From Escherichia coli (GTDB lineage: Bacteria > Pseudomonadota > Gammaproteobacteria > Enterobacterales > Enterobacteriaceae): a stretch of 64,000 bases of DNA. The translations under genes were made by a program, and so were the position numbers. Numbering within the stretch: the stretch's first letter is position 1; the number at the start of each line of letters is the position of its first letter. The notes below the pieces were generated by a model. The model had not been told where the DNA came from, ran no database searches, and worked only from the letters and a program-made list of their open reading frames with translations. The stretch lies in assembly GCF_013122565.1 (NCBI RefSeq), contig NZ_CP053258.1; one strand, written 5' to 3'. Shown one piece after another: positions 1-64,000 of the stretch.

Positions 1-1051
1 CAATTAATTTAAATCTTATTATTTGATTAACAAAGCATCATCATTACTGCATCTTATTCTCTATATCTTTTACGTCGGGGTAGATTCTTTATGGTCATTA
101 CGGGCAGGCGACATTTCATTATATTACCATTTGCATTCACGCTTGTAACCCTTAAGAGTTATATAAAAAGGAAAGAGTTCTTGCTCATGGTATTACTGAG
201 ATCGGATTAACCATGAGGTTAGCTATATAGAGAGCTTTGGCTTTGCGACAATTGGCTTAAGCAGCCACATTATGCCTGGCTTATCGTTGAAAGGGAGAAA
301 GAAGAGCAAAACGGTTTGGCAAGCTTTCATTCCCATCTAATAGCAATCACCGCTATACATCATCCCTTAACGTATTCTGGTCTTCATAAAAATGTTATTC
401 TAAATTAAAGATTGTAATGATTTTAATAATGTTGTTATTATTTTGCAACAAATCAATATAACACAATGATTATTCGCGATTTTTTATTAGTTAAGAGGAA
501 TTGTTTTTACAGATTGCGCTACAATTCCGCTCATTTCTCACCACAGGAAAAGCTGAAGTAATCTTAAATGACTGTATTAACCCTTTTCTCCGCTGCCAGC
601 ACTCTTAAATATCGTTGTTTTATTCTTATAAAAACGGCTTTTTTGACATAAAAAGTAATAGGTTCAGCCATTATGCAGAATTTACAACCTGAGAAAATCG
701 CAAAAAACACTCTTATTCAGAATAAAACTCTGTTTATCATCTTTCGGTAAGCATTAAATTACTATATTACCGTTCAACATGAGTATGAATGAAAATTCAG
801 TTGTTATACATGTGATGAATGTCATATATTGTGCTCATCGATTGCAGGACATCGCTATTCTTTTAGAGATACAGATATCACGCTGTTACTCTCTAATATA
901 AAGAACACGCAAAGATTAGTTGTGTTACTGCAGTTGTTATGTCGCATATGGAATGCCCATTGTTACATCTTTAGTAAAAAGCTTTATTCACTTTCAAAAT
1001 TTTTACTCCATGAAGATAGGCTGTTTTGCTGCAAGCAATTGAGTTAGTGCA

Positions 1052-1675
1052 ATGAACAAGAACTTACTAACAAGGGTAATTATCATTTCGGATGATCTAT
1101 ATTACCTTCAGGGATTAAGTGCAAAACTAGGTCACCATTATCGTTTTTTTATTGAGTGTTTTTTTTGTTCTCAAAATGCATGCAATAATGACCTAAGTAC
1201 ACTTAGATTTGACAACCGCTTTACAAAAAACGTACTTCTTGTCGCAGTGGATGACGTAAGTATACTTGCAAAACTGCCAGATTTGGCCAGGTTTTTAATG
1301 ATTGTTTCACTAAGAAAGATGAAAAACAGAAATATCTTCTTTTCACTTTCAGAGCAAACATTCATTAGCCGATATATAAAATTGAATAAACTCATTACTT
1401 TGATTAAAAGTACTGATAAAGACCAGCAAGTCAGGCAGGTGACTCTGACAAGGTATGAGTGGGATATCTATTACTTATTTTTTAAGATAGATAACAAAAG
1501 AATATTGCACACCCTGCTAAAAAAGGATGTCAAGTATATTAGTCACTATAAAATATCAGTTTTTAATAAGTTTGAAATTGCTTGTGATAGTGATGGCTTT
1601 TACATTTTCAAGGCACTTATACAGTTAAGGAGATTTACCCGTTTTAAAAACGTCAGATTGTATCAATTGCATTAA
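1052..1675 (+). CDS. Putative LuxR-family (FimZ/EcpR-like) transcriptional regulator immediately upstream of the fimbrial operon; the receiver-like N-terminus appears degenerate
   Basis: 207-aa ORF. C-terminal segment LTRYEWDIYYLF...KDVKYISHYKISVFNKF resembles a LuxR/FixJ-type HTH. Very AT-rich codon usage. Position directly 5' of the fimbrial major subunit gene. No similarity search was run. Confidence 0.45.
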   Translation: MNKNLLTRVIIISDDLYYLQGLSAKLGHHYRFFIECFFCSQNACNNDLSTLRFDNRFTKNVLLVAVDDVSILAKLPDLARFLMIVSLRKMKNRNIFFSLSEQTFISRYIKLNKLITLIKSTDKDQQVRQVTLTRYEWDIYYLFFKIDNKRILHTLLKKDVKYISHYKISVFNKFEIACDSDGFYIFKALIQLRRFTRFKNVRLYQLH

Positions 1676-1717
1676 TTAACTCGTTCTATATTAACTCTAA
1701 ATTTCAAGGATATTAAT

Positions 1718-2278
1718 ATGTTTTCTACTTTCAAAAAAGCAGCTCTGCTGGCAGCTATTGCATTACCTTTTTCAACTATGGCTGCGCCTACAGTCACTTT
1801 TCAGGGTGAAGTAACCGATCAGACCTGTTCCGTAAATATCAACGGTCAAACCAATTCAGTAGTATTGATGCCGACCGTAGCCATGGCTGACTTCGGTGCA
1901 ACTTTAGCTGATGGTCAGAGCGCAGGCCTGACGCCGTTTACGGTTTCTGTGTCTAACTGCCAGGCTCCAACTGGTACAGATCAGGCAATCAACACCACCT
2001 TCCTGGGCTACGACGTTGACGCTAGCACGGGTGTTATGGGAAACCGTGATACCAGCAGCGATGCGGCGAAAGGCTTTGGCATTCAGTTAATGGATTCCAG
2101 CACTTCTGGTAACCCAATAACTCTGGCTGGCGCGACTAACGTACCGGGTCTGACCCTGAAAGTTGGCGATACCGAAGCCAGCTACGACTTCGGTGCGCGT
2201 TACTTCGTTATCGATAGCGCTGCTGCCACTGCCGGTAAAATTACCGCTGTCGCAGAATACACCCTGAGCTACCTCTAA
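1718..2278 (+). CDS. Fimbrial major subunit (type-1/FimA-like pilin) of a chaperone-usher pilus
   Basis: 186 aa with an N-terminal signal peptide (MFSTFKKAALLAAIALPFSTMAA). FimA-like mature N-terminus TVTFQGEVTDQTCSV and a second Cys forming the conserved pilin pair. C-terminal beta strand ending AVAEYTLSYL. Confidence 0.8.
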   Translation: MFSTFKKAALLAAIALPFSTMAAPTVTFQGEVTDQTCSVNINGQTNSVVLMPTVAMADFGATLADGQSAGLTPFTVSVSNCQAPTGTDQAINTTFLGYDVDASTGVMGNRDTSSDAAKGFGIQLMDSSTSGNPITLAGATNVPGLTLKVGDTEASYDFGARYFVIDSAAATAGKITAVAEYTLSYL

Positions 2279-2342
2279 TTAATCTACTGGCTGGCAGTAA
2301 ATGTCAGCCAGTATTTCTTTGCACAATTAATAGTGATTTTTC

Positions 2343-3065
2343 ATGGACATGGAAAAGATAAGAATGAACATTTTTGCATATTTACTGGTACTTGTATTTT
2401 CCATGAGCATGAGCAGCAGCGCGTTTGCCAGCGTGGTAATGACCGGAACCCGTATTATTTTCCCTGGTGACGCAAAGGAAAAAACCATCCAGTTGCGAAA
2501 TACCAGCGATCAGCCCTATATCATTAATATCCATGTTGAGGATGAACGTGGTTCTGACAAGAATATACCGTTTATGCCAACCCCGCAGACATTTCGCATG
2601 GAAGCTGCCGCAGGTCAGGCGTTACGCCTGCTCTACACTGGTGATAATTTACCGCAGGATCGCGAGTCTGTTTTCTGGTTTAGTTTCAGTCAACTACCTT
2701 ATCTGAATAAGAACGATAAAAGTCAGAACCAGCTCATCCTGGCCCTGACTAATCGAGTCAAAATTTTCTATCGTCCCAGCTCAATTGTCGGTAAATCCAG
2801 TGACGCGCCAAAAAACCTGACTTACCAAGTAAAACAGAACCGCATTGAAGTGACGAATCCCACGGGCTATTACGTCGTGATTCGCGCCGCTGAACTGCTT
2901 AATAACGGTAAAAAAGTCCCCCTCGCGAATTCCGTCATGATTGCTCCTCAAGGCAAAACTGAATGGACACTACGCACTGGCATCAGCGTCGCTCCCGGTG
3001 CGCAGATTCATTTAGTGACCGTCAATGACTATGGCGTAAATGTCACGTCTGAGCATGCCTTATAA
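2343..3065 (+). CDS. Periplasmic fimbrial chaperone (PapD/FimC family)
   Basis: 240-aa ORF containing a signal peptide and PapD-like motifs (RIIFPGDAKE..., LPQDRESVFWFSF, RVKIFYRP). The true start may be an internal Met (MNIFAYLL...). Confidence 0.85.
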   Translation: MDMEKIRMNIFAYLLVLVFSMSMSSSAFASVVMTGTRIIFPGDAKEKTIQLRNTSDQPYIINIHVEDERGSDKNIPFMPTPQTFRMEAAAGQALRLLYTGDNLPQDRESVFWFSFSQLPYLNKNDKSQNQLILALTNRVKIFYRPSSIVGKSSDAPKNLTYQVKQNRIEVTNPTGYYVVIRAAELLNNGKKVPLANSVMIAPQGKTEWTLRTGISVAPGAQIHLVTVNDYGVNVTSEHAL

Positions 3066-3117
3066 GCTCTTTCCCCTTTTTTGAGCGGTATCCTTTTTCA
3101 CGCACGAGTATGTCGAG

Positions 3118-5640
3118 ATGAATAAATCCGTTGTGTCAATTTCTGCGGCAATATTGGTTTTACTCTGCCAGCCGGTTATGGGGAAAGAAATCTCACCCGC
3201 TACACCGTCAGATGAAGATAACTACACCTTTGACCCGCAACTCTTTCGCGGCAGCAGATTTAGTCAGTCGTCATTGGCAAAACTGACAACTCGTGAGTCT
3301 GTTGCACCGGGTAATTATAAAATGGATATCTACACCAATAATAAGTTGTCAGGCAGTTGGAATGTCACGTTCAAAGAAGCCGCTGATGGTCGCGTTCTGC
3401 CCTGCCTGACGCCTGAAGTCGCGGACGCGATAGGCCTCAAAACAGGGGAAGATAAGGGTGAAAAAGATCCGGTCTGTACCTTTGCTCAGGAACTCGCTCC
3501 CGGCATCACCAGCCAGACACAGTTGTCACAACTACGCCTTGACTTGTCGGTGCCTCAGAGTCAAATGATTAGTCGCCCTCGCGGCTATGTCCCCCCCAGC
3601 GAGCTGGATACCGGAGCATCGCTGGCGTTCATGAATTATATTGCCAACTATTACAACGTTGCCTATTCAGGGCAGAATGCTCATAGCCAGCGTTCGCTAT
3701 GGGCATCATTTAATGGTGGCATCAACCTTGGTGCCTGGCAATATCGTCAGTTATCCAACATGACCTGGGATAATGACAAAGGGAATCAGTGGAACAATAT
3801 TCGTAGCTATTTGCAACGCCCGCTGCCCGCCATAAATAGCCAGTTAATGATGGGGCAGCTTATCACCAGCGGAAGATTTTTCTCTGGACTCAGTTATCAC
3901 GGCGTTAGTCTCGCGACCGATGAACGTATGCTGCCGGACTCCATGCGCGGCTATGCGCCGACTATTCGCGGCGTGGCCGCAACAAACGCCAGAGTCTCGG
4001 TAATGCAAAACGGTCATGAAATATATCAGACCACCGTGGCTCCTGGCCCTTTCGAGATAAACGACCTATACCCCACCAGCTACAGCGGCGATCTGGATGT
4101 CACCGTTACGGAAGCTAACGGCGCAGTCAGTCGTTTCAGTGTCCCCTTTTCAGCCGTACCAGAATCGATGCGTCCAGGAACTTCCCGTTATAACGTGGAA
4201 GTAGGTAAAACGCAGGATAGTGGTGATGACTCGATGTTTGGTGACCTTACCTGGCAGCACGGGATGACTAATACGCTGACATTTAACAGTGGTTCGCGTA
4301 TCGCTGATGGCTACCAGGCGCTGATGCTGGGCGGAGTCTATGGCAGTTCGCTGGGGGCATTTGGGGCAAACCTCACTTGGTCCCATGCGCGTGTTCCCGA
4401 AAGCGAAGCGCAGAGTGGTTGGATGTCGCAATTAACCTGGAGTAAAACTTTCCAGCCTACTTCAACCACCGTCTCCCTGGCAGGTTATCGATACTCTACC
4501 AGCGGCTATCGTGATCTGGCTGATGTGCTGGGAGAGCGTCATGCTGCCAGCAATAAACAGTCATGGGACTCCAGCCAGTGGCGTCAACAGTCGCGCTTCG
4601 ATCTTACGTTAAGTCAGAGCCTTGCGAATTACGGCAACCTGTTTGTGTCAGGTTCAACACAGAACTACCGTGGCGGCAAAAGCCGTGATACACAGCTTCA
4701 GTTAGGTTACAGCAATAGCTTTAGCCATGGCATCAGTATGAACCTTTCCGTCGGACGCCAAAGAATGGGCGGCTATAAAGACAATTCTGATGATATGCAG
4801 ACGGTAACATCCCTTTCATTCTCATTCCCACTTGGCGGCAATGGACCTCGTGTACCAAGTCTTAGCAACAGCTGGACCCATTCAACTGACGGTAGCTCGC
4901 AATTACAAAGCTCGCTAACCGGAATGCTTGATGAAGCACAGACCACCAACTACAGCCTGAACGTCATGCGCGATCAACAATATAAGCAGACGACGCTTAG
5001 CGGAAACATGCAAAAACGTTTTTCACAAACTACCGTCGGATTGAACGCATCGAAGGGCCAGGATTACTGGCAGGCTTCAGGTAACGTACAAGGCGCGATG
5101 GCTGTGCATGGTGGCGGCATTACTTTCGGACCTTATCTGGGTGAAACGTTCGCCCTGGTCGAAGCTAAAGGCGCAGAAGGTGCAAAAGTCTATAACTCCA
5201 GTCAGCTGGAAATTAATGACAGTGGCTATGCGCTTGTTCCGGCAGTAACGCCCTATCGATACAACCGTATATCTCTCGATCCACAAGGAATGGATGGCGA
5301 TGCCGAGTTGGTCGACAGTGAAAGACAGGTAGCACCGGTTGCAGGTGCGGCGGTGAAAGTAATTTTCCGTACCCGTCCTGGTAAAGCGTTGCTGATTAAA
5401 TCCCGCATGGCAGATGGTTCGGAACTGCCAATGGGAGCCGATGTGCTGGATGAGAATAATACAGTCGTCGGTATAGCCGGTCAGGGGGGGCAAATTTACC
5501 TCCGCACAGAACAGACAAAAGGCCACTTGTCAGTTCGCTGGGGTGAAGGTGCTAACGATAGCTGCCAATTGCCCTTTGATATCAGCGGGAAGGACAGCAA
5601 TAGCCCTATCATCCGCCTGAATGAAACCTGTCAGTCTTGA
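3118..5640 (+). CDS. Outer-membrane fimbrial usher (FimD/PapC family)
   Basis: 840 aa with a signal peptide, of typical usher size, placed between a chaperone gene and an adhesin gene. Gln/Ser/Asn-rich beta-barrel composition. Confidence 0.9.
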   Translation: MNKSVVSISAAILVLLCQPVMGKEISPATPSDEDNYTFDPQLFRGSRFSQSSLAKLTTRESVAPGNYKMDIYTNNKLSGSWNVTFKEAADGRVLPCLTPEVADAIGLKTGEDKGEKDPVCTFAQELAPGITSQTQLSQLRLDLSVPQSQMISRPRGYVPPSELDTGASLAFMNYIANYYNVAYSGQNAHSQRSLWASFNGGINLGAWQYRQLSNMTWDNDKGNQWNNIRSYLQRPLPAINSQLMMGQLITSGRFFSGLSYHGVSLATDERMLPDSMRGYAPTIRGVAATNARVSVMQNGHEIYQTTVAPGPFEINDLYPTSYSGDLDVTVTEANGAVSRFSVPFSAVPESMRPGTSRYNVEVGKTQDSGDDSMFGDLTWQHGMTNTLTFNSGSRIADGYQALMLGGVYGSSLGAFGANLTWSHARVPESEAQSGWMSQLTWSKTFQPTSTTVSLAGYRYSTSGYRDLADVLGERHAASNKQSWDSSQWRQQSRFDLTLSQSLANYGNLFVSGSTQNYRGGKSRDTQLQLGYSNSFSHGISMNLSVGRQRMGGYKDNSDDMQTVTSLSFSFPLGGNGPRVPSLSNSWTHSTDGSSQLQSSLTGMLDEAQTTNYSLNVMRDQQYKQTTLSGNMQKRFSQTTVGLNASKGQDYWQASGNVQGAMAVHGGGITFGPYLGETFALVEAKGAEGAKVYNSSQLEINDSGYALVPAVTPYRYNRISLDPQGMDGDAELVDSERQVAPVAGAAVKVIFRTRPGKALLIKSRMADGSELPMGADVLDENNTVVGIAGQGGQIYLRTEQTKGHLSVRWGEGANDSCQLPFDISGKDSNSPIIRLNETCQS

Positions 5641-5655
5641 TACAGAGAAAACCCG

Positions 5656-6990
5656 ATGTCTAAATCGACTTTATTACACATTCTGATTAGCTCCATCATA
5701 TTGGTGGCACTAATACAATCATCCGCTTGGGCTAACTGTACAAACACACAGATAGGTCAAACTGAAGATGGTCGGACAGCGCTTATTGAGTTCGGAAAAA
5801 TTAATATGACCGACACCTATTTTGCGCCAGCAGGTTCACTCCTCGCGACAACGGTCGTACCTCCCACTAACTACACATCAGGTGGCGCGACAGGAAGCTC
5901 AGTATTGTGGGAATGTGATGCAACAGATTTGCCAAACATCTATTTTCTGGTCGCTACCAATGGCGACGACCGCGTGGGGGGCTTTTACGATGCAGGCGGG
6001 CCTGATGGTCTGAGTGATGTCTATGCCACCTGGTTCGCTTTTGTCGGTCTCAAGCAGACCATGGCGGGCGTGACGCTTGGTCGTTACTGGAAGAAAGTGC
6101 CCATCACCAGTTATGCCACTCAGGGAACTAAAATCCAGATTCGCTTACAGGATATCCCTCCTCTTCATGCTGAGCTTTATCGCATCAGTACGCTACCTGA
6201 TACATCAGCAACAACAAGTTGGTGCGGTAATAATAATACAGATGGTAGTGGAGTCGGATTCGCAAAACCTTCCGGTACAATCTATAACTGTGTTCAGCCC
6301 AATGCCTATATTCAGCTTTCCGGTACCAGCGGCATTTTATTTGGTCATGATGAGCCCGGCGAAGATAGTTCTGTTCATTGGGATTTCTGGGGTGCTGATA
6401 ATGGTTTTGGTTACGGAATGCGTTCGGCCAATCGACTCTACAACAATGCCACCTGCGTTGCCCGCAGCGCCACGCCGTTAGTATTGCTGCCGACAATTGC
6501 AGAAGCACAACTGAATGCGGGCATGGAAAGTACCGGTAATTTTAATGTCCGCGTCGAGTGTAGTAACTCGGTTCAATCAGGGATTAGCGATACTCAGACA
6601 GCATTAGGAATCCAGGTGTCTGAAGGTGCATATACAGCGGCGCAAAAACTGGGGATTATCAATAGCAACGGCGGCGTCAGCGCCCTGGTCTCTGATAATT
6701 ATGACGCAGCAGAGATGGCAAAGGGCGTTGGGATCTACATTTCTAACAGTGCTCACCCCGATACGGCGATGACGCTGGTTGGTCAACCGGGCATCGCGAA
6801 GTTAACCCCCGGAGGAAATGCAGCGGGGTGGTATCCTGTATTTGAAGGGGCAACATTAGAAGGTGCGACTCACCCCGGATACTCCAGCTATAGTTACTCT
6901 TTTATCGCCCGGTTGAAGAAACTGCCAAATCAGACAGTCAGTGCGGGAAAAGTGCGGGCAACGGCTTATATATTGGTGAAAATGCAATGA
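5656..6990 (+). CDS. Putative fimbrial tip adhesin (two-domain: N-terminal lectin-like domain plus C-terminal pilin domain)
   Basis: 444 aa with a signal peptide (MSKSTLLHILISSIILVALIQSSAWA) and several Cys pairs. Pilin-like C-terminus ...VRATAYILVKMQ. Located after the usher; its stop overlaps the downstream chaperone start (ATGA). Confidence 0.6.
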   Translation: MSKSTLLHILISSIILVALIQSSAWANCTNTQIGQTEDGRTALIEFGKINMTDTYFAPAGSLLATTVVPPTNYTSGGATGSSVLWECDATDLPNIYFLVATNGDDRVGGFYDAGGPDGLSDVYATWFAFVGLKQTMAGVTLGRYWKKVPITSYATQGTKIQIRLQDIPPLHAELYRISTLPDTSATTSWCGNNNTDGSGVGFAKPSGTIYNCVQPNAYIQLSGTSGILFGHDEPGEDSSVHWDFWGADNGFGYGMRSANRLYNNATCVARSATPLVLLPTIAEAQLNAGMESTGNFNVRVECSNSVQSGISDTQTALGIQVSEGAYTAAQKLGIINSNGGVSALVSDNYDAAEMAKGVGIYISNSAHPDTAMTLVGQPGIAKLTPGGNAAGWYPVFEGATLEGATHPGYSSYSYSFIARLKKLPNQTVSAGKVRATAYILVKMQ

Positions 6991-7676
6991 AATCCGTTTT
7001 GCTCCTCTTAACCGTCTTGTTCGTACAGTCAGTGGAAGCCGGCATCATGCCGGCTTCTTCACGGATTATTTATCGCGATGGCGATCGGGAAAAGACACTG
7101 ATGCTGGTCAATACCAATGACTATCCGGTACTGGTGCAAAGTTGGGTAGATAATGGTGAAGGTTCCCCAGAATCTGCTTCTCCCCCCTTTGTGGTGCTGC
7201 CACCGGTTTTCCGCCTGGCTGCGAGACGAACCCAGGGGTTGCGGATTATCTATAATCATGACCCACTTCCCCAGGATCGCGAATCTGCATTCTGGTTAAA
7301 TCTTTATGAAATGCCGCCAGAAACTCCCCATCAAGATCCCACACATTTAACGCTGGCAATGAATACGCAACTTAAAATCTTTTACAGGCCAAAATCTGTA
7401 ACTATGACGCCCCAAGAAGCTATGCGTAAAATAAGTTGGCATCTGGGTAACGACGGCAGCAGTAGCTATATTGAGCTTAATAACCCAACACCACTGAATA
7501 TCTCTTTCACCTCCATCAGCATTGGGGCTACAAAGGTGCAGCAAGAAAGCGATATGATGATAAAACCCTTCAGTCAACGACGGTACTGGTTAGCAAGTAA
7601 TAACGTTAGTGGTGTGGTTGCGGCGACATATCTCGATGATAATGGTGCACAGATAAAACAACAATTAGCGCAATAA
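6987..7676 (+). CDS. Second periplasmic fimbrial chaperone (PapD-like)
   Basis: 229 aa with a signal peptide and the motifs RIIYRDGDREKTLMLVN, LPQDRESAFWLN and LKIFYRPKS. Start codon overlaps the adhesin stop codon, suggesting translational coupling. Confidence 0.8.
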   Translation: MKSVLLLLTVLFVQSVEAGIMPASSRIIYRDGDREKTLMLVNTNDYPVLVQSWVDNGEGSPESASPPFVVLPPVFRLAARRTQGLRIIYNHDPLPQDRESAFWLNLYEMPPETPHQDPTHLTLAMNTQLKIFYRPKSVTMTPQEAMRKISWHLGNDGSSSYIELNNPTPLNISFTSISIGATKVQQESDMMIKPFSQRRYWLASNNVSGVVAATYLDDNGAQIKQQLAQ

Positions 7677-7821
7677 TGCTCTGAGTGGTATGTAAACTCA
7701 TCGCGATGGTTCAACGCTAACGAATAACCACTATACCCACCTGAAGTACCGGAAGTGGAGAAATGACAACATCTCTCCACTCCATTTTCCAGTCAAAACA
7801 CCTCAACGCAGCCAAAAATCG

Positions 7822-8613
7822 TTAACGAATTGAATATCCACCATCAATGACTAATAGTTGTCCATTGACATAATCTGAAGCGGCACTGGCGAGGAACACC
7901 ATTGCGCCCATAAGATCCTGTGCCCTTCCCCAGCGTTGAGCCGGTATACGCCCTTTTATTAACTCTTTTATTTTAGGGTTATTATAAATAATAGCGGTCA
8001 TTTCACTCACATAATATCCTGGGGCGATACCATTAATCTGAATATTATATTCCGCAAAATCATCGGCATACGCTTTGGTCAGCCCCGCTAAAGCATGTTT
8101 AGTCGCCGCATACCCTGGCGACCAACGTCCCCCATGAAATGACAATACGGAACACATATTAATAATTTTCCCTTTTCTTTGCGGGACAAATATATTCAAT
8201 GCGGCCTGGCTCATATCGAATGCAGCATTCAGGTTGAGATTAATCATCGGATCCCAGTCGTTTCGATTGAAATCGATAGGACGATTAAAGTTACACACGC
8301 CCGCGTTATTGACCAGAATATCTAACTGACCGAAACGCTCCAGACACCTATTAATAATGGTGCATGCTGCATCAGGTTTTGTTATGTCTATTGTCATAAA
8401 CTCAACTTCAACGCCTTCATGAGTTAAATGCTTTAAATATCTATTATCAGGCTCTTTGATGTCTACCAACAATAGATTAGCCCCTGCTTTGGCCAGAGCC
8501 GAGCATAAGCCTCTCCCCAGCTCACCCGCGGCCCCAGTTACGATGGCCACCTTGTTATGTAATGAAAAAAAATCCAATGAAAAATCTTCAATAGAAAAGC
8601 TCATATCACACAT
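7822..8613 (-). CDS. Short-chain dehydrogenase/reductase, KduD-like (2-dehydro-3-deoxy-D-gluconate 5-dehydrogenase paralog)
   Basis: 263 aa. Rossmann motif VAIVTGAAGELG, NNAG motif, catalytic Y-x3-K (SPGYAATKHA), and a C-terminus ASDYVNGQLLVIDGGYSIR closely resembling KduD. Start may be the Met three codons downstream. Confidence 0.8.
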   Translation of the reverse strand: MCDMSFSIEDFSLDFFSLHNKVAIVTGAAGELGRGLCSALAKAGANLLLVDIKEPDNRYLKHLTHEGVEVEFMTIDITKPDAACTIINRCLERFGQLDILVNNAGVCNFNRPIDFNRNDWDPMINLNLNAAFDMSQAALNIFVPQRKGKIINMCSVLSFHGGRWSPGYAATKHALAGLTKAYADDFAEYNIQINGIAPGYYVSEMTAIIYNNPKIKELIKGRIPAQRWGRAQDLMGAMVFLASAASDYVNGQLLVIDGGYSIR

Positions 8614-9291
8614 TGCTCCTTATGAGTAAGTAATATTTAAGGGATAATTTAAGTAATTTTTAGATTTCAATAAAAAAATATAAACATTAAAACTCAGCAT
8701 GAATAATAAACATCAAATCTTATATACATTTAAGTAGTGATGTATCACGTAAAAATATAGTCATCATAGATGTTATGCAGTACGCACAAAAAAACAGACT
8801 GGATTTGCTTGCTGATCTATAATCTTTATCTAAATTACTATTGGCGCTTTGGATAATAACATAAGCATATATTACCTCCTAGCAATAATAGACATAACCT
8901 CATATCAAGGTGTCACTGGTAAATAATCGGATAAAGGACAGTACCGGTCGGCACATAGAGCTTCTTCTATTTCACCAGAAGTGCACAGCAGGGAACTACC
9001 AATCACACGGTTAGTGTCATGGGTGGAGGATGCGTCCCGTTCTTTCCCAATAACGGGGATACGCAGTTTTTATCAGTACATGCAGAAAAACCCCTAATTC
9101 ACATCACTGCAGAAAGCATTTAATAGAAATATACATCGTTTAAGAATTTCAATTAAATCAAGATTATTCTTAAAAATCAGATAATTCACATTTGCATTTT
9201 TAGGAAATTATACTATAGTGCAATTAATGTTCTTGCCTTTATTTTGTAAGTAATACTGGATTTGTAATACACAACTAAGGTATAAAATGTA

Positions 9292-10104
9292 ATGATCTAC
9301 ATTATAAATGATGAAGTAAGATTCAACTCATCATCTAATAAGTTAACATCACTCCTTACATCAGAGGAAGTGATACTCACTTATCCTGCGGGAAAATGCT
9401 TAAAATTACTTTTAGATAACGCTTATAGTGTCGTATCGCACAATCAATTCTTTGAAAAAGTCTGGAGCGATAGCAGCGCTGAAGTCGCAACCAATACTTT
9501 ATATCAAAACATTTCGATGATAAGACGCTCCTTTCGTGAAATCAGCTCATCGACGATATTTAATGATATTATCAGAACGGTGCCGCGTAAGGGTTTTAAA
9601 ATCAATGAAGAAATCAACATAACTGTTCTCGACAATAATCATACTGAGAATGAAAGTGTTGAGAGTGAAGAGGATGGTACCCACATTGAAAATATAAATA
9701 AAAATCATGTTGCAAAAGATATTTTCACCACAAAGAATACATTACTTATAGTGTACTTTTTTGCGGCATGGGGGATAGTGTATATATCTTCTTATTTTTT
9801 CGATATGGCTTTTCAAAGCAAAGCTCACACTATAAAAAAAACAGATGCTTTCTCAAATTATGCTCAACATCCTACTCAGGAAGGGTGTAGCTATTTCTAT
9901 GACAATATATATTTTAATTCCGTAGACATGTTATCACCGATTATTGAAAAATTGCAGAAAATGGAAATTAACTGCAAAATACATCCTTACATTTACATTG
10001 CAACAAATGATAGCATGAGCGGGTTTTATGCTTTCACCTGTAGTCAGATGTTAAACTCTGAATCACCAAATAATTGTAATTCTCTCTATTATAAAGCGGA
10101 GTAA
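9292..10104 (+). CDS. Membrane-anchored ToxR/CadC/MarT-like transcriptional regulator (N-terminal OmpR-type winged helix, one TM segment, Cys-containing periplasmic domain); resembles E. coli YqeI
   Basis: 270 aa. Winged-helix signature ...FFEKVWSDSSAEVATNTLYQNISMIRRSF...IIRTVPRKGFKI. Acidic linker followed by a hydrophobic segment NTLLIVYFFAAWGIVYISSYFF. About 100-aa C-terminal domain with four or more Cys. A GG-containing RBS-like motif lies upstream of the ATG. Confidence 0.7.
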   Translation: MIYIINDEVRFNSSSNKLTSLLTSEEVILTYPAGKCLKLLLDNAYSVVSHNQFFEKVWSDSSAEVATNTLYQNISMIRRSFREISSSTIFNDIIRTVPRKGFKINEEINITVLDNNHTENESVESEEDGTHIENINKNHVAKDIFTTKNTLLIVYFFAAWGIVYISSYFFDMAFQSKAHTIKKTDAFSNYAQHPTQEGCSYFYDNIYFNSVDMLSPIIEKLQKMEINCKIHPYIYIATNDSMSGFYAFTCSQMLNSESPNNCNSLYYKAE

Positions 10105-10108
10105 TCAT

Positions 10109-10600
10109 ATGACTCAAAGATATTTTCTATTTGCGGGAATAATTTTATGTGCTTTTATTGCAGCAATTCTTAGCCATATTGCGTTTCATCATGCCAATGA
10201 ACCAGCAGAGCAAAACATATCATGTAATGCCCATGTTATTAATTTCACCGATCATACGAAAATGGATCAATACTTTTCGTTAAATATGATTTCTGAAAAT
10301 AATACAGGGAATATGTATCTCACGGGTGCTTACACGGTAAATGGGAAAAAAATGGGTTTCATCCGCCGATATGTGAGTTTTACATACAAGAAATTCCGTG
10401 ATACCGTTTATTTCACCACAGTTAAAATACAAAAAATACAAAAAGATGATAACATTAGTGATGAAATCCTTGAAAATATCACTTCTGATTTTTTCATAAA
10501 AGTAGACACCTCAATTAATTTTTATGTTACACGTCAAAATGATTACAACTACGTATTCTCTACAGGCAGGACACCACGCTTCATATGTATTTCCCACTAA
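10109..10600 (+). CDS. Small N-terminally anchored periplasmic partner protein (ToxS/FidL/YqeJ-like) of the upstream ToxR-like regulator
   Basis: 163 aa. Starts 4 nt after the upstream stop (coupled). Single N-terminal TM (YFLFAGIILCAFIAAILSHIAF) followed by an Asn/Thr-rich periplasmic domain. Size and arrangement match ToxS/FidL-type partners. Confidence 0.5.
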   Translation: MTQRYFLFAGIILCAFIAAILSHIAFHHANEPAEQNISCNAHVINFTDHTKMDQYFSLNMISENNTGNMYLTGAYTVNGKKMGFIRRYVSFTYKKFRDTVYFTTVKIQKIQKDDNISDEILENITSDFFIKVDTSINFYVTRQNDYNYVFSTGRTPRFICISH

Positions 10601-10700
10601 CAGTAGTGTTGATCATTGCGCTTGTCATCAGATAATAACCTTCTGATGGCTTTGTTTATATTTTAAGGCAATAAAAAACATTCCAATATTGGTTAATTAT

Positions 10701-12215
10701 TTATCTGTTTACATACCACTGATAAAACTCTGTCGCTTTCATTGGTTTTGCATATAAGTACCCCTGAACTAATGTCACGTTATTATGAATAAGATATTCC
10801 GCCTGGTGAGGAGAACTGACACCTTCTGCAATCGTTATCAAATTTAGTCGATTACTCAGCTTAATAATAATATCTAAAACTGGCGTTTCGTCTTCCGCTG
10901 TAGTGAGTGTGTCTATAAAGCTTTTATCTATTTTAAGATAATCAACAGACAACTTTTGTAGAAGGCCAAGGGAACAATATCCCGTGCCAAAATCATCAAC
11001 TGCAAATTCACAGCCATGGATCCTTAATTCATTTATTTTCTGTAATGCAAGATCAGTGTCTTCAACCAGATTGCGTTCGGTAATCTCAAGGACAATATTA
11101 AATTTATCAGATATTGCATTTTTAATATGTAAAACATCAGCAACAAAGTCAGGATGTGCAAGATGTTCCGCGGCAATATTTATCCCAAGGTGAAACGGTT
11201 TTTTCACTTTCCAGCTTTGTACATCCTGAATAATCAGTTCAAAGAGATGCTTAGTTAACGGTATTATTAAATTTTCCTCTTCTGCCGCGCGGATAAAAAC
11301 TACCGGAGATATATTTTTACCATCTTCGCGTTGCCAGCGCATTAACGCTTCAACCCCCAGACACGCTTTGGTTGTCGTGTCGCACACTGGTTGATAATGC
11401 ACAGAAAATTCTCCGGATGACATTCCTTTTTTAATTTCTTCTGCCAGCGACATTTTCCGTGACATCCAGTGCTGCCATAAGAAATAGAGAATAAAAGAAA
11501 GAATAATAGATAACGGCAAAATATAAAGCACATTGCTAATGATATAGGGATATAACGAAATCATCGGCGTAGTAACTGTAAGACGAGCCTGACTGTTCGC
11601 AGAATTAAAATCTCTTTTTAACATATATAACCTGTCATTATTATTTACACCACTAATAATTGCAGGCCCTTCAGTAAAGCGAAGAGAAAATGAATCATCA
11701 TTCTCATCATCAAGAACATCCATTAGATCATAGATATATCGTGACTCGACAATACTAAAAGCTGTCATATTATTCCCTAATGGCATAAGGAACACTATGG
11801 CTGTTTTACCTGGTACAAAACTTGTTCCGCTAATTGATACTATGCGTGATTCTTTATTTTTATTGTGAAAGCTCGTACCGTAAACATCGTTAACATTCAT
11901 TTTTTTGAAACCGCTAACTGAAGAACATATTTGGAAATTATTTTCTATAAGACCCGTTGTTCGAACATAGGGAGTCAATGCTCCGTTAGCAATCAACTGC
12001 TCCAGGATATCTTTGCAGGGTTTCATCACCAGAATAGAAGTAAGCTTTGTCGTATGCTGGACAATTTGCGTAACATTATCAAGCTGTTTTAACAGAATAC
12101 CGGCGGTAATTGTCGTATCTCTATTCATTTGAAATATTGACATAGCAAACGATAGTAACACCCCCAGAATGCCTGGTATTATAATGAGTACAAACATTTT
12201 TTTGTTGAATACCAT
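10701..12215 (-). CDS. pdeT: CSS-motif EAL-domain c-di-GMP phosphodiesterase (PdeT/VmpA-like), absent from K-12
   Basis: ORF 10701..12311. Probable start is the Met at 12215 (MVFNKKMFVLIII...), immediately before TM1. Periplasmic domain with CSS motif (QICSSVSG) and a second Cys, then TM2. EAL domain with intact EAL (GVEALMRW), LEITE and DDFGTGY motifs. The gene name is assigned from memory of the EHEC vmpA/pdeT locus next to dgcT. Confidence 0.75.
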   Translation of the reverse strand: MVFNKKMFVLIIIPGILGVLLSFAMSIFQMNRDTTITAGILLKQLDNVTQIVQHTTKLTSILVMKPCKDILEQLIANGALTPYVRTTGLIENNFQICSSVSGFKKMNVNDVYGTSFHNKNKESRIVSISGTSFVPGKTAIVFLMPLGNNMTAFSIVESRYIYDLMDVLDDENDDSFSLRFTEGPAIISGVNNNDRLYMLKRDFNSANSQARLTVTTPMISLYPYIISNVLYILPLSIILSFILYFLWQHWMSRKMSLAEEIKKGMSSGEFSVHYQPVCDTTTKACLGVEALMRWQREDGKNISPVVFIRAAEEENLIIPLTKHLFELIIQDVQSWKVKKPFHLGINIAAEHLAHPDFVADVLHIKNAISDKFNIVLEITERNLVEDTDLALQKINELRIHGCEFAVDDFGTGYCSLGLLQKLSVDYLKIDKSFIDTLTTAEDETPVLDIIIKLSNRLNLITIAEGVSSPHQAEYLIHNNVTLVQGYLYAKPMKATEFYQWYVNR

Positions 12216-12408
12216 ACATGTTTCCCCACGCATCAGGGTGATGCAACCTAAGAAATTATAGTACAATTGCCAGTAAAAGCGGGTGATAGCAGATTGATCA
12301 ATGATAAGCATTTAAGATCATATAGTACTATGATATTTCTGAAAATTGTTACGCAAGTCTGCGAATAGCTATTTAGCGCTTACCAAAATCACCCGCTAAA
12401 ATGCCGCT

Positions 12409-13767
12409 TCATGGTGACTCACAAAAATTCACCACATCCCTCACAACCACCTTATTACGCCCGGTCTCTTTCGCCTCGTATAGTGCGTTATCAGCCAGTC
12501 GATAGATCTCATTCGGGTTTAACGCATTTTCCTGAGTCACAACAGCGCCAATACTAATCGTCACTTTTTGTGGTATGGCGTATTCAGGATTATCGCCAGT
12601 TAAACGCTCAACATTTTCCCGAATCCTTTCCGCTAAAGCTTTCGCACGTTCAGTATCGATGTCCGTCAGCAAGACGCCAAACTCTTCGCCGCCGACGCGC
12701 GCAAAAAGGTCATCTGGCCGTATGCTTTTCCCAATGATATTCACCACTGTTTTTATCACCTGATCGCCAACCGGATGCCCCCAGGTATCGTTGACTTTTT
12801 TGAAGTGGTCGATATCCATAATCATGACGCAATAAGGCGTTTTTTTGGCTGATGCTGATTGAACTGTCAGTTCATTAAAAAAATAATTTCTGTTAAATAT
12901 ATTGGTTAAGGAATCGCGATGTGCAATGTCCTTTGTTACTCGTAGCGCACTGAATATATGGCACATAAATATTACCATAACGGTTAACTTACTGACTACT
13001 TCAATAGTGCGACTAATATACCAAGTGGACACGCTATACCTGCTCATAAATAACAGAGAGATATTGTACAGTACGGCACAAAAAGCAATCACCGTCACTC
13101 CATTCCAGATATCATAGCGTAAACCATTAAAGTATAGATTAACCGAAAGCAAGGTTAACCACATGAAAATCATTATGGTAACATATGATGTTTTCCAAAC
13201 CACCTGATCATTTTCATTGGTTAACTCGGCAATGTGTAAATTGTAGCTCTCATAATGACTAGAAAGTATGTGAGCAACTATCGGCCCCCCAACAACAAAA
13301 AACAAACTTATGCACAAAGTCATTTTTTTGGAAAATAAATTGCGCTGTTTTGTGTTTTCACTAACTTTACTCACCAATGCCAGAAATATTAATATGCACA
13401 AACTCATCTGACGAAACAAATAATAAATTGCAATGTCATTTTGAACAACACTGCTTGTCAAACGCCCCTCAATAATTTGCTGAATGATAATGACGGTTTT
13501 AACAAAGTAAATCAAACAACTCAGAAAAGCCAAACTAAGTATACAGTTTGAAAATTGCCTACGGTCATAAATGAAATACAACTGCATAAAAATAAATGCA
13601 ACAGTATCGATAAAAAATAAAGCAATCATTACCATCAGATAGGTTGATCGTGGAACAACTTCCTCAACGCCTGGCTGATTAAACCAACTATTCACCAAAA
13701 CCAAAGCAAGCCCAAACAATAAGCTCACTAATACAGTACTACTAATTCTCAAATAGTCTTTTTCCAT
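12409..13767 (-). CDS. dgcT: Diguanylate cyclase DgcT (YcdT): multi-TM sensor domain plus GGDEF domain
   Basis: Near-identical to K-12 YcdT from MEKDYLRISS... (the ORF extends 24 codons further upstream to 13839). GGEEF active site and RPDD I-site are present. Divergent from pgaA, as in K-12. Confidence 0.95.
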   Translation of the reverse strand: MEKDYLRISSTVLVSLLFGLALVLVNSWFNQPGVEEVVPRSTYLMVMIALFFIDTVAFIFMQLYFIYDRRQFSNCILSLAFLSCLIYFVKTVIIIQQIIEGRLTSSVVQNDIAIYYLFRQMSLCILIFLALVSKVSENTKQRNLFSKKMTLCISLFFVVGGPIVAHILSSHYESYNLHIAELTNENDQVVWKTSYVTIMIFMWLTLLSVNLYFNGLRYDIWNGVTVIAFCAVLYNISLLFMSRYSVSTWYISRTIEVVSKLTVMVIFMCHIFSALRVTKDIAHRDSLTNIFNRNYFFNELTVQSASAKKTPYCVMIMDIDHFKKVNDTWGHPVGDQVIKTVVNIIGKSIRPDDLFARVGGEEFGVLLTDIDTERAKALAERIRENVERLTGDNPEYAIPQKVTISIGAVVTQENALNPNEIYRLADNALYEAKETGRNKVVVRDVVNFCESP

Positions 13768-14119
13768 AAAGCTACACCAATCTGTAGGTTGTAGATCCCT
13801 TTCTATTATTAATAGATATAAGAACTGTACTGTTGTCAATATGAAATTCCGACCACAAACAATACCGATGATGATAGTTGCAGCCGCAATTATTATTACC
13901 TTAGTGCTTTATACATTCTTTGCGACAAGACAGGCTTGCAAATACTTATAAATGGTTATAAGGAAATCCTTATGAAACATTAATTCATAGATAGATTAGG
14001 AATAACAATTGAATCCGTGAGTACAGTAACGCTGCATTTCATCAGGACTTTCGAAAAATCCGATATCATGCATCGGAATTTACTGATTTAATTATTTTAA
14101 TCCTAATTTATTTTGAAAA

Positions 14120-14354
14120 AGGCATTGGGATTTATGCCGTATTCCTGAAGATCCTCATCATTGGAATGGATTTTCGGGCGACAAAAGGATTTTATATGGA
14201 CACTCTGCTCATCATTTCTTCTTCTCATCATCAACAATTCACGTCTCTCTTCCGCGTTTAATAACGGATTATGAGGTGCAAAAAATATCTTTCTTTTCAG
14301 TTACCTGTAATTAGATACAGAGAGAGATTTTGGCAATACATGGAGTAATACAGG
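14120..14354 (+). promoter_or_regulatory. pgaA 5' leader with multiple GGA motifs (CsrA-binding type), the last overlapping the SD and start codon
   Basis: Several GGA motifs are seen (ttgggatt, ttggaatggatt, aaaggatt, atatggaca, aacggatt, catggagtaatacaggATG). It is established that CsrA represses pgaA translation via its leader. Confidence 0.5.
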
Positions 14355-16778
14355 ATGTATTCAAGTAGCAGAAAAAGGTGCCCGAAAACCAAATGGGCTT
14401 TGAAAATTCTTACTGCCGCATTTTTAGCAGCGAGTCCCGCGGCGAAGTGTGCTGTTAATAACGCCTATGATGCATTGATTATTGAAGCTCGCAAGGGAAA
14501 TACTCAGCCAGCTTTGTTATGGTTTGCACAAAAATCAGCACTCAGTAATAACCAGATTGCTGACTGGTTACAGATTGCCTTATGGGCCGGGCAAGATAAA
14601 CAGGTTATTACCGTTTACAACCGCTACCGTCATCAGCAATTACCAGCGCGTGGTTATGCAGCTGTCGCCGTAGCTTATCGTAACCGGCAACAATGGCAAA
14701 ACTCGCTTACACTGTGGCAAAAGGCGCTCTCTCTGGAGCCGCAAAATAAGGATTATCAACGGGGACAAATTTTAACCCTGGCAGATGCGGGTCACTATGA
14801 TACTGCGCTGGTTAAACTTAAGCAGCTTAACTCTGGAGCACCGGACAAAGCCAATTTACTCGCAGAAGCTTATATCTATAAACTGGCGGGGCGTCATCAG
14901 GATGAATTACGGGCGATGACAGAGTCATTACCTGAAAATGCATCTACGCAACAATATCCCACAGAATACGTGCAGGCATTACGTAATAATCAACTTGCTG
15001 CCGCGATTGACGATGCCAATTTAACGCCAGATATTCGCGCTGATATTCATGCCGAACTGGTCAGACTGTCGTTTATGCCTACGCGCAGTGAAAGTGAACG
15101 TTATGCCATTGCCGATCGCGCCCTCGCCCAATACGCTGCATTAGAAATTCTGTGGCATGATAACCCAGACCGCACTGCCCAGTACCAGCGTATTCAGATT
15201 GATCATCTTGGTGCGTTATTAACTCGCGATCGTTATAAAGACGTTATTTCTCACTATCAGCGTTTAAAAAAGACGGGGCAAATTATTCCGCCCTGGGCGC
15301 AATATTGGGTTGCGTCGGCTTATCTCAAAGATCATCAGCCGAAAAAAGCACAGTCAATAATGACCGAGCTCTTTTATCACAAGGAGATCATTGCCCCGGA
15401 TTTATCCGATGAAGAACTTGCGGATCTCTTTTACAGCCACCTGGAGAGTGAAAATTATCCCGGCGCGCTAACTGTCACCCAACATACCATTAATACTGCG
15501 CCGCCTTTCCTTCGGTTAATGGGCACGCCTACGAGCATCCCGAATGATACCTGGTTACAGGGGCATTCGTTTCTCTCAACCGTAGCAAAATATAGTAATG
15601 ATCTTCCTCAGGCTGAAATGACAGCCAGAGAGCTTGCTTATAACGCACCAGGAAATCAGGGACTGCGCATTGATTACGCGAGTGTGTTACAAGCCCGCGG
15701 TTGGCCTCGTGCAGCAGAAAATGAATTAAAAAAAGCAGAAGTGATCGAGCCACGTAATATTAATCTGGAGGTTGAACAAGCCTGGACAGCATTAACGTTA
15801 CAAGAATGGCAGCAGGCAGCTGTCTTAACGCACGATGTTGTCGAACGTCAACCGCAAGATCCCGGCGTTGTACGTTTAAAACGTGCGGTTGATGTACATA
15901 ATCTTGCAGAGCTTCGTATAGCTGGTTCAACAGGAATTGATGCCGAAGGCCCGGATAGTGGTAAACATGATGTCGACTTAACCACCATCGTTTATTCACC
16001 ACCGCTGAAGGATAACTGGCGCGGTTTTGCTGGATTCGGTTATGCCGATGGACAATTTAGCGAAGGAAAAGGGATTGTTCGCGACTGGCTGGCGGGTGTT
16101 GAGTGGCGGTCACGTAATATCTGGCTCGAGGCGGAGTACGCTGAACGCTTTTTCAATCATGAGCATAAACCCGGCGCGCGCCTGTCTGGCTGGTATGATT
16201 TTAATGATAACTGGCGTATCGGTTCGCAACTGGAACGCCTCTCTCACCGCGTTCCATTACGGGCAATGAAAAATGGTGTTACAGGCAACAGTGCTCAGGC
16301 TTATGTTCGCTGGTATCAAAATGAGCGGCGTAAGTACGGTGTCTCCTGGGCTTTCACTGATTTTTCCGACAGTAACCAGCGTCATGAAGTCTCAATTGAG
16401 GGTCAGGAACGCATCTGGTCTTCACCATATTTGATTGTCGATTTCCTACCCAGTCTGTATTACGAACAAAATACAGAACACGATATCCCATACTACAACC
16501 CTATAAAAACGTTCGATATTGTTCCGGCATTTGAGGCAAGTCATTTGTTATGGCGTAGCTATGAAAATAGCTGGGAGCAAATCTTCAGCGCAGGTGTTGG
16601 TGCCTCCTGGCAAAAACATTATGGCACGGATGTCGTCACCCAACTCGGCTACGGGCAACGCATTAGCTGGAATGACGTGATTGATGCTGGCGCAACGCTA
16701 CGCTGGGAAAAACGACCTTATGACGGTGACAGAGAACACAACTTATACGTTGAATTCGATATGACATTCAGATTTTAA
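14355..16778 (+). CDS. pgaA: PGA (poly-beta-1,6-N-acetylglucosamine) outer-membrane export porin PgaA
   Basis: 807 aa; matches K-12 PgaA (MYSSSRKRCPKTKWALKILTAAFLAASPAAK...); TPR-rich N-terminal domain and C-terminal beta-barrel. Confidence 0.95.
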   Translation: MYSSSRKRCPKTKWALKILTAAFLAASPAAKCAVNNAYDALIIEARKGNTQPALLWFAQKSALSNNQIADWLQIALWAGQDKQVITVYNRYRHQQLPARGYAAVAVAYRNRQQWQNSLTLWQKALSLEPQNKDYQRGQILTLADAGHYDTALVKLKQLNSGAPDKANLLAEAYIYKLAGRHQDELRAMTESLPENASTQQYPTEYVQALRNNQLAAAIDDANLTPDIRADIHAELVRLSFMPTRSESERYAIADRALAQYAALEILWHDNPDRTAQYQRIQIDHLGALLTRDRYKDVISHYQRLKKTGQIIPPWAQYWVASAYLKDHQPKKAQSIMTELFYHKEIIAPDLSDEELADLFYSHLESENYPGALTVTQHTINTAPPFLRLMGTPTSIPNDTWLQGHSFLSTVAKYSNDLPQAEMTARELAYNAPGNQGLRIDYASVLQARGWPRAAENELKKAEVIEPRNINLEVEQAWTALTLQEWQQAAVLTHDVVERQPQDPGVVRLKRAVDVHNLAELRIAGSTGIDAEGPDSGKHDVDLTTIVYSPPLKDNWRGFAGFGYADGQFSEGKGIVRDWLAGVEWRSRNIWLEAEYAERFFNHEHKPGARLSGWYDFNDNWRIGSQLERLSHRVPLRAMKNGVTGNSAQAYVRWYQNERRKYGVSWAFTDFSDSNQRHEVSIEGQERIWSSPYLIVDFLPSLYYEQNTEHDIPYYNPIKTFDIVPAFEASHLLWRSYENSWEQIFSAGVGASWQKHYGTDVVTQLGYGQRISWNDVIDAGATLRWEKRPYDGDREHNLYVEFDMTFRF

Positions 16779-16786
16779 GGATAAAT

Positions 16787-18805
16787 ATGTTACGTAATGG
16801 AAATAAATATCTCCTGATGCTGGTGAGTATAATTATGCTCACTGCGTGCATTAGCCAGTCAAAAACATCATTTATACCGCCACAGGATCGCGAGTCTTTA
16901 CTCGCCGAGCAACCGTGGCCGCATAATGGTTTTGTGGCGATTTCATGGCATAACGTTGAAGACGAAGCTGCCGACCAGCGTTTTATGTCAGTGCGGACAT
17001 CAGCACTACGTGAACAATTTGCCTGGCTGCGCGAGAACGGTTATCAACCGGTCAGTATTGCTCAAATTCGTGAAGCACATCGAGGAGGAAAACCGCTACC
17101 GGAAAAAGCAGTAGTGCTGACTTTTGATGACGGCTACCAGAGTTTTTATACCCGCGTCTTCCCAATTCTCCAGGCCTTCCAGTGGCCTGCTGTATGGGCC
17201 CCCGTCGGCAGTTGGGTCGATACGCCAGCGGATGAACAAGTAAAATTTGGCGATGAGATGGTCGATCGAGAATATTTTGCCACGTGGCAACAAGTGCGAG
17301 AAGTTGCGCGTTCCCCGCTCGTTGAAGTCGCTTCTCATACATGGAATTCTCACTACGGTATTCAGGCTAATGCCACCGGCAGCTTATTGCCTGTATATGT
17401 AAATCGTGCATATTTTACTGACCACGCACGGTATGAAACCGCAGCAGAATACCGGGAAAGAATTCGTCTGGATGCTGTAAAAATGACGGAATACCTGCAT
17501 ACAAAGGCTAAGGTAAATCCACACGTTTTTGTTTGGCCTTATGGCGAAGCGAATGGCATAGCGATAGAGGAATTAAAAAAACTCGGTTATGACATGTTCT
17601 TCACCCTTGAATCAGGTTTGGCAAATGCGTCGCAATTGGATTCCATTCCGCGAGTATTAATCGCCAATAATCCCTCATTAAAAGAGTTTGCCCAGAAAAT
17701 TATTACCGTACAGGAAAAATCACCACAACGGATAATGCATATCGATCTTGATTACGTTTATGACGAAAACCGCCAGCAAATGGATCGCAATATTGATGTG
17801 CTAATTCAGCGGGTGAAAGATATGCAAATATCAACCGTGTATTTGCAGGCATTTGCTGATCCCGATGGTGATGGGCTGGTCAAAGAGGTCTGGTTTCCAA
17901 ATCGTTTGCTACCAATGAAAGCAGATATTTTTAGTCGGGTTGCCTGGCAATTACGTACCCGCTCAGGTGTAAACATCTATGCGTGGATGCCGGTATTAAG
18001 CTGGGATTTAGATCCCACATTAACGCGAGTAAAATACTTACCAACTGGGGAGAAAAAAGCACAAATTCATCCTGAACAATATCGCCGTCTCTCGCCTTTT
18101 GATGACAGGGTCAGAGCACAAGTTGGCATGTTATATGAAGATCTTGCCGGACATGCTGCTTTTGATGGCCTATTGTTCCACGATGATGCTTTGCTTTCAG
18201 ATTATGAAGATGCCAGTGCACCGGCTATCGCGGCTTATCAGCAAGCAGGCTTTAGCGGGAGTCTGAGCGAAATTCGACAAAACCCGGAGCAATTTAAACA
18301 GTGGACCCGCTTTAAAAGTCGTGCGTTAACTGACTTCACTTTAGAACTTAGTGCGCGCGTAAAAGCCATTCGTGGTCCACATGTTAAAACTGCACGAAAT
18401 ATTTTTGCACTTCCGGTAACACAACCTGAAAGTGAAGCCTGGTTTGCACAGAATTATGCTGATTTCCTAAAAAGCTATGACTGGACTGCTATTATGGCTA
18501 TGCCTTATATGGAAGGTGTCGCAGAAAAATCGGCTGATCAATGGTTAATACAACTGATCAATCAGATTAAAAGCATCCCTCAGGCTAAAGACAAATCTAT
18601 TTTAGAATTACAGGCACAAAACTGGCAGAAAAATGGTCAGCATCAGGCTATTTCTTCGCAACAACTCGCTCACTGGATGAGCCTATTACAACTGAATGGA
18701 GTGAAAAACTATGGTTATTATCCCGACAATTTTCTGCATAACCAACCTGAAATAGACGTTATTCGTCCTGAGTTTTCAACAGCCTGGTATCCGAAAAATG
18801 ATTAA
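16787..18805 (+). CDS. pgaB: PGA N-deacetylase lipoprotein PgaB
   Basis: 672 aa; lipoprotein signal (LTACIS); matches K-12 PgaB. Confidence 0.95.
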
Positions 18806-20123
18806 TCGCATCGTATCGTTTTTTATATTATGTCTGGTGTTATGCATACCCCTATGCGTAGCGTACTTTCACTCTGGTGAACTGATGATGAGGTTCGTTT
18901 TCTTCTGGCCGTTTTTTATGTCCATTATGTGGATTGTTGGCGGCGTCTATTTCTGGGTCTATCGTGAACGCCACTGGCCGTGGGGAGAAAACGCACCAGC
19001 TCCCCTGTTGAAAGATAATCCGTCTATCTCCATTATCATTCCCTGTTTTAATGAGGAGAAAAACGTTGAGGAAACCATACACGCCGCTTTAGCACAGCGT
19101 TATGAGAACATTGAAGTTATTGCCGTAAATGACGGTTCAACAGATAAAACCCGTGCCATCCTGGATCGCATGGCTGCACAAATTCCCCATTTGCGGGTCA
19201 TTCATCTGGCGCAAAACCAGGGGAAAGCCATTGCGCTTAAAACCGGAGCTGCCGCGGCGAAAAGTGAATATCTGGTGTGCATTGATGGCGACGCGTTATT
19301 AGACCGCGATGCGGCGGCATATATTGTGGAACCGATGTTGTACAACCCGCGTGTGGGTGCCGTAACCGGTAATCCTCGTATTCGCACACGTTCTACCCTG
19401 GTGGGTAAAATTCAGGTTGGCGAGTATTCCTCAATTATTGGTTTGATCAAGCGAACCCAGCGTATCTATGGAAACGTATTTACCGTTTCCGGTGTTATTG
19501 CCGCATTTCGTCGCAGCGCCCTGGCAGAGGTGGGTTACTGGAGTGACGATATGATCACCGAAGATATTGATATTAGCTGGAAGCTGCAGTTGAATCAGTG
19601 GACGATTTTTTACGAGCCTCGGGCGCTGTGCTGGATATTAATGCCTGAAACGTTAAAAGGGCTGTGGAAACAGCGCCTGCGCTGGGCTCAGGGCGGTGCA
19701 GAAGTATTCCTCAAAAATATGACAAGGCTATGGCGCAAAGAAAACTTTCGAATGTGGCCACTGTTTTTTGAATACTGCCTGACAACAATATGGGCCTTCA
19801 CCTGCCTGGTCGGTTTCATTATTTACGCAGTCCAACTTGCCGGTGTACCGTTAAATATTGAATTGACACATATCGCTGCGACACATACTGCCGGAATATT
19901 ATTGTGTACGTTATGTTTACTGCAATTTATTGTCAGCCTGATGATCGAGAATCGCTATGAGCATAATCTGACTTCATCGCTTTTCTGGATTATTTGGTTC
20001 CCGGTTATTTTCTGGATGCTGAGCCTGGCAACGACATTGGTATCATTTACACGAGTCATGTTGATGCCTAAAAAGCAACGCGCCCGTTGGGTAAGTCCTG
20101 ATCGCGGGATTCTGAGAGGTTAA
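18798..20123 (+). CDS. pgaC: PGA synthase (GT2 glycosyltransferase) PgaC
   Basis: 441 aa; GT2 motifs ([12 protein letters not shown]); start overlaps pgaB. Confidence 0.95.
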
Positions 20124-20124
20124 T

Positions 20125-20538
20125 ATGAACAATTTAATTATTACGACCCGACAATCGCCAGTACGTTTACTGGTTGATTATGTTGCCACAACCATCTTGT
20201 GGACATTATTTGCTTTGTTCATATTCTTATTCGCCATGGATCTGCTGACGGGTTATTACTGGCAAAGCGAGGCCCGAAGCCGACTTCAGTTCTATTTTTT
20301 GCTGGCAGTGGCGAATGCCGTCGTGTTAATTGTCTGGGCGCTGTACAATAAGCTGCGTTTTCAAAAACAGCAGCATCATGCAGCCTACCAATATACGCCG
20401 CAAGAATATGCAGAGAGCTTAGCAATACCTGATGAGCTCTATCAGCAACTACAAAAAAGCCACAGGATGAGCGTACACTTCACCAGCCAGGGGCAAATAA
20501 AAATGGTGGTTTCAGAAAAAGCGCTAGTCCGGGCATAA
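20125..20538 (+). CDS. pgaD: PGA synthase accessory subunit PgaD (c-di-GMP responsive with PgaC)
   Basis: 137 aa; two TM segments; matches K-12 PgaD. Confidence 0.95.
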
Positions 20539-20551
20539 ACACCCAAAACAA

Positions 20552-20570
20552 AGCCCGGTTCGCCCGGGCT
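20552..20570 (-). terminator. GC hairpin between the convergent pgaD and phoH genes; likely phoH terminator
   Basis: Inverted repeat agcccgg-ttcg-cccgggct with an A-run on the + strand (a U-run on the - strand). Confidence 0.4.
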
Positions 20571-20587
20571 CTGCACCGATAATACAC

Positions 20588-21652
20588 TTAACTGTATGCA
20601 TGTAGCGTACGTTGGCAAAGTGCCGAACGTACGCAATCCTCTTTACCGAATCGGACGATCCCGACCATTTCATCTTCTTCGAAACGTTCCAGTGCGTCAC
20701 TTAATCCGGAGCGCACGCCGCGAGGTAAATCGCATTGCGTGATATCACCGTTAACGATAACCGTCACGTTCTCCCCGAGGCGGGTTAAAAACATTTTCAT
20801 TTGCGCGGCAGTCACATTCTGCGCCTCGTCAAGAATGACAACTGCATTTTCAAAGGTACGTCCACGCATATAGGCGAACGGCGCAATTTCCACCTTCCCT
20901 ATTTCCGGTCGCAGGCAGTACTGCATAAAGGAAGCCCCTAAGCGCCGGACCAGCACGTCGTATACCGGGCGAAAATAGGGAGCAAACTTTTCTGCGATAT
21001 CTCCAGGTAAGAAGCCAAGATCTTCATCGGCTTGCAGAACTGGACGGGTGACGATAATCCTGTCGACATCCTTATGTATCAGGGCCTCTGCCGCTTTTGC
21101 TGCGCTGATCCAGGTTTTTCCGCACCCGGCTTCGCCCGTAGCGAATATCAGCTGCTTACTCTCAATAGCCTTCAGATAGTGCAATTGCGCTTCATTTCGC
21201 GCGAGGATGGGCGAAGTATCGCGACTGTCGCGGGCCATACCAATGGCTTCTACGCCGCTCATCTGCACAAGCGAGGTGACCGATTCTTCTTCACGCTGCT
21301 TATGGCTGCGCGAATCCCGTCTCAGCACACGTTTTGCCTCGCGACGAGCTTTGATCACTGCTTTTTGTCTTCCCATGGAGAGCACCTTGAGTTGTTTGTA
21401 TTCATCACACGCGCCGTTGGCAGCGCGATTATGCGCACGAACATCAGAGGGTTGGCTTCCTTGTAAGCCATAGTTTGCTTTTGGATAAAATGCCGAAAAA
21501 CGGCTACGCGCACCGTTTACGGCGTCGGTAACACATGAAAAGAAAGGATGAGGTTGAAAATGCAAAGTGACGAGATGACTACCGGAGGAGAAAACTCCGC
21601 GAGTGGTGGCGCGTTGATTATCTAAAACATGTCCAGTACAGGACGTTACCAT
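20588..21652 (-). CDS. phoH: PhoH, phosphate-starvation-inducible ATPase
   Basis: 354 aa; matches K-12 PhoH (MVTSCTGHVLDNQRATTRGVF...); Walker A GEAGCGKT. Confidence 0.95.
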   Translation of the reverse strand: MVTSCTGHVLDNQRATTRGVFSSGSHLVTLHFQPHPFFSCVTDAVNGARSRFSAFYPKANYGLQGSQPSDVRAHNRAANGACDEYKQLKVLSMGRQKAVIKARREAKRVLRRDSRSHKQREEESVTSLVQMSGVEAIGMARDSRDTSPILARNEAQLHYLKAIESKQLIFATGEAGCGKTWISAAKAAEALIHKDVDRIIVTRPVLQADEDLGFLPGDIAEKFAPYFRPVYDVLVRRLGASFMQYCLRPEIGKVEIAPFAYMRGRTFENAVVILDEAQNVTAAQMKMFLTRLGENVTVIVNGDITQCDLPRGVRSGLSDALERFEEDEMVGIVRFGKEDCVRSALCQRTLHAYS

Positions 21653-21800
21653 CCGCGATCTCCATAGTGACTGACTATCACTGCCGGGAACTTCCGCTGC
21701 TACTTAATAAGTACAACAGATCTCGCATTCATTGCAACAATATATTCACTTATATTTAACTATAAAACACCATTTTAGTGACATTAGTTTCTACTGGAAA

Positions 21801-21819
21801 GATGACAGAGTGATGACAG
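21801..21819 (-). promoter_or_regulatory. Pho box (PhoB binding site) upstream of phoH
   Basis: The + strand reads gatgacagagtgatgacag, which is the reverse complement of CTGTCATCACTCTGTCATC: two CTGTCAT direct repeats about 150 bp upstream of the phoH start. Confidence 0.6.
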
Positions 21820-21849
21820 AGATGAAAAAAGCTGTGTGCTTTCAGCAGG

Positions 21850-21995
21850 ATTCACATCAGGCATCAGTGCACGATCGCCGGATGCGGCGTGAACGCCTGA
21901 TCCAGCCTACCGACCCCGCACCGATTGTGGGCATGATAAGCAGCGCAAGCGCCACATCAGGCATCTGCGCACAAATGCCTTATCCGCCTAAAAAC
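21850..21995. repeat. Cluster of REP (repetitive extragenic palindromic) elements (BIME-like) between phoH and efeB
   Basis: REP-like palindromes gccggatgcggcgtgaacgcctgatccagcctac and gataagcagcgcaagcgccacatcaggcatc, plus a repeated ACATCAGGCATC motif. Confidence 0.6.
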
Positions 21996-21996
21996 A

Positions 21997-23268
21997 TTAA
22001 ACCCGCAATAACGCGCTTCCGAGATAATCATTCGCGTCCTTCACTCCCGGCAGCGCAAAAAAATAGCCGCCGCCGATAGGTTTAACGTATTCCTCCAGCG
22101 CTTCGCCATTGAGCCTTTTTTGTACTGTCAGGAAGCCTTTTTCCAGATCGTGCTGGTAGCAGACAAACAGCAACCCCATATCCAGTTGTCCGGAGTTGGT
22201 GACGCCCAGTGAATAACTGTAGCCACGACGCAGCATCAGGCTGGACTCACTCTCCGCCGTGCGGGGATTCGCCAGCCGGATATGGCTGTCCAACGCAATC
22301 ACCTTCCCTTCCGGGTCGCTGGCGTAATCAGGCACATCATGCTCATGCTGCATTCCCAGCGGCGCACCGGTTTGCTTATCACGGCCAAAAATCGTCTGCT
22401 GTTCTTTCAGCGGCGTTCTGTCCCAAAATTCCACTCGAAACTGAATCAAGCGTACTGCCTGATAGCTGCCACCGATTGTCCACGCAGGCTCCTGCTGATC
22501 TGCCGTTACCCACACCACTTTTTGCATCAACTTATCATTCTGGCTATCGGGATTGGCAGTGCCGTCTTTGAAACCCAGCAAATTAATCGGCGTCTCTTTG
22601 CCTTTACTACGCGCCGCGTGATCGGAAATAAACCCTTCCCGCTTCCAGCGCACACTGAGCAAATCCGGCGTGTGTTTGATGATATCGCGCAGCGCATGGA
22701 TAACCGTGTCCTGGGTGTTGGCGCAAATCTGTAGCAACACATCACCATGACATAACGCCGCATCCAGCGAGTCGTTGGGGAAACGCGTCATCTTCTGCAG
22801 CTTTTTTGGCATCTGTGGCGCAAGGCCAAAGCGCTCATCAAACAATGAGTGACCCACCGATAACGTGATGGTGAGATTATCGGGCGCAATGTAGCCGCCA
22901 AGAATGCCGGAATCGAGTGGTGGCAGGCGCGGATTTGGCGTTTCTGGTGCTGCTCCGCCCTGAGTCAGAAAAGCAAAACGCTGAGTCAACAAGCGAAACA
23001 ACCGCTCAAGATCGGCTTTATCGCTGGCAAGCACATCAAACGCCACCAGCATCATTGCGGCCTGTTGTGGCGTCAGGATCCCTGCCTGATGCTCACCATA
23101 AAACGGCTGTTTCTCATTGCGAGCATCCGGTGAAAGCGTACCCGGCGCACTTTGCGTTTTTTGTGCATGAGCGACCGGACAACTTCCCGCCAGCGCCAGT
23201 GCACCTATCACTTTCAGTAAACGTCGGCGTGACGGTTCATTCACGCCGTTTTCATCTTTATACTGCAT
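21997..23268 (-). CDS. efeB: EfeB, Tat-secreted DyP-type heme peroxidase/deferrochelatase of the EfeUOB ferrous iron transporter
   Basis: 423 aa; twin-arginine signal ([16 protein letters not shown]); matches K-12 EfeB (YcdB). Confidence 0.95.
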
Positions 23269-23273
23269 AACGC

Positions 23274-24401
23274 TTAATCCAGTCCCAGCACACCGCGAAG
23301 TTGCGCCAGATCTTCCGCCAGCGCAGTAATCGGTCCTTTCAGTGCATTCCGGTCGGCATCGGTCAATTTGTCGTAGGTTTCAAAACCGTCTTTAGTACGG
23401 TATTTCGCCAGAATGGTATCGACCTTTTTAAAGTTGGCATCGACTTTTGCCAGCAGTTCCGGGTTGGCTTTTTGCAGTTGTGGACGCAGCAAATCGACAA
23501 TTTTCTGCGAGCCTTCAACGTTAGCCTGGAAATCCCACAGATCGGTGTGGCTGTAGCGATCTTCTTCACCGCTAATTTTGCTGGCTGCCACTTCCTCAAT
23601 CAGTCCGGCTGCGCCGCCGACCACTTTTGAAGGTGGGAAAGCCAGTTCACTGATGCGTTTTTGCAAATCGACCACATCGGTATAAAGCTGCTCAGCGTAC
23701 TGATCCATCCCTTTGGTGGTGTTGTCGCCAAACAATGCTTTTTCCAGACGGTGGAAACCAGTGAATTTTGGGTCGGCGGCTTTTTGCTCGTAATCATCTT
23801 CACGGGCGTCAATGCTGCCATCCAGATCGGAGAACAGTTCAGCAATCGGTTCAATACGCTCATAGTGCTGGCGCGTCGGTGCATACAGTGCTTTCGCTTT
23901 TTCGATATCGCCTGCTTTAATCGCGTCGGTAAAGGCTTTGGTGTCGGTCACCAGCTGCGTGGTTTCCGCCATGACATACGCTTTATATGCAGTAATTGCA
24001 CCACCAAGACTTAACAGCGCATCACTTTGCGCCGCATCCGCCGTTGCCTCACCTTTGACGATCAACTTCCCTTTCGGGTTAGTCAGCAGACCGCAGGTCA
24101 TATCGTATTCGCCAGGCTGTAAATTCGCCGTCATTTTCTGGCTAAAGCCAGGGGCGATATTTTCCCGCTCTTCCACCACCATCACGCCTTTGAGGATCTC
24201 CCACTCCAGCGCCTTCTGGCTGTGGTTCTGAATAATGAACTGTGTTTTCCCGGCGTTAACCGTAATGGTCATCGGTTCGCACTGCTTATCCGTCACGGTC
24301 ACTTTGACCTGCGGCACATCAGCGGCGTTAGCCATAAAAGCAGAAGAAAACAGCGCAGCCACGCTCAACTGCAATGCGTTACGGCGGAAGTTAATGGTCA
24401 T
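23274..24401 (-). CDS. efeO: EfeO, periplasmic iron-binding cupredoxin/M75 protein
   Basis: 375 aa; signal peptide; matches K-12 EfeO (YcdO). Confidence 0.95.
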
Positions 24402-24458
24402 GACGAGACTATCCCTTTAAAGTATGTTGTAACTAAGCAAGAGTTTGCGTCGTATTTG

Positions 24459-25289
24459 TTACGCGGAGCGAGACGCTGTCGCCCCTGCGCGTGGTGGCAG
24501 AGCAAATGCCACCAGCGCCGGGATGAGATAAATAAACCAGACGGCGACTTCGCTGACGCTCGGCGCTTCCTGATAGCCAAAAATCCCTTCCATCAGCGTG
24601 CCAAACAGCGAGTGAGTTGAGAGCACCGCACTCATATCGAAGGCGATTTCCTGAAAGTGGTTCCACAATCCGGCTTCATGAAATGCGCGAATGGCACCAG
24701 CTGCCAGCCCTGCGGCGACGAAGAGAATAAACAGGCTGGTCCATTTAAAAAATGCACCAAGATTGAGGCGAATACCGCCCCAGTAGAGCAGGAAGCCTAG
24801 CACCACGGCAGTAGCAAGACCGAGCATTGCACCCAGCGGCGGCCAGATCCCGACATCTTGTTGAAATGCCGCCAGCAGGAAAAAGACCGACTCCAGCCCT
24901 TCCCTTGCAACGGCAAAAAAGACCATCATCACCAGCGCCCAGCCATGATGATTTCCACGCTGCAATGCGCTATCGACTGCCTGTTCCAGTTGCACTTTGA
25001 CGTTGCGCGACACTTTGCGCATCCAGAAAACCATCCAGGTAAGGATCACCACGGCGATCACCGCCACGATACCTTCAAACAGTTCCTGTTCTTTTTGCGG
25101 AAATTCGCCGGTGGTTTCGTTAATGAAGATACCCAAGCCCAGGCACAACGCAGCGGCAAGCAACACGCCAATCCACATCACACCAATCCATCGGCCTCGC
25201 TGGGTACGCTTAAGATAGCTGGCAATCAAACTGACAATCAGCGCGGCTTCAAGTCCTTCGCGCAACATAATGAGAAACGGAACAAACAT
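24459..25289 (-). CDS. efeU: EfeU, Ftr1-family ferrous iron permease; intact reading frame
   Basis: 276 aa from MFVPFLIMLREGLEAALIV... with two REGLE motifs (REGLEAAL, REGLESVF). A single uninterrupted ORF, unlike the frameshifted K-12 allele. Confidence 0.9.
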   Translation of the reverse strand: MFVPFLIMLREGLEAALIVSLIASYLKRTQRGRWIGVMWIGVLLAAALCLGLGIFINETTGEFPQKEQELFEGIVAVIAVVILTWMVFWMRKVSRNVKVQLEQAVDSALQRGNHHGWALVMMVFFAVAREGLESVFFLLAAFQQDVGIWPPLGAMLGLATAVVLGFLLYWGGIRLNLGAFFKWTSLFILFVAAGLAAGAIRAFHEAGLWNHFQEIAFDMSAVLSTHSLFGTLMEGIFGYQEAPSVSEVAVWFIYLIPALVAFALPPRAGATASRSA

Positions 25290-25346
25290 GCCACCCACCC
25301 TTAAACGTTTTTCTGAGTCAATCTATGCAAAGAAAAGTAAATCGCA

Positions 25347-25366
25347 GTGATAGCGATTATCATTAC
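25347..25366 (-). promoter_or_regulatory. Candidate Fur box in the efeU promoter region
   Basis: gtgatagcgattatcattac; its reverse complement TAATGATAATCGCTATC resembles the Fur consensus GATAATGATAATCATTATC. Lies 60-80 bp upstream of the efeU start. Confidence 0.5.
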
Positions 25367-25831
25367 GGCAAAGAAAAACACAAGCGGAATGTTTATAAAA
25401 TGATGTTGGAATGTAAACAAAGAGAGGTAATGCCAGGGGATATAAACGATTATTCCAGGGTAGAAAGATGGGATTGTTTGCAAAGAACCATGTGTTCTTG
25501 CCGGATGCCGCGTAAACGCCATATCCAGCCGACAAAACTGTCCAGACTCAATGCATCAGAGCTTCCATGTAAAACTGATAAGCGGGTGTATCAAGCAATT
25601 TCGTCCATCCGCGATTATCAAATCTAACTTTTTGCCCGGAACATAATAACAGCTCGGGTGTTGGTGGCGTCAAAATCGCTGAAGCGTTCCCCGAAGGCCG
25701 GGACAGCAGGGGGCGGCGGCGATTGGCCGCCCCCTGCGCGCTCCCTGCACCATTCAATTTATATGGCGAGGCACATTAAGGGAGCGCAACCCGCTGCTGA
25801 AGCCAAACAAAACCGCCGCAGGCTAAGTCCC

Positions 25832-27340
<1,509 letters not shown>

Positions 27341-27528
27341 CTAAAGTCTCCAAAAAATTATTATCGGCAATGTCGAAACTTGCCGTTATATCTGCCACCG
27401 GAACGGGGTAACAGAGTTTATGTTTTACCAGGGCGACCGTATCCTGCCGGAAGCGCTGGTTATTCACAATCGATTTAACACACCATTTACATTAAATTTT
27501 AGTGCTCAGCGACACTATTTTTCATCAG

Positions 27529-27736
27529 GTTGCACTCTCTCACATTTTTTGCGGTTGCACCTTTCAAAAATGTTAACTGTCGCAGAGAAAAAGTCTGAGT
27601 TATTTTTTTAATCCCTGTCATATCGATTTCTTTTATTAACATTTCATTCATTTTTAAGCTTGCTACGCAAGTCACATTTAACATGGTTGCACAAAGTTGC
27701 AACATCGTGGATATTTCACGATAACGTTAAGTTGCA
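27529..27736. promoter_or_regulatory. put control region with multiple PutA operator sites (GTTGCA) between the divergent putP and putA genes
   Basis: GTTGCA at 27529-27534, 27554-27559, 27686-27691, 27696-27701 (part of the palindrome GTTGCAAC) and 27731-27736. PutA's RHH domain is known to bind GTTGCA. Confidence 0.7.
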
Positions 27737-27762
27737 CCTTTCAGAACAACAGGAGTAATGGC

Positions 27763-30700
27763 ATGGGAACCACCACCATGGGGGTTAAGCTGGACGACGC
27801 GACGCGTGAGCGTATTAAGTCTGCCGCGACACGTATCGATCGCACGCCACACTGGTTAATTAAGCAGGCGATTTTTTCTTATCTCGAACAACTGGAAAAC
27901 AGCGATACTCTGCCGGAGCTACCTGCGCTGCTTTCTGGCGCTGCCAATGAGAGCGATGAAGCACCGACTCCGGCAGAGGAACCACACCAGCCATTCCTCG
28001 ACTTTGCCGAGCAAATTTTGCCCCAGTCGGTTTCCCGCGCCGCGATCACCGCGGCCTATCGCCGCCCGGAAACCGAAGCGGTTTCTATGCTGCTGGAACA
28101 AGCCCGCCTGCCGCAGCCAGTTGCTGAACAGGCGCACAAACTGGCGTATCAACTGGCCGATAAACTGCGTAATCAAAAAAATGCCAGTGGTCGTGCAGGA
28201 ATGGTCCAGGGGTTATTGCAGGAGTTTTCGCTGTCATCGCAGGAAGGCGTGGCGCTGATGTGTCTGGCAGAAGCGTTGTTGCGTATTCCCGACAAAGCCA
28301 CCCGCGACGCGTTAATTCGCGACAAAATCAGCAACGGTAACTGGCAGTCACACATTGGTCGTAGCCCGTCACTGTTTGTTAATGCCGCTACCTGGGGGCT
28401 GCTGTTTACTGGCAAACTGGTTTCCACCCATAACGAAGCCAGCCTCTCCCGCTCGCTGAACCGCATTATCGGTAAAAGCGGTGAACCGCTGATCCGCAAA
28501 GGTGTGGATATGGCGATGCGCCTGATGGGCGAGCAGTTCGTCACGGGCGAAACCATCGCGGAAGCGTTAGCCAATGCCCGCAAGCTGGAAGAGAAAGGTT
28601 TCCGTTACTCTTACGATATGCTGGGCGAAGCCGCGCTGACCGCCGCAGATGCACAGGCGTATATGGTTTCCTATCAGCAGGCGATTCACGCCATCGGTAA
28701 AGCGTCTAACGGTCGTGGCATCTATGAAGGTCCGGGCATTTCAATCAAGCTGTCGGCGCTGCATCCGCGTTACAGCCGCGCCCAGTATGACCGGGTAATG
28801 GAAGAGCTTTACCCACGTCTGAAATCACTCACCCTGCTGGCGCGTCAGTACGATATTGGTATTAACATCGATGCCGAAGAGGCCGATCGTCTGGAGATCT
28901 CCCTCGATCTGCTGGAAAAACTCTGTTTCGAGCCGGAACTGGCAGGCTGGAACGGCATCGGTTTTGTTATTCAGGCTTATCAAAAACGCTGCCCGTTGGT
29001 GATTGATTACCTGATTGATCTCGCCACCCGCAGCCGTCGCCGTCTGATGATTCGTCTGGTGAAAGGCGCGTACTGGGATAGTGAAATCAAGCGTGCGCAG
29101 ATGGACGGCCTTGAAGGTTATCCGGTTTATACTCGCAAGGTGTATACCGACGTTTCTTATCTTGCCTGTGCGAAAAAGCTGCTAGCGGTGCCAAATCTAA
29201 TCTACCCGCAGTTCGCGACGCACAACGCCCATACGCTGGCGGCAATTTATCAACTGGCAGGTCAGAACTACTATCCGGGTCAGTACGAGTTCCAGTGCCT
29301 GCATGGTATGGGCGAGCCACTGTATGAGCAGGTCACCGGGAAAGTTGCCGACGGCAAACTTAACCGTCCGTGTCGTATTTATGCTCCGGTCGGTACACAT
29401 GAAACGCTGCTGGCGTATCTGGTGCGTCGCCTGCTGGAAAACGGTGCTAACACCTCGTTTGTTAACCGTATTGCCGACACCTCTTTGCCACTGGATGAAC
29501 TGGTCGCCGATCCGGTCACTGCTGTAGAAACACTGGCGCAACAGGAAGGGCAAACTGGATTACCGCATCCGAAAATTCCCCTGCCGCGCGATCTTTACGG
29601 TCACGGGCGCGACAACTCGGCAGGGCTGGATCTCGCTAACGAACACCGTCTGGCCTCGCTCTCTTCTGCCCTGCTCAATAGTGCACTGCAAAAATGGCAG
29701 GCCTTGCCCATGCTGGAACAACCGGTAGCGGCTGGTGAGATGTCGCCCGTTATTAACCCTGCGGAACCGAAAGATATTGTGGGCTATGTGCGTGAAGCCA
29801 CGCCGCGTGAAGTAGAACAGGCGCTGGAAAGTGCGGTTAATAACGCGCCAATCTGGTTTGCCACTCCTCCGGCTGAACGCGCGGCAATTTTACATCGCGC
29901 TGCCGTGCTAATGGAAAGCCAGATGCAGCAACTGATTGGTATTCTGGTGCGTGAAGCCGGAAAAACCTTCAGTAACGCCATTGCCGAAGTGCGCGAAGCG
30001 GTCGATTTTCTCCACTACTACGCCGGACAGGTGCGGGATGATTTCGCTAACGAAACCCACCGTCCATTAGGGCCTGTGGTGTGTATCAGTCCGTGGAACT
30101 TCCCGCTGGCTATTTTTACCGGGCAGATCGCTGCCGCACTGGCGGCAGGTAACAGCGTGCTGGCAAAACCGGCAGAACAAACGCCGCTGATTGCCGCGCA
30201 AGGGATCGCCATTTTGCTGGAGGCGGGTGTACCGCCAGGCGTGGTGCAATTGCTGCCAGGTCGGGGTGAAACCGTGGGCGCGCAACTGACGGGTGATGAT
30301 CGCGTGCGCGGGGTGATGTTTACCGGTTCAACCGAAGTCGCTACGTTACTGCAACGCAATATCGCCAGCCGCCTGGACGCTCAGGGTCGCCCTATTCCGC
30401 TCATCGCTGAAACCGGCGGCATGAACGCGATGATTGTCGATTCTTCAGCACTGACCGAACAAGTCGTAATAGATGTGCTGGCCTCGGCGTTCGACAGTGC
30501 GGGTCAGCGTTGTTCGGCGCTGCGCGTGCTGTGCCTGCAAGATGAGATTGCCGACCACACGTTGAAAATGCTACGCGGCGCAATGGCCGAATGCCGGATG
30601 GGTAATCCGGGTCGCCTGACCACCGATATCGGTCCGGTGATTGATAGCGAAGCGAAAGCCAATATCGAGCGTCATATTCAGACCATGCGTAGCAAAGGCC

Positions 30701-31725
30701 GTCCGGTGTTCCAGGCGGTGCGGGAAAACAGCGAAGATGCCCGTGAATGGCAAAGCGGCACCTTTGTCGCCCCGACGCTGATCGAACTGGATGACTTTGC
30801 CGAATTGCAAAAAGAGGTTTTTGGTCCGGTGCTGCATGTGGTGCGTTACAACCGTAACCAGCTGCCGGAGCTGATCGAGCAGATTAACGCTTCCGGTTAT
30901 GGTCTGACGCTTGGCGTCCATACGCGCATTGATGAAACCATCGCCCAGGTCACTGGCTCGGCCCATGTTGGTAACCTGTATGTTAACCGTAATATGGTGG
31001 GCGCAGTGGTTGGTGTGCAGCCGTTCGGCGGCGAAGGGTTGTCCGGTACCGGGCCGAAAGCAGGCGGTCCGCTCTATCTCTACCGTCTGCTGGCGAATCG
31101 CCCGGAAAGTGCGCTGGCAGTAACGCTCTCGCGTCAGGATGCAGAGTATCCGGTCGATGCGCAGTTGAAAGCCGCATTGACTCAGCCGCTAAATGCACTG
31201 CGGGAATGGGCAGCAAATCGTCCAGAATTGCAGGCGTTATGTACGCAATATGGCGAGCTGGCGCAGGCAGGAACACAACGATTGCTGCCAGGGCCGACGG
31301 GTGAACGCAACACCTGGACACTGCTGCCGCGTGAGCGCGTATTGTGTATCGCGGATGATGAGCAGGATGCGCTGACTCAGCTCGCCGCCGTGCTGGCGGT
31401 GGGCAGCCAGGTACTGTGGCCGGATGACGCGCTGCATCGTCAGTTAGTAAAGGCATTGCCATCGGCAGTCAGCGAACGTATTCAACTGGCGAAAGTGGAA
31501 AATATAACCGCTCAACCCTTTGATGCGGTGATCTTCCACGGTGATTCGGATCAGCTTCGCGCATTGTGTGAAGCCGTTGCCGCGCGGGATGGCGCAATTG
31601 TTTCGGTGCAGGGTTTTGCCCGTGGCGAAAGCAATATCCTTCTGGAACGGCTGTATATCGAACGTTCGCTGAGTGTGAATACCGCTGCCGCTGGCGGTAA
31701 CGCCAGCTTAATGACGATCGGTTAA
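27763..31725 (+). CDS. putA: PutA, bifunctional proline dehydrogenase / P5C dehydrogenase and transcriptional repressor
   Basis: 1320 aa from MGTTTMGVKLDDATRERIK (N-terminal RHH domain). The ORF extends upstream to 27697, but an AGGAG SD precedes the ATG at 27763. Confidence 0.95.
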   Translation: MGTTTMGVKLDDATRERIKSAATRIDRTPHWLIKQAIFSYLEQLENSDTLPELPALLSGAANESDEAPTPAEEPHQPFLDFAEQILPQSVSRAAITAAYRRPETEAVSMLLEQARLPQPVAEQAHKLAYQLADKLRNQKNASGRAGMVQGLLQEFSLSSQEGVALMCLAEALLRIPDKATRDALIRDKISNGNWQSHIGRSPSLFVNAATWGLLFTGKLVSTHNEASLSRSLNRIIGKSGEPLIRKGVDMAMRLMGEQFVTGETIAEALANARKLEEKGFRYSYDMLGEAALTAADAQAYMVSYQQAIHAIGKASNGRGIYEGPGISIKLSALHPRYSRAQYDRVMEELYPRLKSLTLLARQYDIGINIDAEEADRLEISLDLLEKLCFEPELAGWNGIGFVIQAYQKRCPLVIDYLIDLATRSRRRLMIRLVKGAYWDSEIKRAQMDGLEGYPVYTRKVYTDVSYLACAKKLLAVPNLIYPQFATHNAHTLAAIYQLAGQNYYPGQYEFQCLHGMGEPLYEQVTGKVADGKLNRPCRIYAPVGTHETLLAYLVRRLLENGANTSFVNRIADTSLPLDELVADPVTAVETLAQQEGQTGLPHPKIPLPRDLYGHGRDNSAGLDLANEHRLASLSSALLNSALQKWQALPMLEQPVAAGEMSPVINPAEPKDIVGYVREATPREVEQALESAVNNAPIWFATPPAERAAILHRAAVLMESQMQQLIGILVREAGKTFSNAIAEVREAVDFLHYYAGQVRDDFANETHRPLGPVVCISPWNFPLAIFTGQIAAALAAGNSVLAKPAEQTPLIAAQGIAILLEAGVPPGVVQLLPGRGETVGAQLTGDDRVRGVMFTGSTEVATLLQRNIASRLDAQGRPIPLIAETGGMNAMIVDSSALTEQVVIDVLASAFDSAGQRCSALRVLCLQDEIADHTLKMLRGAMAECRMGNPGRLTTDIGPVIDSEAKANIERHIQTMRSKGRPVFQAVRENSEDAREWQSGTFVAPTLIELDDFAELQKEVFGPVLHVVRYNRNQLPELIEQINASGYGLTLGVHTRIDETIAQVTGSAHVGNLYVNRNMVGAVVGVQPFGGEGLSGTGPKAGGPLYLYRLLANRPESALAVTLSRQDAEYPVDAQLKAALTQPLNALREWAANRPELQALCTQYGELAQAGTQRLLPGPTGERNTWTLLPRERVLCIADDEQDALTQLAAVLAVGSQVLWPDDALHRQLVKALPSAVSERIQLAKVENITAQPFDAVIFHGDSDQLRALCEAVAARDGAIVSVQGFARGESNILLERLYIERSLSVNTAAAGGNASLMTIG

Positions 31726-31732
31726 ACAGGTA

Positions 31733-31760
31733 GCCGGAGGATGTTACAACCTCCTCCGGC
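31733..31760. terminator. Hairpin between the convergent putA and rutR genes
   Basis: gccggagg-atgttacaac-cctcctccggc inverted repeat followed by atcttt. Confidence 0.5.
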
Positions 31761-31764
31761 ATCT

Positions 31765-32403
31765 TTAACGTGGTCGAATCCCCTCAATAATAATCCGCTG
31801 CACGTTTTCAACCGTTTGAGTGAAAAATATCTCATCGCGCAACGTCGCGCCTGTCACCGCCTCCACCTGAGGGGCGAAATCGGCGTAATGTTGAGTGGAA
31901 GCCCAAATCATAAAAATCAAATGCTGCGGATCAATCGGCGCGAGTTTGCCGCTTTTGACCCAACCGGCAATCAGCGCCGATTTCTCATCAATTAATGCCT
32001 TCAAATCGCCCGTCAGTTCATCCATTAACAACGGCGCGCCTGCCAGCATCTCCATACAAAACAGACGTGAAGCCTGCGGATAATCGCGTGAGACTTCCAG
32101 CTTAAGACGGATGTACTCTTTGATCGCCGCCAGCGGGGCGAAATCTTCACGAAACGCTTTTAACGGTGCCAGCCAGATATCGAGAATCTGCCGCAGCACG
32201 GCAATATACAGCGCCTCTTTTGACGGAAAGTAATACAGCAGATTGGTTTTTGAAACACCCGCCAACTCTGCGATCTGCTCCAGCCGTGTGCCGTGAAAAC
32301 CGAATTGTGAAAAAGTGTCCAGTGCTGCGCTAAGAATCGCTTTTTTCTTCGCGCTTACTGCGCGCGAACGTTTACCCGTTGTTTTCACTGCGCCTTGCGT
32401 CAT
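31765..32403 (-). CDS. rutR: RutR, TetR-family repressor of the rut operon (pyrimidine utilisation)
   Basis: 212 aa from MTQGAVKTTGKRSR...; TetR HTH; matches K-12 RutR. Confidence 0.95.
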   Translation of the reverse strand: MTQGAVKTTGKRSRAVSAKKKAILSAALDTFSQFGFHGTRLEQIAELAGVSKTNLLYYFPSKEALYIAVLRQILDIWLAPLKAFREDFAPLAAIKEYIRLKLEVSRDYPQASRLFCMEMLAGAPLLMDELTGDLKALIDEKSALIAGWVKSGKLAPIDPQHLIFMIWASTQHYADFAPQVEAVTGATLRDEIFFTQTVENVQRIIIEGIRPR

Positions 32404-32509
32404 GCGCTCTCCCCTCTTGTAGATTGGCAACAGGATAGCAAAACCCCCGCCCGGCCTCGACCTTCTGCACTCTCATCGCGCACGGATGCATGTTTTATGT
32501 GCAACTGTT

Positions 32510-32525
32510 TTGACCGTTTAGTCCA
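32510..32525. promoter_or_regulatory. Candidate RutR operator
   Basis: TTGACCGTTTAGTCCA resembles the RutR consensus TTGACCAnnTGGTCAA. Lies between rutR and the rutA promoter. Confidence 0.4.
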
Positions 32526-32589
32526 CTTTTTTCCAGATATTTTATATAACCCAACATTAACACATTAATAACATTCACTTTTTAAAAAC

Positions 32590-32605
32590 TGGCATCCGCT
32601 TTGCA
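32590..32605 (+). promoter_or_regulatory. Sigma54 (-24/-12) promoter of rutA
   Basis: TGGCATccgctTTGCA matches TGGCAC-N5-TTGCA with the conserved GG and GC. The rut operon is known to be NtrC/sigma54-dependent. Confidence 0.65.
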
Positions 32606-32633
32606 AACAAGCCATTACGCGGCTGAAAAGGAT

Positions 32634-34474
<1,841 letters not shown>

Positions 34475-34485
34475 GGAGTTTAACG

Positions 34486-34872
34486 ATGCCAAAATCCGTA
34501 ATTATTCCCGCTGGCAGCAGCGCACCGCTGGCCCCCTTCGTTCCCGGCACGCTGGCTGATGGCGTGGTGTATGTCTCCGGTACGCTGGCTTTTGATCAAC
34601 ATAATAACGTGCTGTTTGCCGATGACCCAAAGGCGCAAACCCGCCACGTTCTGGAAACTATCCGCAAGGTGATCGAGACGGCGGGTGGCACGATGGCGGA
34701 TGTGACCTTCAACAGCATCTTTATTACCGACTGGAAAAATTACGCCGCGATTAACGAAATCTACGCCGAGTTTTTTCCGGGTGATAAACCGGCGCGATTC
34801 TGCATTCAGTGCGGACTGGTAAAACCTGACGCGCTGGTGGAAATCGCCACAATTGCGCATATCGCCAAGTGA
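34486..34872 (+). CDS. rutC: RutC, aminoacrylate peracid reductase (RidA/YjgF family)
   Basis: 128 aa, [22 protein letters not shown]... Confidence 0.95.
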
Positions 34873-34879
34873 GGCCGCG

Positions 34880-35680
34880 ATGAAACTTTCACTCTCACCT
34901 CCCCCTTATGCTGATGCACCCGTAGTGGTGTTGATTTCGGGTCTTGGCGGTAGCGGCAGTTACTGGTTACCGCAACTGGCGGTGCTGGAGCAGGAGTATC
35001 AGGTAGTCTGTTACGACCAGCGCGGCACCGGCAATAATCCCGACACGCTGGCAGAAGATTACAGTATCGCCCAGATGGCAGCGGAACTGCATCAGGCGCT
35101 GGTAGCCGCAGGGATTGAGCGTTACGCGATGGTCGGCCATGCGCTCGGTGCGCTGGTGGGGATGCAGCTGGCGCTGGATTATCCCTCGTCGGTAACTATG
35201 CTGGTCAGCGTTAACGGCTGGCTACGAATAAACGCCCATACTCGCCGCTGTTTTCAGGTTCGCGAACGATTACTGTATAGCGGCGGCGCGCAGGCATGGG
35301 TGGAAGCGCAGCCGTTGTTCCTCTATCCCGCCGACTGGATGGCGGCCCGCGCACCTCGCCTGGAGGCAGAAGACGCGCTGGCACTGGCGCATTTTCAGGG
35401 CAAAAATAATTTACTGCGTCGACTTAACGCCCTCAAACGCGCTGACTTTAGTCACCATGCGGATCGCATCCGCTGCCCGGTGCAAATCATCTGCGCCAGT
35501 GATGATCTGCTGGTGCCATCAGCATGTTCCAGTGAACTTCATGCCGCCCTGCCCGATAGCCAGAAAATGGTGATGCGCTATGGCGGACACGCCTGCAACG
35601 TGACCGATCCCGAAACGTTTAATGCTCTGTTACTCAACGGGCTTGCCAGCCTGTTACATCACCGTGAAGCCGCCCTGTAA
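34880..35680 (+). CDS. rutD: RutD, aminoacrylate hydrolase (alpha/beta hydrolase)
   Basis: 266 aa from [26 protein letters not shown]; the ORF extends 9 codons upstream. Confidence 0.95.
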
Positions 35681-35689
35681 GGAATTGCT

Positions 35690-36280
35690 ATGAACGAAGC
35701 CGTTAGCCCAGGTGCGCTTAGCACCCTGTTCACCGATGCCCGCACTCACAACGGCTGGCGGGAGACACCCGTCAGCGATGAGACGTTACGGGAGCTTTAT
35801 GCCCTGATGAAATGGGGGCCGACATCAGCTAACTGTTCTCCGGCAAGGATCGTGTTTATCCGCACTGCAGAAGGAAAAGAACGTCTGCGCCCGGCGCTTT
35901 CCAGCGCCAATCTGCAAAAAACCCTGACCGCGCCCGTCACCGCTATCGTCGCCTGGGACAGTGAATTTTATGAACGGTTACCACTACTGTTTCCCCACGG
36001 TGATGCCCGCAGTTGGTTTACCTCCAGCCCACAACTTGCCGAAGAAACAGCGTTTCGCAACAGTTCCATGCAGGCGGCCTATCTGATCGTCGCCTGTCGT
36101 GCGCTGGGACTGGATACCGGCCCGATGTCGGGTTTTGACCGTCAACACGTAGACGACGCTTTTTTTGCAGGCAGCACGCTGAAGAGCAATCTGCTGATTA
36201 ATATCGGCTATGGCGATAGCAGCAAACTTTTTGCGCGCCTGCCACGTCTGTCCTTTGAAGAAGCCTGCGGGCTGTTGTAA
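35690..36280 (+). CDS. rutE: RutE, malonic semialdehyde reductase (nitroreductase family)
   Basis: 196 aa, [25 protein letters not shown]... Confidence 0.95.
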
Positions 36281-36290
36281 GGAGCAAACC

Positions 36291-36785
36291 ATGAACATTG
36301 TCGATCAACAAACCTTTCGCGATGCGATGTCCTGTATGGGCGCGGCAGTCAATATCATCACCACGGACGGTCCAGCCGGGCGCGCCGGGTTCACCGCCAG
36401 CGCCGTCTGCAGCGTAACCGACACGCCTCCCACATTACTGGTGTGCCTGAATCGTGGGGCGTCCGTCTGGCCGGTATTCAATGAAAATCGAACGCTGTGT
36501 GTAAATACACTTAGCGCCGGGCAGGAGCCGCTTTCAAACCTTTTTGGCGGCAAAACGCCCATGGAACACCGCTTTGCCGCCGCCCGCTGGCAGACGGGTG
36601 TGACCGGATGCCCGCAACTGGAAGAGGCACTGGTTTCGTTTGACTGCCGTATCAGCCAGGTGGTGAGCGTCGGCACCCACGACATTCTGTTTTGCGCCAT
36701 CGAAGCGATTCATCGTCACGCCACCCCCTACGGGCTGGTGTGGTTTGATCGCAGTTATCACGCGCTGATGCGCCCTGCTTGTTAA
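36291..36785 (+). CDS. rutF: RutF, flavin reductase
   Basis: 164 aa from [19 protein letters not shown] upstream; the ORF extends further upstream in frame. Confidence 0.95.
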
Positions 36786-36805
36786 CCTCCTTAAGGAGAC
36801 GGCTG

Positions 36806-38134
36806 ATGGCAATGTTCGGTTTTCCTCACTGGCAGTTAAAATCGACCTCTACAGAGAGCGGCGTGGTCGCGCCGGATGAACGATTGCCGTTTGCTCAGAC
36901 GGCAATAATGGGCGTTCAACACGCGGTGGCGATGTTTGGCGCGACGGTGTTAATGCCGATTCTGATGGGGCTGGATCCCAATCTTTCCATTTTAATGTCG
37001 GGGATCGGCACGTTACTGTTTTTCTTTATTACCGGAGGACGCGTTCCCAGTTATCTCGGCTCCAGCGCGGCTTTTGTTGGTGTGGTGATTGCTGCAACGG
37101 GCTTTAACGGCCAGGGCATTAACCCGAATATCAGCATTGCGCTGGGCGGGATTATCGCCTGTGGGCTGGTTTATACCGTCATTGGCCTGGTGGTGATGAA
37201 AATCGGTACGCGCTGGATTGAACGGCTGATGCCGCCGGTGGTGACGGGTGCGGTGGTGATGGCGATTGGCCTGAACTTAGCGCCTATCGCAGTGAAAAGT
37301 GTATCGGCTTCGGCCTTTGATAGCTGGATGGCGGTAATGACAGTGCTGTGTATTGGGCTGGTGGCGGTGTTTACCCGTGGCATGATCCAGCGGTTATTGA
37401 TTCTCGTAGGATTAATTGTCGCCTGTCTGCTGTATGGCGTGATGACCAACGTTTTAGGGATGGGAAAAGCCGTCGATTTTACTCTCGTCAGCCATGCTGC
37501 CTGGTTCGGTTTGCCACATTTTTCCACTCCTGCTTTTAATGGTCAGGCAATGATGCTGATTGCGCCCGTGGCGGTGATTCTGGTGGCGGAAAACTTAGGT
37601 CATCTCAAGGCGGTCGCCGGGATGACCGGACGCAATATGGACCCATATATGGGGCGGGCATTCGTCGGTGATGGTCTGGCAACGATGCTTTCCGGCTCTG
37701 TCGGCGGTAGCGGCGTCACCACCTATGCTGAAAATATCGGTGTGATGGCCGTGACAAAAGTCTACTCGACGCTGGTGTTTGTTGCTGCTGCCGTCATCGC
37801 CATGCTGTTGGGCTTTTCACCGAAATTTGGCGCGCTGATCCATACCATTCCGGCCGCGGTGATTGGTGGTGCATCAATTGTTGTGTTCGGGCTGATTGCC
37901 GTCGCAGGCGCAAGGATATGGGTACAAAACCGTGTCGATTTAAGCCAGAACGGTAATTTGATTATGGTCGCAGTAACCTTAGTGCTGGGCGCGGGTGATT
38001 TTGCTCTCACGCTGGGCGGTTTTACGTTGGGAGGAATCGGTACAGCAACCTTTGGCGCGATTTTACTCAATGCGTTATTAAGCAGAAGGTTGGTTGACGT
38101 TCCACCGCCAGAAGTTGTTCATCAGGAGCCATAA
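36806..38134 (+). CDS. rutG: RutG, pyrimidine (uracil) permease, NCS2 family
   Basis: 442 aa from MAMFGFPHWQLKST... Confidence 0.95.
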   Translation: MAMFGFPHWQLKSTSTESGVVAPDERLPFAQTAIMGVQHAVAMFGATVLMPILMGLDPNLSILMSGIGTLLFFFITGGRVPSYLGSSAAFVGVVIAATGFNGQGINPNISIALGGIIACGLVYTVIGLVVMKIGTRWIERLMPPVVTGAVVMAIGLNLAPIAVKSVSASAFDSWMAVMTVLCIGLVAVFTRGMIQRLLILVGLIVACLLYGVMTNVLGMGKAVDFTLVSHAAWFGLPHFSTPAFNGQAMMLIAPVAVILVAENLGHLKAVAGMTGRNMDPYMGRAFVGDGLATMLSGSVGGSGVTTYAENIGVMAVTKVYSTLVFVAAAVIAMLLGFSPKFGALIHTIPAAVIGGASIVVFGLIAVAGARIWVQNRVDLSQNGNLIMVAVTLVLGAGDFALTLGGFTLGGIGTATFGAILLNALLSRRLVDVPPPEVVHQEP

Positions 38135-38142
38135 ACAGAAAA

Positions 38143-38175
38143 CCGCCGGGATTACCGGCGGTGATGGCTTTTTGA
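38143..38175 (+). terminator. Putative intrinsic terminator downstream of rutG
   Basis: ccgccgg-gatta-ccggcgg hairpin followed by tgatggcttttt. Confidence 0.4.
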
Positions 38176-38215
38176 CGAGCTTAAGAAAAAATGCATTCGT
38201 CATTGATTAACCCGG

Positions 38216-38389
38216 CTAGTTGTCGCTTTTGCCGTGACTGCTCTTGCCACCTTTTTTACCTGCTTCAGATGCGCGCTGCGGGTCATTCTTGAAATTACCC
38301 CCGCTGTGCTGTCCACCTTTTTTACCTGCTTCTGATGCTCTTTCGCGGTCTTCTGCAAAATTGCCGGAACCGCCTCGATGGTTTGCCAT
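38216..38389 (-). CDS. ymdF: YmdF, KGG-repeat stress-induced small protein
   Basis: 57 aa from MANHRGGSGNFAEDRERASEAGKKGG...; internal RASEAGKKGG repeats. Confidence 0.85.
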   Translation of the reverse strand: MANHRGGSGNFAEDRERASEAGKKGGQHSGGNFKNDPQRASEAGKKGGKSSHGKSDN

Positions 38390-38743
38390 TACTGACCTCC
38401 GTCTGGGTATAGACATCATATTGCATAGAATTAACGCGGCGTATGGCGGCTGCCATATTTTCGCTACGTGGGACTAAGCTTAGTGAACTGACGCGGGCAG
38501 ACCAGCGTTTGGTAATATCCTGCAACAGCTTCTTAGCGAGAATAGATATCATCTCCAACAATTATCCATAAGCCACTCTTATGATTAAAAAAACGCGATG
38601 AGATAAAAATGTGTCATTTTGCGACAAAATTACGTGCTTGTGAAAGTTGTTATAAATCAAATAAGTGGTTGTGAAATTTGCACTCTGAAAAGGACGTCTT
38701 ATCTTTAAATAAGTGGTAGCGAATCGCTACGGAATAGAGATAA

Positions 38744-39358
<615 letters not shown>

Positions 39359-39378
39359 TCTTCAACAGGAGGATACGC

Positions 39379-39606
39379 ATGCCAACTCAAGAAGCGAAAG
39401 CTCATCACGTCGGTGAATGGGCATCTCTGCGCAATACGTCGCCGGAAATAGCCGAGGCCATTTTCGAAGTCGCCGGGTACGACGAAAAAATGGCAGAAAA
39501 GATTTGGGAAGAAGGTAGCGATGAAGTGTTAGTCAAAGCCTTTGCTAAGACCGATAAAGATTCGCTTTTTTGGGGCGAACAGACCATCGAACGTAAAAAC
39601 GTTTAA
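39379..39606 (+). CDS. yccJ: YccJ, small protein co-transcribed with wrbA
   Basis: 75 aa, [37 protein letters not shown]...; GGAG SD. Confidence 0.9.
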
Positions 39607-39612
39607 CCAGCG

Positions 39613-39642
39613 ACTCCCCCGCTTCTCGCGGGGGAGTTTTCT
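39613..39642. terminator. Bidirectional rho-independent terminator between the convergent yccJ and agp genes
   Basis: actcccccgc-ttct-cgcgggggagt hairpin followed by ttttctgtt. Confidence 0.65.
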
Positions 39643-39643
39643 G

Positions 39644-40885
39644 TTATTTCACCGCTTCATTCAACACGCTATCAAACTTATCCATCGGGCAGAAACCGTT
39701 GGCATCTATCGGGCAACCGCTTAATTCCAGCGTCACGCGCTGCGCAGGTGCCTGCAGGGTTAACGCATCGGCATTACGTAACTGTTCCGCACTCTGGTAC
39801 ACATACTCGATTTTCATCAAATCGCGATTGGCTTTGCTGTCATGCCAACGCTGGAAAACGATTTTGCCGCCAATCGGCGTGCGTTCGTTCTGGTCATGCA
39901 ACTGATACGGTTTGAAATCCAGCGCCGTTAACAGAGAGGCTATATTGGAGTCGTGCCCAACTAACACCGTGATTTTCGGAGCACTGGCGCGATCGGTGAC
40001 CATGGCTTTGTCGATATAACTGACCAGCGGTTTCGCAACATTGCGCGCCACTTCCGGTGAGGTAAACAGGCTGTCCTGGTAACCGTTTTTCAGCTTCGAC
40101 AATACCTTCCACTGCTGGTCAGATTTGATTTCTCCCCAGGCCACCTGATCCATCGGAAAACCTTCGTAATATTGCAAAGTAAACGCATCTACCAGCGAGT
40201 TGCCGACTTTCAGCGGCCCGGAAACACCTGGTTCTTGTTGATACTTGGCGCTAAAGGTATTTTTGCCATCCACCAGCGAACACTGTTGTTTCTCTTTACA
40301 GGCAGGGGAATCTTTATAGTTAACGATTTTTTCCAGTAGCTGGTAGCTGTCGGTAAGCTGGAGTTTGCTGAGCTCTTTCTCCATTGCAGCCACCGCCTTT
40401 TCACTGAATGCGGCGGAATCATCGGTGATCACCGGGTTAAAGGTTGGGTCCATGGTGCCCATTTTTTCCTGGTGATGCACAGGAATATCACACCCCGGGA
40501 ATGCGCCGGTAATAAAGAACTGTGCGGTCGCAACGGTACGTTGCAGACTATTGGCATAGGCATAAACGGTGTCCGGCGGCGGGCATTCCCCCGATTTCAC
40601 CATCCCCTGCTCTGCCAGCCATTCACGCATGTAATGGCCCATATACACTTCGAGCACGCCACCTTTGGTGGTGAGTTGCCCACCAGGGACGTCCCATTCA
40701 GGCCATTTATTCGGCGTCGACTGCTCCAGCACGCTGCCATTATTGGCCAGCGGCGCACGTAAGTTATGGCGGCTCATCATGAGCACTTGCTGCAGCTGAT
40801 AGCCTTCCGGTACGGTTTGTGCCTGAGCGTTTGAAGCGAGTAAAACTATCCCTGCCACAGCTGCGGCGATTAGCGTTTTGTTCAT
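39644..40885 (-). CDS. agp: Agp, periplasmic glucose-1-phosphatase (histidine acid phosphatase)
   Basis: 413 aa from [29 protein letters not shown] active-site motif. Confidence 0.95.
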
Positions 40886-41175
40886 TCCTGGCACCTCTTT
40901 TGTTATCAATCACTAAAGAGTGTGACAGAAATATGACTTTTTTCCGGGAACAGGTTCGCAAAATGGCTTGTTGAACGGCTGTTTTTATATTCATCTTTAA
41001 AAACAGGCAAGGTTTGACGCAAACTATGCCTGATTAGCCCCTGCCTCGCGTACGCCGCTGATGATTGCACCTGTGGCTAAACAGAATATCTGCGGCGTTA
41101 CCAATACAGAGGCAATATTTACCAATAAAAAAGTGTGAGACTAATAACAATGGTTTTTAGCACATACCTTTGTCA

Positions 41176-42435
41176 TTAAATTGCATAACGATTTAAATAG
41201 TCGAGTTGCGCATTCATTTCCTTATTTTTTAACTTATAAGCCTGAGAAAAAAGTTCAGGAGGGAGGTAAACGTCATAATGATTGCCAGTGTTTATTAAAT
41301 AACCATACTCAAGATCTTCATCTGTTGAAAAGGATTCATTCCCTAAGGAGATTGATGCCACATTACTGTAAACAATAAATAATGAGCAAATGCTATCTGA
41401 AAGAGCAGTGAGGAAATTTTTCACCTCATTAACCCTCTGCTCTGGATCGGTGTCTAAAACAAGGCGTACCTTGTTATCATTAAATATAAATTCGGGTAAA
41501 TGCAGTATGCATTTTTTGTCATTCAAGCAACTATCAATAAATCCTTTTTTAAAATACAAAAAACTCCATGATAAAAAACTACCCTCCCCCTGGATTTTAT
41601 TATCAGATTGCAACTCAACGCCGAATAATGTCTTTACATCTTCCCTGAGATCATTGAATGCCGCATCAACAAGAGCCTCGATCGTTTGTTTATCAACCAT
41701 TTCAATGAATTCGTCGTAAACTTCCTTTTGCGTTTTATAACTGCCCAGTGCCCATGAATAATCGTGTTGTTTTAAAACCAGTATAGCTCTTAACAGACAA
41801 TATCCATCGCCATCTACAGGAGCATATTTTAATCCTAATGCCTGGTTAGTTTCACTCTGAATAAAAGATATACCAGATAAATCAATACCAGTATCTAAAT
41901 CAGATATTCCCGGCGTATTTATCCGTTCTGACTGGATACTCATATTTTCATCATCATCTAAACAATACTCAGAAAAAACATCATCACACGCATTAATGTT
42001 TTCAATATATTCCATAAAGCCATACCAATAATAACCTTTAAAATCTGTGATAGACTCTGAACCTCTGCCCGGCAAGGACACTCTAACAATATCAACATCT
42101 CGATCATGTTGTATAGTATATGTAATACCTCCTGAAACCCCTGAATAAATTTGTTTATCATTAGTACGCAATGTTTTCATAAATAATGATAAATCATTAT
42201 CATTCTGTATTTCCTCAAATTCTTTTTCTAGTGAATCGCATTCCAGGCATGGAATGTAGTCTTCAGCTTGTTGACGTCTGATTTCTTTATACAACCGTAT
42301 AAAACACACCAGTGTGTTTTCAAAAAGCGTGATTGAATATGTTTGATTTTTTTCGTACTCATTTTTTATATCGTTCCAGGCTTGCTTCAAATAATTATTT
42401 GCAGTGCAACTAATTCCATGTATATTACTACTCAT
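41176..42435 (-). CDS. yccE: YccE, uncharacterised protein
   Basis: 419 aa, low-GC, acidic; order and size match K-12 yccE. Confidence 0.8.
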   Translation of the reverse strand: MSSNIHGISCTANNYLKQAWNDIKNEYEKNQTYSITLFENTLVCFIRLYKEIRRQQAEDYIPCLECDSLEKEFEEIQNDNDLSLFMKTLRTNDKQIYSGVSGGITYTIQHDRDVDIVRVSLPGRGSESITDFKGYYWYGFMEYIENINACDDVFSEYCLDDDENMSIQSERINTPGISDLDTGIDLSGISFIQSETNQALGLKYAPVDGDGYCLLRAILVLKQHDYSWALGSYKTQKEVYDEFIEMVDKQTIEALVDAAFNDLREDVKTLFGVELQSDNKIQGEGSFLSWSFLYFKKGFIDSCLNDKKCILHLPEFIFNDNKVRLVLDTDPEQRVNEVKNFLTALSDSICSLFIVYSNVASISLGNESFSTDEDLEYGYLINTGNHYDVYLPPELFSQAYKLKNKEMNAQLDYLNRYAI

Positions 42436-42694
42436 ATATAGCGCCTATAAAATTTAATAAATAATGACGCCCCAGTTAAACTTAAAGTGCCTGGTTCCAC
42501 TATCAAAAATCGCTCACCCTTTTTCACCTGTTTAAAATATGTTCCCCCCCCCACCTTGAAGCGACCTCCTCTCCGCGATAATTTCAATAACATATTCTGT
42601 GTTGGCATATGAAATTTTGAGGATTACCCTACACTTATAGGAGTTACCTTACAGGGGTTCCTTCAATTTGTGTTGATTTACGCGAGATAACGCT

Positions 42695-43615
42695 ATGGAA
42701 TTAAAGGATTATTACGCCATCATGGGCGTGAAACCGACGGACGATCTCAAGACAATCAAGACCGCCTATCGTCGACTGGCCCGCAAATACCATCCTGATG
42801 TCAGCAAAGAACCGGATGCCGAAGCCCGCTTCAAAGAGGTCGCTGAAGCCTGGGAAGTGTTAAGTGATGAACAACGTCGCGCTGAGTATGATCAGATGTG
42901 GCAACATCGCAACGATCCGCAATTTAACCGTCAGTTCCATCATGGCGACGGTCAGAGTTTTAATGCCGAAGATTTTGATGATATCTTCTCGTCAATTTTC
43001 GGTCAGCATGCCCGCCAGAGCCGTCAACGCCCCGCCACACGCGGCCACGATATTGAAATCGAAGTGGCGGTATTCCTCGAAGAAACGCTTACTGAGCATA
43101 AGCGTACCATCAGCTATAACCTGCCGGTTTATAACGCCTTTGGCATGATCGAACAGGAAATTCCGAAAACGCTGAATGTGAAGATCCCGGCGGGCGTCGG
43201 CAATGGTCAACGCATCCGTCTGAAAGGCCAGGGGACGCCGGGCGAAAACGGCGGTCCAAATGGCGATTTGTGGCTGGTGATTCATATTGCGCCACATCCG
43301 CTGTTTGATATTGTCGGCCAGGATCTGGAAATTGTGGTGCCGGTTAGCCCGTGGGAAGCGGCGCTGGGTGCTAAAGTCACCGTTCCAACACTGAAAGAAA
43401 GCATTTTGCTGACTATCCCGCCTGGCAGCCAGGCCGGGCAACGATTGCGCGTTAAAGGCAAAGGTCTGGTGAGCAAAAAACAGACCGGCGATCTGTATGC
43501 GGTACTGAAAATCGTGATGCCGCCGAAACCGGATGAAAACACTGCCGCGCTGTGGCAGCAACTGGCAGACGCCCAGTCATCTTTTGATCCACGTAAAGAT
43601 TGGGGGAAAGCATAA
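42695..43615 (+). CDS. cbpA: CbpA, curved-DNA-binding DnaJ-like co-chaperone
   Basis: 306 aa; J-domain (DYYAIMGV...HPD). Confidence 0.95.
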
Positions 43616-43920
43616 TGGCTAATGTTACGGTGACTTTTACTATTACCGAATTTTGCCTGCATACCGGCATCTCTGAAGAGGAGTTGAATGAAATTGTCGG
43701 TTTGGGGGTGGTTGAACCGCGTGAGATCCAGGAAACAACCTGGGTATTTGACGACCATGCCGCCATTGTGGTGCAACGCGCGGTACGTCTACGTCATGAA
43801 CTGGCTCTGGACTGGCCGGGGATCGCGGTGGCGCTGACGTTAATGGATGATATTGCGCACCTGAAGCAGGAAAACCGCCTGCTGCGCCAGCGGCTTTCCC
43901 GGTTTGTAGCTCATCCGTGA
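43615..43920 (+). CDS. cbpM: CbpM, modulator of CbpA
   Basis: 101 aa from [18 protein letters not shown]; start overlaps the cbpA stop. Confidence 0.9.
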
Positions 43921-43927
43921 TGTGTGT

Positions 43928-44003
43928 TTGCCGGATGTGATGACGCATCCGGCAACTGCGCCATAATGCCTGATGCGACGCTAAACGCGTCTTTTCAGGC
44001 GCA
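43928..44003. repeat. REP elements between cbpM and torD
   Basis: gccggatgtgatgacgcatccggc and gcctgatgcgacgctaaacgcgtcttttcaggcgc palindromes. Confidence 0.6.
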
Positions 44004-44012
44004 CAAACGACG

Positions 44013-44612
44013 TTATCTGTTTTGGTGGTCGCACTCCACTAACACCAGCAATAACTGGCTTAGTGCCGCGTAAAAACCAAAGCTGTCATGCTGATGGCAA
44101 CGCGCAGCAAACTCTGGTAACCATTGCCGCAGCGCCGTCAGTGTTTTTTGCCGCAAACTGTCGATTCTTCGCGCAGGAACGGTCCCCTCTCCCAGCGAAA
44201 AATGCAGATGGCTGAGCAACTCGAGATAGATCGCCAGATGGTCTGCCGGTTCGTTGAAATTGCCGCTGGTTTCCATCCCTGCCTCAACTAACAAGCGTTT
44301 AATCTCTTGCTCGTCCTGTTTGTAGGCCGATGCATACGGCAGCGCAGCTTGTTTGTCGGTCATCAGAAACAGGCCGCAAAAGTCAGCGGCCAGTTCCAGA
44401 CGGGCATCGTCACGTACTGTCAGAGTGGCAATACGGTTTTCCAGCTCATTCACCGCCGCAGTGAGCGGCGGTTCGCTTTTCAGCAACGAAAACCATTCAG
44501 CCATCTGCGCACTGGCGATTTGCGTCAGTTGTTCATCGTCCAGTTCACAGGAGAACAACTGCGCCAGCCAGGCGTAAACACAGGCAATCTGTTGTGCTGT
44601 CAGCGTGGTCAT
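44013..44612 (-). CDS. torD: TorD, TorA-specific chaperone
   Basis: 199 aa from [20 protein letters not shown]... Confidence 0.95.
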
Positions 44613-47155
44613 GATTTCACCTGCGACGCGGGAACATATTCGCACTGCGCCACCATCTCCACGGGGCCGTTAAACGCCGTCACCTGCTCCACTGTTCCGT
44701 TGTACTTCTCAATTTCCACCAGCGTAGTGTGCGCACTGGTCGCCTGCGCCAGCTGCGAAGTACCGATGTCGATGGTCAACACGTTGGGGTTACCGTATTT
44801 GCACAGCGCACCAGGCTCGCCGCCTTTATCTGGATCGTACCATGCCCCTTCGTGAATTCGTGCCACGCCGGGTGCATAGCGGTCAGAAACCACTGCCCCT
44901 GCCAACACCTGACCGCGAGCGTTAAAGACGCGTACCACATCACCGTGACGAATACCGCGCGCGCTGGCATCCTGCGGGTTAATGAACACTGGCTCTTTAC
45001 CCGCTACCGTATATTGCTGACGCAGCGTTTCCGACTCACATAACTGCGAGTGAAGTCGAAAATCCGGATGCACAGATTGCAGATGCAACGGATACTTCTG
45101 CGAGCCTGGCCCACCGTGGGAGCGTTCGATTTTCTCAAACCACATCGGATGCCCCTGACAATCGTCGTAGTTCATATCGGCGATGGTTTTCGAGTAGATC
45201 TCAATCAGGCCACTCGGCGTGCCCAGCGGTTCGAGATCCGGATCTTCGCGGAATGCCTGGTGGCGAACAAACATCTGCGGATGGTCAAACTCGACGTACT
45301 CTTTGTTATTCCAGAAGTCATCAAACGCTGGCAGATGAACGCCGCGTCCTTTGCCTTGTTGTACACCTTCCTGCCAGATGCGTTTCAGCCAGCCCATTTC
45401 GTCCAGCCCTTCGGTAAAGGCTTCTTCGCGATTAAAGCGACGGCACAGCTCGCGGAAAATATCAAAGTCGTTGCGCGCCTCGAACTGCGGCGGCACCACC
45501 TGTTTCATGGCGATAATGCCACGGTTGGAGTGGTTGCCGTACTGGTCGAGATCGTTACGCTCAAACTGCGTGGTCGCAGGCAGCACGATATCGGCAAAGC
45601 GGCAAGTTGAGGTCCACTGGTTATCTATGGCGATAACCGTTTCCAGCTTGCGCCAGCCTTCAATAATGCGGTTGATCTGCTGATGGCGATGGAATGGGTT
45701 AGTTCCGGCAAAAATACACATTTTCAGTGGCGGCAGTTTTACCGATTTACCGTTCCAGTTGATCACTTTCCCCGGTTCGAGGATCGCATCGATAAAACGG
45801 GCAATCGGAATGGTGCTGCTGTAGCCTTTGTAATCACTGTTGTCGTGAACAGGCGGAATCGACGTAGAGCCGGAGAAACCACTCAGAATAACGCCTTTAC
45901 GCCCCGGCGTGCCTGCGCCGTTATAGTGCCAGCCAAAACCAAAGCCACCACCTGGCAGGCCAATTTGCCCCAGCATCGCCGCCAGAACCACAATCATCCA
46001 CGCCCACTGTTCACCGTGCTGCATACGCTGTACGCACCAGCCAGCAATAATCTGCGTTCTGTTCGCCGCCATCTGGCGCGCCAGCCCACGAATGGTTTCG
46101 GCATCAATGCCGGTCAGTTTTTCAGCCCATGCGGCATCTTTCGGCTGACCGTCTTTCTCACCCAGCAGGTACGGCAGGAACTGCTCAAAACCTACACAGT
46201 AGTTAGCGAGGAAGTTTTTGTCGTACAGGTTTTCACTGTACAGCGTATACGCCAGCGCCAGTTGCAGCGGCACGTCAGTTTGCGGGTTAACCGCTATGTG
46301 CTTCACATGCTCGCGCCCCAGATACTCATGGGTGGATGTGACAACCGGATCGATGCTGATGACCTCAATTTCACCGGCGGCGACTTTCGCTTTTAGCTGC
46401 TCGTAATATTCATAAACATCGTGATCCGGGCACCACCAGTTCGCTTGCTGGTTTTTCAGCAAATCGGAGCCCCACAGCACAATGGTTTTGCTGTTCTGCA
46501 ATACCAGCGGCCAGGAGGTTTGCTGTTCATACACTTCCATTGAGCCAACCACGCGCGGCAGGATCACCTGCGCAGCACCGGTAGAGTAATCTCCGCCCGT
46601 ACCAACGCTATTACCATGCAAGGCAATAGCTTTCGCCAGCATCCCCGAAGCGTTATGGAACATCCCCGTCGATTGCCAACCACTGGCGGTCAGCAAGGCA
46701 CTCGGCCCGTGAGTTTTCTGTACGCGTTCCAGTTCTTCATAGAACATGTCGAGGGCTTCATCCCAAATCACGCGCACAAAACGGTTATCACCGCGCTGGG
46801 AGGTATCGCTGAGATGGCGCTTACGCAGCCAGTCCACGCGTACCATCGGATAACGAATACGCGCCGCGTTGTGTACGTGATCCGGCAATCCGGCAATCAT
46901 TTTCGAGGGATATTTATCCAGTTCGAACGGTTTTGCCGCCACAAAGCGACCATCCTTCACCGTCGCGCGGATAGCCCCCCAGTGCGACCCGGTAAGAATG
47001 CCCTCTTTCGAGATGACAGCCTCAGTCGCCGCTTGCGCCGCAGTCGCACGGCGCGGCGTTAACAATGACGGCCCCAGCATCCCGGCGACGGTTAAGCCGC
47101 CGAGTTGTGCCAGAAAACGCCGACGTGATGCCTGAAAGAGATCGTTATTGTTCAT
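44609..47155 (-). CDS. torA: TorA, periplasmic TMAO reductase (molybdoenzyme)
   Basis: 848 aa; Tat signal [20 protein letters not shown]. Confidence 0.95.
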
Positions 47156-48327
47156 TATTTTTCTTCCTTCTTATCGCCGTGAGCCTTACCTGCGGTGTCA
47201 GACGCATTCATTTGCAGATATTTCAACAAGGTGCGTTCTTCACGTTTATCGAGGCTGGTAAAGCCAATCATGCCGTTGAGCGTGCCAATCCAGCCGTTAG
47301 CGTCAAAGTGAGAGATTTCCGGTGCGCCGTGGCACTGGTTACAGGTGCCGTTGTACAGCGAATCAGCATAAGCCCAGATCGGTTTGATATCGTTCACCAT
47401 GTCGCCTTTCTTCATCCACGCAGTGGCCTGCAACTTGCTCCACTCGGTATTGGTGTCGGCAACGGTGGTTTTCTCCAGCGTTTTCACCTGCTGCTGCACA
47501 TCACCACGAATCGAGGCAACAAAGATGCGTTTACCTGGGAATTGGGTGAGTACACGCTGACGTCCGGCACTTTCTGTCCAGCCGGTAATTTCAATTTGCA
47601 GCCAGTCGCCGTCACGTTTAAGGACTTTCACTTCCGAAGCAGGCAGCAGAGAACCAGAGGCTTCTTTATCACCTTTCGCCGCATAAATCGGCTTAATATC
47701 AATAGAGTACAGCGTGTCACCACTGTCATTAGCACTGGCGCGCAGCTCATCGAACTGCTTACGGAAGCCGCTACTCATATCCGGCAACTGGTGGGCAATA
47801 CCTTTATGACAGTCGATGCAGGATTGATTATCTTTCGCTGCCACCTTCATCTGACGTGCCGCTTCAGGATGCTGCTTCGCATGATCCATCGCGTCGTAGT
47901 TATGGCAGGAGCGGCAGGTTGCCGAGTTGTTTTCTTTCATTCGCGCCCATTCACGCTCGGCAAGTTCCGCGCGTTTGGCTTCGAATTTTTCAGGTGTATC
48001 AATGGAGTGAGCAATAAAGGTCTGGTAGATATCATTGCTCGCTTCCAGTTTGCGCTTCACCATGCCTGGAATATCCGGCGGGATATGACAGTCATGGCAT
48101 TCAGCTCGCACGCCGGAGGCGTTCTGGAAATGCACCGACTGTTTATATTCTTCATACACCGGTTGCATACTGTGGCAACTGACACAAAATTCGGTTGTGC
48201 TGGTGACTTTGATCCCAACGTGTGGCAATACAATCAGCGCAATGCCAATCACAATCCCAATAGCGACCAGCGCCAGTACCGACCAACGAGCACTGGGTCG
48301 GCGTAGCGCGTTCCAGAGTTTCCGCAT
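47155..48327 (-). CDS. torC: TorC, pentaheme c-type cytochrome
   Basis: 390 aa from MRKLWNALRRPSARW; five CxxCH motifs (CVSCH, CHDCH, CRSCH, CIDCH, CNQCH). Confidence 0.95.
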   Translation of the reverse strand: MRKLWNALRRPSARWSVLALVAIGIVIGIALIVLPHVGIKVTSTTEFCVSCHSMQPVYEEYKQSVHFQNASGVRAECHDCHIPPDIPGMVKRKLEASNDIYQTFIAHSIDTPEKFEAKRAELAEREWARMKENNSATCRSCHNYDAMDHAKQHPEAARQMKVAAKDNQSCIDCHKGIAHQLPDMSSGFRKQFDELRASANDSGDTLYSIDIKPIYAAKGDKEASGSLLPASEVKVLKRDGDWLQIEITGWTESAGRQRVLTQFPGKRIFVASIRGDVQQQVKTLEKTTVADTNTEWSKLQATAWMKKGDMVNDIKPIWAYADSLYNGTCNQCHGAPEISHFDANGWIGTLNGMIGFTSLDKREERTLLKYLQMNASDTAGKAHGDKKEEK

Positions 48328-48375
48328 AATAGCCCCTGTAAAATTATGGTTTAGTGAAGCGATCTTAATGAGCAA

Positions 48376-48438
48376 ATATGAACAGCGGCACTGGTCAGCA
48401 TGAACGGCTTACGGCAGAATATGAACAGATATGAACAG
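48376..48438 (-). promoter_or_regulatory. Four tor boxes (TorR binding sites) in the torR-torC intergenic region
   Basis: The + strand carries atatgaacag at 48376-48385, 48419-48428 and 48429-48438, plus a degenerate catgaacgg at 48399-48407. These are reverse complements of the tor box CTGTTCATAT. Confidence 0.75.
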
Positions 48439-48456
48439 AATGAGTAAAACCCTCTG

Positions 48457-49149
48457 ATGCCACATCACATTGTTATTGTTGAAGATGAGCCGGTTACCCA
48501 GGCGCGATTACAATCCTACTTCACTCAGGAGGGGTATACCGTTTCCGTTACGGCGAGCGGTGCCGGGCTACGGGAAATTATGCAGAATCAGCCGGTGGAT
48601 TTAATTCTGCTGGATATCAACTTGCCCGATGAAAATGGCCTGATGTTAACCCGCGCCCTGCGAGAACGCTCAACGGTGGGGATTATTCTGGTTACCGGAC
48701 GCAGCGATCGGATTGACCGTATTGTCGGGCTGGAAATGGGCGCAGACGATTACGTCACCAAACCGCTGGAACTGCGCGAACTGGTAGTACGGGTGAAAAA
48801 TCTGCTCTGGCGAATCGACCTCGCGCGACAGGCGCAACCGCACACTCAGGACAACTGCTATCGCTTTGCGGGTTATTGCCTGAATGTGTCGCGCCATACG
48901 CTGGAGCGGGATGGCGAGCCGATTAAACTGACCCGCGCAGAGTATGAAATGTTGGTGGCATTTGTGACCAATCCGGGCGAAATTCTCAGCCGTGAACGTC
49001 TGCTGCGTATGCTCTCTGCGCGTCGGGTGGAAAACCCTGACCTGCGCACCGTCGATGTGTTAATTCGTCGTTTACGCCATAAACTCAGCGCGGATTTACT
49101 GGTGACGCAACATGGCGAAGGTTATTTCTTAGCCGCTGATGTGTGCTGA
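48457..49149 (+). CDS. torR: TorR, OmpR-family response regulator
   Basis: 230 aa, MPHHIVIVEDEPVTQARLQSYF... Confidence 0.95.
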   Translation: MPHHIVIVEDEPVTQARLQSYFTQEGYTVSVTASGAGLREIMQNQPVDLILLDINLPDENGLMLTRALRERSTVGIILVTGRSDRIDRIVGLEMGADDYVTKPLELRELVVRVKNLLWRIDLARQAQPHTQDNCYRFAGYCLNVSRHTLERDGEPIKLTRAEYEMLVAFVTNPGEILSRERLLRMLSARRVENPDLRTVDVLIRRLRHKLSADLLVTQHGEGYFLAADVC

Positions 49150-50150
49150 TAAAAATAGACCGGACGAAATCCCCCTGGCGACAGCGAGCGGCGGATATGT
49201 TCACGGTCGGCATTTTTCGGCGTCAGAACTAAAATCGGTGGGCTGACATTATCAGACACCGGTTGCCCCTGTAATTGCCTGATGGCTTGCTCAACCGCCA
49301 GTTCCCCCTGCCAGACCATTTGATCGCTGGCAGCCATAATCACTCTTCCCCGCTTCAGCCCGCGATACACCTGATGTGAAAGATAAAACGACACCACGGT
49401 AAGCGGCGTTTTCAGGTTACGCCCTTCCCCCATTGCCGCCTCTGCCGCAATGGCCGTTCCGGCAACGACGTCGATTTCTGGATGGCGTTCCAGCATCTCC
49501 TGCAACAGGTTACGCTGGATTTCAATATCGTTATCACCAAGCGCAATATCAACAATACGCACCGGGCTTCCGGCAATGGCTGCGCGAAAACCCTCGACCA
49601 TCTCTTTACTGCCCCCGGCGTTATCGGGTCCGGGCATCAACAGCACGTTCAGTGGTTTACCGTGCGCCCATTGCACCAAATATCGCCCAGGTTGATAGCC
49701 CATCTGAAACCAGGGCACACCAACGCGGCTTTTCACCTGGGGATCATCAAGAGCATTTACCAGTTCGATCACCGGCAGATTTGCTACCTGCTTTTGCAGA
49801 TCGGGAAATGAGGTCGTGCTACTACCGAGTAAAATGGCCTCTGCGCCCCACTGTTTACACTGGTCGATTTGTGCTTGCTGGGTAGCCAACTGGCTGTAGC
49901 CGCCTGCCTCCAGCACTTTTAAATCCACACCGTAGCGGCGAGCAGCCTCCTGCATACCATAGTTCAACGATAACCAGTATGAATCTTTCAGGCTGGGATA
50001 AAGCGCGCACAGTTTCCATGCGCGTTTGGCTTTAAGCGGCATAGAGGCTTGCACCGTGAAATGCTGCGCATCATGCCAGCGCAACAGGTTATCAGCCGAA
50101 AATGCCGGCAACATGAAAAGGGAAAGAAGTAAAAATAGCAGTACGCGCAT
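49122..50150 (-). CDS. torT: TorT, periplasmic TMAO-binding protein
   Basis: 342 aa; signal peptide; 3' end overlaps torR by 28 bp (convergent). Confidence 0.95.
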
Positions 50151-50232
50151 GATAGCCTCATCAATAATAAGGCTTTATGCTAGATGCATTCCGCTTTGCG
50201 ACTCAACATTTTTCACCTTAAGTGCACCGACC

Positions 50233-52977
50233 GTGAATTTAACCCTGACCCGAAGACTCTGGATGGGCTTTGCCCTGATGGCGCTGTTAACCCTGACCAG
50301 TACCCTGGTGGGATGGTACAACCTGCGCTTTATCAGCCAGGTGGAAAAAGACAACACTCAGGCATTGATTCCTACCATGAATATGGCACGCCAGTTGAGC
50401 GAAGCCAGCGCCTGGGAACTTTTCGCCGCGCAGAACCTGACCAGTGCCGATAACGAAAAGATGTGGCAGGCGCAGGGGCGAATGCTCACCGCACAAAGCC
50501 TGAAGATTAATGCGTTGCTGCAAGCGTTACGGGAACAAGGTTTTGATACCACCGCTATTGAACAACAGGAGCAGGAGATCTCCCGTTCGTTACGTCAGCA
50601 AGGGGAACTGGTGGGGCAGCGTTTGCAACTGCGCCAGCAACAACAGCGACTCAGTCAGCAGATAGTCGCCGCCGCCGATGAGATCGCACGCCTGGCGCAA
50701 GGTCAGGCGAATAATGCGGCAACCTCCGCCGGAGCGACCCAGGCCGGGATTTACGATTTGATCGAACAAGATCAGCGTCAGGCTGCTGAAAGTGCACTCG
50801 ATCGGCTGATTGATATCGATCTTGAGTATGTTAACCAGATGAATGAACTGCGCCTTAGCGCTCTGCGGGTGCAGCAAATGGTGATGAATCTGGGGCTGGA
50901 GCAGATCCAGAAAAATGCACCAACGCTGGAAAAGCAGCTCAATAATGCGGTGAAAATTCTGCAACGTCGGCAAATACGCATTGAAGATCCGGGAGTTCGT
51001 GCGCAGGTCGCAACAACGTTAACTACCGTTAGCCAATATAGCGATCTGTTGGCGCTGTTCCAGCAGGACAGTGAAATCAGCAATCACCTGCAAACTCTCG
51101 CCCAAAATAATATCGCCCAGTTCGCGCAGTTTAGTAGCGAAGTCAGTCAGCTGGTCGACACCATTGAGCTGCGCAATAAGCATGGACTGGCGCATCTGGA
51201 AAAAGCCAGTGCACGCGGGCAATACAGCCTGTTATTGCTGGGGATGGTTTCACTTTGCGCACTGATTCTGATCCTCTGGCGCGTGGTTTATCGCTCAGTC
51301 ACGCGTCCACTTGCCGAACAAACGCAGGCGCTGCAACGCTTACTGGACGGTGATATCGACTCCCCTTTCCCGGAAACCGCTGGCGTACGGGAGCTGGATA
51401 CCATCGGGCGGCTGATGGATGCGTTTCGCAGCAGTGTTCATGCACTGAATAGCCACCGCGAACAGCTGGCGGCGCAGGTCAAAGCGCGTACAGCTGAATT
51501 GCAGGAACTGGTGATAGAACACCGACAGGCACGGGCGGAAGCAGAAAAAGCCAGCCAGGCAAAATCGGCGTTTCTGGCGGCGATGAGCCATGAGATCCGC
51601 ACACCGCTGTACGGTATTCTCGGCACCGCACAGCTACTGGCAGATAACCCCACACTTAACGCCCAGCGTGATGATTTGCGGGCAATTACTGACTCTGGTG
51701 AATCGTTGCTGACCATCCTCAACGATATTCTCGATTATTCCGCTATCGAAGCAGGTGGCAAGAATGTTTCGGTCAGCGATGAGCCCTTTGAACCGCGCCC
51801 GCTGCTGGAAAGTACCCTGCAATTAATGAGCGGACGGGTGAAAGATCGCCCGATTCGCCTGGCAACGGCAATTGCCGATGATGTACCGAGCGCGTTAATG
51901 GGCGATCCGCGACGTATTCGTCAGGTTATAACCAACCTGTTGAGCAACGCCCTGCGTTTTACTGACGAAGGGCAGATCGTTTTACGTAGCCGCACTGATG
52001 GCGAGCAATGGCTGGTCGAAGTGGAAGACAGCGGCTGCGGTATTGATCCCGCGAAACTGGCAGAAATCTTCCAGCCATTTGTGCAGGTAAGCGGCAAACG
52101 CGGCGGCACCGGGCTGGGGCTGACTATCAGTAGCCGTCTGGCCCAGGCGATGGGCGGCGAACTGAGCGCCACCAGCACGCCGGAGGTTGGAAGCTGTTTT
52201 TGTTTACGCTTGCCGTTACGTGTTGCCACGGCACCCGTGCCAAAAACAGTCAATCAGGCGGTACGTCTTGACGGTTTACGTTTGCTGTTAATTGAAGATA
52301 ACCCGCTAACCCAGCGAATTACCGTTGAGATGCTGAACACCAGTGGTGCGCAGGTTGTTGCTGTTGGCAATGCCGCGCAGGCTTTAGAGACACTGCAAAA
52401 TAGCGAACCGTTTGCTGCCGCACTGGTGGATTTTGATCTGCCGGATATCGACGGCATTACGCTTGCCCGACAACTGGCACAGCAATATCCGTCGCTGGTT
52501 TTGATTGGCTTTAGCGCCCATGTCATTGACGAAACGCTGCGCCAGCGTACCAGTTCATTATTCCGCGGGATTATCCCTAAACCGGTGCCGCGTGAAGTGC
52601 TCGGTCAGTTACTGGCGCACTATCTCCAACTGCAAGTCAATAACGATCAATCGCTGGATGTATCGCAACTCAATGAAGATGCTCAGTTAATGGGGACGGA
52701 GAAGATCCACGAATGGCTGGTATTATTTACACAACATGCCCTGCCGCTTCTCGATGAAATCGACATTGCCCGCGCCAGTCAGGATAGCGAGAAAATAAAG
52801 CGTGCCGCGCATCAGCTAAAAAGCAGTTGCTCGAGTCTGGGAATGCGTATCGCCAGCCAGCTATGCGCACAACTGGAGCAGCAGCCATTATCTGCCCCCC
52901 TTCCACACGAAGAAATTACACGCAGTGTTGCCGCTCTTGAAGCATGGTTGCATAAGAAAGACCTGAACGCGATTTGA
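50233..52977 (+). CDS. torS: TorS, hybrid sensor kinase
   Basis: 914 aa from a GTG start ([13 protein letters not shown]...); HisKA (AMSHEIRTP), receiver and HPt domains. Confidence 0.9.
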
Positions 52978-53048
52978 ATCAATATCAGCCAGTTAAGAAC
53001 AACTAGAATAGTGGCATTTGGTATGCAACTTAACGGACTGGCAAAATC

Positions 53049-54122
53049 ATGGCAGAGAAAAAAAGAACCCGCTGGCAGCGGCGGCCAGGCACGACGGGCG
53101 GCAAATTACCGTGGAATGACTGGCGCAATGCCACGACCTGGCGTAAAGCGACGCAATTATTACTGTTGGCAATGAATATTTATATTGCCATCACGTTCTG
53201 GTATTGGGTGCGCTATTACGAAACGGCAAGTAGCACGACATTTGTCGCCAGACCGGGAGGTATCGAAGGCTGGCTACCGATTGCCGGTCTGATGAATCTG
53301 AAATATAGCCTTGCAACAGGTCAGTTACCGTCCGTCCACGCCGCCGCGATGCTGTTATTGGTCGCTTTTATCGTCATCAGTCTATTACTCAAAAAGGCCT
53401 TTTGCTCATGGTTATGCCCGGTTGGTACGCTTTCTGAATTAATCGGCGCTCTCGGTAACAAACTATTTGGTCGGCAATGTGTCCTTCCCCGCTGGCTGGA
53501 TATTCCTCTGCGCGGCGTGAAGTATTTGCTGTTGAGTTTTTTTCTCTATATCGCGTTATTGATGCCCGCTCAGGCGATTCACTATTTTATGTTGTCGCCC
53601 TACAGCGTGGTGATGGACGTTAAAATGCTCGATTTCTTTCGTCATATGGGGACCGCGACATTAATCAGCGTGACCGTTTTGCTGATTGCCAGCCTGTTTA
53701 TTCGCCATGCCTGGTGTCGTTATCTTTGCCCATATGGCGCGCTGATGGGCGTGGTTTCGCTATTATCGCCGTTTAAGATTCGTCGCAATGCCGAAAGTTG
53801 TATCGACTGTGGCAAATGCGCAAAAAATTGCCCATCACGGATCCCGGTCGATAAATTAATTCAGGTACGAACAGTGGAATGTACCGGCTGTATGACTTGC
53901 GTAGAGTCATGTCCGGTAGCCTCAACATTGACCTTTTCACTGCAAAAACCTGCAGCAAATAAAAAAGCCTTTGCGTTGTCTGGCTGGTTAATGACGCTAC
54001 TGGTTCTGGGGATTATGTTTGCGGTGATTGGTTACGCAATGTATGCGGGAGTATGGCAAAGCCCGGTGCCGGAGGAATTGTACCGACGCTTAATTCCACA
54101 AACGCCAATGATTGGTCACTAA
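53049..54122 (+). CDS. yccM: YccM, polytopic membrane 4Fe-4S ferredoxin-like protein (NapH/MauN-like)
   Basis: 357 aa; Cys clusters CIDCGKCAKNCP and CTGCMTCVESCP. Confidence 0.9.
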   Translation: MAEKKRTRWQRRPGTTGGKLPWNDWRNATTWRKATQLLLLAMNIYIAITFWYWVRYYETASSTTFVARPGGIEGWLPIAGLMNLKYSLATGQLPSVHAAAMLLLVAFIVISLLLKKAFCSWLCPVGTLSELIGALGNKLFGRQCVLPRWLDIPLRGVKYLLLSFFLYIALLMPAQAIHYFMLSPYSVVMDVKMLDFFRHMGTATLISVTVLLIASLFIRHAWCRYLCPYGALMGVVSLLSPFKIRRNAESCIDCGKCAKNCPSRIPVDKLIQVRTVECTGCMTCVESCPVASTLTFSLQKPAANKKAFALSGWLMTLLVLGIMFAVIGYAMYAGVWQSPVPEELYRRLIPQTPMIGH

Positions 54123-54169
54123 ATTAGCAACAAGCGGAACATCACCTCGCACGGGTGATGTTCACAAAA

Positions 54170-54343
54170 TCACATTATTTTGATTTTGACATCATAACTT
54201 TCAAGCCCGGTCATTTTTTCTCGTGCGGTGAAGCGAATTTCAGAGACTTCTTTCCCTGTATTCTTGTTCAGCTCGGCGATTTTTTGCGCGATAAAGTCGG
54301 CGATTTCCGTTTCGGCTTGTTTTTTTAACTCTTCAATATTCAC
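54170..54343 (-). CDS. gnsA: GnsA, small protein (overexpression increases unsaturated fatty acids)
   Basis: Reverse-strand translation gives VNIEELKKQAETEIADFIAQKIAELNKNTGKEVSEIRFTAREKMTGLESYDVKIKIM (57 aa, GTG start). It is missing from the ATG-only ORF track. Confidence 0.85.
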   Translation of the reverse strand: MNIEELKKQAETEIADFIAQKIAELNKNTGKEVSEIRFTAREKMTGLESYDVKIKIM

Positions 54344-54563
54344 TGTTAACCTCGTCTGGTCTTGAAAGACAGCAACACGCCAGTAAGGTGTTGGTTCCCG
54401 GTACCCTGGTCAGGTAAGAAATGTTATAAGCCATCTCCCCGAAAGATTCAATAATCAACAGGTTATCGCTTACTATACATACAGCGTTGAAGAAAAATAA
54501 GGCAGATATAAAAAAGGCTCCACGAGGGAGCCTGATATTATTTTGTGAAATCCAGCGGCGCAT
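54333..54563 (-). CDS. ymcE: YmcE (Sfa)-like small membrane protein
   Basis: 76 aa from MRRWISQNNIRLPRGAFFISALFFFNAVCIV... within ORF 54333..54596. Position between cspG and gnsA matches K-12 ymcE; name from synteny and length only. Confidence 0.5.
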   Translation of the reverse strand: MRRWISQNNIRLPRGAFFISALFFFNAVCIVSDNLLIIESFGEMAYNISYLTRVPGTNTLLACCCLSRPDEVNSEY

Positions 54564-54735
54564 GGTCAGTGCGTATTTGCAGCGCGACGTTATCAAAGGT
54601 GATCATCGTCGATTTACAAAAAATACACTTAGCGCCCAAAGGGTTTCGCTCCGTCACATCGAATGCCGATGTACGGTACTGTGAACCATGACAATATGGA
54701 CAGCGGAAATGGAGATGTTGAGTAATAACGGCAAC
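54538..54735 (-). CDS. Possible small zinc-ribbon protein (YmcF-like) immediately downstream of cspG
   Basis: ORF 54538..54798 carries CPYC-x20-CIFC. Its ATG lies inside cspG, so a GTG start just after the cspG stop (giving about 65 aa) is more plausible. Confidence 0.3.
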   Translation of the reverse strand, partial: VAVITQHLHFRCPYCHGSQYRTSAFDVTERNPLGAKCIFCKSTMITFDNVALQIRTDHAPLDFTK

Positions 54736-54736
54736 C

Positions 54737-54949
54737 TTAGAGCGTAACAACGTTCGCTGCCGCGGGGCCACGTTGCCCCTGCTCAATAGAAAATTCAACT
54801 TTCTGATTTTCGTTCAGCGTGCGGAATTCATTGCTCTGGATGGCGGTGAAATGGACGAAAACGTCTTTGCTGCCATCATCAGGAGTGATAAAGCCAAAAC
54901 CTTTATCTGCGTTAAACCATTTTACTAAACCAGTCATTTTATTAGACAT
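54737..54949 (-). CDS. cspG: CspG, cold-shock protein
   Basis: 70 aa, [34 protein letters not shown]... Confidence 0.95.
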
Positions 54950-55234
54950 ATTTTACTTCCTTCATTTTGGGCCTTTCGGCAAACAGGGCTTTAATACAGA
55001 AACTACTTAGTGTTCAGGAGAGAGACTCAAAAGAAGGGGATAATGCCTGATAATGAGAACTGCTTTAGTAAACTACTTTGTATGCTGTCTGTCTTTCAAA
55101 CCGACGCAGCTATTAACGCATGATAATTGAGATTAAGCAAATTTTATTTTAGCCGTCCGGCGGTCTTAAATATCGCTGGCTTTATTTTATTAACCCCGTA
55201 TAGTGCAGCGCAGTATTTTCAGTAAGGAATTTGT

Positions 55235-55447
55235 TTGTCCCGTAAAATGACAGGAATTGTCAAAACCTTTGATCGCAAAAGCGGCAAAGGATTCATTATC
55301 CCCTCCGACGGTCGTAAAGAAGTCCAGGTCCATATTTCCGCATTCACTCCCCGCGACGCAGAAGTGCTTATACCAGGATTACGCGTGGAATTTTGTCGCG
55401 TAAATGGCCTGCGAGGACCAACAGCGGCAAATGTTTATTTGTCTTGA
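55235..55447 (+). CDS. cspH: CspH, cold-shock-like protein
   Basis: 70 aa, [33 protein letters not shown]... Confidence 0.9.
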
Positions 55448-56745
55448 TGGAGAGCGCACGCCGGTATGCGTGCTTCATTCACGATTTGCGTAAAACCGGC
55501 CAACGAACACATGCCCTGCGCATTTCGCTCTTCACATCCTGCCAGGGTCAGTTTCACCTCTCCGGGCGGCGTATTTAATGACAGCGGCGTTTTATCACGC
55601 ATCTGCTGTAAAGTCTGGAAGACCAGCGAAACCTGAATCCACTGGCTGTTATCGCTTAGCCGACGCCAGCGTTCAAACACCAGTTCTCCACCTGGCGGCG
55701 TGTTATCCGGCTGACCTGGAAGCGTCCAGTTGAGCTCCAGTGCGCCGCCGAGATTTGCCAGATTAGTATCGTGTCCGGCGATAAACAGCACTGCTGTGGG
55801 TAATGTCACACCATACGCCTGTTTTTGCGGTGGATGGGGCGTCAACGCTGCCATGATCAAATCCAACAACGGGGTGGCGCGGCTGCGGGCAACCTCTGGC
55901 GTGCGTTGTAGTAAATAAAATTGCGCGTTATGCAAACTTAGCAAGGTGTTCCACTGGTGTGAATCAGTGATCCTTCCCCACCCCGGCTCCGGCATTCCTT
56001 GTGCCTGTTGCAGGAGAAATATCTCCGTCAGCATTGATGCTAGGCTTACCGCACCGGTTAATGAGACATTGTCGGCGCTCACCTTGAGTTCCGATGGTAA
56101 TGCCTGCGTTAATGAACAGCTTTCGTCCTGTTTCTCACGGTTAAGGCACAATTTTGATTGCGGAAAATTAAGCACCCGTTCCAGTTCGCGAAACGCCGTT
56201 TGCCGATGCCCGGTAAAGTCAGCAATTGATCCTCCTGCCCTGCTGAGGATCGCGTCAGTCACGTTCGCGTTATCCAGTTGGCAAACGCCAGTTTTTAGAG
56301 GATTAAATAACGGATCGGGACTGGACGTATCTGCCTGGGTATGTACGGTTATTGCACAGTCAGGTGCCAGCCCGGCGGCGAAGGCTTCGCCTGTTTTACG
56401 GGTACGCTCGTCGACATCAGCAATAATCGCGACCTGACCAAGCTGCGGGCAGCCCTTTTTCGTCAGCAATCCGTCGGCTACCAGACGCTGGCGTTGGTAA
56501 TGTCCGAGATAGGCGATCAGCTCACCACCGCGCGGTGTCAGCCAACCCAGTTTTACCGGCCAGGTTGGCCATGCGTCTGGGGTGACATCCTGCATCAGTT
56601 GCGTGGCCTTGGTTGGTGCACGCACACCATGACGACTGACAATCACCACACTTTCCAGCTTCAGCTCCGGCTCACTCTGAGCGAATGCAGATTGCGGGGT
56701 TAACGGAATCAGAAGAGATAAAAATGGGATCAAGATCGCTTTCAT
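55435..56745 (-). CDS. appA: AppA, periplasmic acid phosphatase/phytase
   Basis: From [29 protein letters not shown] motif. The C-terminus appears to differ from the K-12 protein as I recall it, and the 3' end overlaps cspH by 13 bp. Confidence 0.9.
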
Positions 56746-56824
56746 CGATATGTTTCCGCTTTTCATATCCGACATTATTGATTGCCTGATACGACGCTAA
56801 TGCGCCGCATCAGACTTACGTTCG

Positions 56825-56917
56825 TTAACTTTTCAATCGCGGGTCCAGCCATACCAACACAAGGGTGGAGAGCGAACACATCAACAAAATGCCGACGAAC
56901 CAAAGTAAATACCACAT
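56825..56917 (-). CDS. appX: AppX (YccB), small subunit of cytochrome bd-II
   Basis: Reverse-strand translation MWYLLWFVGILLMCSLSTLVLVWLDPRLKS (30 aa); not in the ORF track because of its size. Confidence 0.8.
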   Translation of the reverse strand: MWYLLWFVGILLMCSLSTLVLVWLDPRLKS

Positions 56918-56929
56918 TGTTCCTGCTCC

Positions 56930-58066
56930 TTAGTACAGCTCGTTTTCGTTACGGCGGAGAGTTTCTGTTGTCATGCGCCCCCACATTTTGTAGTAGCTCC
57001 AGAGAGTGTAGAGCAACACAATGGGCAAAAATATCAGCACGATTACCAACATAATGCTCAGCGTCAGCTGGCTGGAAGTGCTGTCCCACAACGTCAGGCT
57101 GGAGATTGGACTCACGCTTGACGGCATGACAAAGGGGAACAGCGTGATGCCTGCCGTGAAAATCACGCCAAATTGCATCAATGACGCCATCAAAAATCCC
57201 CAACCCGGGCGACCACGATAAATCGCCATCACCGTCAGTAATGGGCAGAAGAACCCCAGCAGCGGGAAGATCCACAAAACGGGCGACTCGACAAAATTAT
57301 TCATCCAGGCACCAGGTAGCACTGCCACCAGTTTCATTAACGGATTGGAAGGACCGTTAGCATCCTGGGCGAGCAGTACAAAGCCATCAATACCGACCCA
57401 CAGCCAGTAACCCGCCAGCAAAAAGCAGAGCATCACCAGCAGTGCGGCGCGTTTGGTCGCCAGCTGTGAACGCAGATGAATCGCACCAACAGTTTTTAGT
57501 TGTAACCAGACGCCACCTTGCAAAATCACCATCCCAAGGCTGAGCAATCCGCACAATAAAGGGAATGGCGTCAGCAGTTGCCAGAAGCTGCCGAGATACT
57601 CCACGCGTAATTGCGGTGTGAAGGCAAACGGCACGCCGAGCAGCAAGTTGCCGAAGGCGATACCGAAGACTACCGGTGGCACCAGACTGCCGATGACCAG
57701 ACCGGCATCCCACATTTTACGCCAGCGTGCATCGGCGATTTTTCCGCGATAATCAAAGGCCAGCGGGCGGAAGAACAGCGAGCACAGCACCAGGATCATC
57801 GCCACATAAAAGCCGGAAAACGCCGCTGCATACACTCTGGGCCAGGCGGCAAATAATGCCCCACCAGCGAGGATCAACCAGACCTGGTTGCCTTCCCAGT
57901 GCGCACCAACGCTATTAATCACTATCCGGCGTTCATCATCATTACGCGCCACCAGCGGCAGCAAACAGCCGATCCCCATGTCAAATCCGTCGGAGATCAT
58001 AAAGACCACCAGGATCACGCCAATCAGCAGCCACCAGATGAAGCGCAATGTTTCATAATCAAACAT
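56930..58066 (-). CDS. appB: AppB (CbdB), cytochrome bd-II oxidase subunit II
   Basis: 378 aa, [24 protein letters not shown]... Confidence 0.95.
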
Positions 58067-58077
58067 GATTTTCTCCT

Positions 58078-59622
58078 TTACCCCTGTTGCTGCGTCGGTT
58101 GTTCACTCTGCATCGCGCTCGGCCCCAGACGGGCATATTTCTGCATCAGGTAGACTTCGGCGATTAAGAACAGGGTGTAAAGCCCTACGATCATGATCAG
58201 TGAGAAAGCCAGTTGTCCTGTGGTTAAAGCGGAGTGCGCGGAGTATGTCGGTAAGATGTCCTGTATCGCCCACGGCTGACGACCAAACTCGGTCATAAAC
58301 CACCCGGCTTCAATCGCAATCCACGGCAACGGCAAACTCCAGAGCGCCATTTTCAGCACCCAGCGATGCTGGTCGATTTTGCCACGCAGCGTCTGGACAA
58401 GCGCAATCAGCATCACCAGTAGCAGCAGAGAACCACAGCCCACCATGATGCGGAAACTCCAGAATACCGGCGCAACCTGAGGTATCGCGCCACGCATCGC
58501 CGCCTGGTACTGTGCAGCTGTGACATGGTTCATATCCGGCGCATAGCGGGAGAGCAACATGCCGTAACCAAGGTCGCCTTCCAGCTCCCGAAATGCCTGC
58601 AACACATGTGGCTCACGATTGCCTTGCGATATTTCCTGCATTAACAGCCAGGCCATACGTCCGCGTTGCAAGCGTGGGTAGGTTTCAGCCATCAAATTCT
58701 TCAGACCCGGCACGGGTTTATCTAATGAGTGAGTGGCGAGGATCCCTAGCAGCGCGGGAATTTTGATGGCAAAGGCGTTACGCTCTTGATCCTGTTCCGG
58801 CCAGGCAACCACATGGAACGGTGCAGGTGCAGGTTCCGTTTGCCACTCCCCTTCCATCGCCGCCAGTTTTACCGGTTGTACTTGCGCGACTTCATACGCA
58901 GAACTGTCTCCGAGTTGCAGGGTACCGATAATCGCCAGAGTACCGAAGACGGAACCGATGGCAAACGAGCGTAATGCGACATCGCGCTCCCGTCCGCGCA
59001 GTAAATACCAGGCGCTGATCGCCATAATAAACATTGCCCCGGTCACGTAGCCCGCCATTACGGTGTGCACAAATTTCACCTGGCTGACCGGGTTAAAGAC
59101 CAACTCGCTGAAACTGGTCATCTCCATACGCAGGGTGTCGATATCAAAATGCGCACCGGTCGGGTATTGCATCCAACCGTTGGCATTCAATATCCACAAT
59201 GCAGAGAGATTTGAACCGAACGCCACCAGCCACGTCACCAGCAGGTGCTGGTATTTATTCAGCCGCTGCCAGCCGAAGAAGAAAAGCCCGACAAAGGTGG
59301 ATTCGAGGAAGAAGGCCATTAATGCTTCCATCGCCAGCGGTGCGCCAAAAATATCGCCCACATAGTTGGAATAGAATGACCAGTTAGTACCAAACTGAAA
59401 CTCCATCGTCAGGCCGGTAGCCACGCCAAGAGCAAAGTTGATACCGAAGAGCTTACCCCAGAAGCGCGTCATATCGCGGTAGATTGTTTTGCCGGTGACC
59501 ACGTAAATGGTTTCCATGATAGCCAGCAAAAAAATCAGCCCCAGGGTAAGGGGTACAAATAAAAAGTGATACAGCGCGGTCAGAGCAAACTGCCAGCGCG
59601 ATAAATCAATGACATCCCACAT
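58078..59622 (-). CDS. appC: AppC (CbdA), cytochrome bd-II oxidase subunit I
   Basis: 514 aa from [24 protein letters not shown]. Confidence 0.95.
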
Positions 59623-59755
59623 GCGCACTCCTGTAGGCGAAGAGAGAAAAATAACCCGATAATGGTAGATCTCCCTCTTTATCCTGAAACTCTACGACCA
59701 GAGGTATTCGCCGATTGCGATATTCATAAGCCTGAAAGCGATACTTACCGTCTTT

Positions 59756-60613
59756 TTACGTCGGTGCAGCTTCCGCCAGCCACTGACATACCTCGCTAAG
59801 CCGCTGCGCAGAGTCGACCAAATCTTCTGGTGCCGCCAGTACTACTTCCGGTATCGGGCAGATTTCATAACTTTCCAGTAACGGGCCTTTTAAGGTGTCC
59901 GTACAGCGTAAATGCCAGACATGGCGTAACCCCGTGGCGTTGATATAGCTCTCGCCATAGCCAATGGTACGAATCTGAATATTTCCCGGCCCACAGAGAC
60001 GTGAGAGAAAAAGCCGATCAGCCTCGCTGATGGGTAATTGCGTCAGATTAATGCTGTGCGGCTGTGCGTCGGGGTTACGTACATGTGCCAGTAATTCATG
60101 CGCCAACGGTAGGCCATTCATCAGGCCATCAATGGGCGGCGATAACAGCGAATCTGTCGGCAAGAGATTTTGCGTTGCCGCCTGCCACAACGCCAGCGGC
60201 GCGCAGCCAGCCTCCAGTTTGTCCTCCAGCAACTTTTCGCCGCGACGTCTGCGCACCCGCCATAATCCGCAGAAGATCGCCTCCTGTATTTCACTTTCAC
60301 TGTCGTCAGCCTGCTGAATGCGCACTGACACTTCCCCTTCCCCGAGAAGCGTATTGATAAAGTGACGATCGTCGGCGTTGAGATTTAACAGATCGACTGC
60401 CAGCACCTCGCCCAACGGCGGCTGGCGTTCGCTTAGTTGATGTTGTAACTCGTTTAACAGCGCAATCACCTGCGGGCTGTGAGCACATTGCTCCAGGGCC
60501 GCCATACTCGGTTCATCATTCACCTGACAGGTGATCGGCAGTGGATTCATGCTGAAACTGTCATCGTTCGGTTGCGTTCCTGGCCCCAGCAGATGGAAAA
60601 AAGTTTCGCTCAT
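59756..60613 (-). CDS. hyaF: HyaF, hydrogenase-1 maturation protein
   Basis: 285 aa from [20 protein letters not shown]. Confidence 0.9.
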
Positions 60614-61008
60614 GAGGCACGCTCCTGCTGCGGTTCGACAAGCCCGCGCATCAGGTTTATCAGTTCCGCCCACGGGTGAATACCATTCAGCACGCCGCGA
60701 TAGTTTCCGCCGGTAAACACTAATGTGGCGGGAAAGCGAAAGACGCCAAAGCGATCGCCGATGGCTTCGCTCTGCTCAAGGTCAGCAATCGCCACCTGCC
60801 ATGTGTAGTCGGGAAACTCGCGCAGTAATTCGCCAATCATTACCGGATTATCGCTGACCTCTGGCGTGCGTTTCGGGTCACTGCTTAATAACACCATGCC
60901 GTCTGGCGCTTGCGTAAGCCAGTCGTCAAGACGGGATTCACTGACCGGCGTCCAGCCGCGCGCCAGCATTCGTTGCCACAACGCATCAAATGGCGTGTCG
61001 TTGCTCAT
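60610..61008 (-). CDS. hyaE: HyaE, hydrogenase-1 chaperone-like protein
   Basis: 132 aa, [22 protein letters not shown]...; overlaps hyaF and hyaD. Confidence 0.9.
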
Positions 61009-61592
61009 CCCTGCTCCTCCTGTGTCATCCGGTACTGGCGCAAGCGAACGCCTTCGTAATTTTCCATCGACAGACAGTCATAATTGAGGCAGCGCGATTC
61101 ATTAGCCGGTTGCGGCACAATTCCCCATGCAGCCAGTTGCGCCAGCGCCGATTGTTCCGCGGCGGGCAGTTGCTCCCGCGCCAGTTCGCTCAGGCTGCCG
61201 CCGTAGTCGTCAAGCATCGCGGGTTGCAGACCGACGAGGGCAATACGTGCTGGCAAATGACCACGTATATCCGCCAGCGCCAACACTTCAGAGAAACTGT
61301 TCTGGTGCAGGCTCATTTTCTTCGCGCTGAGATAAGCCGGAATGCGTTCTCCGGCATAGGTTCGCAGCGTTCCAGGTTCCAGCCCGTAGTCAATGGCATC
61401 GAGAATCAACAGATGACTGGCGCTTTCGACATACCCCAGCAAGTTCAGTCCCTGAGTACCGCCATCGACAATCTCCATATACTCGGGCCAGTAGTAATGG
61501 GCATACAACCGTTCCGCCACCCGCACGCCGAAACCTTCATCGGCCCACAGCAGGTTGCCCAGCCCCATTACCACCACGCGTTGCTCGCTCAT
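61005..61592 (-). CDS. hyaD: HyaD, hydrogenase-1 maturation protease
   Basis: 195 aa, [25 protein letters not shown]... Confidence 0.95.
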
Positions 61593-62296
61593 GAACGCTC
61601 CTTGTTACTTATTTTGCCAAATTTGTGGCTACGGTAGCCGTTGACCATAGTGGAGATCACCGTGTCGTCGGACATGATGTCTTCACGCAGCGCCATGTAG
61701 ACATGACCGATCACAAACGCGCCAATCAGCCACATCCCCAGCCGATGCCAGCTGTGAATGTCCATTGAGTTGCCACCCGTCCAGTAGAAAAATTCCACCA
61801 CATAACGGAACGGCGCAAAAATAGCGTACTGGCTGTGTTCGCTGTACAGCGCAAAGCCGGTGATGATCATAAAGACCGACATCAGGAAATAGCCGAACAT
61901 CGCCGCCTGGGCGATGGGGTTATGGCCTATATCGGCACTCGGACGTTTTGCCAGAAACAGATACCAGCGGATTTCATACCACACGCCCTGCCACCAGCTT
62001 TTACGCCATACCGGCACGATAAACAGCTCGCGGGAGTAACGATTGCCAACAAAAGCCCAGTAGATCCGCATCAGCAAGACCACGGTAAAAACCATCCCGG
62101 CGCTGAAGTGAATTAACCTGATGTAGCCCATATAAAACAGATACGTCGCCTCGCCGCTGACGGAAGGTAGCGGCTTGCCGATAAAGTAACCGGTGACCAT
62201 CAACACCGCCATGCATAACACCGTCAGCCAGTGCCAGATGCGGACTGGCGCTTCAAAGACATAGTGGCTGACAACGTTGTCGCTTTTCTGTTGCAT
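61589..62296 (-). CDS. hyaC: HyaC, hydrogenase-1 b-type cytochrome subunit
   Basis: 235 aa membrane protein, [23 protein letters not shown]... Confidence 0.95.
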
Positions 62297-62314
62297 GATG
62301 ATTCTCCTTCGCTG

Positions 62315-64000
62315 TTAACGCACCTGCACGGAGATCAGCTCGCTACCGTCGTCGCCCAGCACGTGTGTTGAACAGGCGAGGCACGGATCAAAGCTGTGCA
62401 GAGTACGCAGGATCTCCAGCGGTTGCTCGGGGATCGCCATTTTGGTGTTCATCAGCGCCGCTTCATAAGCGCCAATCTGCCCTTTGGGATCGCGCGGGCT
62501 GGCGTTCCAGGTGGTCGGCACCACGCACTGGTAGAGATCAATCTTGCCATCGCGAATGGCGGCCCAGTGGCCTAACGCCCCGCGCGGCGCTTCGGTAAAA
62601 CCGACACCACGGCACTCTGTCGGCCAGGTTGTGGGTTCCCATTTTTCCGTGGAGGCGGTGGCGAGATTGCCGTTTTTCAGGTTAGTCATCAGCTTGTTGA
62701 AGAAATACTGCAACTTACCTGCGGCCCACTGTGCTTCGTGCGCGCGGCACAAAATGCGGCCCAACGTTGACTGGATACCGGAAAGCGGCAGGTTCAGCGC
62801 CGACATCATGCGATCGACCGACTCAACGGTCGCAGCATCGCCTTTGTGATAAGCGATTAACGTGCGTGCCAGCGGCCCCACTTCCATCGCGTTACCGCGC
62901 CAGCGGGGCGCTTTGATCCACGAGTAGCGTTCCTGTTCATTCAGCTGCTGAATGTTGGTATCGCTGCCTTTGACATCGCCGGGGTTGTACCAAGGGTCGG
63001 TAATGCCATCGAACGGATGACGCCCGACCTGATCGTTGGGATAACGATACCAGGCGTGATCGACAAACTCCTGCACCTGCTGCGGATCAACCAAATCCAC
63101 TGGCAGCACATTGTTGAAGTCGCCGTTAATCACCGCGCCGCCAGGCATCAGCAGACTTTTCTCACCAAAGTCGTTGGCAATATCCGGGAATGCGCCGTAG
63201 CTGAGGACACATTTATCAGAAAGACCCGTGCCGATTTCGCTCCACGGTTTGTTGAACTGACCAATGGCTAAGGCGTCGGGGATCATCACGTTGTTAATGA
63301 AATCCGCCGTGCGGGTGATAATCGACTGCACCAGGTTCAGGCGTTCCATATTGACCGCCCCGACCGCGCCGCTTTCGTCAATGTTAATGGCGCAAGGCAT
63401 CCCGCCGACAATCCAGTTTGGATGCGGGTTTTTACCGCCAAAGACCGCGTGGATTTTGACAATTTCACGCTGGAAATCGAGAGCTTCGAGATAGTGGGCA
63501 AAGCCCATCAGGTTGGCTTCTGGCGGCAGTTTGTACTGCGGGTGCCCCCAGTAGCCATTGCGGAAGATCCCCAACTGCCCGCCTTCAACGAATTTCTTCA
63601 GGCGGTTTTGTACGTCGAAGAAATAGCCAGGGGATGATTTCGGCCAAGAGGAGAGACTTTGCGCCAGTTCGGAGGTTTTTCGCGGGTCGGCTTTCAGCGC
63701 ATCTAACACGTCGATCCAGTCCATCCCGGCGAGCTGATAGAAGTGCACCAGATGATCGTGGCACCAGAGCGTTGCCAGCATAATGTTGCGGATGATATTG
63801 GCGTTGTCCGGCACTTTAATACCGATGGCATCTTCGATGGCGTAAACCGAAGCCAGAGCGTGTACGCCAGTACAGACGCCGCAGATACGTTCAACGAACG
63901 CCCACGCATCGCGCGGGTCGCGTCCTTGCAGGATGATCTCCAGCCCGCGAAACATGGTGCCGCAGGAGACGGCATTGGTGATCACATTCTGATCGTTAAT
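62315..64000 (-). CDS. hyaB: HyaB, hydrogenase-1 large subunit (N-terminus beyond window end)
   Basis: C-terminal 556 aa are present, with the NiFe-hydrogenase C-terminal motif DPCLACSTH. The ORF runs off the window edge. Confidence 0.9.

Follow-up and report, generated by a model that had tools for sequence, protein, structure and literature searches.

The genomic island O-island 47 (OI-47) of Escherichia coli O157:H7 EDL933 comprises z1528–z1556 and 31,727 bp (PMC8565820). Z1528, the phosphodiesterase gene vmpA/pdeT, lies immediately downstream of ycdT (PMC4287979), and z1531 is grvA (PMC10877973), a regulatory gene that is switched on by RcsB and acts on gadE and the LEE; GrvA lowers GadW and GadE, with the result that acid resistance is reduced and the LEE is de-repressed (PMC8565820, PMC10877973). 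PMC4076661 and PMC5635171, citing Branchu et al. 2013, describe c-di-GMP hydrolysis by the O157 PdeT, and published work has shown PdeT to shift O157:H7 between motility and biofilm. PdeT has also been counted as the sixth CSS-domain EAL member in E. coli (PMC5897775).

We analyzed a window of 64,000 nucleotides from another E. coli genome (contig NZ_CP053258.1), in which an earlier note had described a strain-specific island adjoining dgcT (ycdT). Judging from its sequence, the segment at positions 1–12397 is very probably the dgcT-proximal third (12.4 kb) of OI-47, and we are similarly confident in viewing OI-47 as an old genomic island of ~33 kb that lacks an integrase and is flanked by tRNA-serX and dgcT. 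The block was known before: OI-47, its phosphodiesterase and its regulator have already been published, and the names are present in RefSeq. All of the open reading frames described for this region (1052 through 20538) were found at their positions and are intact. The features are as follows:

1..1051, no strand: AT-rich intergenic DNA (33% GC; no Rfam match, repeats at chance level)
1052..1675, plus strand: orf207, an orphan regulator-like protein of 207 aa (predicted receiver-like domain and LuxR/FixJ-type four-helix DNA-binding fold)
1718..2278, plus strand: major fimbrial subunit, 186 aa (NCBIfam fimbrial families; 98.4% amino acid identity to O157)
2285..2313, plus strand: terminator-like hairpin directly after the pilin gene (12-bp stem, 6 GC pairs, then a T run)
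2343..3065, plus strand: fimbrial chaperone 1 (NCBIfam chaperone families, E 5e-49)
3118..5640, plus strand: outer-membrane usher, 840 aa (NCBIfam PRK15248, 701 bits, cut-off of 996 not reached)
5656..6990, plus strand: StbD-like fimbrial protein, 444 aa, putative tip or adhesin subunit (PRK15247 (StbD), E 9.5e-33, below cut-off)
6987..7676, plus strand: fimbrial chaperone 2 (NCBIfam)
7822..8613, minus strand: SDR oxidoreductase with KduD as its nearest family, cut-off not reached (NF005390, 295 bits against 369)
9292..10104, plus strand: grvA (z1531), ToxR-like membrane transcription regulator (95.2% amino acid identity to the O157 protein; annotated as winged helix-turn-helix)
10109..10600, plus strand: 163-aa putative FidL/YqeJ-like membrane partner of GrvA (PF27292 (YqeJ_C) and PF15941 (FidL_like) on a 99%-identical protein cluster)
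10701..12311, minus strand: pdeT/vmpA (z1528), CSS-EAL c-di-GMP phosphodiesterase (97% amino acid identity to O157; RefSeq name pdeT)
12312..12408, minus strand: dgcT–pdeT spacer (97 bp by annotation)
12409..13839, minus strand: dgcT (ycdT), diguanylate cyclase, core gene (annotated start 13767; GGEEF at residue 359, RxxD at residue 350)
14355..20538, plus strand: pgaABCD, core genes outside the island, given for context only (open reading frames and annotation)

The segment is collinear with OI-47 of O157:H7 (z1528–z1556), with 100% coverage and 98.3% nucleotide identity, and its proteins share 95–99.8% amino acid identity with their O157 counterparts. RefSeq uses the names pdeT, FidL and YqeJ family for the matching genes, and, as in O157, pdeT (Z1528) is the first island gene, directly downstream of dgcT/ycdT (Z1527). 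Since genomes with the island carry ycdU and a ymdE homologue of full length ~19–21 kb further to the left, the window would contain only the right-hand 12.4 kb of an island of ~32–33 kb (33.25 kb). In strain 100181, the closest genome, and in O157, the remaining ~20 kb hold genes for two-partner secretion, fatty-acid/polyketide-like genes, an ABC transporter, ymdE and ycdU; positions 1–1051 are part of a ~1.4-kb gap that separates the two-partner-secretion gene, which lies outside the window, from orf207. The allele in the window differs from the O157 island in belonging to a rare non-O157 lineage (99.4% identity to baboon and Gambian human isolates), and its grvA-fidL-pdeT segment is further from O157 (dS 0.13–0.23) than its pilus genes are. 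In every gene for which it could be computed, dN/dS is below 1, which points to purifying selection.

From ycdU to pdeT the annotation lists no integrase, and no direct repeats were found at the island borders, so that OI-47 does not qualify as a classical tRNA-integrated island; in contrast, the island of NU14 has both an integrase and direct repeats. Screening for repeats at the borders of the island or for an invertible switch of the fimS type returned AT-rich repeats at chance level only, and an Rfam search of positions 1–14400 at E ≤ 0.1 gave no match. The description of the block as AT-rich applies to orf207, grvA, the 163-aa gene, pdeT and the intergenic DNA (32–37% GC), but not to the pilus genes (46–51% GC). 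The part of the island in the window very probably consists of four separate units: the pilus operon and its regulator, the SDR gene, GrvA with the putative FidL/YqeJ-like protein, and PdeT/VmpA.

The first of these is a chaperone-usher pilus operon of Stb-like type that comes with a LuxR/FixJ-fold regulator of its own, an assignment in which we have the same high confidence as in the explanation as a whole. NCBIfam bears out the proposed five-gene pilus, yielding an usher, two chaperones and fimbrial subunits (1718–7676). The usher, periplasmic chaperone and fimbrial subunit genes lie in one operon, homologous genes carry matching Pfam domains, and a homologue of the 444-aa StbD-like protein has the Pfam Fimbrial domain. 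The five genes succeed one another as in the Salmonella Stb system (stbABCDE), with a subunit gene first, then those for a chaperone, the usher, the large StbD-like subunit and a second chaperone. Stb models rank first in two cases, PRK15247 against the StbD-like subunit and PRK15248 (StbC by inference) against the usher, while StbB is just one among many NCBIfam chaperone matches. As all of these scores are below the NCBIfam equivalog cut-offs (115 against 550 for StbB, 701 against 996 for the usher and 113 against 363 for the StbD-like protein), the pilus is a relative of Stb and not its orthologue. It differs from Stb, furthermore, in having its own upstream LuxR/FixJ-fold regulator. In its AT-rich setting, the operon would usually be silent.

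This regulator, orf207, has no match in Pfam, NCBIfam or PHROGs; its profile retrieved nothing from the PDB sequences even at E 10, and a GerE/LuxR-type helix-turn-helix was detected by sequence profile (GerE at E ≤ 0.1) in just two of the 11 family members. An AlphaFold2 input of three sequences gave an unusable model (pLDDT 37.6), while the addition of eight relatives from a full-library search gave a usable one (11 sequences, pLDDT 83), for which the best PDB folds are RcsB, NarL, EvgA and FixJ (E 2e-4, probability 1.0) and the closest neighbours in AFDB carry LuxR-family annotations (TM 0.73). The label LuxR-like thus holds for the predicted fold, but not at the level of significant Pfam or NCBIfam matches. 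A conserved F-[ILM]-S-R was considered as a VpsT-like c-di-GMP-binding motif and dropped, as it falls in the strand where receiver domains normally have their conserved lysine, a placement read from predicted secondary structure rather than from structural superposition.

For the product of the SDR gene, KduD is indeed the closest family, as the label KduD-like implies, but it falls short of both KduD equivalog cut-offs in NCBIfam (295 against 369 bits; 250 against 339 bits). In strain 100181, this gene is a pseudogene.

By its sequence features, GrvA is a membrane regulator of the ToxR-like winged-helix type: its sequence shows a hydrophobic segment, NCBIfam gives weak matches to CadC and response-regulator DNA-binding domains, and homologues have PF00486, including an Enterobacter Trans_reg_C protein that is 29% identical to GrvA (E 2e-15). 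The 163-aa protein encoded downstream belongs to a 99%-identical cluster with precomputed Pfam assignments PF27292 and PF15941 and the NCBI name FidL; a direct Pfam scan of the protein itself was blank, a FidL_like protein was matched by BLASTP at E 0.08, and PHROGs returned chance-level matches only (E 0.02 and 0.35). An arrangement of a ToxR-like regulator directly followed by a small, here putative, FidL/YqeJ-type membrane protein is also that of MarT–FidL (Salmonella SPI-3) and YqeI–YqeJ (E. coli K-12), and like these pairs, the pair in the window sits in an adhesin-bearing island. GrvA and MarT have been reported to be 30% identical (PMC10877973). However, the known targets of GrvA differ from the MarT–FidL case in being gadW/gadE and the LEE and no neighbouring adhesin gene, and since the strain of the window is not O157, the LEE role of GrvA may not apply there.

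That the remaining gene encodes a CSS-EAL phosphodiesterase is confirmed by Pfam (CSS-motif PF12792, E 1e-12; EAL PF00563, E 6e-64). The catalytic motifs are intact (EAL321, EITE409, DDFGTG439, KIDK460, EGV), and the CSS domain, with its CSS129 motif and the cysteines Cys99 and Cys129, lies between membrane segments. The true start is likely Met33, at 12215. PdeT resembles K-12 PdeB, PdeC, PdeD and PdeG, as well as PdeN, in all of which a membrane-anchored periplasmic two-cysteine CSS domain is likewise followed by EAL, but unlike these enzymes, it is encoded on an island and occurs in about 7% of genomes. For PdeC and PdeB, a redox and DegP control has been demonstrated; by analogy, PdeT would be controlled via its periplasmic cysteine pair, as is PdeC. 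When PdeT was used to query genome contigs, the scan returned distant EAL proteins only (23–33% identity) and no genomic context beyond E. coli.

Among 5,426 complete E. coli genomes, 376–378 carry the block. It is therefore strain-specific, being absent from K-12 and most E. coli, and not a general feature of the species that K-12 happens to have lost. The remaining states of the site are tRNA-serX directly abutting dgcT (1,138 genomes), an unrelated integrase island (289 genomes) and an IS3 inserted at the very same point, 11 bp beyond the stop codon of dgcT, between 12397 and 12398 (2,293 genomes, 42%). The serX–dgcT gap is thus a general insertion hotspot with four states. Of the carriers sampled, about three quarters are at the O157/O55 identity level (98.2–98.3%), ~60 non-EHEC genomes have alleles at 95.4–97.6%, and four have the 99.4% type of the window. 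At the border itself, the last ~11–15 codons of dgcT (left of 12443) differ from those in island-free genomes.

The view that the block replaces the IS3/ymdE/ycdU segment of K-12 has to be abandoned, as the far end of the island, in the genomes that bear it, includes ycdU and a ymdE homologue of full length. Since carriers have these two genes there, K-12 would itself be a deletion remnant, its ymdE fragment and ycdU being what is left of the far end; the same history would extend to the 42% of E. coli genomes with the IS3, from which the island would have been removed leftwards to three different end points. Consistent with this, the left IS3 junctions fall into three nested deletion classes of about 1,469, 715 and 115 genomes. 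The K-12 gap spans 31.74 kb (−19344 to 12397 in extended window coordinates), and the sequence left in K-12 (and C3) shares 98.8% identity with the island, the same level as in the flanking core genes. None of the 5,426 genomes shows the predicted intermediate in which IS3 is inserted and pdeT still present, so that the order of these events is inferred.

The earlier note had also suggested that the island belongs, with dgcT and pgaABCD, to a coordinated surface-colonisation module that brings together an adhesin, a matrix polysaccharide and both the synthesis and the degradation of c-di-GMP. That all of these evolved together and are regulated jointly as one module we consider unlikely. The two c-di-GMP genes, dgcT and pdeT, do share a strand, with an annotated distance of 97 bp and without a canonical terminator between them, and PdeT-type genes (~55% identity) in Enterobacter and Citrobacter also adjoin adhesin loci, with MarT/FidL-like or EcpR-like regulators, so that a link between phosphodiesterase and adhesin recurs. 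However, a long hairpin has its 5' arm in the spacer (12388–12397) and its 3' arm within the annotated pdeT frame (12278–12287), and this predicted RNA structure, with the U run that follows, may stop dgcT transcripts. Furthermore, the island adjoins dgcT because the serX–dgcT gap is a hotspot, as the unrelated integrase island there illustrates, and the 2,293 IS3-bearing genomes without the block still have dgcT and pga. In Pseudocitrobacter, the homologous island keeps this gene order, yet it lacks pdeT and is located away from dgcT and pga, which shows pdeT to be an add-on and no core part of the island. With respect to regulation, CsrA and NhaR control pga and ycdT. Induction of ycdT in cattle faeces has been reported without Z1528. 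For grvA, published work describes control by RcsB and an action on gadE/LEE (PMC8565820). The idea that the block is one coordinated unit with dgcT and pgaABCD is therefore unsupported.

A further proposal, which we regard as quite improbable, is that PdeT-type CSS-EAL enzymes are recurrent cargo of adhesin islands, accompanied by MarT/FidL-like or LuxR-fold regulators, and that dgcT and pdeT are a read-through pair which, via the spacer attenuator, sets c-di-GMP for PgaCD. If this were true, production of a new adhesin would be tied to local c-di-GMP removal.

Finally, that OI-47 is a recent acquisition confined to O157:H7, O55:H7 and O145:H28, and the IS3/ymdE/ycdU of K-12 an unrelated filling, is very hard to credit, for while reviews call the island exclusive to these serotypes (PMC10877973, PMC3893438) and about three quarters of the carriers sampled are at the O157/O55 level, ymdE and ycdU belong to the island itself, the K-12 and C3 remnant diverges like the flanking core genes, the non-EHEC alleles exist, and 2,293 genomes bear the IS3 scar.

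We therefore return to OI-47 as an old island that would have been lost by deletion from K-12 and many other strains. With island, phosphodiesterase and regulator already published and named in RefSeq, its recognition in the window matters little as a discovery. The island is nonetheless also found outside the EHEC lineage to which reviews limit it, and no state of the site is commoner than the IS3-scarred one (42% of complete genomes). For users of K-12 and for its annotation, the ymdE pseudogene and ycdU would be the leftover far end of OI-47 and not a separate segment.

The block at window 1-12397 is the dgcT-proximal part of O-island 47 (OI-47), which has already been published. When 1-13839 was compared by megablast with 5,426 complete E. 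coli genomes, full-length matches were found in 376 of them; the best match was strain 100181, a Gambian human stool isolate (99.4%), and O157:H7 genomes matched at 98.3%. The window proteins are 95-99.8% identical to their O157 counterparts, and newer RefSeq records already carry the names pdeT and FidL or YqeJ family. The annotated regions of the Gambian isolate and an O157:H7 genome share the same leftward gene order: a two-partner secretion pair, holo-ACP synthase, SDR, FabZ-like protein, ACP, aminomethyltransferase, two ketosynthases, an ABC transporter, a full-length ACP S-malonyltransferase and ycdU. OI-47 comprises z1528-z1556 (31,727 bp; PMC8565820), and vmpA/pdeT is Z1528, an insertion directly downstream of ycdT (PMC4287979). 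Among the CSS-domain phosphodiesterases of E. coli, PdeT is counted as the sixth (PMC5897775), and passages in two further papers cite an effect on O157:H7 motility and biofilm (PMC4076661, PMC5635171). GrvA (z1531), of the ToxR family, is activated by RcsB and lowers gadW/gadE, whereby LEE expression is raised (PMC8565820, PMC10877973).

All genes named in the earlier note were recovered by ORF listing, and NCBIfam and Pfam backed the usher, the two chaperones, the fimbrial subunits, the SDR and the CSS-motif/EAL architecture.

Genes of the window from orf207 to pgaABCD (from the ORF listing; entries marked "family" also by NCBIfam/Pfam)
1052-1675, +, orf207, 207 aa
1718-2278, +, fimbrial subunit, 186 aa (family)
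2343-3065, +, first chaperone (family)
3118-5640, +, usher, 840 aa (family)
5656-6990, +, fimbrial subunit, 444 aa (family)
6987-7676, +, second chaperone (family)
7822-8613, -, SDR gene (family)
9292-10104, +, grvA, regulator, 270 aa
10109-10600, +, putative fidL, 163 aa
10701-12311, -, pdeT, 536 aa, CSS-motif and EAL (family)
12409-13839, -, dgcT (annotated start 13767)
14355-20538, pgaABCD, after dgcT

PdeT contains Cys99, CSS (129), EAL (321), EITE (409), DDFGTG (439) and KIDK (460), and DgcT carries GGEEF at 359, which an RxxD site precedes by five residues. As dN/dS is below 1 wherever computable, these genes are real and maintained.

A census of the serX-dgcT site in the 5,426 genomes bore out the suggestion that the block is strain-specific, since only 376-378 carry it; its presence in nearly every E. 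coli, which the earlier note named as refuting the idea, does not hold. An identical IS3/dgcT junction occupies the site in 2,293 genomes, serX directly abuts dgcT in 1,138, and 289 have an integrase island of the NU14 type together with a second copy of the tRNA 3' end; these four states account for 4,096 genomes out of the 4,221 found to have dgcT. K-12 is no special case, because its state is the commonest. Reviews limit OI-47 to O157:H7, O55:H7 and O145:H28 (PMC10877973, PMC3893438). With an island-only query, roughly three quarters of carriers matched at 98.2-98.3%, their stated serotypes being O157:H7, O157 or O55:H7, and O145 genomes had a partial copy (3786-12220). About 60 carriers from human, chicken, deer and pig matched at 95.4-97.6%; these were judged non-EHEC on the basis of lacking an EHEC serotype label and having chromosomes mostly of 4.7-5.1 Mb. 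Identity of at least 99% was seen in four genomes only, among them a Guinea baboon isolate, and a few genomes retain grvA, fidL and pdeT alone.

The earlier note had the block replacing the IS3/ymdE/ycdU segment of K-12, which is wrong. K-12, C3, BL21, AR_0089 and NU14 were aligned onto a 72-kb reference from strain 100181, in which the island spans -20856 to 12397 (33.25 kb; window coordinates extended leftward). K-12 retains -20856 to -19344, that is, ycdU and 357 bp of the malonyltransferase gene (ymdE), followed by IS3 and then by sequence from 12398 on, 11 bp past the dgcT stop codon; the missing 31.74 kb agrees with the published size of OI-47. Given this remnant and gap, ymdE and ycdU of K-12 belong to this very island, as its distal end. 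The remnant shares 98.8% identity with the island-bearing strain, equal to the flanking core genes, which favours vertical inheritance from an ancestor that carried the island. The left sides of IS3 fall into three nested classes: C3-type (528 bp of ymdE kept; 715 genomes), K-12-type (357 bp; about 1,469 genomes, the raw count of 2,184 taking in C3-type genomes as two joined pieces) and BL21-type (ycdU gone too; 115 genomes). Deletions linked to IS3 would thus have spread leftward stepwise from a fixed right junction. This order of events is one that we infer, as the predicted intermediate, IS3 with an intact pdeT, was found in none of the 5,426 genomes.

The break next to serX lies some 54 bp past the tRNA, just beyond its terminator. 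The island has neither an integrase nor border repeats and is therefore not a classical tRNA-integrated element. Downstream of serX, K-12 and BL21 (L002 5594-6440; L005 5311-5830) have tandem RtT-like units, repeats of the tRNA 3' end with its terminator; none are present in C3, and the empty-site genome contains a fragment of 41 bp. In genomes without the island, homology ends at 12443, inside dgcT, and DgcT terminates in ...VVVKEAEILINRKDDE (empty and B2 types ...KEAEILINRKDDE); in island and IS3-type genomes it terminates in ...VVVRDVVNFCESP (...RDVVNFCESP). The last 11-15 or so codons of dgcT (12409-12443) thus exist in two unrelated-looking versions, which track site state.

The island part has a GC content of 41.9%, versus 52.4% in the remaining window. 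Its description as AT-rich holds for orf207, grvA, the 163-aa gene, pdeT and the intergenic DNA (32-37%) but not for the pilus genes (46-51%); the SDR gene is intermediate (42%), and dgcT, though a core gene, has 38.5%. The composition is a mosaic. The protein orf207 is LuxR-like at the level of the fold only, since it had no match in Pfam, NCBIfam, PDB sequences or PHROG, and a full-library profile search gave only 12 representatives as relatives. A confident model from an 11-sequence alignment (pLDDT 83, pTM 0.78) predicts a receiver-like domain, with four helices at the C-terminus; Foldseek placed RcsB, NarL, VraR, EvgA, FixJ and VpsT as top PDB folds (E 2e-4, probability 1.0) and "LuxR family" proteins of Citrobacter and Enterobacter as top AFDB50 matches (TM 0.73). 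D14, D15, D/E67, S86 and R107 match the acidic pair, phospho-acceptor, Ser/Thr and Lys positions of receivers. A Pfam scan of the 163-aa sequence was empty; its 99%-identical cluster has precomputed PF27292 (YqeJ_C) and PF15941 (FidL_like) assignments and the NCBI name FidL. GrvA and this protein together resemble the pairs MarT-FidL and YqeI-YqeJ.

The proposal that the island, dgcT and pgaABCD form one coordinated adhesion/c-di-GMP module appears improbable. DgcT and pdeT do lie on the same strand with no canonical terminator in between, yet the spacer RNA is predicted to form a long hairpin (12278-12397; z = -3.1), whose closing arms at 12388-12397 and 12278-12287 are a perfect inverted repeat of 10 nt (AGCGGGTGAT / ATCACCCGCT) with 100 nt in between; a U run comes next, and the hairpin may end dgcT transcripts. 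The predicted hairpin would also bury the annotated pdeT ATG. The true start of PdeT is likely Met33 (12215), after a GGGGAA motif, which fits the NCBIfam alignment beginning at residue 39. The IS3 of K-12-type genomes is inserted exactly where one hairpin arm ends. Beyond E. coli, the nearest PdeT relatives (about 55% identity) adjoin adhesins in other islands, in Enterobacter hormaechei a chaperone-usher operon with a Trans_reg_C/FidL_like pair and in Citrobacter a 2,372-aa invasin-like protein with an EcpR_N regulator. However, the homologous island of Pseudocitrobacter has no pdeT and different, unrelated neighbours, the serX-dgcT gap takes in unrelated islands, and 42% of genomes lost the block yet kept dgcT and pga.

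The Pseudocitrobacter island (L021 1-10500; L023 1-19600) has the gene order of OI-47 over the stretch that starts with the fatty-acid-like genes and ends with the GrvA/FidL-like pair. Identity is 72-89% for the pilus proteins and only 51-59% for the regulators, so that the structural genes evolve much more slowly than the regulators. Relative to O157, dS is 0.13-0.23 in grvA-fidL-pdeT (9292-12397), 0.00-0.08 in the neighbouring pilus genes and 0.02 in dgcT; relative to strain 100181, pdeT is only 96.3% identical and grvA-fidL 100%. By these comparisons, the segment appears to be a recombination mosaic in which pdeT has several alleles. IS1203 lies inside the pilus block of some O157:H7 genomes (H107, H109, H110; the usher annotation is split in H107 and H110), and the SDR gene of strain 100181 (L001 25822-26604) is interrupted by a stop codon. 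In some carriers, therefore, the block is partly in decay.

Outside the island, the dgcT-pgaA intergenic region (13840-14354) is only 94-95% identical to O157 and strain 100181, versus 98.5-99.2% for the flanking genes. The efeU-putP gap (about 25454-25831) is some 0.4 kb in the window and some 2.5 kb in those two, where it holds a 1,344-bp hypothetical gene. A 983-aa ORF (50026-52977) occupies the expected torS position; in strain 100181, otherwise the closest genome, torT instead adjoins lambdoid prophage tail genes and a gene for a sensor diguanylate cyclase (L025 1-11039).

The observation made in the earlier note is thus real, and the island as such was already known. The minor new details are the site census, the nested IS3 deletions, the non-EHEC carriers, the Pseudocitrobacter homologue and the predicted fold of orf207.

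Follow-up and report, generated by a model that had tools for sequence, protein, structure and literature searches.

The DNA upstream of fimbrial operons is known to act in several ways. The type 1 fimbriae are governed by fimS, a 314-bp element with 9-bp inverted repeats that serves the fimB and fimE recombinases, and phase variation through Dam/Lrp methylation or through repeat tracts is known from pap, sfa, daa and Haemophilus hif. The cryptic fimbrial operons of Escherichia coli K-12 are examples of silencing by H-NS, and the csgDEFG–csgBAC intergenic region, which is conserved across Enterobacteriaceae, integrates many regulators. Fimbrial regulators of the LuxR type can be paired with EAL phosphodiesterases, as in Salmonella (fimW–stm0551) and Klebsiella (mrkI–mrkJ). 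For O157:H7, the fimbrial operon lpf1 is reported to be controlled by H-NS and Ler (Torres et al. 2007).

Here we analyse a previously uncharacterized but ordinary example of a well-known kind of sequence, the long and AT-rich regulatory spacer that, on acquired DNA, separates divergent genes and precedes a silent fimbrial operon. It lies at the left end of the window (the whole 64-kb stretch of E. coli DNA analysed) and precedes the fimbrial cluster loc6. Its likeness to lpf1 and the cryptic K-12 operons consists in an AT-rich non-coding leader on acquired DNA, a cluster headed by a putative regulator gene and an operon for which the transcription-start tables list no gene-associated start in standard culture. 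It differs from them in its unusual length of 1.39 kb, in lying also upstream of a divergent two-partner-secretion operon and in lacking the published high-affinity H-NS motif, its silencing by H-NS being putative. With csgDEFG–csgBAC it shares the arrangement of two surface-structure operons that diverge from a long spacer, one of them opening with a gene for a regulator modelled as LuxR/FixJ-type; unlike that region, most of this spacer is unconserved even within the species. The result has little importance beyond the locus. It provides a regulatory map for the uncharacterized loc6 cluster and for the otpAB operon of O157:H7, made up of a candidate promoter at 801–830, a leader of about 214 nt, a first gene whose product is modelled as atypical NarL/FixJ-type and a conserved hairpin on the otpA side, and it removes the more exciting options, namely that the region holds an invertible switch, encodes a small RNA or conceals a gene. 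For work on the silent adhesins of EHEC, 255 bp are worth reporter testing and the other 800 bp or so are probably compositional ballast.

A non-coding divergent spacer on an acquired island

The first 1,700 bases of the window found matches, at 90–99.8% identity, in 380 of the 5,426 complete E. coli genomes, in all 380 as one collinear piece at one place per genome that covered at least 80% of the query. Strain PapRG-04-4 (locus L002) gave the top match and O157:H7 and O55:H7 strains came next, at about 99.4%. Window positions equal L002 coordinates minus 9,000, and gene boundaries were taken from the RefSeq annotation of genomes 99.4–99.8% identical to the window. RefSeq annotation and the literature assign the locus to O-island 47 (OI-47), or S-loop 71, the gene content of which includes grvA, a FidL-like gene and an EAL gene. 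Positions 1–1051 lie between otpA (ECs1282, minus strand) and ECs1281/loc6 (plus strand). otpA encodes the exoprotein of the OtpAB two-partner secretion system and is transcribed leftwards, opposite to ECs1281, a Z1539-type gene (1052–1675, plus strand; 207 aa, annotated as a hypothetical protein) that stands first in the loc6 chaperone–usher fimbrial cluster (ECs1276–1281). In the annotation of the near-identical genomes, the otpA start codon is 340 bp to the left of the window edge, so 1–1051 is only the right three-quarters of an intergenic region of 1,391 bp, the longest annotated intergenic gap in the stretches examined. The first-pass annotation had described 1–1051 as a long, AT-rich, non-coding region upstream of a fimbrial operon. 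Composition and annotation bear out this description, with the exception of the left boundary, because the region extends 340 bp beyond position 1. That annotation had also allowed for an upstream coding gene reaching into these bases; with otpA starting where it does, no upstream gene enters the window and that reservation lapses.

The G+C content is 33.4% in 1–1051 and 33.6% in the whole intergenic region, compared with 49.3% in the window; expressed as A+T, 66.6% over 1.39 kb and about 69% in the adjacent 624-bp gene stand against 50.7%. Several lines of evidence show that this DNA is not translated. Its longest stop-free stretch, of 84 codons, is matched by dinucleotide shuffles (80.5 ± 17.7). 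Among nine other E. coli alleles, a 72-aa open reading frame (ORF) at 829–1047 is frameshifted in six and a 48-aa ORF on the minus strand is broken in four, and a Pfam search of 15 translated segments covering all frames returned nothing above noise. In nine E. coli alleles, variable sites are spread evenly over the three codon phases across the intergenic region (46/47/51, p = 0.86), and each of its 180-nt sub-windows is compatible with uniform phases. The same count gives 3/4/28 for ECs1281 (1052–1675; p = 3e-8) and 4/2/20 for the pilin gene. Furthermore, a ribosome-profiling study lists no translated small ORF in the corresponding interval of strain Sakai. We conclude that 1–1051 encodes no protein and that ECs1281 is a real gene. 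The earlier remark that the first kilobase holds no convincing ORF is thus supported by shuffles, broken alleles, Pfam and codon phase alike.

The locus occurs in 7% of the complete E. coli genomes and the island is also found in another genus, which marks it as horizontally acquired. Among 15 billion proteins, only two other lineages carry a relative of the ECs1281 protein with more than 50% identity. One of them (loci L010–L013) has a fully syntenic island, with genes about 80% identical in DNA, next to actS and tRNA-Gly, a chromosomal site other than that used in E. coli. The actS gene of this host shares only 75% identity with its E. coli counterpart, and the host therefore belongs to another genus. 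Its intergenic region measures 1,293 bp and has 37% G+C. Taken together, the region is a non-coding, AT-rich, divergent spacer on a horizontally acquired island, where it separates otpAB from ECs1281–loc6. A mobile-element origin was considered and rejected: there was no phage match, and the two ‘plasmid’ matches are E. coli records, one of them chromosome-sized at 4.9 Mb and the other a 212-kb EDL933 record that we take to be a mislabelled chromosomal fragment.

Sequence constraint and the candidate promoter of ECs1281–loc6

We measured variability along the spacer as the share of variable columns among nine E. coli alleles. The distal AT-rich spacer, 1–796, has no detectable sequence constraint: 16.0% of its columns vary, rising to 21.7% in 401–750, and third codon positions of the neighbouring genes vary at 11.4%. 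The most conserved block in the window is 797–853 (plus strand), with 3.5% variable columns (2/57; binomial p = 0.011), followed by 7.6% in 854–1051, and the 169 bp adjoining otpA, outside the window, show 4.1%. Overall, 797–1051 is 6.7% variable, compared with 16.0% for 1–796 (Fisher p = 9.5e-5). The E. coli alleles that diverge most differ by about 9% in the intergenic region, as much as they do at four-fold sites of the flanking genes (7–10%). The comparison with other lineages gives the same picture. Positions 1–796 are essentially unalignable to L010, and alignment to L010 and L014 is confined to islands: the otpA-proximal segment, the otpA-side hairpin, 751–772, 797–853, and the ribosome-binding site with the start codon. 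Against L010, the 797–853 block aligns at 74.6% identity over 59 nt (E = 5e-6) amid unalignable surroundings. A metagenome scan with this promoter block found E. coli-type alleles only, and therefore added no new lineage. These data show that the distal 800 bp or so change at least as fast as neutral sequence and are unconserved across genera, and that constraint is concentrated, on the loc6 side, in the promoter-proximal 255 bp or so and, beyond the window edge, in about 170 bp next to otpA and in one hairpin. The functional part within the window is probably these last 255 bp or so; the other 800 bp show no sequence constraint and, if they matter, probably do so only by their composition and length.

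A sigma-70-like promoter candidate lies within the conserved block at 801–830 (plus strand; scan match at L002 9801–9830), with a −35 hexamer TTGTTA, an 18-nt spacer and a −10 hexamer TATATT. All three lineages, E. coli, L010 and L014, have an identical −10 hexamer, and they retain the −35 as TTGT[T/G]A. Promoter-like hexamer pairs are as common in the region as in shuffles (10 observed, compared with 9.8), and the call therefore rests on conservation in three lineages and not on the quality of the match. From the position of the hexamers we infer a transcription start near A837, which corresponds to about 1,435,185 on the minus strand of EDL933 CP008957.1. An AT block, GCATTAAATTACTATATTACCG (751–772, plus strand), lies about 65–85 nt upstream of this predicted start; within it, E. 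coli, L010 and L014 are identical at ATTAAATT and at flanking columns, making the block a possible site for a regulator or nucleoid protein.

The predicted 5′ leader of ECs1281 (837–1051, plus strand, about 214 nt) is moderately conserved. It can be folded into a stem–loop at 839–936 in which CGATTGCAGGACAT pairs with GTGTTACTGCAGTTG, and it folds better than shuffles do (z = −3.6 for 836–935 and −2.7 for 830–945). The allelic changes in this stem–loop fall mostly at unpaired positions and two are wobble-compatible; the E. coli alleles contain no compensatory pair, and there is no clear retention of the structure in L010 or L014. We regard it as possibly a real structure. A weak Shine–Dalgarno-like GAG is legible at 1041–1043, ahead of the ATG of ECs1281 at 1052–1054 (plus strand); GAGT and CAATGAA around this start are kept in L010 and L014. 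A terminator scan detected none between ECs1281 and the pilin gene, and co-transcription of the two is therefore likely.

Folding had a further bearing, because the first-pass annotation suggested that a region of this kind may contain small RNA genes. Two 100-nt windows fold better than shuffles, 836–935 on the plus strand (z = −3.6) and 436–535 on the minus strand (z = −3.0), and a truly conserved hairpin sits 32 nt outside the window; these signals speak for a gene for a small RNA or a small protein concealed in the in-window part. However, the folding of 836–935 is better explained as that of an mRNA leader, 436–535 falls in the most variable segment, and 1–796 has no conserved unit inside it. 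Rfam returned nothing at E below 0.1 (the best E-value, 0.19, belonged to an irrelevant match), the terminator scan detected no intrinsic terminator on either strand, and recent reviews of O-island-encoded regulators name only GrvA for OI-47, and no small RNA. The disrupted ORFs, the lack of codon periodicity and of Pfam signal, and the absence of a listed translated ORF in the Sakai interval count equally against a small protein. We therefore think a concealed gene of either sort improbable, and the suggestion of a small RNA gene within the window finds no backing in Rfam, terminators or conservation.

The neutral evolution of the distal spacer is also what a decayed gene would leave behind, and the gap is large enough for a gene of about 770 bp. 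The candidate is an EAL-domain gene, because homologues of ECs1281 are usually preceded by one and the spacer could be its decayed copy: in the remote homologues L019–L022, an EAL gene of about 255 aa lies directly upstream, with divergent MarT/GrvA-like and FidL-like genes nearby, types of gene that OI-47 has too, and in L018 an overlapping 253-aa gene precedes the homologue and a fimbrial operon follows it. Against this, tblastn searches with four EAL proteins of the upstream regions in E. coli, L003, L010 and L014 gave a best E of 1.3, and no frame of the spacer has a Pfam match. The island in the other genus, in which the spacer is equally unalignable, also lacks such an EAL gene, and the composition of the spacer (33% G+C) is far from that of the island coding genes. 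We consider that there is only a slim chance that the spacer is a gene remnant, and take it to be regulatory DNA with a candidate promoter and a predicted leader on the loc6 side.

Phase variation and possible silencing

Two forms of phase variation were weighed. In the first, a fimS-like invertible promoter would switch loc6 on and off, or toggle between otpA and loc6. The region resembles fimS in being non-coding, in preceding a fimbrial operon and in containing short inverted repeats. The longest perfect one in E. coli has 12-nt arms, invariant in nine alleles, that flank 628 bp: the left arm is at −26 to −15 (L002 8974–8985) and the right arm, GTTGTTTTATTC, at 614–625. In the L010 lineage, a different inverted repeat, of 13 nt, flanks 259 bp (p about 0.018). 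However, the two repeats are non-homologous, and that of E. coli is at chance level: shuffles reach at least 12 nt in 11% of cases (p = 0.11), and a control intergenic region of 687 bp contains an inverted repeat of equal length. We judge it to be a chance match. The promoter candidate at 801–830 is 176 bp outside the segment bounded by the E. coli repeat and is also outside the L010 segment, whereas an invertible promoter would have to lie within. The fim-type repeat TTGGGGCCA is absent from the region. No recombinase gene is annotated on the island (ECs1272–ECs1298) or in the rest of the 64-kb window, and the nearest integrase gene, ECs1299, belongs to SpLE1, about 20 kb away. Moreover, a single orientation was found throughout, in 380 of 380 complete genomes and in all four L010-type assemblies. 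The region thus differs from fimS in its chance-level repeats, the lack of an adjacent recombinase, the position of the promoter candidate and the lack of any inversion in 380 genomes, and we hold an invertible promoter to be very improbable. The first reading had mentioned such switches as a possibility and had noticed no obvious one by eye. The computed search agrees with the observation, its longest repeat being 12 nt, and goes against the possibility, with no recombinase on the island and 0 of 380 genomes inverted.

In the second form, expression would be controlled by a Dam/Lrp methylation switch of the pap kind or by a repeat tract subject to strand slippage, mechanisms that many chaperone–usher operons use. 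For the pap-like case, we looked for two GATC sites about 100 bp apart together with papI/papB-type genes. The 1.39 kb contain only two GATC sites, at window positions −300 and 200, with 500 bp between them; more than 600 bp separate the promoter candidate from the nearer one, and no papI/papB-like genes are annotated. As for slipped-strand tracts, the sole tandem repeat consists of 2.6 copies of a 9-mer and homopolymers never exceed 6 nt. Control of either of these kinds appears extremely improbable.

Silencing by H-NS is plausible, because the region is AT-rich, horizontally acquired and without reported gene-associated transcription starts. In the EDL933 Cappable-seq tables, which cover eight conditions, neither the pilin gene nor otpA has a gene-associated start, the only one listed being internal to otpA; orphan starts were covered in part, and transcription may still begin inside the region. 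Lettuce lysate and a temperature of 14 °C have been reported to induce loc6 genes. Against silencing, no site for the high-affinity H-NS motif TCGATAAATT was present at up to 2 mismatches, compared with 4.0 ± 2.2 in shuffles; this motif is not obligatory for H-NS binding. A search of the published literature found no H-NS ChIP table covering the locus.

The account that we favour, and consider likely to be right as a whole, combines a non-coding spacer that has a promoter and leader on its loc6 side, silencing under an H-NS/StpA coat and a distal part that acts through composition. In this account, the sigma-70 promoter at 801–830 would start transcription near 837, and an mRNA with a leader of about 214 nt, possibly structured, would run through ECs1281 into the pilin gene. 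About 2 kb of DNA with 66–69% A+T, made up of the spacer and ECs1281 and covered in Sakai by NC_002695.2 1,348,062–1,350,075, would be coated by H-NS/StpA in the same way as other xenogeneic AT-rich DNA, and this coat would silence both divergent promoters in standard culture until a counter-silencer or signal intervenes. Candidates for such relief would be cold, plant extracts, and island regulators such as ECs1281 itself or GrvA. The distal spacer would contribute by its composition and not by a specific sequence.

The spacer has kept its length without keeping its sequence (1,384–1,392 bp in E. coli and 1,293 bp in L010). A stronger version of the account would treat its 1.3–1.4 kb as selected for length and A+T content, forming a common platform for silencing or insulation that links otpAB and loc6 or keeps them apart and is anchored by the conserved otpA-side hairpin. 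Retention of length could simply reflect a low deletion rate, and we regard selection for such a platform as unlikely.

The ECs1281 protein and the otpA-side hairpin

The 207-aa ECs1281 protein has no match of its own above cut-off in Pfam or NCBIfam. A profile of 11 family members gave sub-threshold matches to GerE, RcsA, FimZ and the RcsB DNA-binding domain at the right position, and sub-threshold GerE, RcsA and FimZ matches occur in 1–3 of the 11 members. The AlphaFold model of the protein depends on alignment depth, being unusable with four sequences (pLDDT 41.8) and reaching a pLDDT of 81.5 with an alignment of eleven. In the latter model, a receiver-like alpha/beta domain is followed by a four-helix LuxR-type DNA-binding domain. 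When it was compared with the PDB using Foldseek, the top 30 matches were almost all full-length RcsB, EvgA, FixJ, NarL, VraR and StyR; the highest probability was 1.00 and the highest TM-score 0.55. The family alignment shows acidic residues at 14–15 and 67–68, and no kinase gene is annotated adjacent to ECs1281. On the strength of the model, ECs1281 is plausibly an atypical NarL/FixJ-like regulator, and the label ‘fimbrial regulator’ that the first gene had been given is reasonable, given this fold and the fimbrial and EAL context of its homologues.

The closest described counterparts are the Salmonella fimW/stm0551 and Klebsiella mrkI/mrkJ pairs. The resemblance lies in a protein of about 200 aa with a C-terminal LuxR-type helix–turn–helix and a receiver-like N-terminal domain, encoded near fimbrial genes, and in the pairing with EAL genes, which extends to the remote homologues of ECs1281. 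In contrast to fimW and mrkI, the sequence similarity of ECs1281 to named families is below every curated cut-off, and ECs1281 has no adjacent EAL partner, the island EAL gene vmpA being about 9 kb away.

The most interesting feature of the intergenic region lies on its otpA side, where a 16-bp perfect hairpin (L002 8918–8968; z = −6) ends 32 bases to the left of the window edge, 260–310 nt upstream of the otpA start. It is not a canonical terminator. The core pattern TGAAATGAT-N15-25-ATCATTTCA is too unspecific to trace the element elsewhere, and a scan of genome contigs returned unrelated genomes among the matches listed. Two base pairs of the stem show compensatory changes, on both sides, between E. 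coli alleles, and two one-sided changes give G–U pairs only on the otpA-sense strand. In the platform reading above, which we regard as unlikely, the hairpin might be a previously undescribed cis-regulatory element in the leader of otpA. Each of the 380 genomes with the locus has a single copy of the hairpin, and its stem core is kept in L010.

Conserved sequence on the otpA side of the spacer

On the side of the divergent AT-rich spacer that faces otpA, the exoprotein gene of the OtpAB two-partner secretion system, we found a conserved, single-copy hairpin with a perfect 16-bp stem. It lies just beyond the window edge (window -82 to -32; 8918-8968 in L002, the E. coli PapRG-04-4 locus) and precedes the otpA start by 260-310 nt; its folding z is -6. 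Between E. coli alleles, both partners are altered at two base pairs, and two one-sided changes give G-U pairs solely on the otpA-sense strand. The stem core, TGAAATGAT/ATCATTTCA, is retained in another enterobacterial genus, at 8975-9011 of the syntenic island L010. The hairpin is a possible cis-regulatory RNA element within the leader of otpA.

The 169 bp adjoining the otpA start (L002 8661-8829; window -339 to -171) are also strongly conserved: 4.1% of columns vary, and identity to L010 is 76% in an alignment that extends about 100 nt into the start of the otpA coding sequence. Presumably this segment serves as promoter or leader of otpA. In EDL933 it has no reported gene-associated start of transcription, and the sole start reported for otpA there is internal (CP008957.1 1,436,432).

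Variable stretch and inverted repeat

Among nine E. coli alleles, the spacer varies most at window 401-750, where 21.7% of columns are variable, about twice the variation at third positions of codons in the genes on either side. The LR14 allele (L006) is recombinant, with identity to L002 of 98.5% on the otpA side and 91.9% on the loc6 side. Four promoter-like hexamer pairs cluster on both strands at window 397-448, in a stretch of 29% G+C. The cluster is conserved neither within E. coli nor across genera, and probably represents spurious promoters of the kind common in AT-rich acquired DNA.

The equivalent spacer of L010 carries a perfect 13-nt inverted repeat with 259 bp between its arms (L010 9310-9322 and 9582-9594; comparison with shuffles gives p of about 0.018). 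Its right arm recurs in another lineage (L014 89-100). The repeat has no homology to the E. coli inverted repeat and is present in a single orientation in all four assemblies (4/4), with no inverted form among them.

The 207-aa gene and its island

The 207-aa protein encoded at window 1052-1675, annotated as hypothetical, has a predicted model resembling an atypical NarL/FixJ-type regulator. It is almost an orphan: in a set of 15 billion proteins, identity above 50% is confined to three lineages. Its remote homologues (loci L018-L022) are paired with EAL genes and also with divergent MarT/GrvA-like and FidL-like genes, and all these gene types are present elsewhere on OI-47 too.

An entire OI-47-like island, comprising fatty-acid genes, otpAB, loc6 and a grvA-like pair, occupies a different chromosomal site in the other genus, adjoining actS/tRNA-Gly (L010). 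The EAL gene vmpA is missing from the end of this island, as seen when L010 19778-20624 is set against window positions of about 10,400-12,000. Structural genes are 72-97% identical to those of the E. coli island, and the regulators (the 207-aa gene, grvA-like and FidL-like) share just 50-55% protein identity.

In some strains loc6 is undergoing decay: in O157:H7 TR01 the usher gene carries a frameshift (L001 12117-14634), in ESDR8 an ISEc8 element splits it (L008 7575-9388), and in YZMc3-1 a frameshift affects the gene for the 207-aa regulator (L004 5390-6012).

Follow-up and report, generated by a model that had tools for sequence, protein, structure and literature searches.

A gene for a classical short-chain dehydrogenase/reductase (SDR) in a 64,000-nucleotide stretch of Escherichia coli DNA (contig NZ_CP053258.1; here called the window) appears from sequence comparison to found a small and divergent offshoot of the YgcW family that has spread horizontally. 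By descent, its product should probably not be read as KduD or as a KduD isozyme, and its association with pili and with the regulator GrvA is not conserved. These points are new; the gene itself (Z1533/ECs1275) is already annotated, as 'putative oxidoreductase' or 'SDR family oxidoreductase', and lies on a much-studied island. If the placement is right, the function of KduD in pectin and hexuronate breakdown should no longer be transferred to Z1533, which would instead belong to an offshoot of the equally uncharacterised YgcW family, on an island where a virulence regulator is already known. In practice the gain is modest, amounting to a tidier annotation and one defined candidate to include in enzyme screens. 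We propose, with moderate confidence, that the protein is a cytoplasmic, probably NAD(H)-dependent SDR with its own promoter, derived from the YgcW family and acting on a substrate that is probably less polar and unlikely to be KDG or DKII. The SDR is an ordinary accessory enzyme, and would be notable only if it acted on a ligand of GrvA/FidL or on a product of the island's lipid cluster.

The gene and its surroundings on O-island 47

The original prediction placed a gene at 7,822–8,613 without naming a strand, and the open reading frame there is real and intact, although the coding sequence is likelier to begin slightly further in. The gene and its flanking elements are as follows.

7,822–8,613, minus strand: SDR open reading frame in its longest form (263 codons, start ATG at 8,613; from the ORF list and translation)
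7,822–8,604, minus strand: likely form of the SDR coding sequence (Z1533/ECs1275 orthologue; 260 amino acids, 783 nt; from PGAP and orthologues)
8,616–8,621, minus strand: Shine–Dalgarno sequence AAGGAG (11 nt to the ATG at 8,604, 2 nt to the ATG at 8,613)
8,605–9,291, no strand: AT-rich divergent spacer between the SDR gene and grvA (687 bp; putative site of the SDR promoter)
7,751–7,783, no strand: strong hairpin in the 145-bp convergent gap, candidate shared terminator

Because of the Shine–Dalgarno spacing and the constant length of 260 amino acids among orthologues, the true start is most likely the ATG at 8,604. PGAP annotates the 783-nt form in the three E. coli genomes inspected, and the gene is uninterrupted both there and in the 24 full-length matches listed. 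The opposite (plus) strand of 7,822–8,613 is dense with stop codons. The open reading frame matched the Pfam families adh_short (PF00106; 171 bits, E = 2.7e-50) and adh_short_C2 (PF13561; 178 bits, E = 2.9e-52) against cut-offs of about 27 bits, and E values in the range of 1e-50 to 1e-52 place it far beyond chance.

We considered whether the gene, carried on an AT-rich island gained by horizontal transfer, could be a silent passenger that serves no present function in E. coli. Its GC content is 42% (GC3 0.40) in a host genome of 52–55% GC, which is typical of xenogeneically silenced DNA; the orthologues are AT-rich in every host (GC3 0.31–0.50), as expected of horizontally moving DNA. The island also shows decay: strain SCU-316 has lost the fimbrial operon together with the SDR gene through an IS1 deletion, and strain Res13 carries a frameshift in grvA but an intact SDR gene. 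No phenotype has been reported. Against this reading, all six Z1533-type orthologues, from four genera, are intact and exactly 783 nt long. Among E. coli, dN/dS is about 0.07–0.10 (14–16 synonymous versus 4–5 non-synonymous differences), and intergenus comparisons gave a low amino-acid divergence (dN 0.10–0.26) set against saturated synonymous sites. Moreover, a phosphotyrosine peptide of Z1533 (pY201) was detected in an EHEC proteome (PMC3681748), indicating that the protein is made. The position fits the identification: Tyr201 is present only under the 263-residue numbering, inside the APGYY motif. A silent passenger is thus very unlikely, and the intact orthologues, purifying selection and proteomic detection (PMC3681748) likewise rule out a pseudogene, which the original prediction had named as an outcome that would refute it.

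The gene belongs to O-island 47 (S-loop 71) of EHEC O157:H7, beside dgcT–pgaABCD. The island lies between dgcT (ycdT) and ycdU and carries GrvA, FidL, the loc6 fimbriae, a TPS pair and a FAS-like cluster. The neighbours of the SDR gene in the window are listed below.

1,052–7,676, plus strand: loc6 (Stb-like) chaperone–usher fimbrial operon (NCBIfam and Pfam)
9,292–10,104, plus strand: grvA (z1531/ECs1274), ToxR-family membrane regulator (Trans_reg_C domain; exact protein in E. coli clusters)
10,109–10,600, plus strand: fidL-like lipocalin, co-component of GrvA (ECs1273; named FidL in the sources; PMC9214523, Table 1)
10,701–12,311, minus strand: CSS-motif EAL c-di-GMP phosphodiesterase (Pfam EAL and CSS-motif)

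The fimbrial operon comprises a 207-residue open reading frame, a major subunit, a chaperone, an usher, a 444-residue fimbrial protein and a second chaperone. The EAL phosphodiesterase at 10,701–12,311, which we take to be VmpA/z1528, scored 310 bits against NCBIfam PRK10551, under the cut-off. In PapRG-04-4, the order of the island on the minus strand is filamentous haemagglutinin, ShlB, acpS, a FabG-like SDR, FabZ, ACP and a GcvT-like protein, followed by KS-KS, KS, ABC/FtsX, LolA-like, malonyltransferase and ycdU genes; the opposite side holds the fimbrial operon, the Z1533-type SDR, the wHTH regulator, FidL and the EAL protein. The right-hand half of the island, from the TPS gene to pgaB, is also found in O157:H7 strain 4276. 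O-island 47 has been described previously (PMC8565820), as have the gene list ECs1272–1287, which includes ECs1275 as 'putative oxidoreductase' (PMC1635569, Table 1) and the EAL protein ECs1272 as 'Rtn-like' (PMC1635569), and the fimbriae, named loc6 (ECs1276–1281; PMC2323221; bioRxiv 10.1101/2020.04.13.038984). The neighbouring regulator had been called ToxR-like, which is correct as far as its wHTH, ToxR-like character goes; it is already characterised as GrvA, paired with FidL (PMC10877973, PMC8565820, PMC9214523). GrvA activates the LEE and represses acid resistance (PMC10877973), and together with the lipocalin-like FidL it forms a co-component sensor of the VtrA/VtrC type (PMC9214523). 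The fidL orthologue of Pseudocitrobacter carries a YqeJ_C domain.

As originally described, the SDR gene stands alone between a pilus operon and this regulator; we found neither kduI nor a transporter within about 10 kb. The last chaperone gene of the fimbrial operon, which ends at 7,676, converges on it across a gap of 145 bp, and grvA, which starts at 9,292, diverges from it across a gap of 687 bp. We expect no shared transcript: the gene would be transcribed alone from the AT-rich spacer that it has in common with grvA, and its transcript probably ends at the hairpin of the convergent gap. The region 7,677–7,830 folds with −51.4 kcal/mol (z = −3.5), a stability reached by none of 200 shuffled sequences. 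A consensus promoter scan of 7,600–9,400 gave five sites versus 7.9 expected from shuffles, nothing above chance, and an Rfam scan of 7,000–10,800 returned only a chance-level miRNA match, on the hairpin. Between E. coli and Pseudocitrobacter, only the grvA-proximal part of the spacer is conserved and the SDR-proximal half is not. Co-regulation with adhesion, as had been suggested, finds no support in this arrangement, in which a probably monocistronic gene faces the fimbrial operon and is separated from grvA by 687 bp. We also searched the E. coli spacer for a remnant of ycdU, given the ycdU–SDR junction in Serratia, and obtained no significant tblastn or blastn matches.

Placement of the protein relative to YgcW and KduD

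'KduD-like' was a fair first label. The best-scoring named NCBIfam model is KduD PRK06935 (NF005390), and among solved structures Pectobacterium KduD (4Z9Y) comes closest in both sequence (E = 2e-58) and fold (TM 0.93–0.96, rmsd 1.3 Å); no YgcW-type structure is among the structure matches listed. An AF2 model of the SDR (pLDDT 88.8) has alternating beta and alpha elements, and every top Foldseek match is an SDR. Several homologues have, in addition, been labelled '2-deoxy-D-gluconate 3-dehydrogenase' by their depositors. These observations would fit a second KduD of identical function, through which a hexuronate or sugar acid from the host or from plants would enter the KDG pathway with the help of the chromosomal kduI, kdgK and eda. 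Every curated KduD cut-off was missed, however: the SDR scored 295.3 bits against 369 for PRK06935, 250.3 against 338.85 for TIGR01832 and 232 against 430 for PRK08993 (NF006528). As a control, E. coli KduD cleared two of the three models (PRK08993 (NF006528), 555 > 430; TIGR01832, 457 > 339). YgcW cleared none of them, and the NCBI KduD cut-off was reached by 0 of the 10 members of the clade and YgcW family that were tested.

Sequence identity points in the same direction. By BLASTP the SDR is 55% identical to K-12 YgcW over 257 residues, against 43% to KduD, 38% to IdnO and 30% to FabG; identity to the island's own FabG-like reductase is 27%. We placed the protein in a neighbour-joining tree of 123 sequences, a distance-based tree sampled from the top matches of this query and containing one KduD and one IdnO only. 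The E. coli SDR and five relatives (62–82% identical) form a monophyletic clade in 100 of 100 bootstraps. Three of the five relatives could be given a genus: one belongs to Pseudocitrobacter, one to an organism resembling Serratia fonticola and one to the Tenebrionibacter/Tenebrionicola group. This clade is sister to 113 YgcW-family sequences rather than nested among them, and KduD and IdnO fall outside both (100/100). The clade sits on a long branch, at a distance of 0.60–0.70 to YgcW-family members, which differ from one another by just 0.15–0.30 even between Proteobacteria and Firmicutes; the distances to IdnO and FabG are 1.26 and 1.58. The long branch may in part come from AT-driven amino-acid drift (GC3 0.31–0.50) rather than from a new function. 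In a scan of species representatives with the clade alignment, matches to the generic SDR motif DIL[VI]NNAG predominated, the best match listed being 53% identical, and the range of four genera is a lower bound. The phylogeny thus places the protein, as proposed, in the neighbourhood of KduD and the gluconate 5-dehydrogenases, but not in the line of KduD, since its sister group is the YgcW family. With the tree, the identities and the curated models all pointing away from KduD, and with two pocket arginines replaced (see below), the gene is no KduD paralogue in the strict sense. An isofunctional KduD is accordingly unlikely, all the more so as kduD is already present in 5,418 of 5,426 genomes.

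The closest relative by identity is YgcW of E. coli K-12 (b2774), an uncharacterised protein annotated 'putative deoxygluconate dehydrogenase'. The two share the N-terminal FS-DFFSL extension and the YgcW-family motifs DWDPMI, GG(R/Q)WSP-Y, APGYY and GGY--R, and of the positions at which the YgcW family does not vary, the clade retains 87 and is fixed differently at only five (P109, F139, G164, D182 and I216). Unlike YgcW, the SDR is on a long branch and has none of the YgcW partner genes beside it, ends beta2 with Val-Asp rather than Pro-Ser, and differs in the pocket at H157, R160, I206 and I212. With KduD (2-dehydro-3-deoxy-D-gluconate 5-dehydrogenase, EC 1.1.1.127; E. coli b2842; Pectobacterium 4Z9Y), which uses NAD to interconvert KDG and 2,5-diketo-3-deoxygluconate, it shares the classical SDR fold, the catalytic tetrad, the best named HMM and 41–43% identity; it nevertheless falls under the curated thresholds, lacks a kduI partner, lies outside the KduD branch and is changed at the KduD pocket positions R98, R205, N195, Q150 and I153. 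With the IdnO/Gno gluconate 5-dehydrogenases and the FabG 3-oxoacyl-ACP reductases it has the SDR superfamily and mechanism in common, but it is clearly more distant from them and has no idn or fab genes adjacent.

Catalytic motifs, cofactor and substrate pocket

The protein belongs to the classical SDR superfamily, having its fold and its TGxxxGxG, NNAG and YxxxK motifs. The clade shows no variation in the segments TGAAGELG (23–30) and NNAG (99–102) or at the residues S152, Y165 and K169; these three residues align with S145, Y158 and K162 of KduD, and the N-S-Y-K tetrad is intact. By the usual SDR mechanism, Tyr165 would act as the acid/base, Lys169 would lower its pKa and bind the ribose, Ser152 would polarise the substrate carbonyl and the Asn would complete the proton relay, allowing reversible hydride transfer between nicotinamide and a secondary alcohol or ketone of a small metabolite. 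An acidic residue at the end of beta2 denotes a preference for NAD(H), an established rule among SDR enzymes. In the clade this position is an invariant Val47-Asp48, in place of the Pro-Ser of most YgcW proteins, and the invariant Asp48 suggests that the enzyme uses NAD(H).

To compare substrate pockets, we transferred positions by sequence alignment from an AlphaFold and docking study of KduD, which used non-physiological substrates and contained no KDG complex (PMC10827548). That study assigned I96, R98, M146, L147, Q150, I153, V155, N195, L199, R205 and I209 to the KduD pocket (PMC10827548). Of these 11 variable positions, only L147 and I209 are kept in the SDR. Both arginines are replaced by hydrophobic residues in the clade, R98 by F/I106 (F in the SDR) and R205 by I/L212 (I in the SDR); other changes are N195 to M202, Q150 to H157 and I153 to an invariant R160. 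The comparison hints that the SDR pocket is more hydrophobic than that of KduD and less suited to a di-oxygenated sugar acid. In KduD, R98 and R205 may contribute to binding of the sugar acid. Because the pocket is less polar and has no counterpart of these arginines, the substrate is probably not 2-keto-3-deoxygluconate. By analogy with KduD, we infer a less acidic, more hydrophobic hydroxy or keto compound, probably neither KDG nor its diketo partner, and this inference extends to the substrate class only: the view that the substrate itself cannot be read from the sequence stands. KduD does accept less polar compounds, reducing hydrocortisone and doxorubicin with NADH (PMC10827548; for hydrocortisone citing Tubeleviciute 2014), and the N195M variant acts on hydrocortisone with a kcat/Km of 81 per min per mM, against 2.7 for KduD itself, a gain of about 30-fold (PMC10827548). 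The SDR has Met202 at the equivalent position, and by this residue-level analogy the steroid-like substrate of the original suggestion may be conceivable.

Genomic context, prevalence and possible partners

We compared the neighbours of the SDR gene across the clade. In Pseudocitrobacter, a block of TPS, fimbriae, SDR, grvA-like and yqeJ-like genes is kept in a different chromosomal setting. In Serratia, the SDR gene is the last co-directional gene, 130 bp past the ycdU-like gene of a TPS/FAS-like cluster, with no fimbriae or regulator adjoining it. In Tenebrionibacter/Tenebrionicola, it is a solitary gene with a gor-like gene on one side and a nucleoside hydrolase/MFS pair on the other. Because the neighbours change between genera, the SDR is not a constant companion of fimbriae or GrvA, nor does it belong to the core of the lipid cluster. 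The lack of any fimbrial or regulatory neighbour in Serratia and Tenebrionibacter/Tenebrionicola, together with an SDR-proximal spacer that is not conserved in Pseudocitrobacter, also tells against the suggested co-regulation with adhesion. No kduI, kdgK, kdgT or uronate transporter gene lies within 10 kb on either side in E. coli, Pseudocitrobacter, Serratia or Tenebrionibacter, which weighs further against an isofunctional KduD; true kduD adjoins kduI in K-12. The usual YgcW-family neighbourhood comprises a YgcU-type FAD oxidase, ETF alpha/beta, a GlpP-like antiterminator, an FGGY kinase and a transporter, and was seen in K-12, Serratia fonticola, Photobacterium and Fodinisporobacter (a Firmicute). 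These partner genes are absent around Z1533-type genes in all four genus contexts, and would have been lost in the SDR line.

Within E. coli, the SDR gene occurs in 401 of 5,426 complete genomes, always as a single copy, so that carriers make up about 7% of the species, chiefly the O157:H7, O55:H7 and O145 lineages. By contrast, ygcW is near-core (5,077 of the 5,426) and kduD–kduI proper nearly universal (5,418), in agreement with the original view of the gene as an extra paralogue; with the genes counted separately, the SDR would be a third, accessory paralogue beside KduD and YgcW. In the same genomes, grvA–fidL was found in 410, the usher gene in 400 and KS-KS in 382, again in single copy each. 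With near-equal prevalence, the genes of O-island 47 behave as one unit inside E. coli. Two other impressions were discarded. Conservation relative to O157 is not specific to the gene, as identity of about 99.5% belongs to a mosaic block that also spans the adhesin, the chaperone and the spacer; and apparent carriage on plasmids came from two records, one of 212 kb (EDL933) and one of 4.9 Mb, both taken as mislabelled chromosome.

The Serratia arrangement raises the question of whether the SDR could serve as a keto-reductase for tailoring in the TPS-linked fatty-acid- or polyketide-like pathway of the island (acpS, FabG-like, FabZ, ACP, KS-KS, KS, ABC/LolA-like, malonyltransferase and YcdU), acting on its lipid product or an intermediate. 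Besides the position at the end of the Serratia cluster, 130 bp after the ycdU-like gene, the E. coli gene lies on the same island and strand as the cluster, its prevalence is nearly identical to that of KS-KS (401 versus 382 genomes) and its pocket is relatively hydrophobic. The cluster nevertheless has a FabG-like reductase of its own, only 27% identical to the SDR, and in E. coli the fimbrial operon and the TPS genes stand between the two. The cluster also does without the SDR elsewhere: in Enterobacter mori it stops at the ycdU-like gene, with no Z1533-type SDR, and Tenebrionicola has a complete cluster with none adjoining. Furthermore, the ketosynthase of the cluster is spread over more than ten genera, against four for the SDR clade, and in Tenebrionibacter and Tenebrionicola the SDR gene sits among housekeeping genes. 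Such a role in lipid tailoring is therefore improbable.

The last reading that we weighed is that the SDR makes, breaks down or modifies a small hydrophobic ligand of FidL, a ketone or alcohol originating from the host or the island (a bile acid, a steroid or a lipid product of O-island 47), coupling it to control of the LEE and acid resistance by GrvA/FidL, and possibly to loc6. If true, an enzyme that edits a metabolite would here be connected to a virulence sensor and would set the signal for LEE-dependent adherence. Escherichia and Pseudocitrobacter both keep the divergent SDR–grvA–fidL arrangement, with 82% protein identity and in different chromosomal settings. The prototype VtrA/VtrC binds bile salts, and GrvA/FidL has been modelled as a like complex (PMC9214523); hydrocortisone is a substrate of E. 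coli KduD (PMC10827548), and Met202 of the SDR matches the activity-raising N195M. Yet no such cassette lies near the orthologues of Serratia or Tenebrionibacter/Tenebrionicola, and the paralogous yqeI/yqeJ cassette of K-12 has no adjacent SDR gene. We likewise know of no SDR gene adjacent to the marT/fidL cassette. The SDR-proximal promoter region is not conserved, and the Res13 strain has lost the grvA frame while keeping an intact SDR gene. The two proteins would also act in different compartments, as FidL senses in the periplasm and the SDR has no signal peptide-like N-terminus. Finally, the GrvA studies found do not mention the SDR (the GrvA RNA-seq study lies outside this scope). We regard this coupling as highly improbable, and continue to favour an ordinary cytoplasmic enzyme of the YgcW offshoot. 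A full-text search for Z1533, ECs1275 and ygcW returned the proteome table, the gene list and incidental mentions only.

A recombination mosaic inside O-island 47

Identity to O157:H7 strain 4276 changes abruptly within the island, and the two adjoining segments form a sharp recombination mosaic:
5656-9291: adhesin, chaperone and short-chain dehydrogenase (SDR) genes and spacer, around 99.0–99.8% identity
9292-12311: grvA (ToxR-family regulator), 94.6% identity; fidL (lipocalin partner), 96.5%; EAL gene, 96.4%
The fast-diverging part of this mosaic is the sensor cassette, on the grvA and fidL side.

Decay of the island was observed in some E. coli strains. In SCU-316 (comparison locus L096), an IS1-bounded deletion has taken out the FHA N-terminus as well as the fimbrial operon and SDR, and there are frameshifts in grvA and fidL and a stop in the ACP gene. 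In Res13-Sevr-PER07-33 (L095), the SDR is intact and grvA is frameshifted.

Two further features lie in or beside the fimbrial operon:
1052-1675 (+): 207-aa open reading frame (ORF) directly upstream of the major subunit gene
7751-7783: 33-nt perfect-stem hairpin (z = -3.5) in the gap that separates the convergent SDR and fimbrial chaperone genes
The 207-aa ORF had no Pfam or NCBIfam match, and Pseudocitrobacter keeps a counterpart of the same length at the same position. The hairpin also matched an Rfam miRNA family, at chance level.

Genes next to the SDR and its relatives

In K-12 (NC_000913.3 2982497-2989786), yqeI-yqeJ, a ToxR-like/lipocalin cassette paralogous to grvA-fidL, lies only around 5 kb away from the true kduD-kduI. 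A KduD/YgcW-like SDR likewise adjoins grvA-fidL here. The pairing of this SDR type with this cassette type recurs, but it is probably a coincidence.

Nucleoside genes adjoin the SDR orthologue in two unrelated contexts (L007 12266-16779; L093 19195-20708; L091 11090-13680; L103 7089-9682). In Serratia, the neighbours encode a NupC-like transporter together with a 5'-nucleotidase and pyrimidine-nucleoside phosphorylase; in Tenebrionibacter/Tenebrionicola, they encode an inosine-uridine nucleoside hydrolase and an MFS transporter.

The fatty-acid-synthesis-like cluster and other ORFs

A collinear cluster of around 17 genes is common to E. coli, Serratia, Enterobacter mori and Tenebrionicola (L010 12012-32341; L093/L094 1-16799; L101; L102). 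Its order runs from FHA/ShlB two-partner secretion through acpS, FabG-like, FabZ-like, ACP and GcvT-like aminomethyltransferase genes to fused KS-KS, KS, ABC/FtsX, LolA-like, malonyltransferase and YcdU genes. The ketosynthase is present in many more genera than the four with the collinear cluster.

Two other ORFs were noted:
41176-42435 (-): 419-aa ORF in a local low-GC patch (36–39% GC)
12409-13839 (-): longest dgcT ORF, TTG start, 476 aa
The former, for which Pfam gave no match, has an agp-like histidine-phosphatase gene on one side and a gene for a CbpA-like DnaJ protein on the other, and its position makes it probably yccE. For dgcT, the PGAP annotation gives 1,359 nt and 452 aa, and the mechanically called ORF runs beyond the true gene.

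Follow-up and report, generated by a model that had tools for sequence, protein, structure and literature searches.

A GC-richer patch upstream of grvA in Escherichia coli O-island 47 is probably an unconstrained non-coding spacer

The DNA analysed here (the window) is a 64-kb stretch of E. coli DNA, in which an intergenic region of 687 bp separates an SDR-family oxidoreductase gene from grvA, the two genes being divergently oriented within the E. coli island OI-47. The product of the SDR gene matches the Pfam families adh_short (E 3e-50) and adh_short_C2 (E 2.9e-52). It is already established that the regulator on the other side is GrvA (Z1531) of O-island 47, a member of the ToxR family (PMC8565820, PMC10877973), and that its promoter is bound by RcsB (PMC8565820). 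The region shares 99.0% identity with E. coli O157:H7, in which the same genes adjoin dgcT and pgaA. Among 5426 complete E. coli genomes, the intergenic region was found in 401, with one copy in each, and a GC-richer patch that it contains was found in 400, always at this locus, at one place per genome and never annotated. In one E. coli genome (NZ_OZ197100.1; L020 5342-5894), a filler of 553 bp made up of (CA)n, (AT)n and poly-C replaces the DNA from the middle of the patch to the end of grvA, an apparent loss of half the patch that is almost certainly an assembly artefact and no natural deletion. Elsewhere in OI-47, the fimbrial usher gene (3118-5640) is intact both in EDL933 and in the window, as an ORF of 840 codons, and it is annotated as frameshifted in O157:H7 strain TR01 (L001 504-3021). 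The features of the locus are collected in Table 1.

Table 1. Features between and including the SDR gene and grvA, in window coordinates; variability is the share of columns variable across 12 E. coli sequences.
Feature	Position	Strand	Variable columns	Basis or remark
SDR-family oxidoreductase gene, KduD-like, left neighbour	7822-8604 (ORF extendable to 8613)	-		ORF list; Pfam; RefSeq annotation of the O157 orthologue
SDR-proximal region, very AT-rich (10-40% GC), poorly conserved	8605-8846		23-33%	No gene-associated TSS in published Cappable-seq data
Mini-ORF of 12 codons, MLMLLSKAPIVI followed by a stop	8866-8828	-		Opened by the ATG of block i
Conserved block i, SDR-side border of the patch	8847-8891		2%	0/45 columns polymorphic in the major lineage, 1/45 overall (12 E. 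coli sequences, including strain 33E)
GC-richer patch, fast-evolving non-coding spacer (probable)	8892-9092		36%	GC 0.47-0.52; no homologue, RNA family, fold or periodicity
Stop-free frame without ATG, 54 sense codons and a stop	8905-9069 (codons 8908-9069, stop 8905-8907)	-		Translation
Conserved block ii, grvA-side border of the patch	9093-9122		6%	0 polymorphic columns in the major lineage, 2/31 overall
TAATTCACAT, distal copy, in block ii	9095-9104			Motif search
RcsB-box-like palindrome CAAGATTATTCTTA, within the conserved control region of grvA, some 20 bp before the -35 hexamer	9159-9172			Consensus match
grvA promoter and leader	9160-9291		4.5%
TAATTCACAT, proximal copy, overlapping the -35 of the grvA promoter	9182-9191	+		Motif search
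grvA sigma-70 promoter (TTTGCA, 17 nt, TATAGT) and TSS	9191-9226 (hexamers 9191-9219; TSS 9226)	+		Promoter scan; Cappable-seq
grvA (Z1531), ToxR-family winged-helix regulator, right neighbour	9292-10104	+		Pfam Trans_reg_C; same locus as in O157:H7 EDL933

When GC content was measured in 100-nt windows, it reached 0.45-0.51 over 8900-9100, compared with 0.20-0.33 on both sides. Taken as segments, 8905-9092 has a GC content of 0.468 and the core at 8941-9060, which had been singled out by the sequence-only reading, of 0.517, while the left (8614-8904) and right (9093-9291) flanks stand at 0.265 and 0.246, respectively. The maximum for any 150-nt window was 0.50, versus 0.382 ± 0.019 in shuffles of the intergenic region, and, since none of 5000 shuffles reached 0.50, the contrast is far beyond what chance would produce. 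The earlier description of a GC-richer patch inside an AT-rich intergenic region is therefore confirmed, except that its length, given as about 120 bp, is in fact about 190-200 bp. The GC content of the patch also exceeds the GC3 of both the SDR gene (0.40) and grvA (0.33), as well as that of its unconserved neighbour at 8701-8846. Because the latter is itself unconserved and has much lower GC, either a different origin of the GC-richer patch or a purely compositional constraint on the flanks is needed to account for the difference. Additionally, polarised polymorphisms in the main E. coli lineage comprise 8 GC>AT against 1 AT>GC changes in the patch, compared with 3 against 11 in the AT-rich flank (Fisher p = 0.003), showing that the GC contrast is eroding in E. 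coli. This erosion argues against active maintenance in this species and fits a slowly decaying relic.

A roughly 50-codon reverse-strand open frame devoid of an ATG had been taken as a possible sign of the 3′ end of a deleted gene. The frame exists, and its only available start is an internal GTG, giving 33 aa. However, the longest stop-free run over the six frames amounts to 56 codons, a length reached by 52% of patch shuffles; the reverse-strand frame is thus of chance length and provides no evidence of coding. It is interrupted by 1-bp indels in strains 33E and Res13. No 3-nt periodicity was detected in the patch (base-by-phase chi2 3.3, p 0.77), with 98.9% of equal-length coding segments from the window scoring higher, and residual codon periodicity was absent in four patch alleles. 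In the same way, the substitutions separating the two E. coli alleles are spread evenly over the codon phases (16/18/14), and the indels between them are of 1 bp.

Homology searches were equally negative. The reverse-frame peptide had no candidate in an index of 5.8 billion proteins, and phmmer searches with the six frames of the window and 33E alleles against 1.84 billion representatives returned, as the sole match, a 30-aa ORF call from the same locus. No Pfam match was obtained with the six frames of the E. coli and Pseudocitrobacter patches. By blastn, the E. coli patch had no second copy in E. coli genomes, was present in 2 plasmid records, both of them the same E. coli locus, and was found in 0 phages; the Pseudocitrobacter patches gave only chance matches of 27-30 nt against plasmids and E. 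coli. No match with E < 0.01 was obtained by tblastn when the patch frames were compared with the remainder of the window, with the complete OI-47 of O157 and with L005, L006, L007, L010 and L011. A dispersed repeat (REP/BIME, ERIC, MITE or IS end) is at odds with the occurrence at one place per genome in all 400 genomes, and the AT-rich flanks carry only short inverted matches at chance level. The patch was also considered as the 3′ terminus of the ycdU-like gene located before the SDR gene in L005, an idea that was rejected, as neither the C-terminus nor the DNA matches. Any former gene here has left no recognisable trace. Hence, the proposal of a gene 3′ remnant found no support in homologous protein or DNA, in codon periodicity, in the distribution of substitutions over codon phases, in the 1-bp indels or in the length of the frame; the earlier view that the patch is non-coding and compositionally distinct was right.

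The possibility of a structured RNA, which had also been put forward, was assessed from its family membership, its folding and its transcription. No Rfam covariance model matched the patch, even with an E-value limit of 10, none matched the Pseudocitrobacter loci at the gathering score, and ARAGORN reported no tRNA or tmRNA over 8500-9400, hence no tRNA-like gene or fragment. Folding z-scores against shuffles were -1.41 (+ strand) and -0.69 (- strand) for the E. coli patch and +1.76 and +0.55 for the Pseudocitrobacter counterpart (L011), that is, folding no better than that of shuffles. The RNAalifold covariation terms (-0.68 and -0.16 kcal/mol) were negligible, and all apparently compensatory pairs trace to a single allele and to a purine/pyrimidine stretch whose alignment is poor. 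These results leave the structured RNA without support. The promoter scan found no sigma-70-like promoter reading into the patch, its matches being restricted to 9185-9219. Within the patch, two terminator-like hairpins occur, at 8954-8941 (- strand) and 9021-9037 (+ strand), where 0.1 would be expected; both are weak, their stems being 5 bp long and their T runs interrupted. Weak hairpins are also present at 9036-9057.

Published Cappable-seq data of EDL933 from eight conditions contain a sole gene-associated TSS for grvA, at 1426796 in CP008957.1 (PMC10469882, supplementary file 6). In the same eight conditions, no gene-associated TSS appears in the 250 bp preceding the SDR start, and the SDR gene has only one internal TSS, in one condition (PMC10469882). 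Through the EDL933 annotation, the grvA TSS is placed at window position 9226, which corresponds to a grvA leader of 66 nt and lies 7 nt past the -10 hexamer TATAGT, exactly as the promoter predicts. The patch (CP008957.1 1426930-1427130) is located 134-334 bp upstream of this TSS and therefore outside the grvA mRNA and its 5′ leader. Of the three outcomes that the earlier note would have taken as a refutation, two were obtained, namely no coding homology and no RNA family, while the third, the lack of a transcript, was covered in part, through the gene-associated TSSs.

Sequence variation within E. coli divides the intergenic region sharply. Two deep alleles exist, represented by 394 and 7 genomes and sharing 83% identity, the minor one being that of strain 33E (L002). 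No other stretch of the intergenic region is as poorly conserved as the patch, which differs between the window and 33E at 64 of 203 columns, 1-bp indels included. The corresponding synonymous p-distances are 0.19 for the SDR gene and 0.08 for grvA. The patch thus tolerates change at least as readily as synonymous sites do, in contrast to the strongly constrained sequences on either side of it (Table 1). Both E. coli alleles share an identical 18-nt run, GGGAACTACCAATCACAC (8991-9008). As a separate observation, the central intergenic region (8604-9160) differs from 33E with a p of 0.31-0.33, above the synonymous divergence of both flanking genes, which suggests that this intergenic DNA may have had a different history or that synonymous sites may be under constraint.

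On its minus strand, block i reads AGGAGGTAATATATG, comprising a perfect Shine-Dalgarno sequence (AGGAGG) and an ATG. The mini-ORF opened by this ATG extends to 27 codons in 33E, and its conservation is limited to the first 7 codons. Block i aligns weakly (E 0.039) to a conserved block of Pseudocitrobacter, from which AGGAGG is absent. On the grvA side, TAATTCACAT occurs only twice in the 64-kb window, where 0.2 occurrences are expected, the two copies lying 87 bp apart. A tandem of a related repeat, TTCAGATAATTC-N6-TTCAGATAATTC, is found upstream of the grvA homologues of Pseudocitrobacter (L011, ~4888-4916) and of L010 (~4890-4925). The TAATTCACAT and TTCAGATAATTC repeats are a candidate operator, possibly for GrvA autoregulation. 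Scanning metagenome contigs with the double-operator pattern returned 120 unrelated tandem-repeat loci, 0 of them with a GrvA homologue. Between the two TAATTCACAT copies, CAAGATTATTCTTA matches the RcsAB-box consensus at 11 of 14 positions on both strands, a match that alone is not statistically significant.

The same arrangement is found in another genus. In Pseudocitrobacter (L007, L011-L013), GrvA is 51% and the SDR protein about 82% identical to the E. coli proteins, the genes are divergent in the same way, and the intergenic region measures about 800 bp. At the same position, this region holds a GC-richer patch of 230-234 bp with 45-50% GC and peaks of 60-65%, which is bordered on one side by a conserved block with weak alignment to block i and on the other by a conserved promoter region of the grvA type. 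The two patches themselves are unalignable (z < 1), and direct alignments of the E. coli, Pseudocitrobacter and L010 patches gave z between -1.2 and +1.9 against shuffles. Between the two Pseudocitrobacter alleles, 51% of the patch sites differ and the indels measure 1, 2 and 4 nt, whereas the flanking blocks differ at 16-21% of sites and synonymous sites at about 60%; between E. coli and Pseudocitrobacter, synonymous divergence has reached saturation (pS 0.79). Such comparisons have little power, as each genus contributes two deep alleles. The layout recurs in three additional lineages of the SDR (63-82% identity), from short metagenome contigs (L142 1-360, L143 160-500 and L145 140-280), where the SDR gene is preceded by about 300 bp of AT-rich sequence and, beyond it, by GC-richer (up to 68%), stop-riddled DNA without a called gene, and none of these three GC-richer stretches could be aligned to another. 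A scan of genome contigs with GrvA recovered one E. coli-like contig inside a MAG and nothing else.

Other loci show the two modules apart. In L005 and L006 (JGI genome; 4869-6783), an SDR orthologue of 80% identity directly follows ycdU and an acyltransferase/LolA-like/FtsX cluster. In O157 TR01 (L009; 6138-6920 and 34419-35405), the ycdU cluster is 28 kb from the SDR gene, at the other end of OI-47, so that OI-47 appears from gene order to have been rearranged between lineages, looking circularly permuted. In L010, the neighbours of a grvA homologue are another fimbrial operon and a scrap of a transposon; the AT-rich DNA begins about 240 bp upstream of its ATG, with background GC beyond, and this background-GC DNA contains a 162-codon ORF that, as read from the sequence, is a putative transposase fragment. 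Because the modules are arranged differently in L005/L006 and in L010, the SDR-grvA junction represents a module boundary. As for the suggestion that the patch marks an old insertion or deletion boundary of the island, the part that holds is the junction between modules found apart elsewhere, which makes a rearrangement boundary plausible, by indirect evidence.

The explanation that best accommodates these observations is that the patch is probably about 200 bp of unconstrained spacer, rather than a gene, a recognisable piece of one or a structured RNA. Its place is between two AT-rich control regions, namely an SDR upstream region of about 290 bp that ends in block i, and a grvA control region of about 200 bp that comprises block ii, the RcsB-box-like site, the promoter and the TSS at 9226. 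The AT richness of the flanks is that expected of promoters, leaders and silenced foreign DNA, while the middle, presumably free of any sequence-specific job, has roughly the E. coli background GC. The patch would then stand out because its neighbours are so AT-rich and it is itself at background GC. Such a spacer would have no function beyond, at most, holding the two control regions apart, and we infer that it dates from the joining of the SDR/fimbrial and grvA modules, before the E. coli and Pseudocitrobacter versions of the locus diverged. What speaks against this reading is that some 200-235 bp keep their position, length and raised GC across two genera whose synonymous sites are saturated, and this persistence, despite the usual deletion bias of bacteria, hints at a constraint on spacing or composition.

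When compared with known systems, the patch resembles the divergent-promoter spacers of AT-rich acquired islands, of which the published grvA promoter region of O-island 47 is an example, in being non-coding, in evolving at about the neutral rate, in lying upstream of a mapped, reportedly RcsB-dependent sigma-70 promoter and in being flanked by conserved cis-regulatory blocks. Such spacers are usually as AT-rich as their surroundings, whereas the patch is about 20 percentage points GC-richer, a contrast that recurs at the same position in another genus. With the pseudogene relics left by island rearrangements it shares its place at a variable module junction, its deviant composition and its frameshifting indels. 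However, these relics normally align to an intact homologue, while for the patch none was found among 1.84 billion proteins or in 5426 E. coli genomes, and codon periodicity is lacking. It is also intergenic in an O157:H7 O-island, as are EHEC O-island sRNAs such as Esr41 of OI-43. The latter is a discrete transcript of about 70 nt ending in a GC-rich terminator hairpin and poly(U) (PMC8565820), in contrast to the patch, which has weak terminator-like hairpins only and lacks a convincing promoter-terminator pair, a stable fold and sequence conservation.

Among the alternatives, an ancient scrap, that is, the eroded tail of a gene or other GC-richer DNA caught between the modules when they were joined and since decayed beyond recognition, is unlikely; it overlaps with the inert spacer as regards function and differs from it in origin alone. 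It would explain why the GC of the patch is above that of the equally unconstrained 8701-8846 and above the GC3 of the SDR gene and grvA, and the present loss of GC, at 8 GC>AT to 1 AT>GC, is that of a relic out of equilibrium. The junction being a module boundary with respect to L005, L006 and L010, and L010 carrying background-GC DNA with a putative transposase fragment just upstream of an AT-rich grvA control region, point in the same direction. These arguments are countered by the lack of a homologue in any frame of the E. coli or Pseudocitrobacter patches, by the absence of codon periodicity in four alleles and of any frame above chance length, and by the consideration that neutral decay since the genus split should have left little of an original GC excess.

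Another alternative is a DNA role independent of the sequence, with the patch serving as a spacer or insulator between AT-rich control regions that are probably bound by H-NS, as we assume, or as a set of binding sites with fast turnover. It is favoured by the fact that, despite complete sequence turnover, the patch persists in the same place with raised GC and a length of 201-203 bp in E. coli and of 230-234 bp in Pseudocitrobacter, by the invariant blocks that bracket it exactly and by the 18 nt of GGGAACTACCAATCACAC shared by both E. coli alleles. Nevertheless, an identical run of 18 nt is expected by chance at this divergence and region length, and the GC contrast is eroding rather than held in E. 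coli, so that such a role is considered improbable. Little credence is likewise given to a maintained background-GC spacer of about 200-235 bp insulating silenced SDR and grvA control regions, or to a fast-evolving orphan transcript, either of which, if true, would explain the persistence in E. coli and Pseudocitrobacter despite the turnover of sequence. Still harder to sustain is that the patch is transcribed and acts as RNA, be it a small RNA, a long leader of the SDR mRNA or the product of a distal grvA promoter. O-islands are rich in sRNAs (PMC8565820), a strong ribosome-binding site and an ATG are available in block i, immediately downstream of the patch in the sense orientation of the SDR gene, and weak hairpins are present at 9036-9057. 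On the other hand, no Rfam family, folding (z -1.4, -0.7, +1.8 and +0.55) or covariation (-0.68 and -0.16 kcal/mol) signal was obtained, no sigma-70-like promoter leads into the patch, the terminator-like hairpins are only two and weak, and divergence proceeds at a neutral rate with indels. Furthermore, the gene-associated TSSs listed in the eight conditions are that at 9226 for grvA and none for the SDR start, and a review of the field reports no sRNA of OI-47 (PMC8565820). This reading is therefore regarded as very improbable.

With the patch read as an unconstrained spacer, a candidate pseudogene or sRNA is removed from OI-47. What is left over is a GC-richer spacer, free of conserved sequence, that persists at the same place in two genera. 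The map upstream of grvA becomes cleaner, comprising the TSS at 9226, the promoter, the RcsB-box-like site, the repeated TAATTCACAT and the two invariant blocks, and it is of interest because GrvA controls the LEE and acid resistance in EHEC. For experiments, the invariant blocks and the repeated motifs are better targets than the patch. A minor observation was made at the downstream end of this map, where a minimal start-stop ORF, ATG TAA, lies at 9287-9294 and overlaps the grvA start codon by one base (ATGTAATG); it occurs in E. coli and is absent in Pseudocitrobacter, and the spacing of the AAGG ribosome-binding site suits it better than grvA.

Follow-up and report, generated by a model that had tools for sequence, protein, structure and literature searches.

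GrvA has been studied since 2005 as a ToxR-family regulator that is activated by RcsB (PMC10877973; PMC8565820), and binding of RcsB to the grvA promoter is described in reviews (PMC8565820; PMC6393859). GrvA represses gadE indirectly via GadW; with gadE repressed, ler and the LEE are derepressed and acid resistance in exponential phase is lowered, and the published effects of GrvA on gadE and the LEE are both indirect (PMC10877973; PMC8565820). Deletion of the whole of OI-47 raised type III secretion in TUV93-0 (PMC3378721). If a LEE activator had been lost, the opposite would be predicted; the deletion, however, took out 27 genes. On the structural side, Kinch et al. (PNAS 2022, PMC9214523) classed GrvA/FidL, YqeI/YqeJ and MarT/FidL as VtrA/VtrC-like "co-component" sensors and reported a confident predicted GrvA/FidL periplasmic heterodimer of the VtrA/VtrC-like kind. 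The original prediction had described the K-12 yqeI/yqeJ pair as unstudied, which is not the case, since YqeI has been investigated in avian pathogenic E. coli (PMC7552227) and the YqeI and YqeJ periplasmic domains have been co-purified (PMC9214523).

The window analyzed here is a stretch of 64,000 nucleotides of Escherichia coli DNA. The gene pair at positions 9292-10600 can be identified, with a probability of about 90%, as grvA-fidL of O-island 47, an operon whose two genes encode a "co-component" signal transduction system like ToxR/ToxS and VtrA/VtrC. The first product shares 256 of 269 residues (95% amino acid identity) with GrvA of O157:H7 Sakai (ECs_1274, which carries the gene name grvA in the Sakai RefSeq record), and the second shares 160 of 162 residues (99%) with the Sakai "FidL-like protein" ECs_1273; the second gene is named FidL, FidL-like or YqeJ family by RefSeq in several strains. 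The Sakai gene order of ycdT, the EAL gene ECs_1272, ECs_1273, grvA (ECs_1274), a short-chain dehydrogenase (SDR) gene, a chaperone-usher operon and two-partner-secretion (TPS) genes matches that of the window, and from the TPS genes through pgaABCD the order, orientation, gene lengths and 4-nt spacer are all identical. The locus is also 100% identical to that of the baboon isolate PapRG-04-4 (ST8826). The pair had been presented as an uncharacterized regulator and its partner, a description that fails because GrvA is named and has been studied for its roles in the LEE and GAD acid resistance (PMC10877973; PMC8565820; PMC6393859). The locus is thus already known, being named, partly characterized in EHEC and structurally classified, and its identification here is no discovery; with its identity settled, no more effort is needed on "discovering" grvA-fidL.

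The grvA ortholog (9292..10104, plus strand) is an intact reading frame of 270 aa with an ATG start, and so is its FidL-like/YqeJ-family partner, the ortholog of ECs_1273 (10109..10600, plus strand), with 163 aa. Direct reading of the translational coupling junction (10098..10111, plus strand) places a GGAG (SD) at 10098-10101 inside the 3' end of grvA and 7 nt ahead of the partner's ATG, followed by the grvA stop TAA (10102-10104), the spacer TCAT (10105-10108) and the partner ATG (10109-10111), and the spacing in Sakai is likewise 4 nt. The two genes form a coupled two-gene unit, and the original prediction of coupled genes with a 4-nt spacer can be read off the sequence. The 4-nt gap is unlike most relatives, whose two genes overlap by 4-80 nt. 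The pairing of a ToxR-like with a YqeJ-like gene itself recurs in 20 of 27 related loci recovered from other Enterobacterales. Each of the two genes has a GC content of 33%, and the DNA upstream of them one of 32%, against 49% across the whole window, and together with the annotation this bears out the proposed AT-rich block between a fimbrial operon and the dgcT-pdeT-pgaABCD genes.

GrvA is predicted, from its sequence and a structure model, to be a ToxR-like membrane-tethered winged-helix regulator with one TM helix. Its cytoplasmic OmpR/PhoB-type winged helix would span residues ~2-106; Pfam Trans_reg_C (PF00486) matches residues 25-103 (nt 9364-9600, plus strand) with an E-value of 3.6e-11, and the best PDB sequence match is the ToxR DNA-binding domain, aligned from residue 2. 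The segments VWSDSS, NTLYQNISMIRRSF and IIRTVPRKGFKI are all found within the translation. GrvA has no receiver domain, as the NCBIfam response-regulator models align via their C-terminal DNA-binding part only; other NCBIfam matches covered the N-terminal parts of CadC and HilA, and all winged-helix matches in that search were sub-threshold. An acidic, variable linker (residues 107-149) leads to the predicted TM helix at residues ~150-170 (nt 9739-9801), which coincides with the single hydropathy peak of the protein. TM segments in both proteins were called from Kyte-Doolittle 19-residue windows above 1.6 together with an AF2 helix, which is hydropathy-level evidence. The periplasmic domain (residues 171-270, nt 9802-10101) is modeled as a small alpha/beta fold closest to the periplasmic fold of ToxR, and its four cysteines, Cys199, Cys228, Cys250 and Cys262, are invariant among relatives. 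The OmpR-type winged helix, the single TM helix and the Cys-containing periplasmic domain that had been proposed for the first protein are therefore all recovered.

The partner likewise agrees with the proposal of an N-terminally anchored periplasmic protein. Its TM anchor is predicted at residues ~3-29 (hydropathy windows 1-29 and a model helix), and residues 37-162 are modeled with a pLDDT of 95 as an 8-stranded lipocalin-like periplasmic barrel whose best fold matches are VtrC and ToxS. Cys39 lies in the first barrel strand of the model (37-47) and Cys160 in the last (155-162), and a further cysteine, Cys14, lies inside the TM helix; across 67 family sequences Cys39 never varies, and the conservation of Cys160 is 90% or more. 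A Pfam-A search with the partner gave no match even at E≤10, and the FidL_like profile matched 2 of the 67 family members at E≤0.001 and 4 of 67 at E≤0.1, so that the FidL link is a matter of transitive and profile evidence; precomputed matches for a 99%-identical cluster (P0134) are to PF27292.1 (YqeJ_C) and PF15941.12 (FidL_like). An NCBIfam search with the partner returned nothing meaningful, and the partner-family profile found nothing relevant among PDB sequences, so the connection with ToxS and VtrC is one of fold comparison only. In the literature, the locus tag ECs_1273 was found only in Kinch et al. (2022) and a software paper, with no experiment on it. Taken over both proteins, the winged helix, the TM segments and the ToxR, VtrC and ToxS fold matches uphold the ToxR-ToxS-type architecture of the original prediction.

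Upstream of grvA, positions 9139..9190 (plus strand) form the main conserved block in an intergenic region of 690-830 bp that has otherwise diverged between E. coli and Pseudocitrobacter. Features of this putative control region are a TAAGAAT half-site (9141-9147), an inverted repeat TTTAAGAAT/ATTCTTAAA and direct AGATWATTC repeats at 9161-9169 and 9179-9187, which sit within the RcsAB-box-like sequences CAAGATTATTCTTA and TCAGATAATTCACA, the second abutting the -35 hexamer. By their likeness to the consensus, these boxes are putative RcsB sites. The two AGATWATTC sites are the only ones in the 64 kb window, and two or more matches also arose in 21 of 100 shuffles. With AGATWATTC confined to the grvA promoter, and no operator common to it and the rest of the island found in the 64 kb, no GrvA box can be proposed. 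A candidate sigma-70-like promoter (9185..9214, plus strand) consists of the -35 TTCACA (9185-9190), an 18-nt spacer and the -10 TATACT (9209-9214), and would imply a 5' UTR of ~70 nt. At 10 of 12 consensus positions it is the joint best in the scanned region, equaled by two minus-strand sites; since promoter-like matches there are no commoner than in shuffles, the assignment rests on its position and the adjacent conserved boxes. Beyond the partner gene, a terminator-like hairpin at 10624..10664 (plus strand), with a 9-bp stem GUCAUCAGA/UCUGAUGGC and a 9-nt loop followed by UUUGUUUAUAUUUU, was obtained by RNA folding in the 100-bp gap ahead of the convergent pdeT. Its GC-poor stem explains why the consensus terminator scan missed it, and the z-score of the 105-nt segment that holds it is only -1.9; the hairpin is a weak to moderate candidate for a terminator.

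The locus is held by 410 of 5426 complete E. coli genomes, with at least 80% of it present in 400 of the 410. Its absence from K-12, likewise part of the original prediction, accords with this distribution and with the definition of OI-47, which is missing there (PMC8565820). The locus extends beyond the O157:H7/O55:H7/O145:H28 lineage to which reviews restrict it, as it also occurs in wildlife, poultry and environmental isolates, among them strains without an EHEC label from baboon, blackbird, chicken and fresh water. In comparison with Sakai, the dN/dS is 0.09 for grvA and 0.03 for the partner, and both reading frames are annotated genes under purifying selection and not chance ORFs. The dS against Sakai is 0.23 for grvA, 0.17 for fidL and 0.13 for pdeT, and it does not exceed 0.012 in five of the seven island genes located upstream; the pgaA values, computed from wrong coordinates, were left out. 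Of the seven other island genes on the left, five have a nucleotide identity of 99-99.8%, and the grvA promoter region has one of 99.0%. By dS and SNP density, a high-divergence allele block is thus common to grvA-fidL and pdeT.

On the left of the pair lie a 207-aa gene with no assigned function and a Stb-like chaperone-usher operon (1052-7676, plus strand), followed by a divergent KduD-like SDR gene (7822-8604, minus strand); these were delineated by annotation, ORFs and NCBIfam, and the genes at 1052..8604 are candidate local targets of the pair. On the right, annotation and NCBIfam give the convergent neighbor pdeT, a vmpA-type EAL phosphodiesterase gene (10701..12311, minus strand), after which come dgcT and pgaABCD. 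Neighbors are named after the RefSeq annotation of a strain whose sequence agrees with positions 9100-10700 at 100% identity. A Pseudocitrobacter pair, 51-52% identical to that of the window, keeps the order of TPS gene, 207-aa gene, chaperone-usher operon, SDR gene and pair, while its other flank carries unrelated sugar-PTS genes and no dgcT-pdeT-pga side. The linkage of the pair to pdeT-dgcT-pga is therefore specific to E. coli, and comparative linkage supports the fimbrial/TPS side only. Within 10 kb of relatives, a chaperone-usher usher gene occurs in 10 of 26 informative loci and a TPS gene in 4 of 26. A Klebsiella pair has a chaperone-usher operon 2.3 kb away, and another related pair sits directly 5' of two autotransporter genes. 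A link between a YqeJ-like gene and a CSS-EAL gene in C. amalonaticus (locus L009) was considered and rejected, as PdeT shares no more than 24% identity with the EAL protein found there, where the YqeJ-like gene is an orphan.

For the window strain, the outputs of the pair that seem likeliest to us are control of the GAD circuit and of the adjacent adhesin operons. According to the mechanism that we propose, GrvA and its partner would both insert into the inner membrane, disulfides would form in both periplasmic domains, presumably via DsbA, and the open barrel of the partner would be completed by the C-terminal beta-strand of GrvA. A hydrophobic gut-derived ligand (bile salt or lipid), partner-dependent protection from proteolysis, or both, may then set the amount or oligomeric state of GrvA, and the membrane-tethered GrvA would bind AT-rich promoter DNA. 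It is a real, if minority, possibility that the partner, instead of sensing a ligand, acts as a stabilizer or chaperone and shields the periplasmic domain of GrvA against regulated proteolysis, a role that ToxS has for ToxR and TcpH for TcpP, with control exerted mainly through RcsB-driven transcription. The modeled ToxS fold of the partner and the conserved disulfide-forming cysteines of both periplasmic domains are in keeping with such a role, and in ToxR and TcpP cysteines of this kind are linked with sensitivity to proteases. So far, moreover, no input other than RcsB control of the promoter has been documented (PMC8565820; PMC6393859). However, solved complexes (8dml, 5kew) show bile salts bound in the barrels of VtrC and ToxS, so that sensing and stabilizing are not exclusive. 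That the pair is a decaying island remnant, functionless in the window strain, is very improbable. Such decay has precedents in marT of S. Typhi and the ETT2 remnant of K-12, and among relatives there are truncated database entries with products of 157-210 aa, one genome with only 37% of the locus and the orphan C. amalonaticus gene mentioned above; but both reading frames here are full length and equal to those of Sakai, their dN/dS of 0.09 and 0.03 is seen over a dS of 0.17-0.23, the promoter block is conserved across genera, all structural cysteines are intact, and at least 80% of the locus persists in nearly all genomes that hold it (400 of 410).

The choice of targets is the other matter to be weighed. 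The pair could be mainly a local, signal-dependent activator of the island's surface-structure genes, namely the Stb-like chaperone-usher fimbriae, the TPS adhesin and perhaps pdeT, with the LEE and GAD effects seen in O157:H7 being secondary; this would be compatible with a ToxR/ToxS-type architecture, and we regard it as somewhat unlikely. The TPS/fimbrial/SDR gene order retained by the Pseudocitrobacter pair beside an otherwise unrelated flank speaks for it, as do the adhesin genes near relatives (the usher and TPS counts, and the Klebsiella and autotransporter cases) and the presence of the locus in strains without an EHEC label, where a LEE-directed role may not apply. PsaE/PsaF, which controls the adjacent psa fimbriae, is a precedent. 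Another is the activation of the adjacent misL by MarT/FidL (PMC9214523). Against this, the adjacency counts are non-independent, many of the loci coming from Kosakonia, Citrobacter and Trabulsiella, the chaperone-usher background of ~5% with which they may be compared is a rough estimate and not a measurement, and AT-rich islands tend to cluster in any case. The E. coli-specific linkage to pdeT-dgcT-pga leaves a "master regulator" of the biofilm side unsupported; no candidate operator common to the island was found; and the literature search, in which the GrvA work was seen via reviews, found no OI-47 expression data in grvA mutants and no experimental support for the local master regulator of the island suggested in the original prediction. 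From the cross-genus linkage of the pair to the fimbrial/TPS adhesin block, a specific hypothesis on its native targets can be drawn up and tested. An extension that we consider unlikely, and put forward as speculation, is that GrvA/FidL is an older ligand-gated switch for co-traveling adhesin genes (the Stb-like fimbriae and the TPS adhesin with its fatty-acid-synthase-like cluster) in commensal and pathogenic Escherichia and in Pseudocitrobacter, and not primarily a LEE regulator. The signal perceived by the FidL-like barrel would then be a lipid or bile salt from the gut, or even a lipid synthesized by the ACP/KAS genes of the island, and the GAD/LEE effects in O157:H7 would represent later, indirect rewiring.

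With regard to known systems, the nearest is the Sakai operon itself, from which the grvA and fidL genes of the window differ as a distinct coding allele (94.6% and 96.5% nucleotide identity); most of the 13 substitutions in GrvA fall in its linker and its TM segment. The host of the window is a non-O157:H7 strain, for which the LEE output known from EHEC need not hold. CadC, too, is a regulator that is tethered to the membrane, has an OmpR-type winged helix and is controlled through periplasmic disulfides, and its DNA-binding domain has weak similarity to GrvA (NCBIfam E 9e-5; PDB 5ju7 E 0.06), the identity of the two proteins being 13% (PMC10877973); but CadC, with its 512 aa, has a large periplasmic sensor made up of two subdomains and lacks a gene for a lipocalin partner. 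Vibrio ToxR/ToxS and VtrA/VtrC, and also TcpP/TcpH, have the same domain plan in both proteins as GrvA/FidL, although ToxR/ToxS and VtrA/VtrC have no detectable sequence similarity to it beyond the winged helix, and ToxS and VtrC share 4-13% identity with the partner in structural alignments. Whereas GrvA has four periplasmic cysteines, Kinch et al. (PMC9214523) state that a conserved disulfide is lacking in VtrA. Bile-salt binding has been shown for VtrA/VtrC and reported for ToxR/ToxS.

Among the closest systems outside OI-47 are YqeI/YqeJ and MarT/FidL, which Kinch et al. (PMC9214523) treat as orthologs of each other, placing GrvA/FidL as a cassette paralogous to them; on the strength of this literature we regard GrvA/FidL and MarT/FidL as paralogs, and GrvA and MarT share 30% identity (PMC10877973). 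In BLASTP, GrvA is 33% identical to K-12 YqeI (E 5e-40) and the partner 21% identical to YqeJ (E 3e-17), a homology that confirms the paralogy with yqeI/yqeJ suggested in the original prediction. The genomic contexts differ, being ETT2 and SPI-3 for YqeI/YqeJ and MarT/FidL and OI-47 for GrvA/FidL; yqeI and yqeJ overlap by 8 nt in contrast to the 4-nt gap between grvA and fidL, and an adjacent target, misL, is activated by MarT (PMC9214523), with none reported for GrvA. Common to all three systems, in turn, are the two-gene plan, the protein lengths, the four periplasmic cysteines of the regulator and the cysteine pair of the partner.

The gene pair at 9292-10600 is real and its architecture was correctly read, yet the system is already known and named: protein A is the ortholog of GrvA (ECs_1274) and protein B its FidL-like partner (ECs_1273), both from O-island 47 (OI-47) of O157:H7 Sakai. 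The plus-strand open reading frames grvA (9292-10104; A, 270 aa) and fidL (10109-10600; B, 163 aa) are separated by a 4-nt spacer, the TAA stop of A (10102-10104) being followed by TCAT and the ATG of B with GGAG at 10098-10101, 7 nt ahead of that ATG; judged by sequence, the boundary is a textbook case of coupling. GC content is 33% in either gene and 32% in the 678-bp spacer upstream, against 49% for the entire window, in keeping with the AT-rich setting described for them. Protein A contains a single Pfam domain, Trans_reg_C (residues 25-103, E 3.6e-11), and each protein shows a single membrane segment by hydropathy, at residues 150-170 in A and N-terminal in B, matching the winged helix with one transmembrane helix and the N-terminally anchored partner that had been proposed. 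Every peptide quoted was also found in the translated sequence, and with pair, peptides, domain and membrane segments all recovered, the observation behind the original prediction is borne out throughout.

The top PDB sequence match of A is the DNA-binding domain of V. cholerae ToxR (8b4b, E 1.8e-7, residues 2-106), with PhoB-type regulators and CadC ranking below it, and NCBIfam response-regulator models cover A through their DNA-binding ends only, so A lacks a receiver domain. Its periplasmic part (residues 176-270), modelled from an alignment of 24 periplasmic domains, is predicted at pLDDT 83 in the order beta-beta-alpha-beta-beta-beta, and exactly four cysteines occupy invariant columns in 32/32 homologous periplasmic domains gathered. 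The family of protein B is small and diverges fast: a search of 1.84 billion proteins gave 77 representative clusters at E<=1e-3, all with proteins of ~150-165 aa. In this family Cys39 is invariant and Cys160 almost so. The model of B (pLDDT 95.2) predicts a transmembrane helix at residues 3-29 followed by eight strands, the first holding Cys39 and the last Cys160. Neither Pfam-A nor the B-family profile against PDB sequences linked B to VtrC/ToxS by sequence alone. A Pfam-A copy with PF15941.10 gave no match for B, and precomputed annotations of its 99%-identical cluster give PF27292.1 (YqeJ_C) and PF15941.12; this looks like a database-version difference, which matters when a missing Pfam hit for B is interpreted. 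The proposed paralogy with YqeI/YqeJ holds (A to YqeI, 33% identity, E 5e-40; B to YqeJ, 21%, E 3e-17). Some genomes among L013 and L014 (Trabulsiella) and L021 (Citrobacter sedlakii) carry two ToxR-like/YqeJ-like pairs within 6 kb, and L009 (C. amalonaticus) has an orphan YqeJ-like gene without a regulator partner, a sign that genes of this family often duplicate and decay.

Upstream, the clearest block conserved with the Pseudocitrobacter ortholog (51-52% protein identity) is 9139-9190. AGATWATTC stands there twice as a direct repeat, the copies 18 bp apart, and nowhere else in the 64-kb window. The repeats lie within sequences that we take to resemble the RcsAB box. A promoter scan places a -10 element, TATACT, at 9209-9214 and a -35 element, TTCACA, 18 nt ahead of it and overlapping the second repeat. 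The layout fits the reported RcsB control, and the repeats would be the presumptive RcsB sites. The operon may end at 10624-10664, where a GC-poor hairpin followed by a U-rich stretch is a weak terminator candidate.

Gene-by-gene comparison with Sakai showed the island left of grvA to be mostly ~99-99.8% identical. The 207-aa gene, fimbrial subunit, adhesin, second chaperone and short-chain dehydrogenase (SDR) gene reach 99.5-99.8% nucleotide identity with dS <=0.012; dN/dS is 0.28-0.62 on 1-3 changes per kind, and undefined for the fimbrial subunit. Chaperone 1 (97.0%, dS 0.086, dN/dS 0.18) and the usher (98.9%, dS 0.041, dN/dS 0.06) are more divergent. A second small divergence block lies at 2500-3500, where chaperone 1 and the usher 5' end show 18-24 SNPs/500 bp and the rest of the fimbrial operon is almost identical. 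The grvA promoter region is 99.0% identical, and grvA (94.6%, dS 0.23, dN/dS 0.09), fidL (96.5%, dS 0.17, dN/dS 0.03) and pdeT (96.4%, dS 0.13, dN/dS 0.11) form a block at 9292-12311 with 3.5-5.4% divergence and up to 34 SNPs/500 bp. Such divergence amid near-identical surroundings marks a sharply bounded block, an old or imported allele, and suggests either recombination or alleles maintained for long. The block is under strong purifying selection (dN/dS 0.03-0.11), and the values for grvA and fidL make it highly improbable that the pair is a decaying remnant.

Of 5426 complete E. coli genomes, 410 carry the 1.6-kb locus, each in a single copy, and RefSeq labels A 'winged helix-turn-helix domain-containing protein' and B variously 'hypothetical protein', 'FidL', 'FidL-like protein' or 'YqeJ family protein'. 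Reviews hold OI-47/grvA to be exclusive to O157:H7, O55:H7 and O145:H28 (EHEC 1 lineage); against this claim, the locus is present beyond that lineage. By an estimate from a sampled ranking, several dozen complete genomes without those serotype labels carry it, from baboon, blackbird, calf, chicken, duck (O157:H16), fresh water and human sources, and one copy was reported on a plasmid record. The locus is 100% identical to that of PapRG-04-4 (baboon isolate, ST8826; L001), where the order is two-partner-secretion (TPS) genes, 207-aa gene, chaperone-usher operon, divergent SDR, the pair, convergent EAL, dgcT and pgaABCD. PapRG-04-4 and the window are not identical throughout: L001 36200-38860 and window ~25000-27400 (putP, 25832-27340) differ, PapRG-04-4 having ~2.1 kb extra between efeU and putP, including a 447-aa hypothetical gene.

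The Pseudocitrobacter pair keeps the TPS gene, 207-aa gene, chaperone-usher operon and SDR gene on one flank; the opposite flank holds unrelated sugar-PTS genes, and pdeT-dgcT-pga is absent. Among 26 informative related loci in other Enterobacterales, an usher gene lies within 10 kb in 10 and a TPS gene in 4 (raw counts over phylogenetically clustered loci); one relative adjoins a Klebsiella chaperone-usher operon and another stands immediately upstream of two autotransporter genes. Circumstantially, this context favours the fimbrial/adhesin half of the proposed local regulation and not its pga/c-di-GMP half. No operator for GrvA was identified in the island, AGATWATTC being confined to the grvA promoter. 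At L020, L025 and L027 (Kosakonia, Buttiauxella), another ToxR-like/YqeJ-like subfamily is directly divergent from a TPS cluster of FHA/ShlB (47-53% identity to the OI-47 TPS proteins) and an SDR gene, so the pair-TPS association recurs in a paralogous lineage. The 207-aa frame heading the Stb-like chaperone-usher operon (1052-1675, plus strand), conserved in Sakai and Pseudocitrobacter, had no match in Pfam or NCBIfam. Between it and the TPS gene (L001 10561-11960, the right part being window 1-1051), E. coli and Pseudocitrobacter share strong footprints. They include an inverted repeat of 12 bp, GTCTGAAATGAT ... ATCATTTCAGAC, at ~270-310 bp from the start of the FHA-like gene, and a conserved block at roughly window 760-860, ~200-290 bp ahead of the 207-aa gene; these are possible regulatory sites of the adhesin operons. 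The SDR gene divergent from grvA (7822-8604, minus strand) is KduD-like (NF005390, E 3e-88, under the curated cutoff), and in K-12 the real kduD lies ~4.5 kb from yqeI-yqeJ, either by coincidence or as the relic of a segmental duplication long ago.

According to reviews (PMC10877973, PMC8565820, PMC6393859), RcsB binds and activates the grvA promoter, and GrvA represses gadE indirectly, through GadW, giving more ler/LEE expression and adherence and less exponential-phase acid resistance. The published outputs, GAD and LEE, are indirect (PMC10877973, PMC8565820), and deletion of the whole OI-47 raises type III secretion (PMC3378721), so the EHEC picture is not simple. Our literature search found no experimental paper on ECs_1273. 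Since GrvA is named and studied and YqeI has been investigated in avian pathogenic E. coli (PMC7552227), calling the first pair uncharacterised and YqeI/YqeJ unstudied was wrong, although the architecture was read rightly. Kinch et al. (PNAS 2022, PMC9214523) class GrvA/FidL, YqeI/YqeJ and MarT/FidL as VtrA/VtrC-like 'co-component signal transduction systems' with partners predicted to be lipocalin-like and to hold a conserved disulfide; there the GrvA-FidL heterodimer was modelled, the YqeI/YqeJ periplasmic domains were found in complex, and MarT/FidL, known to activate its neighbour misL, adds to the circumstantial case for local regulation of adhesin genes.
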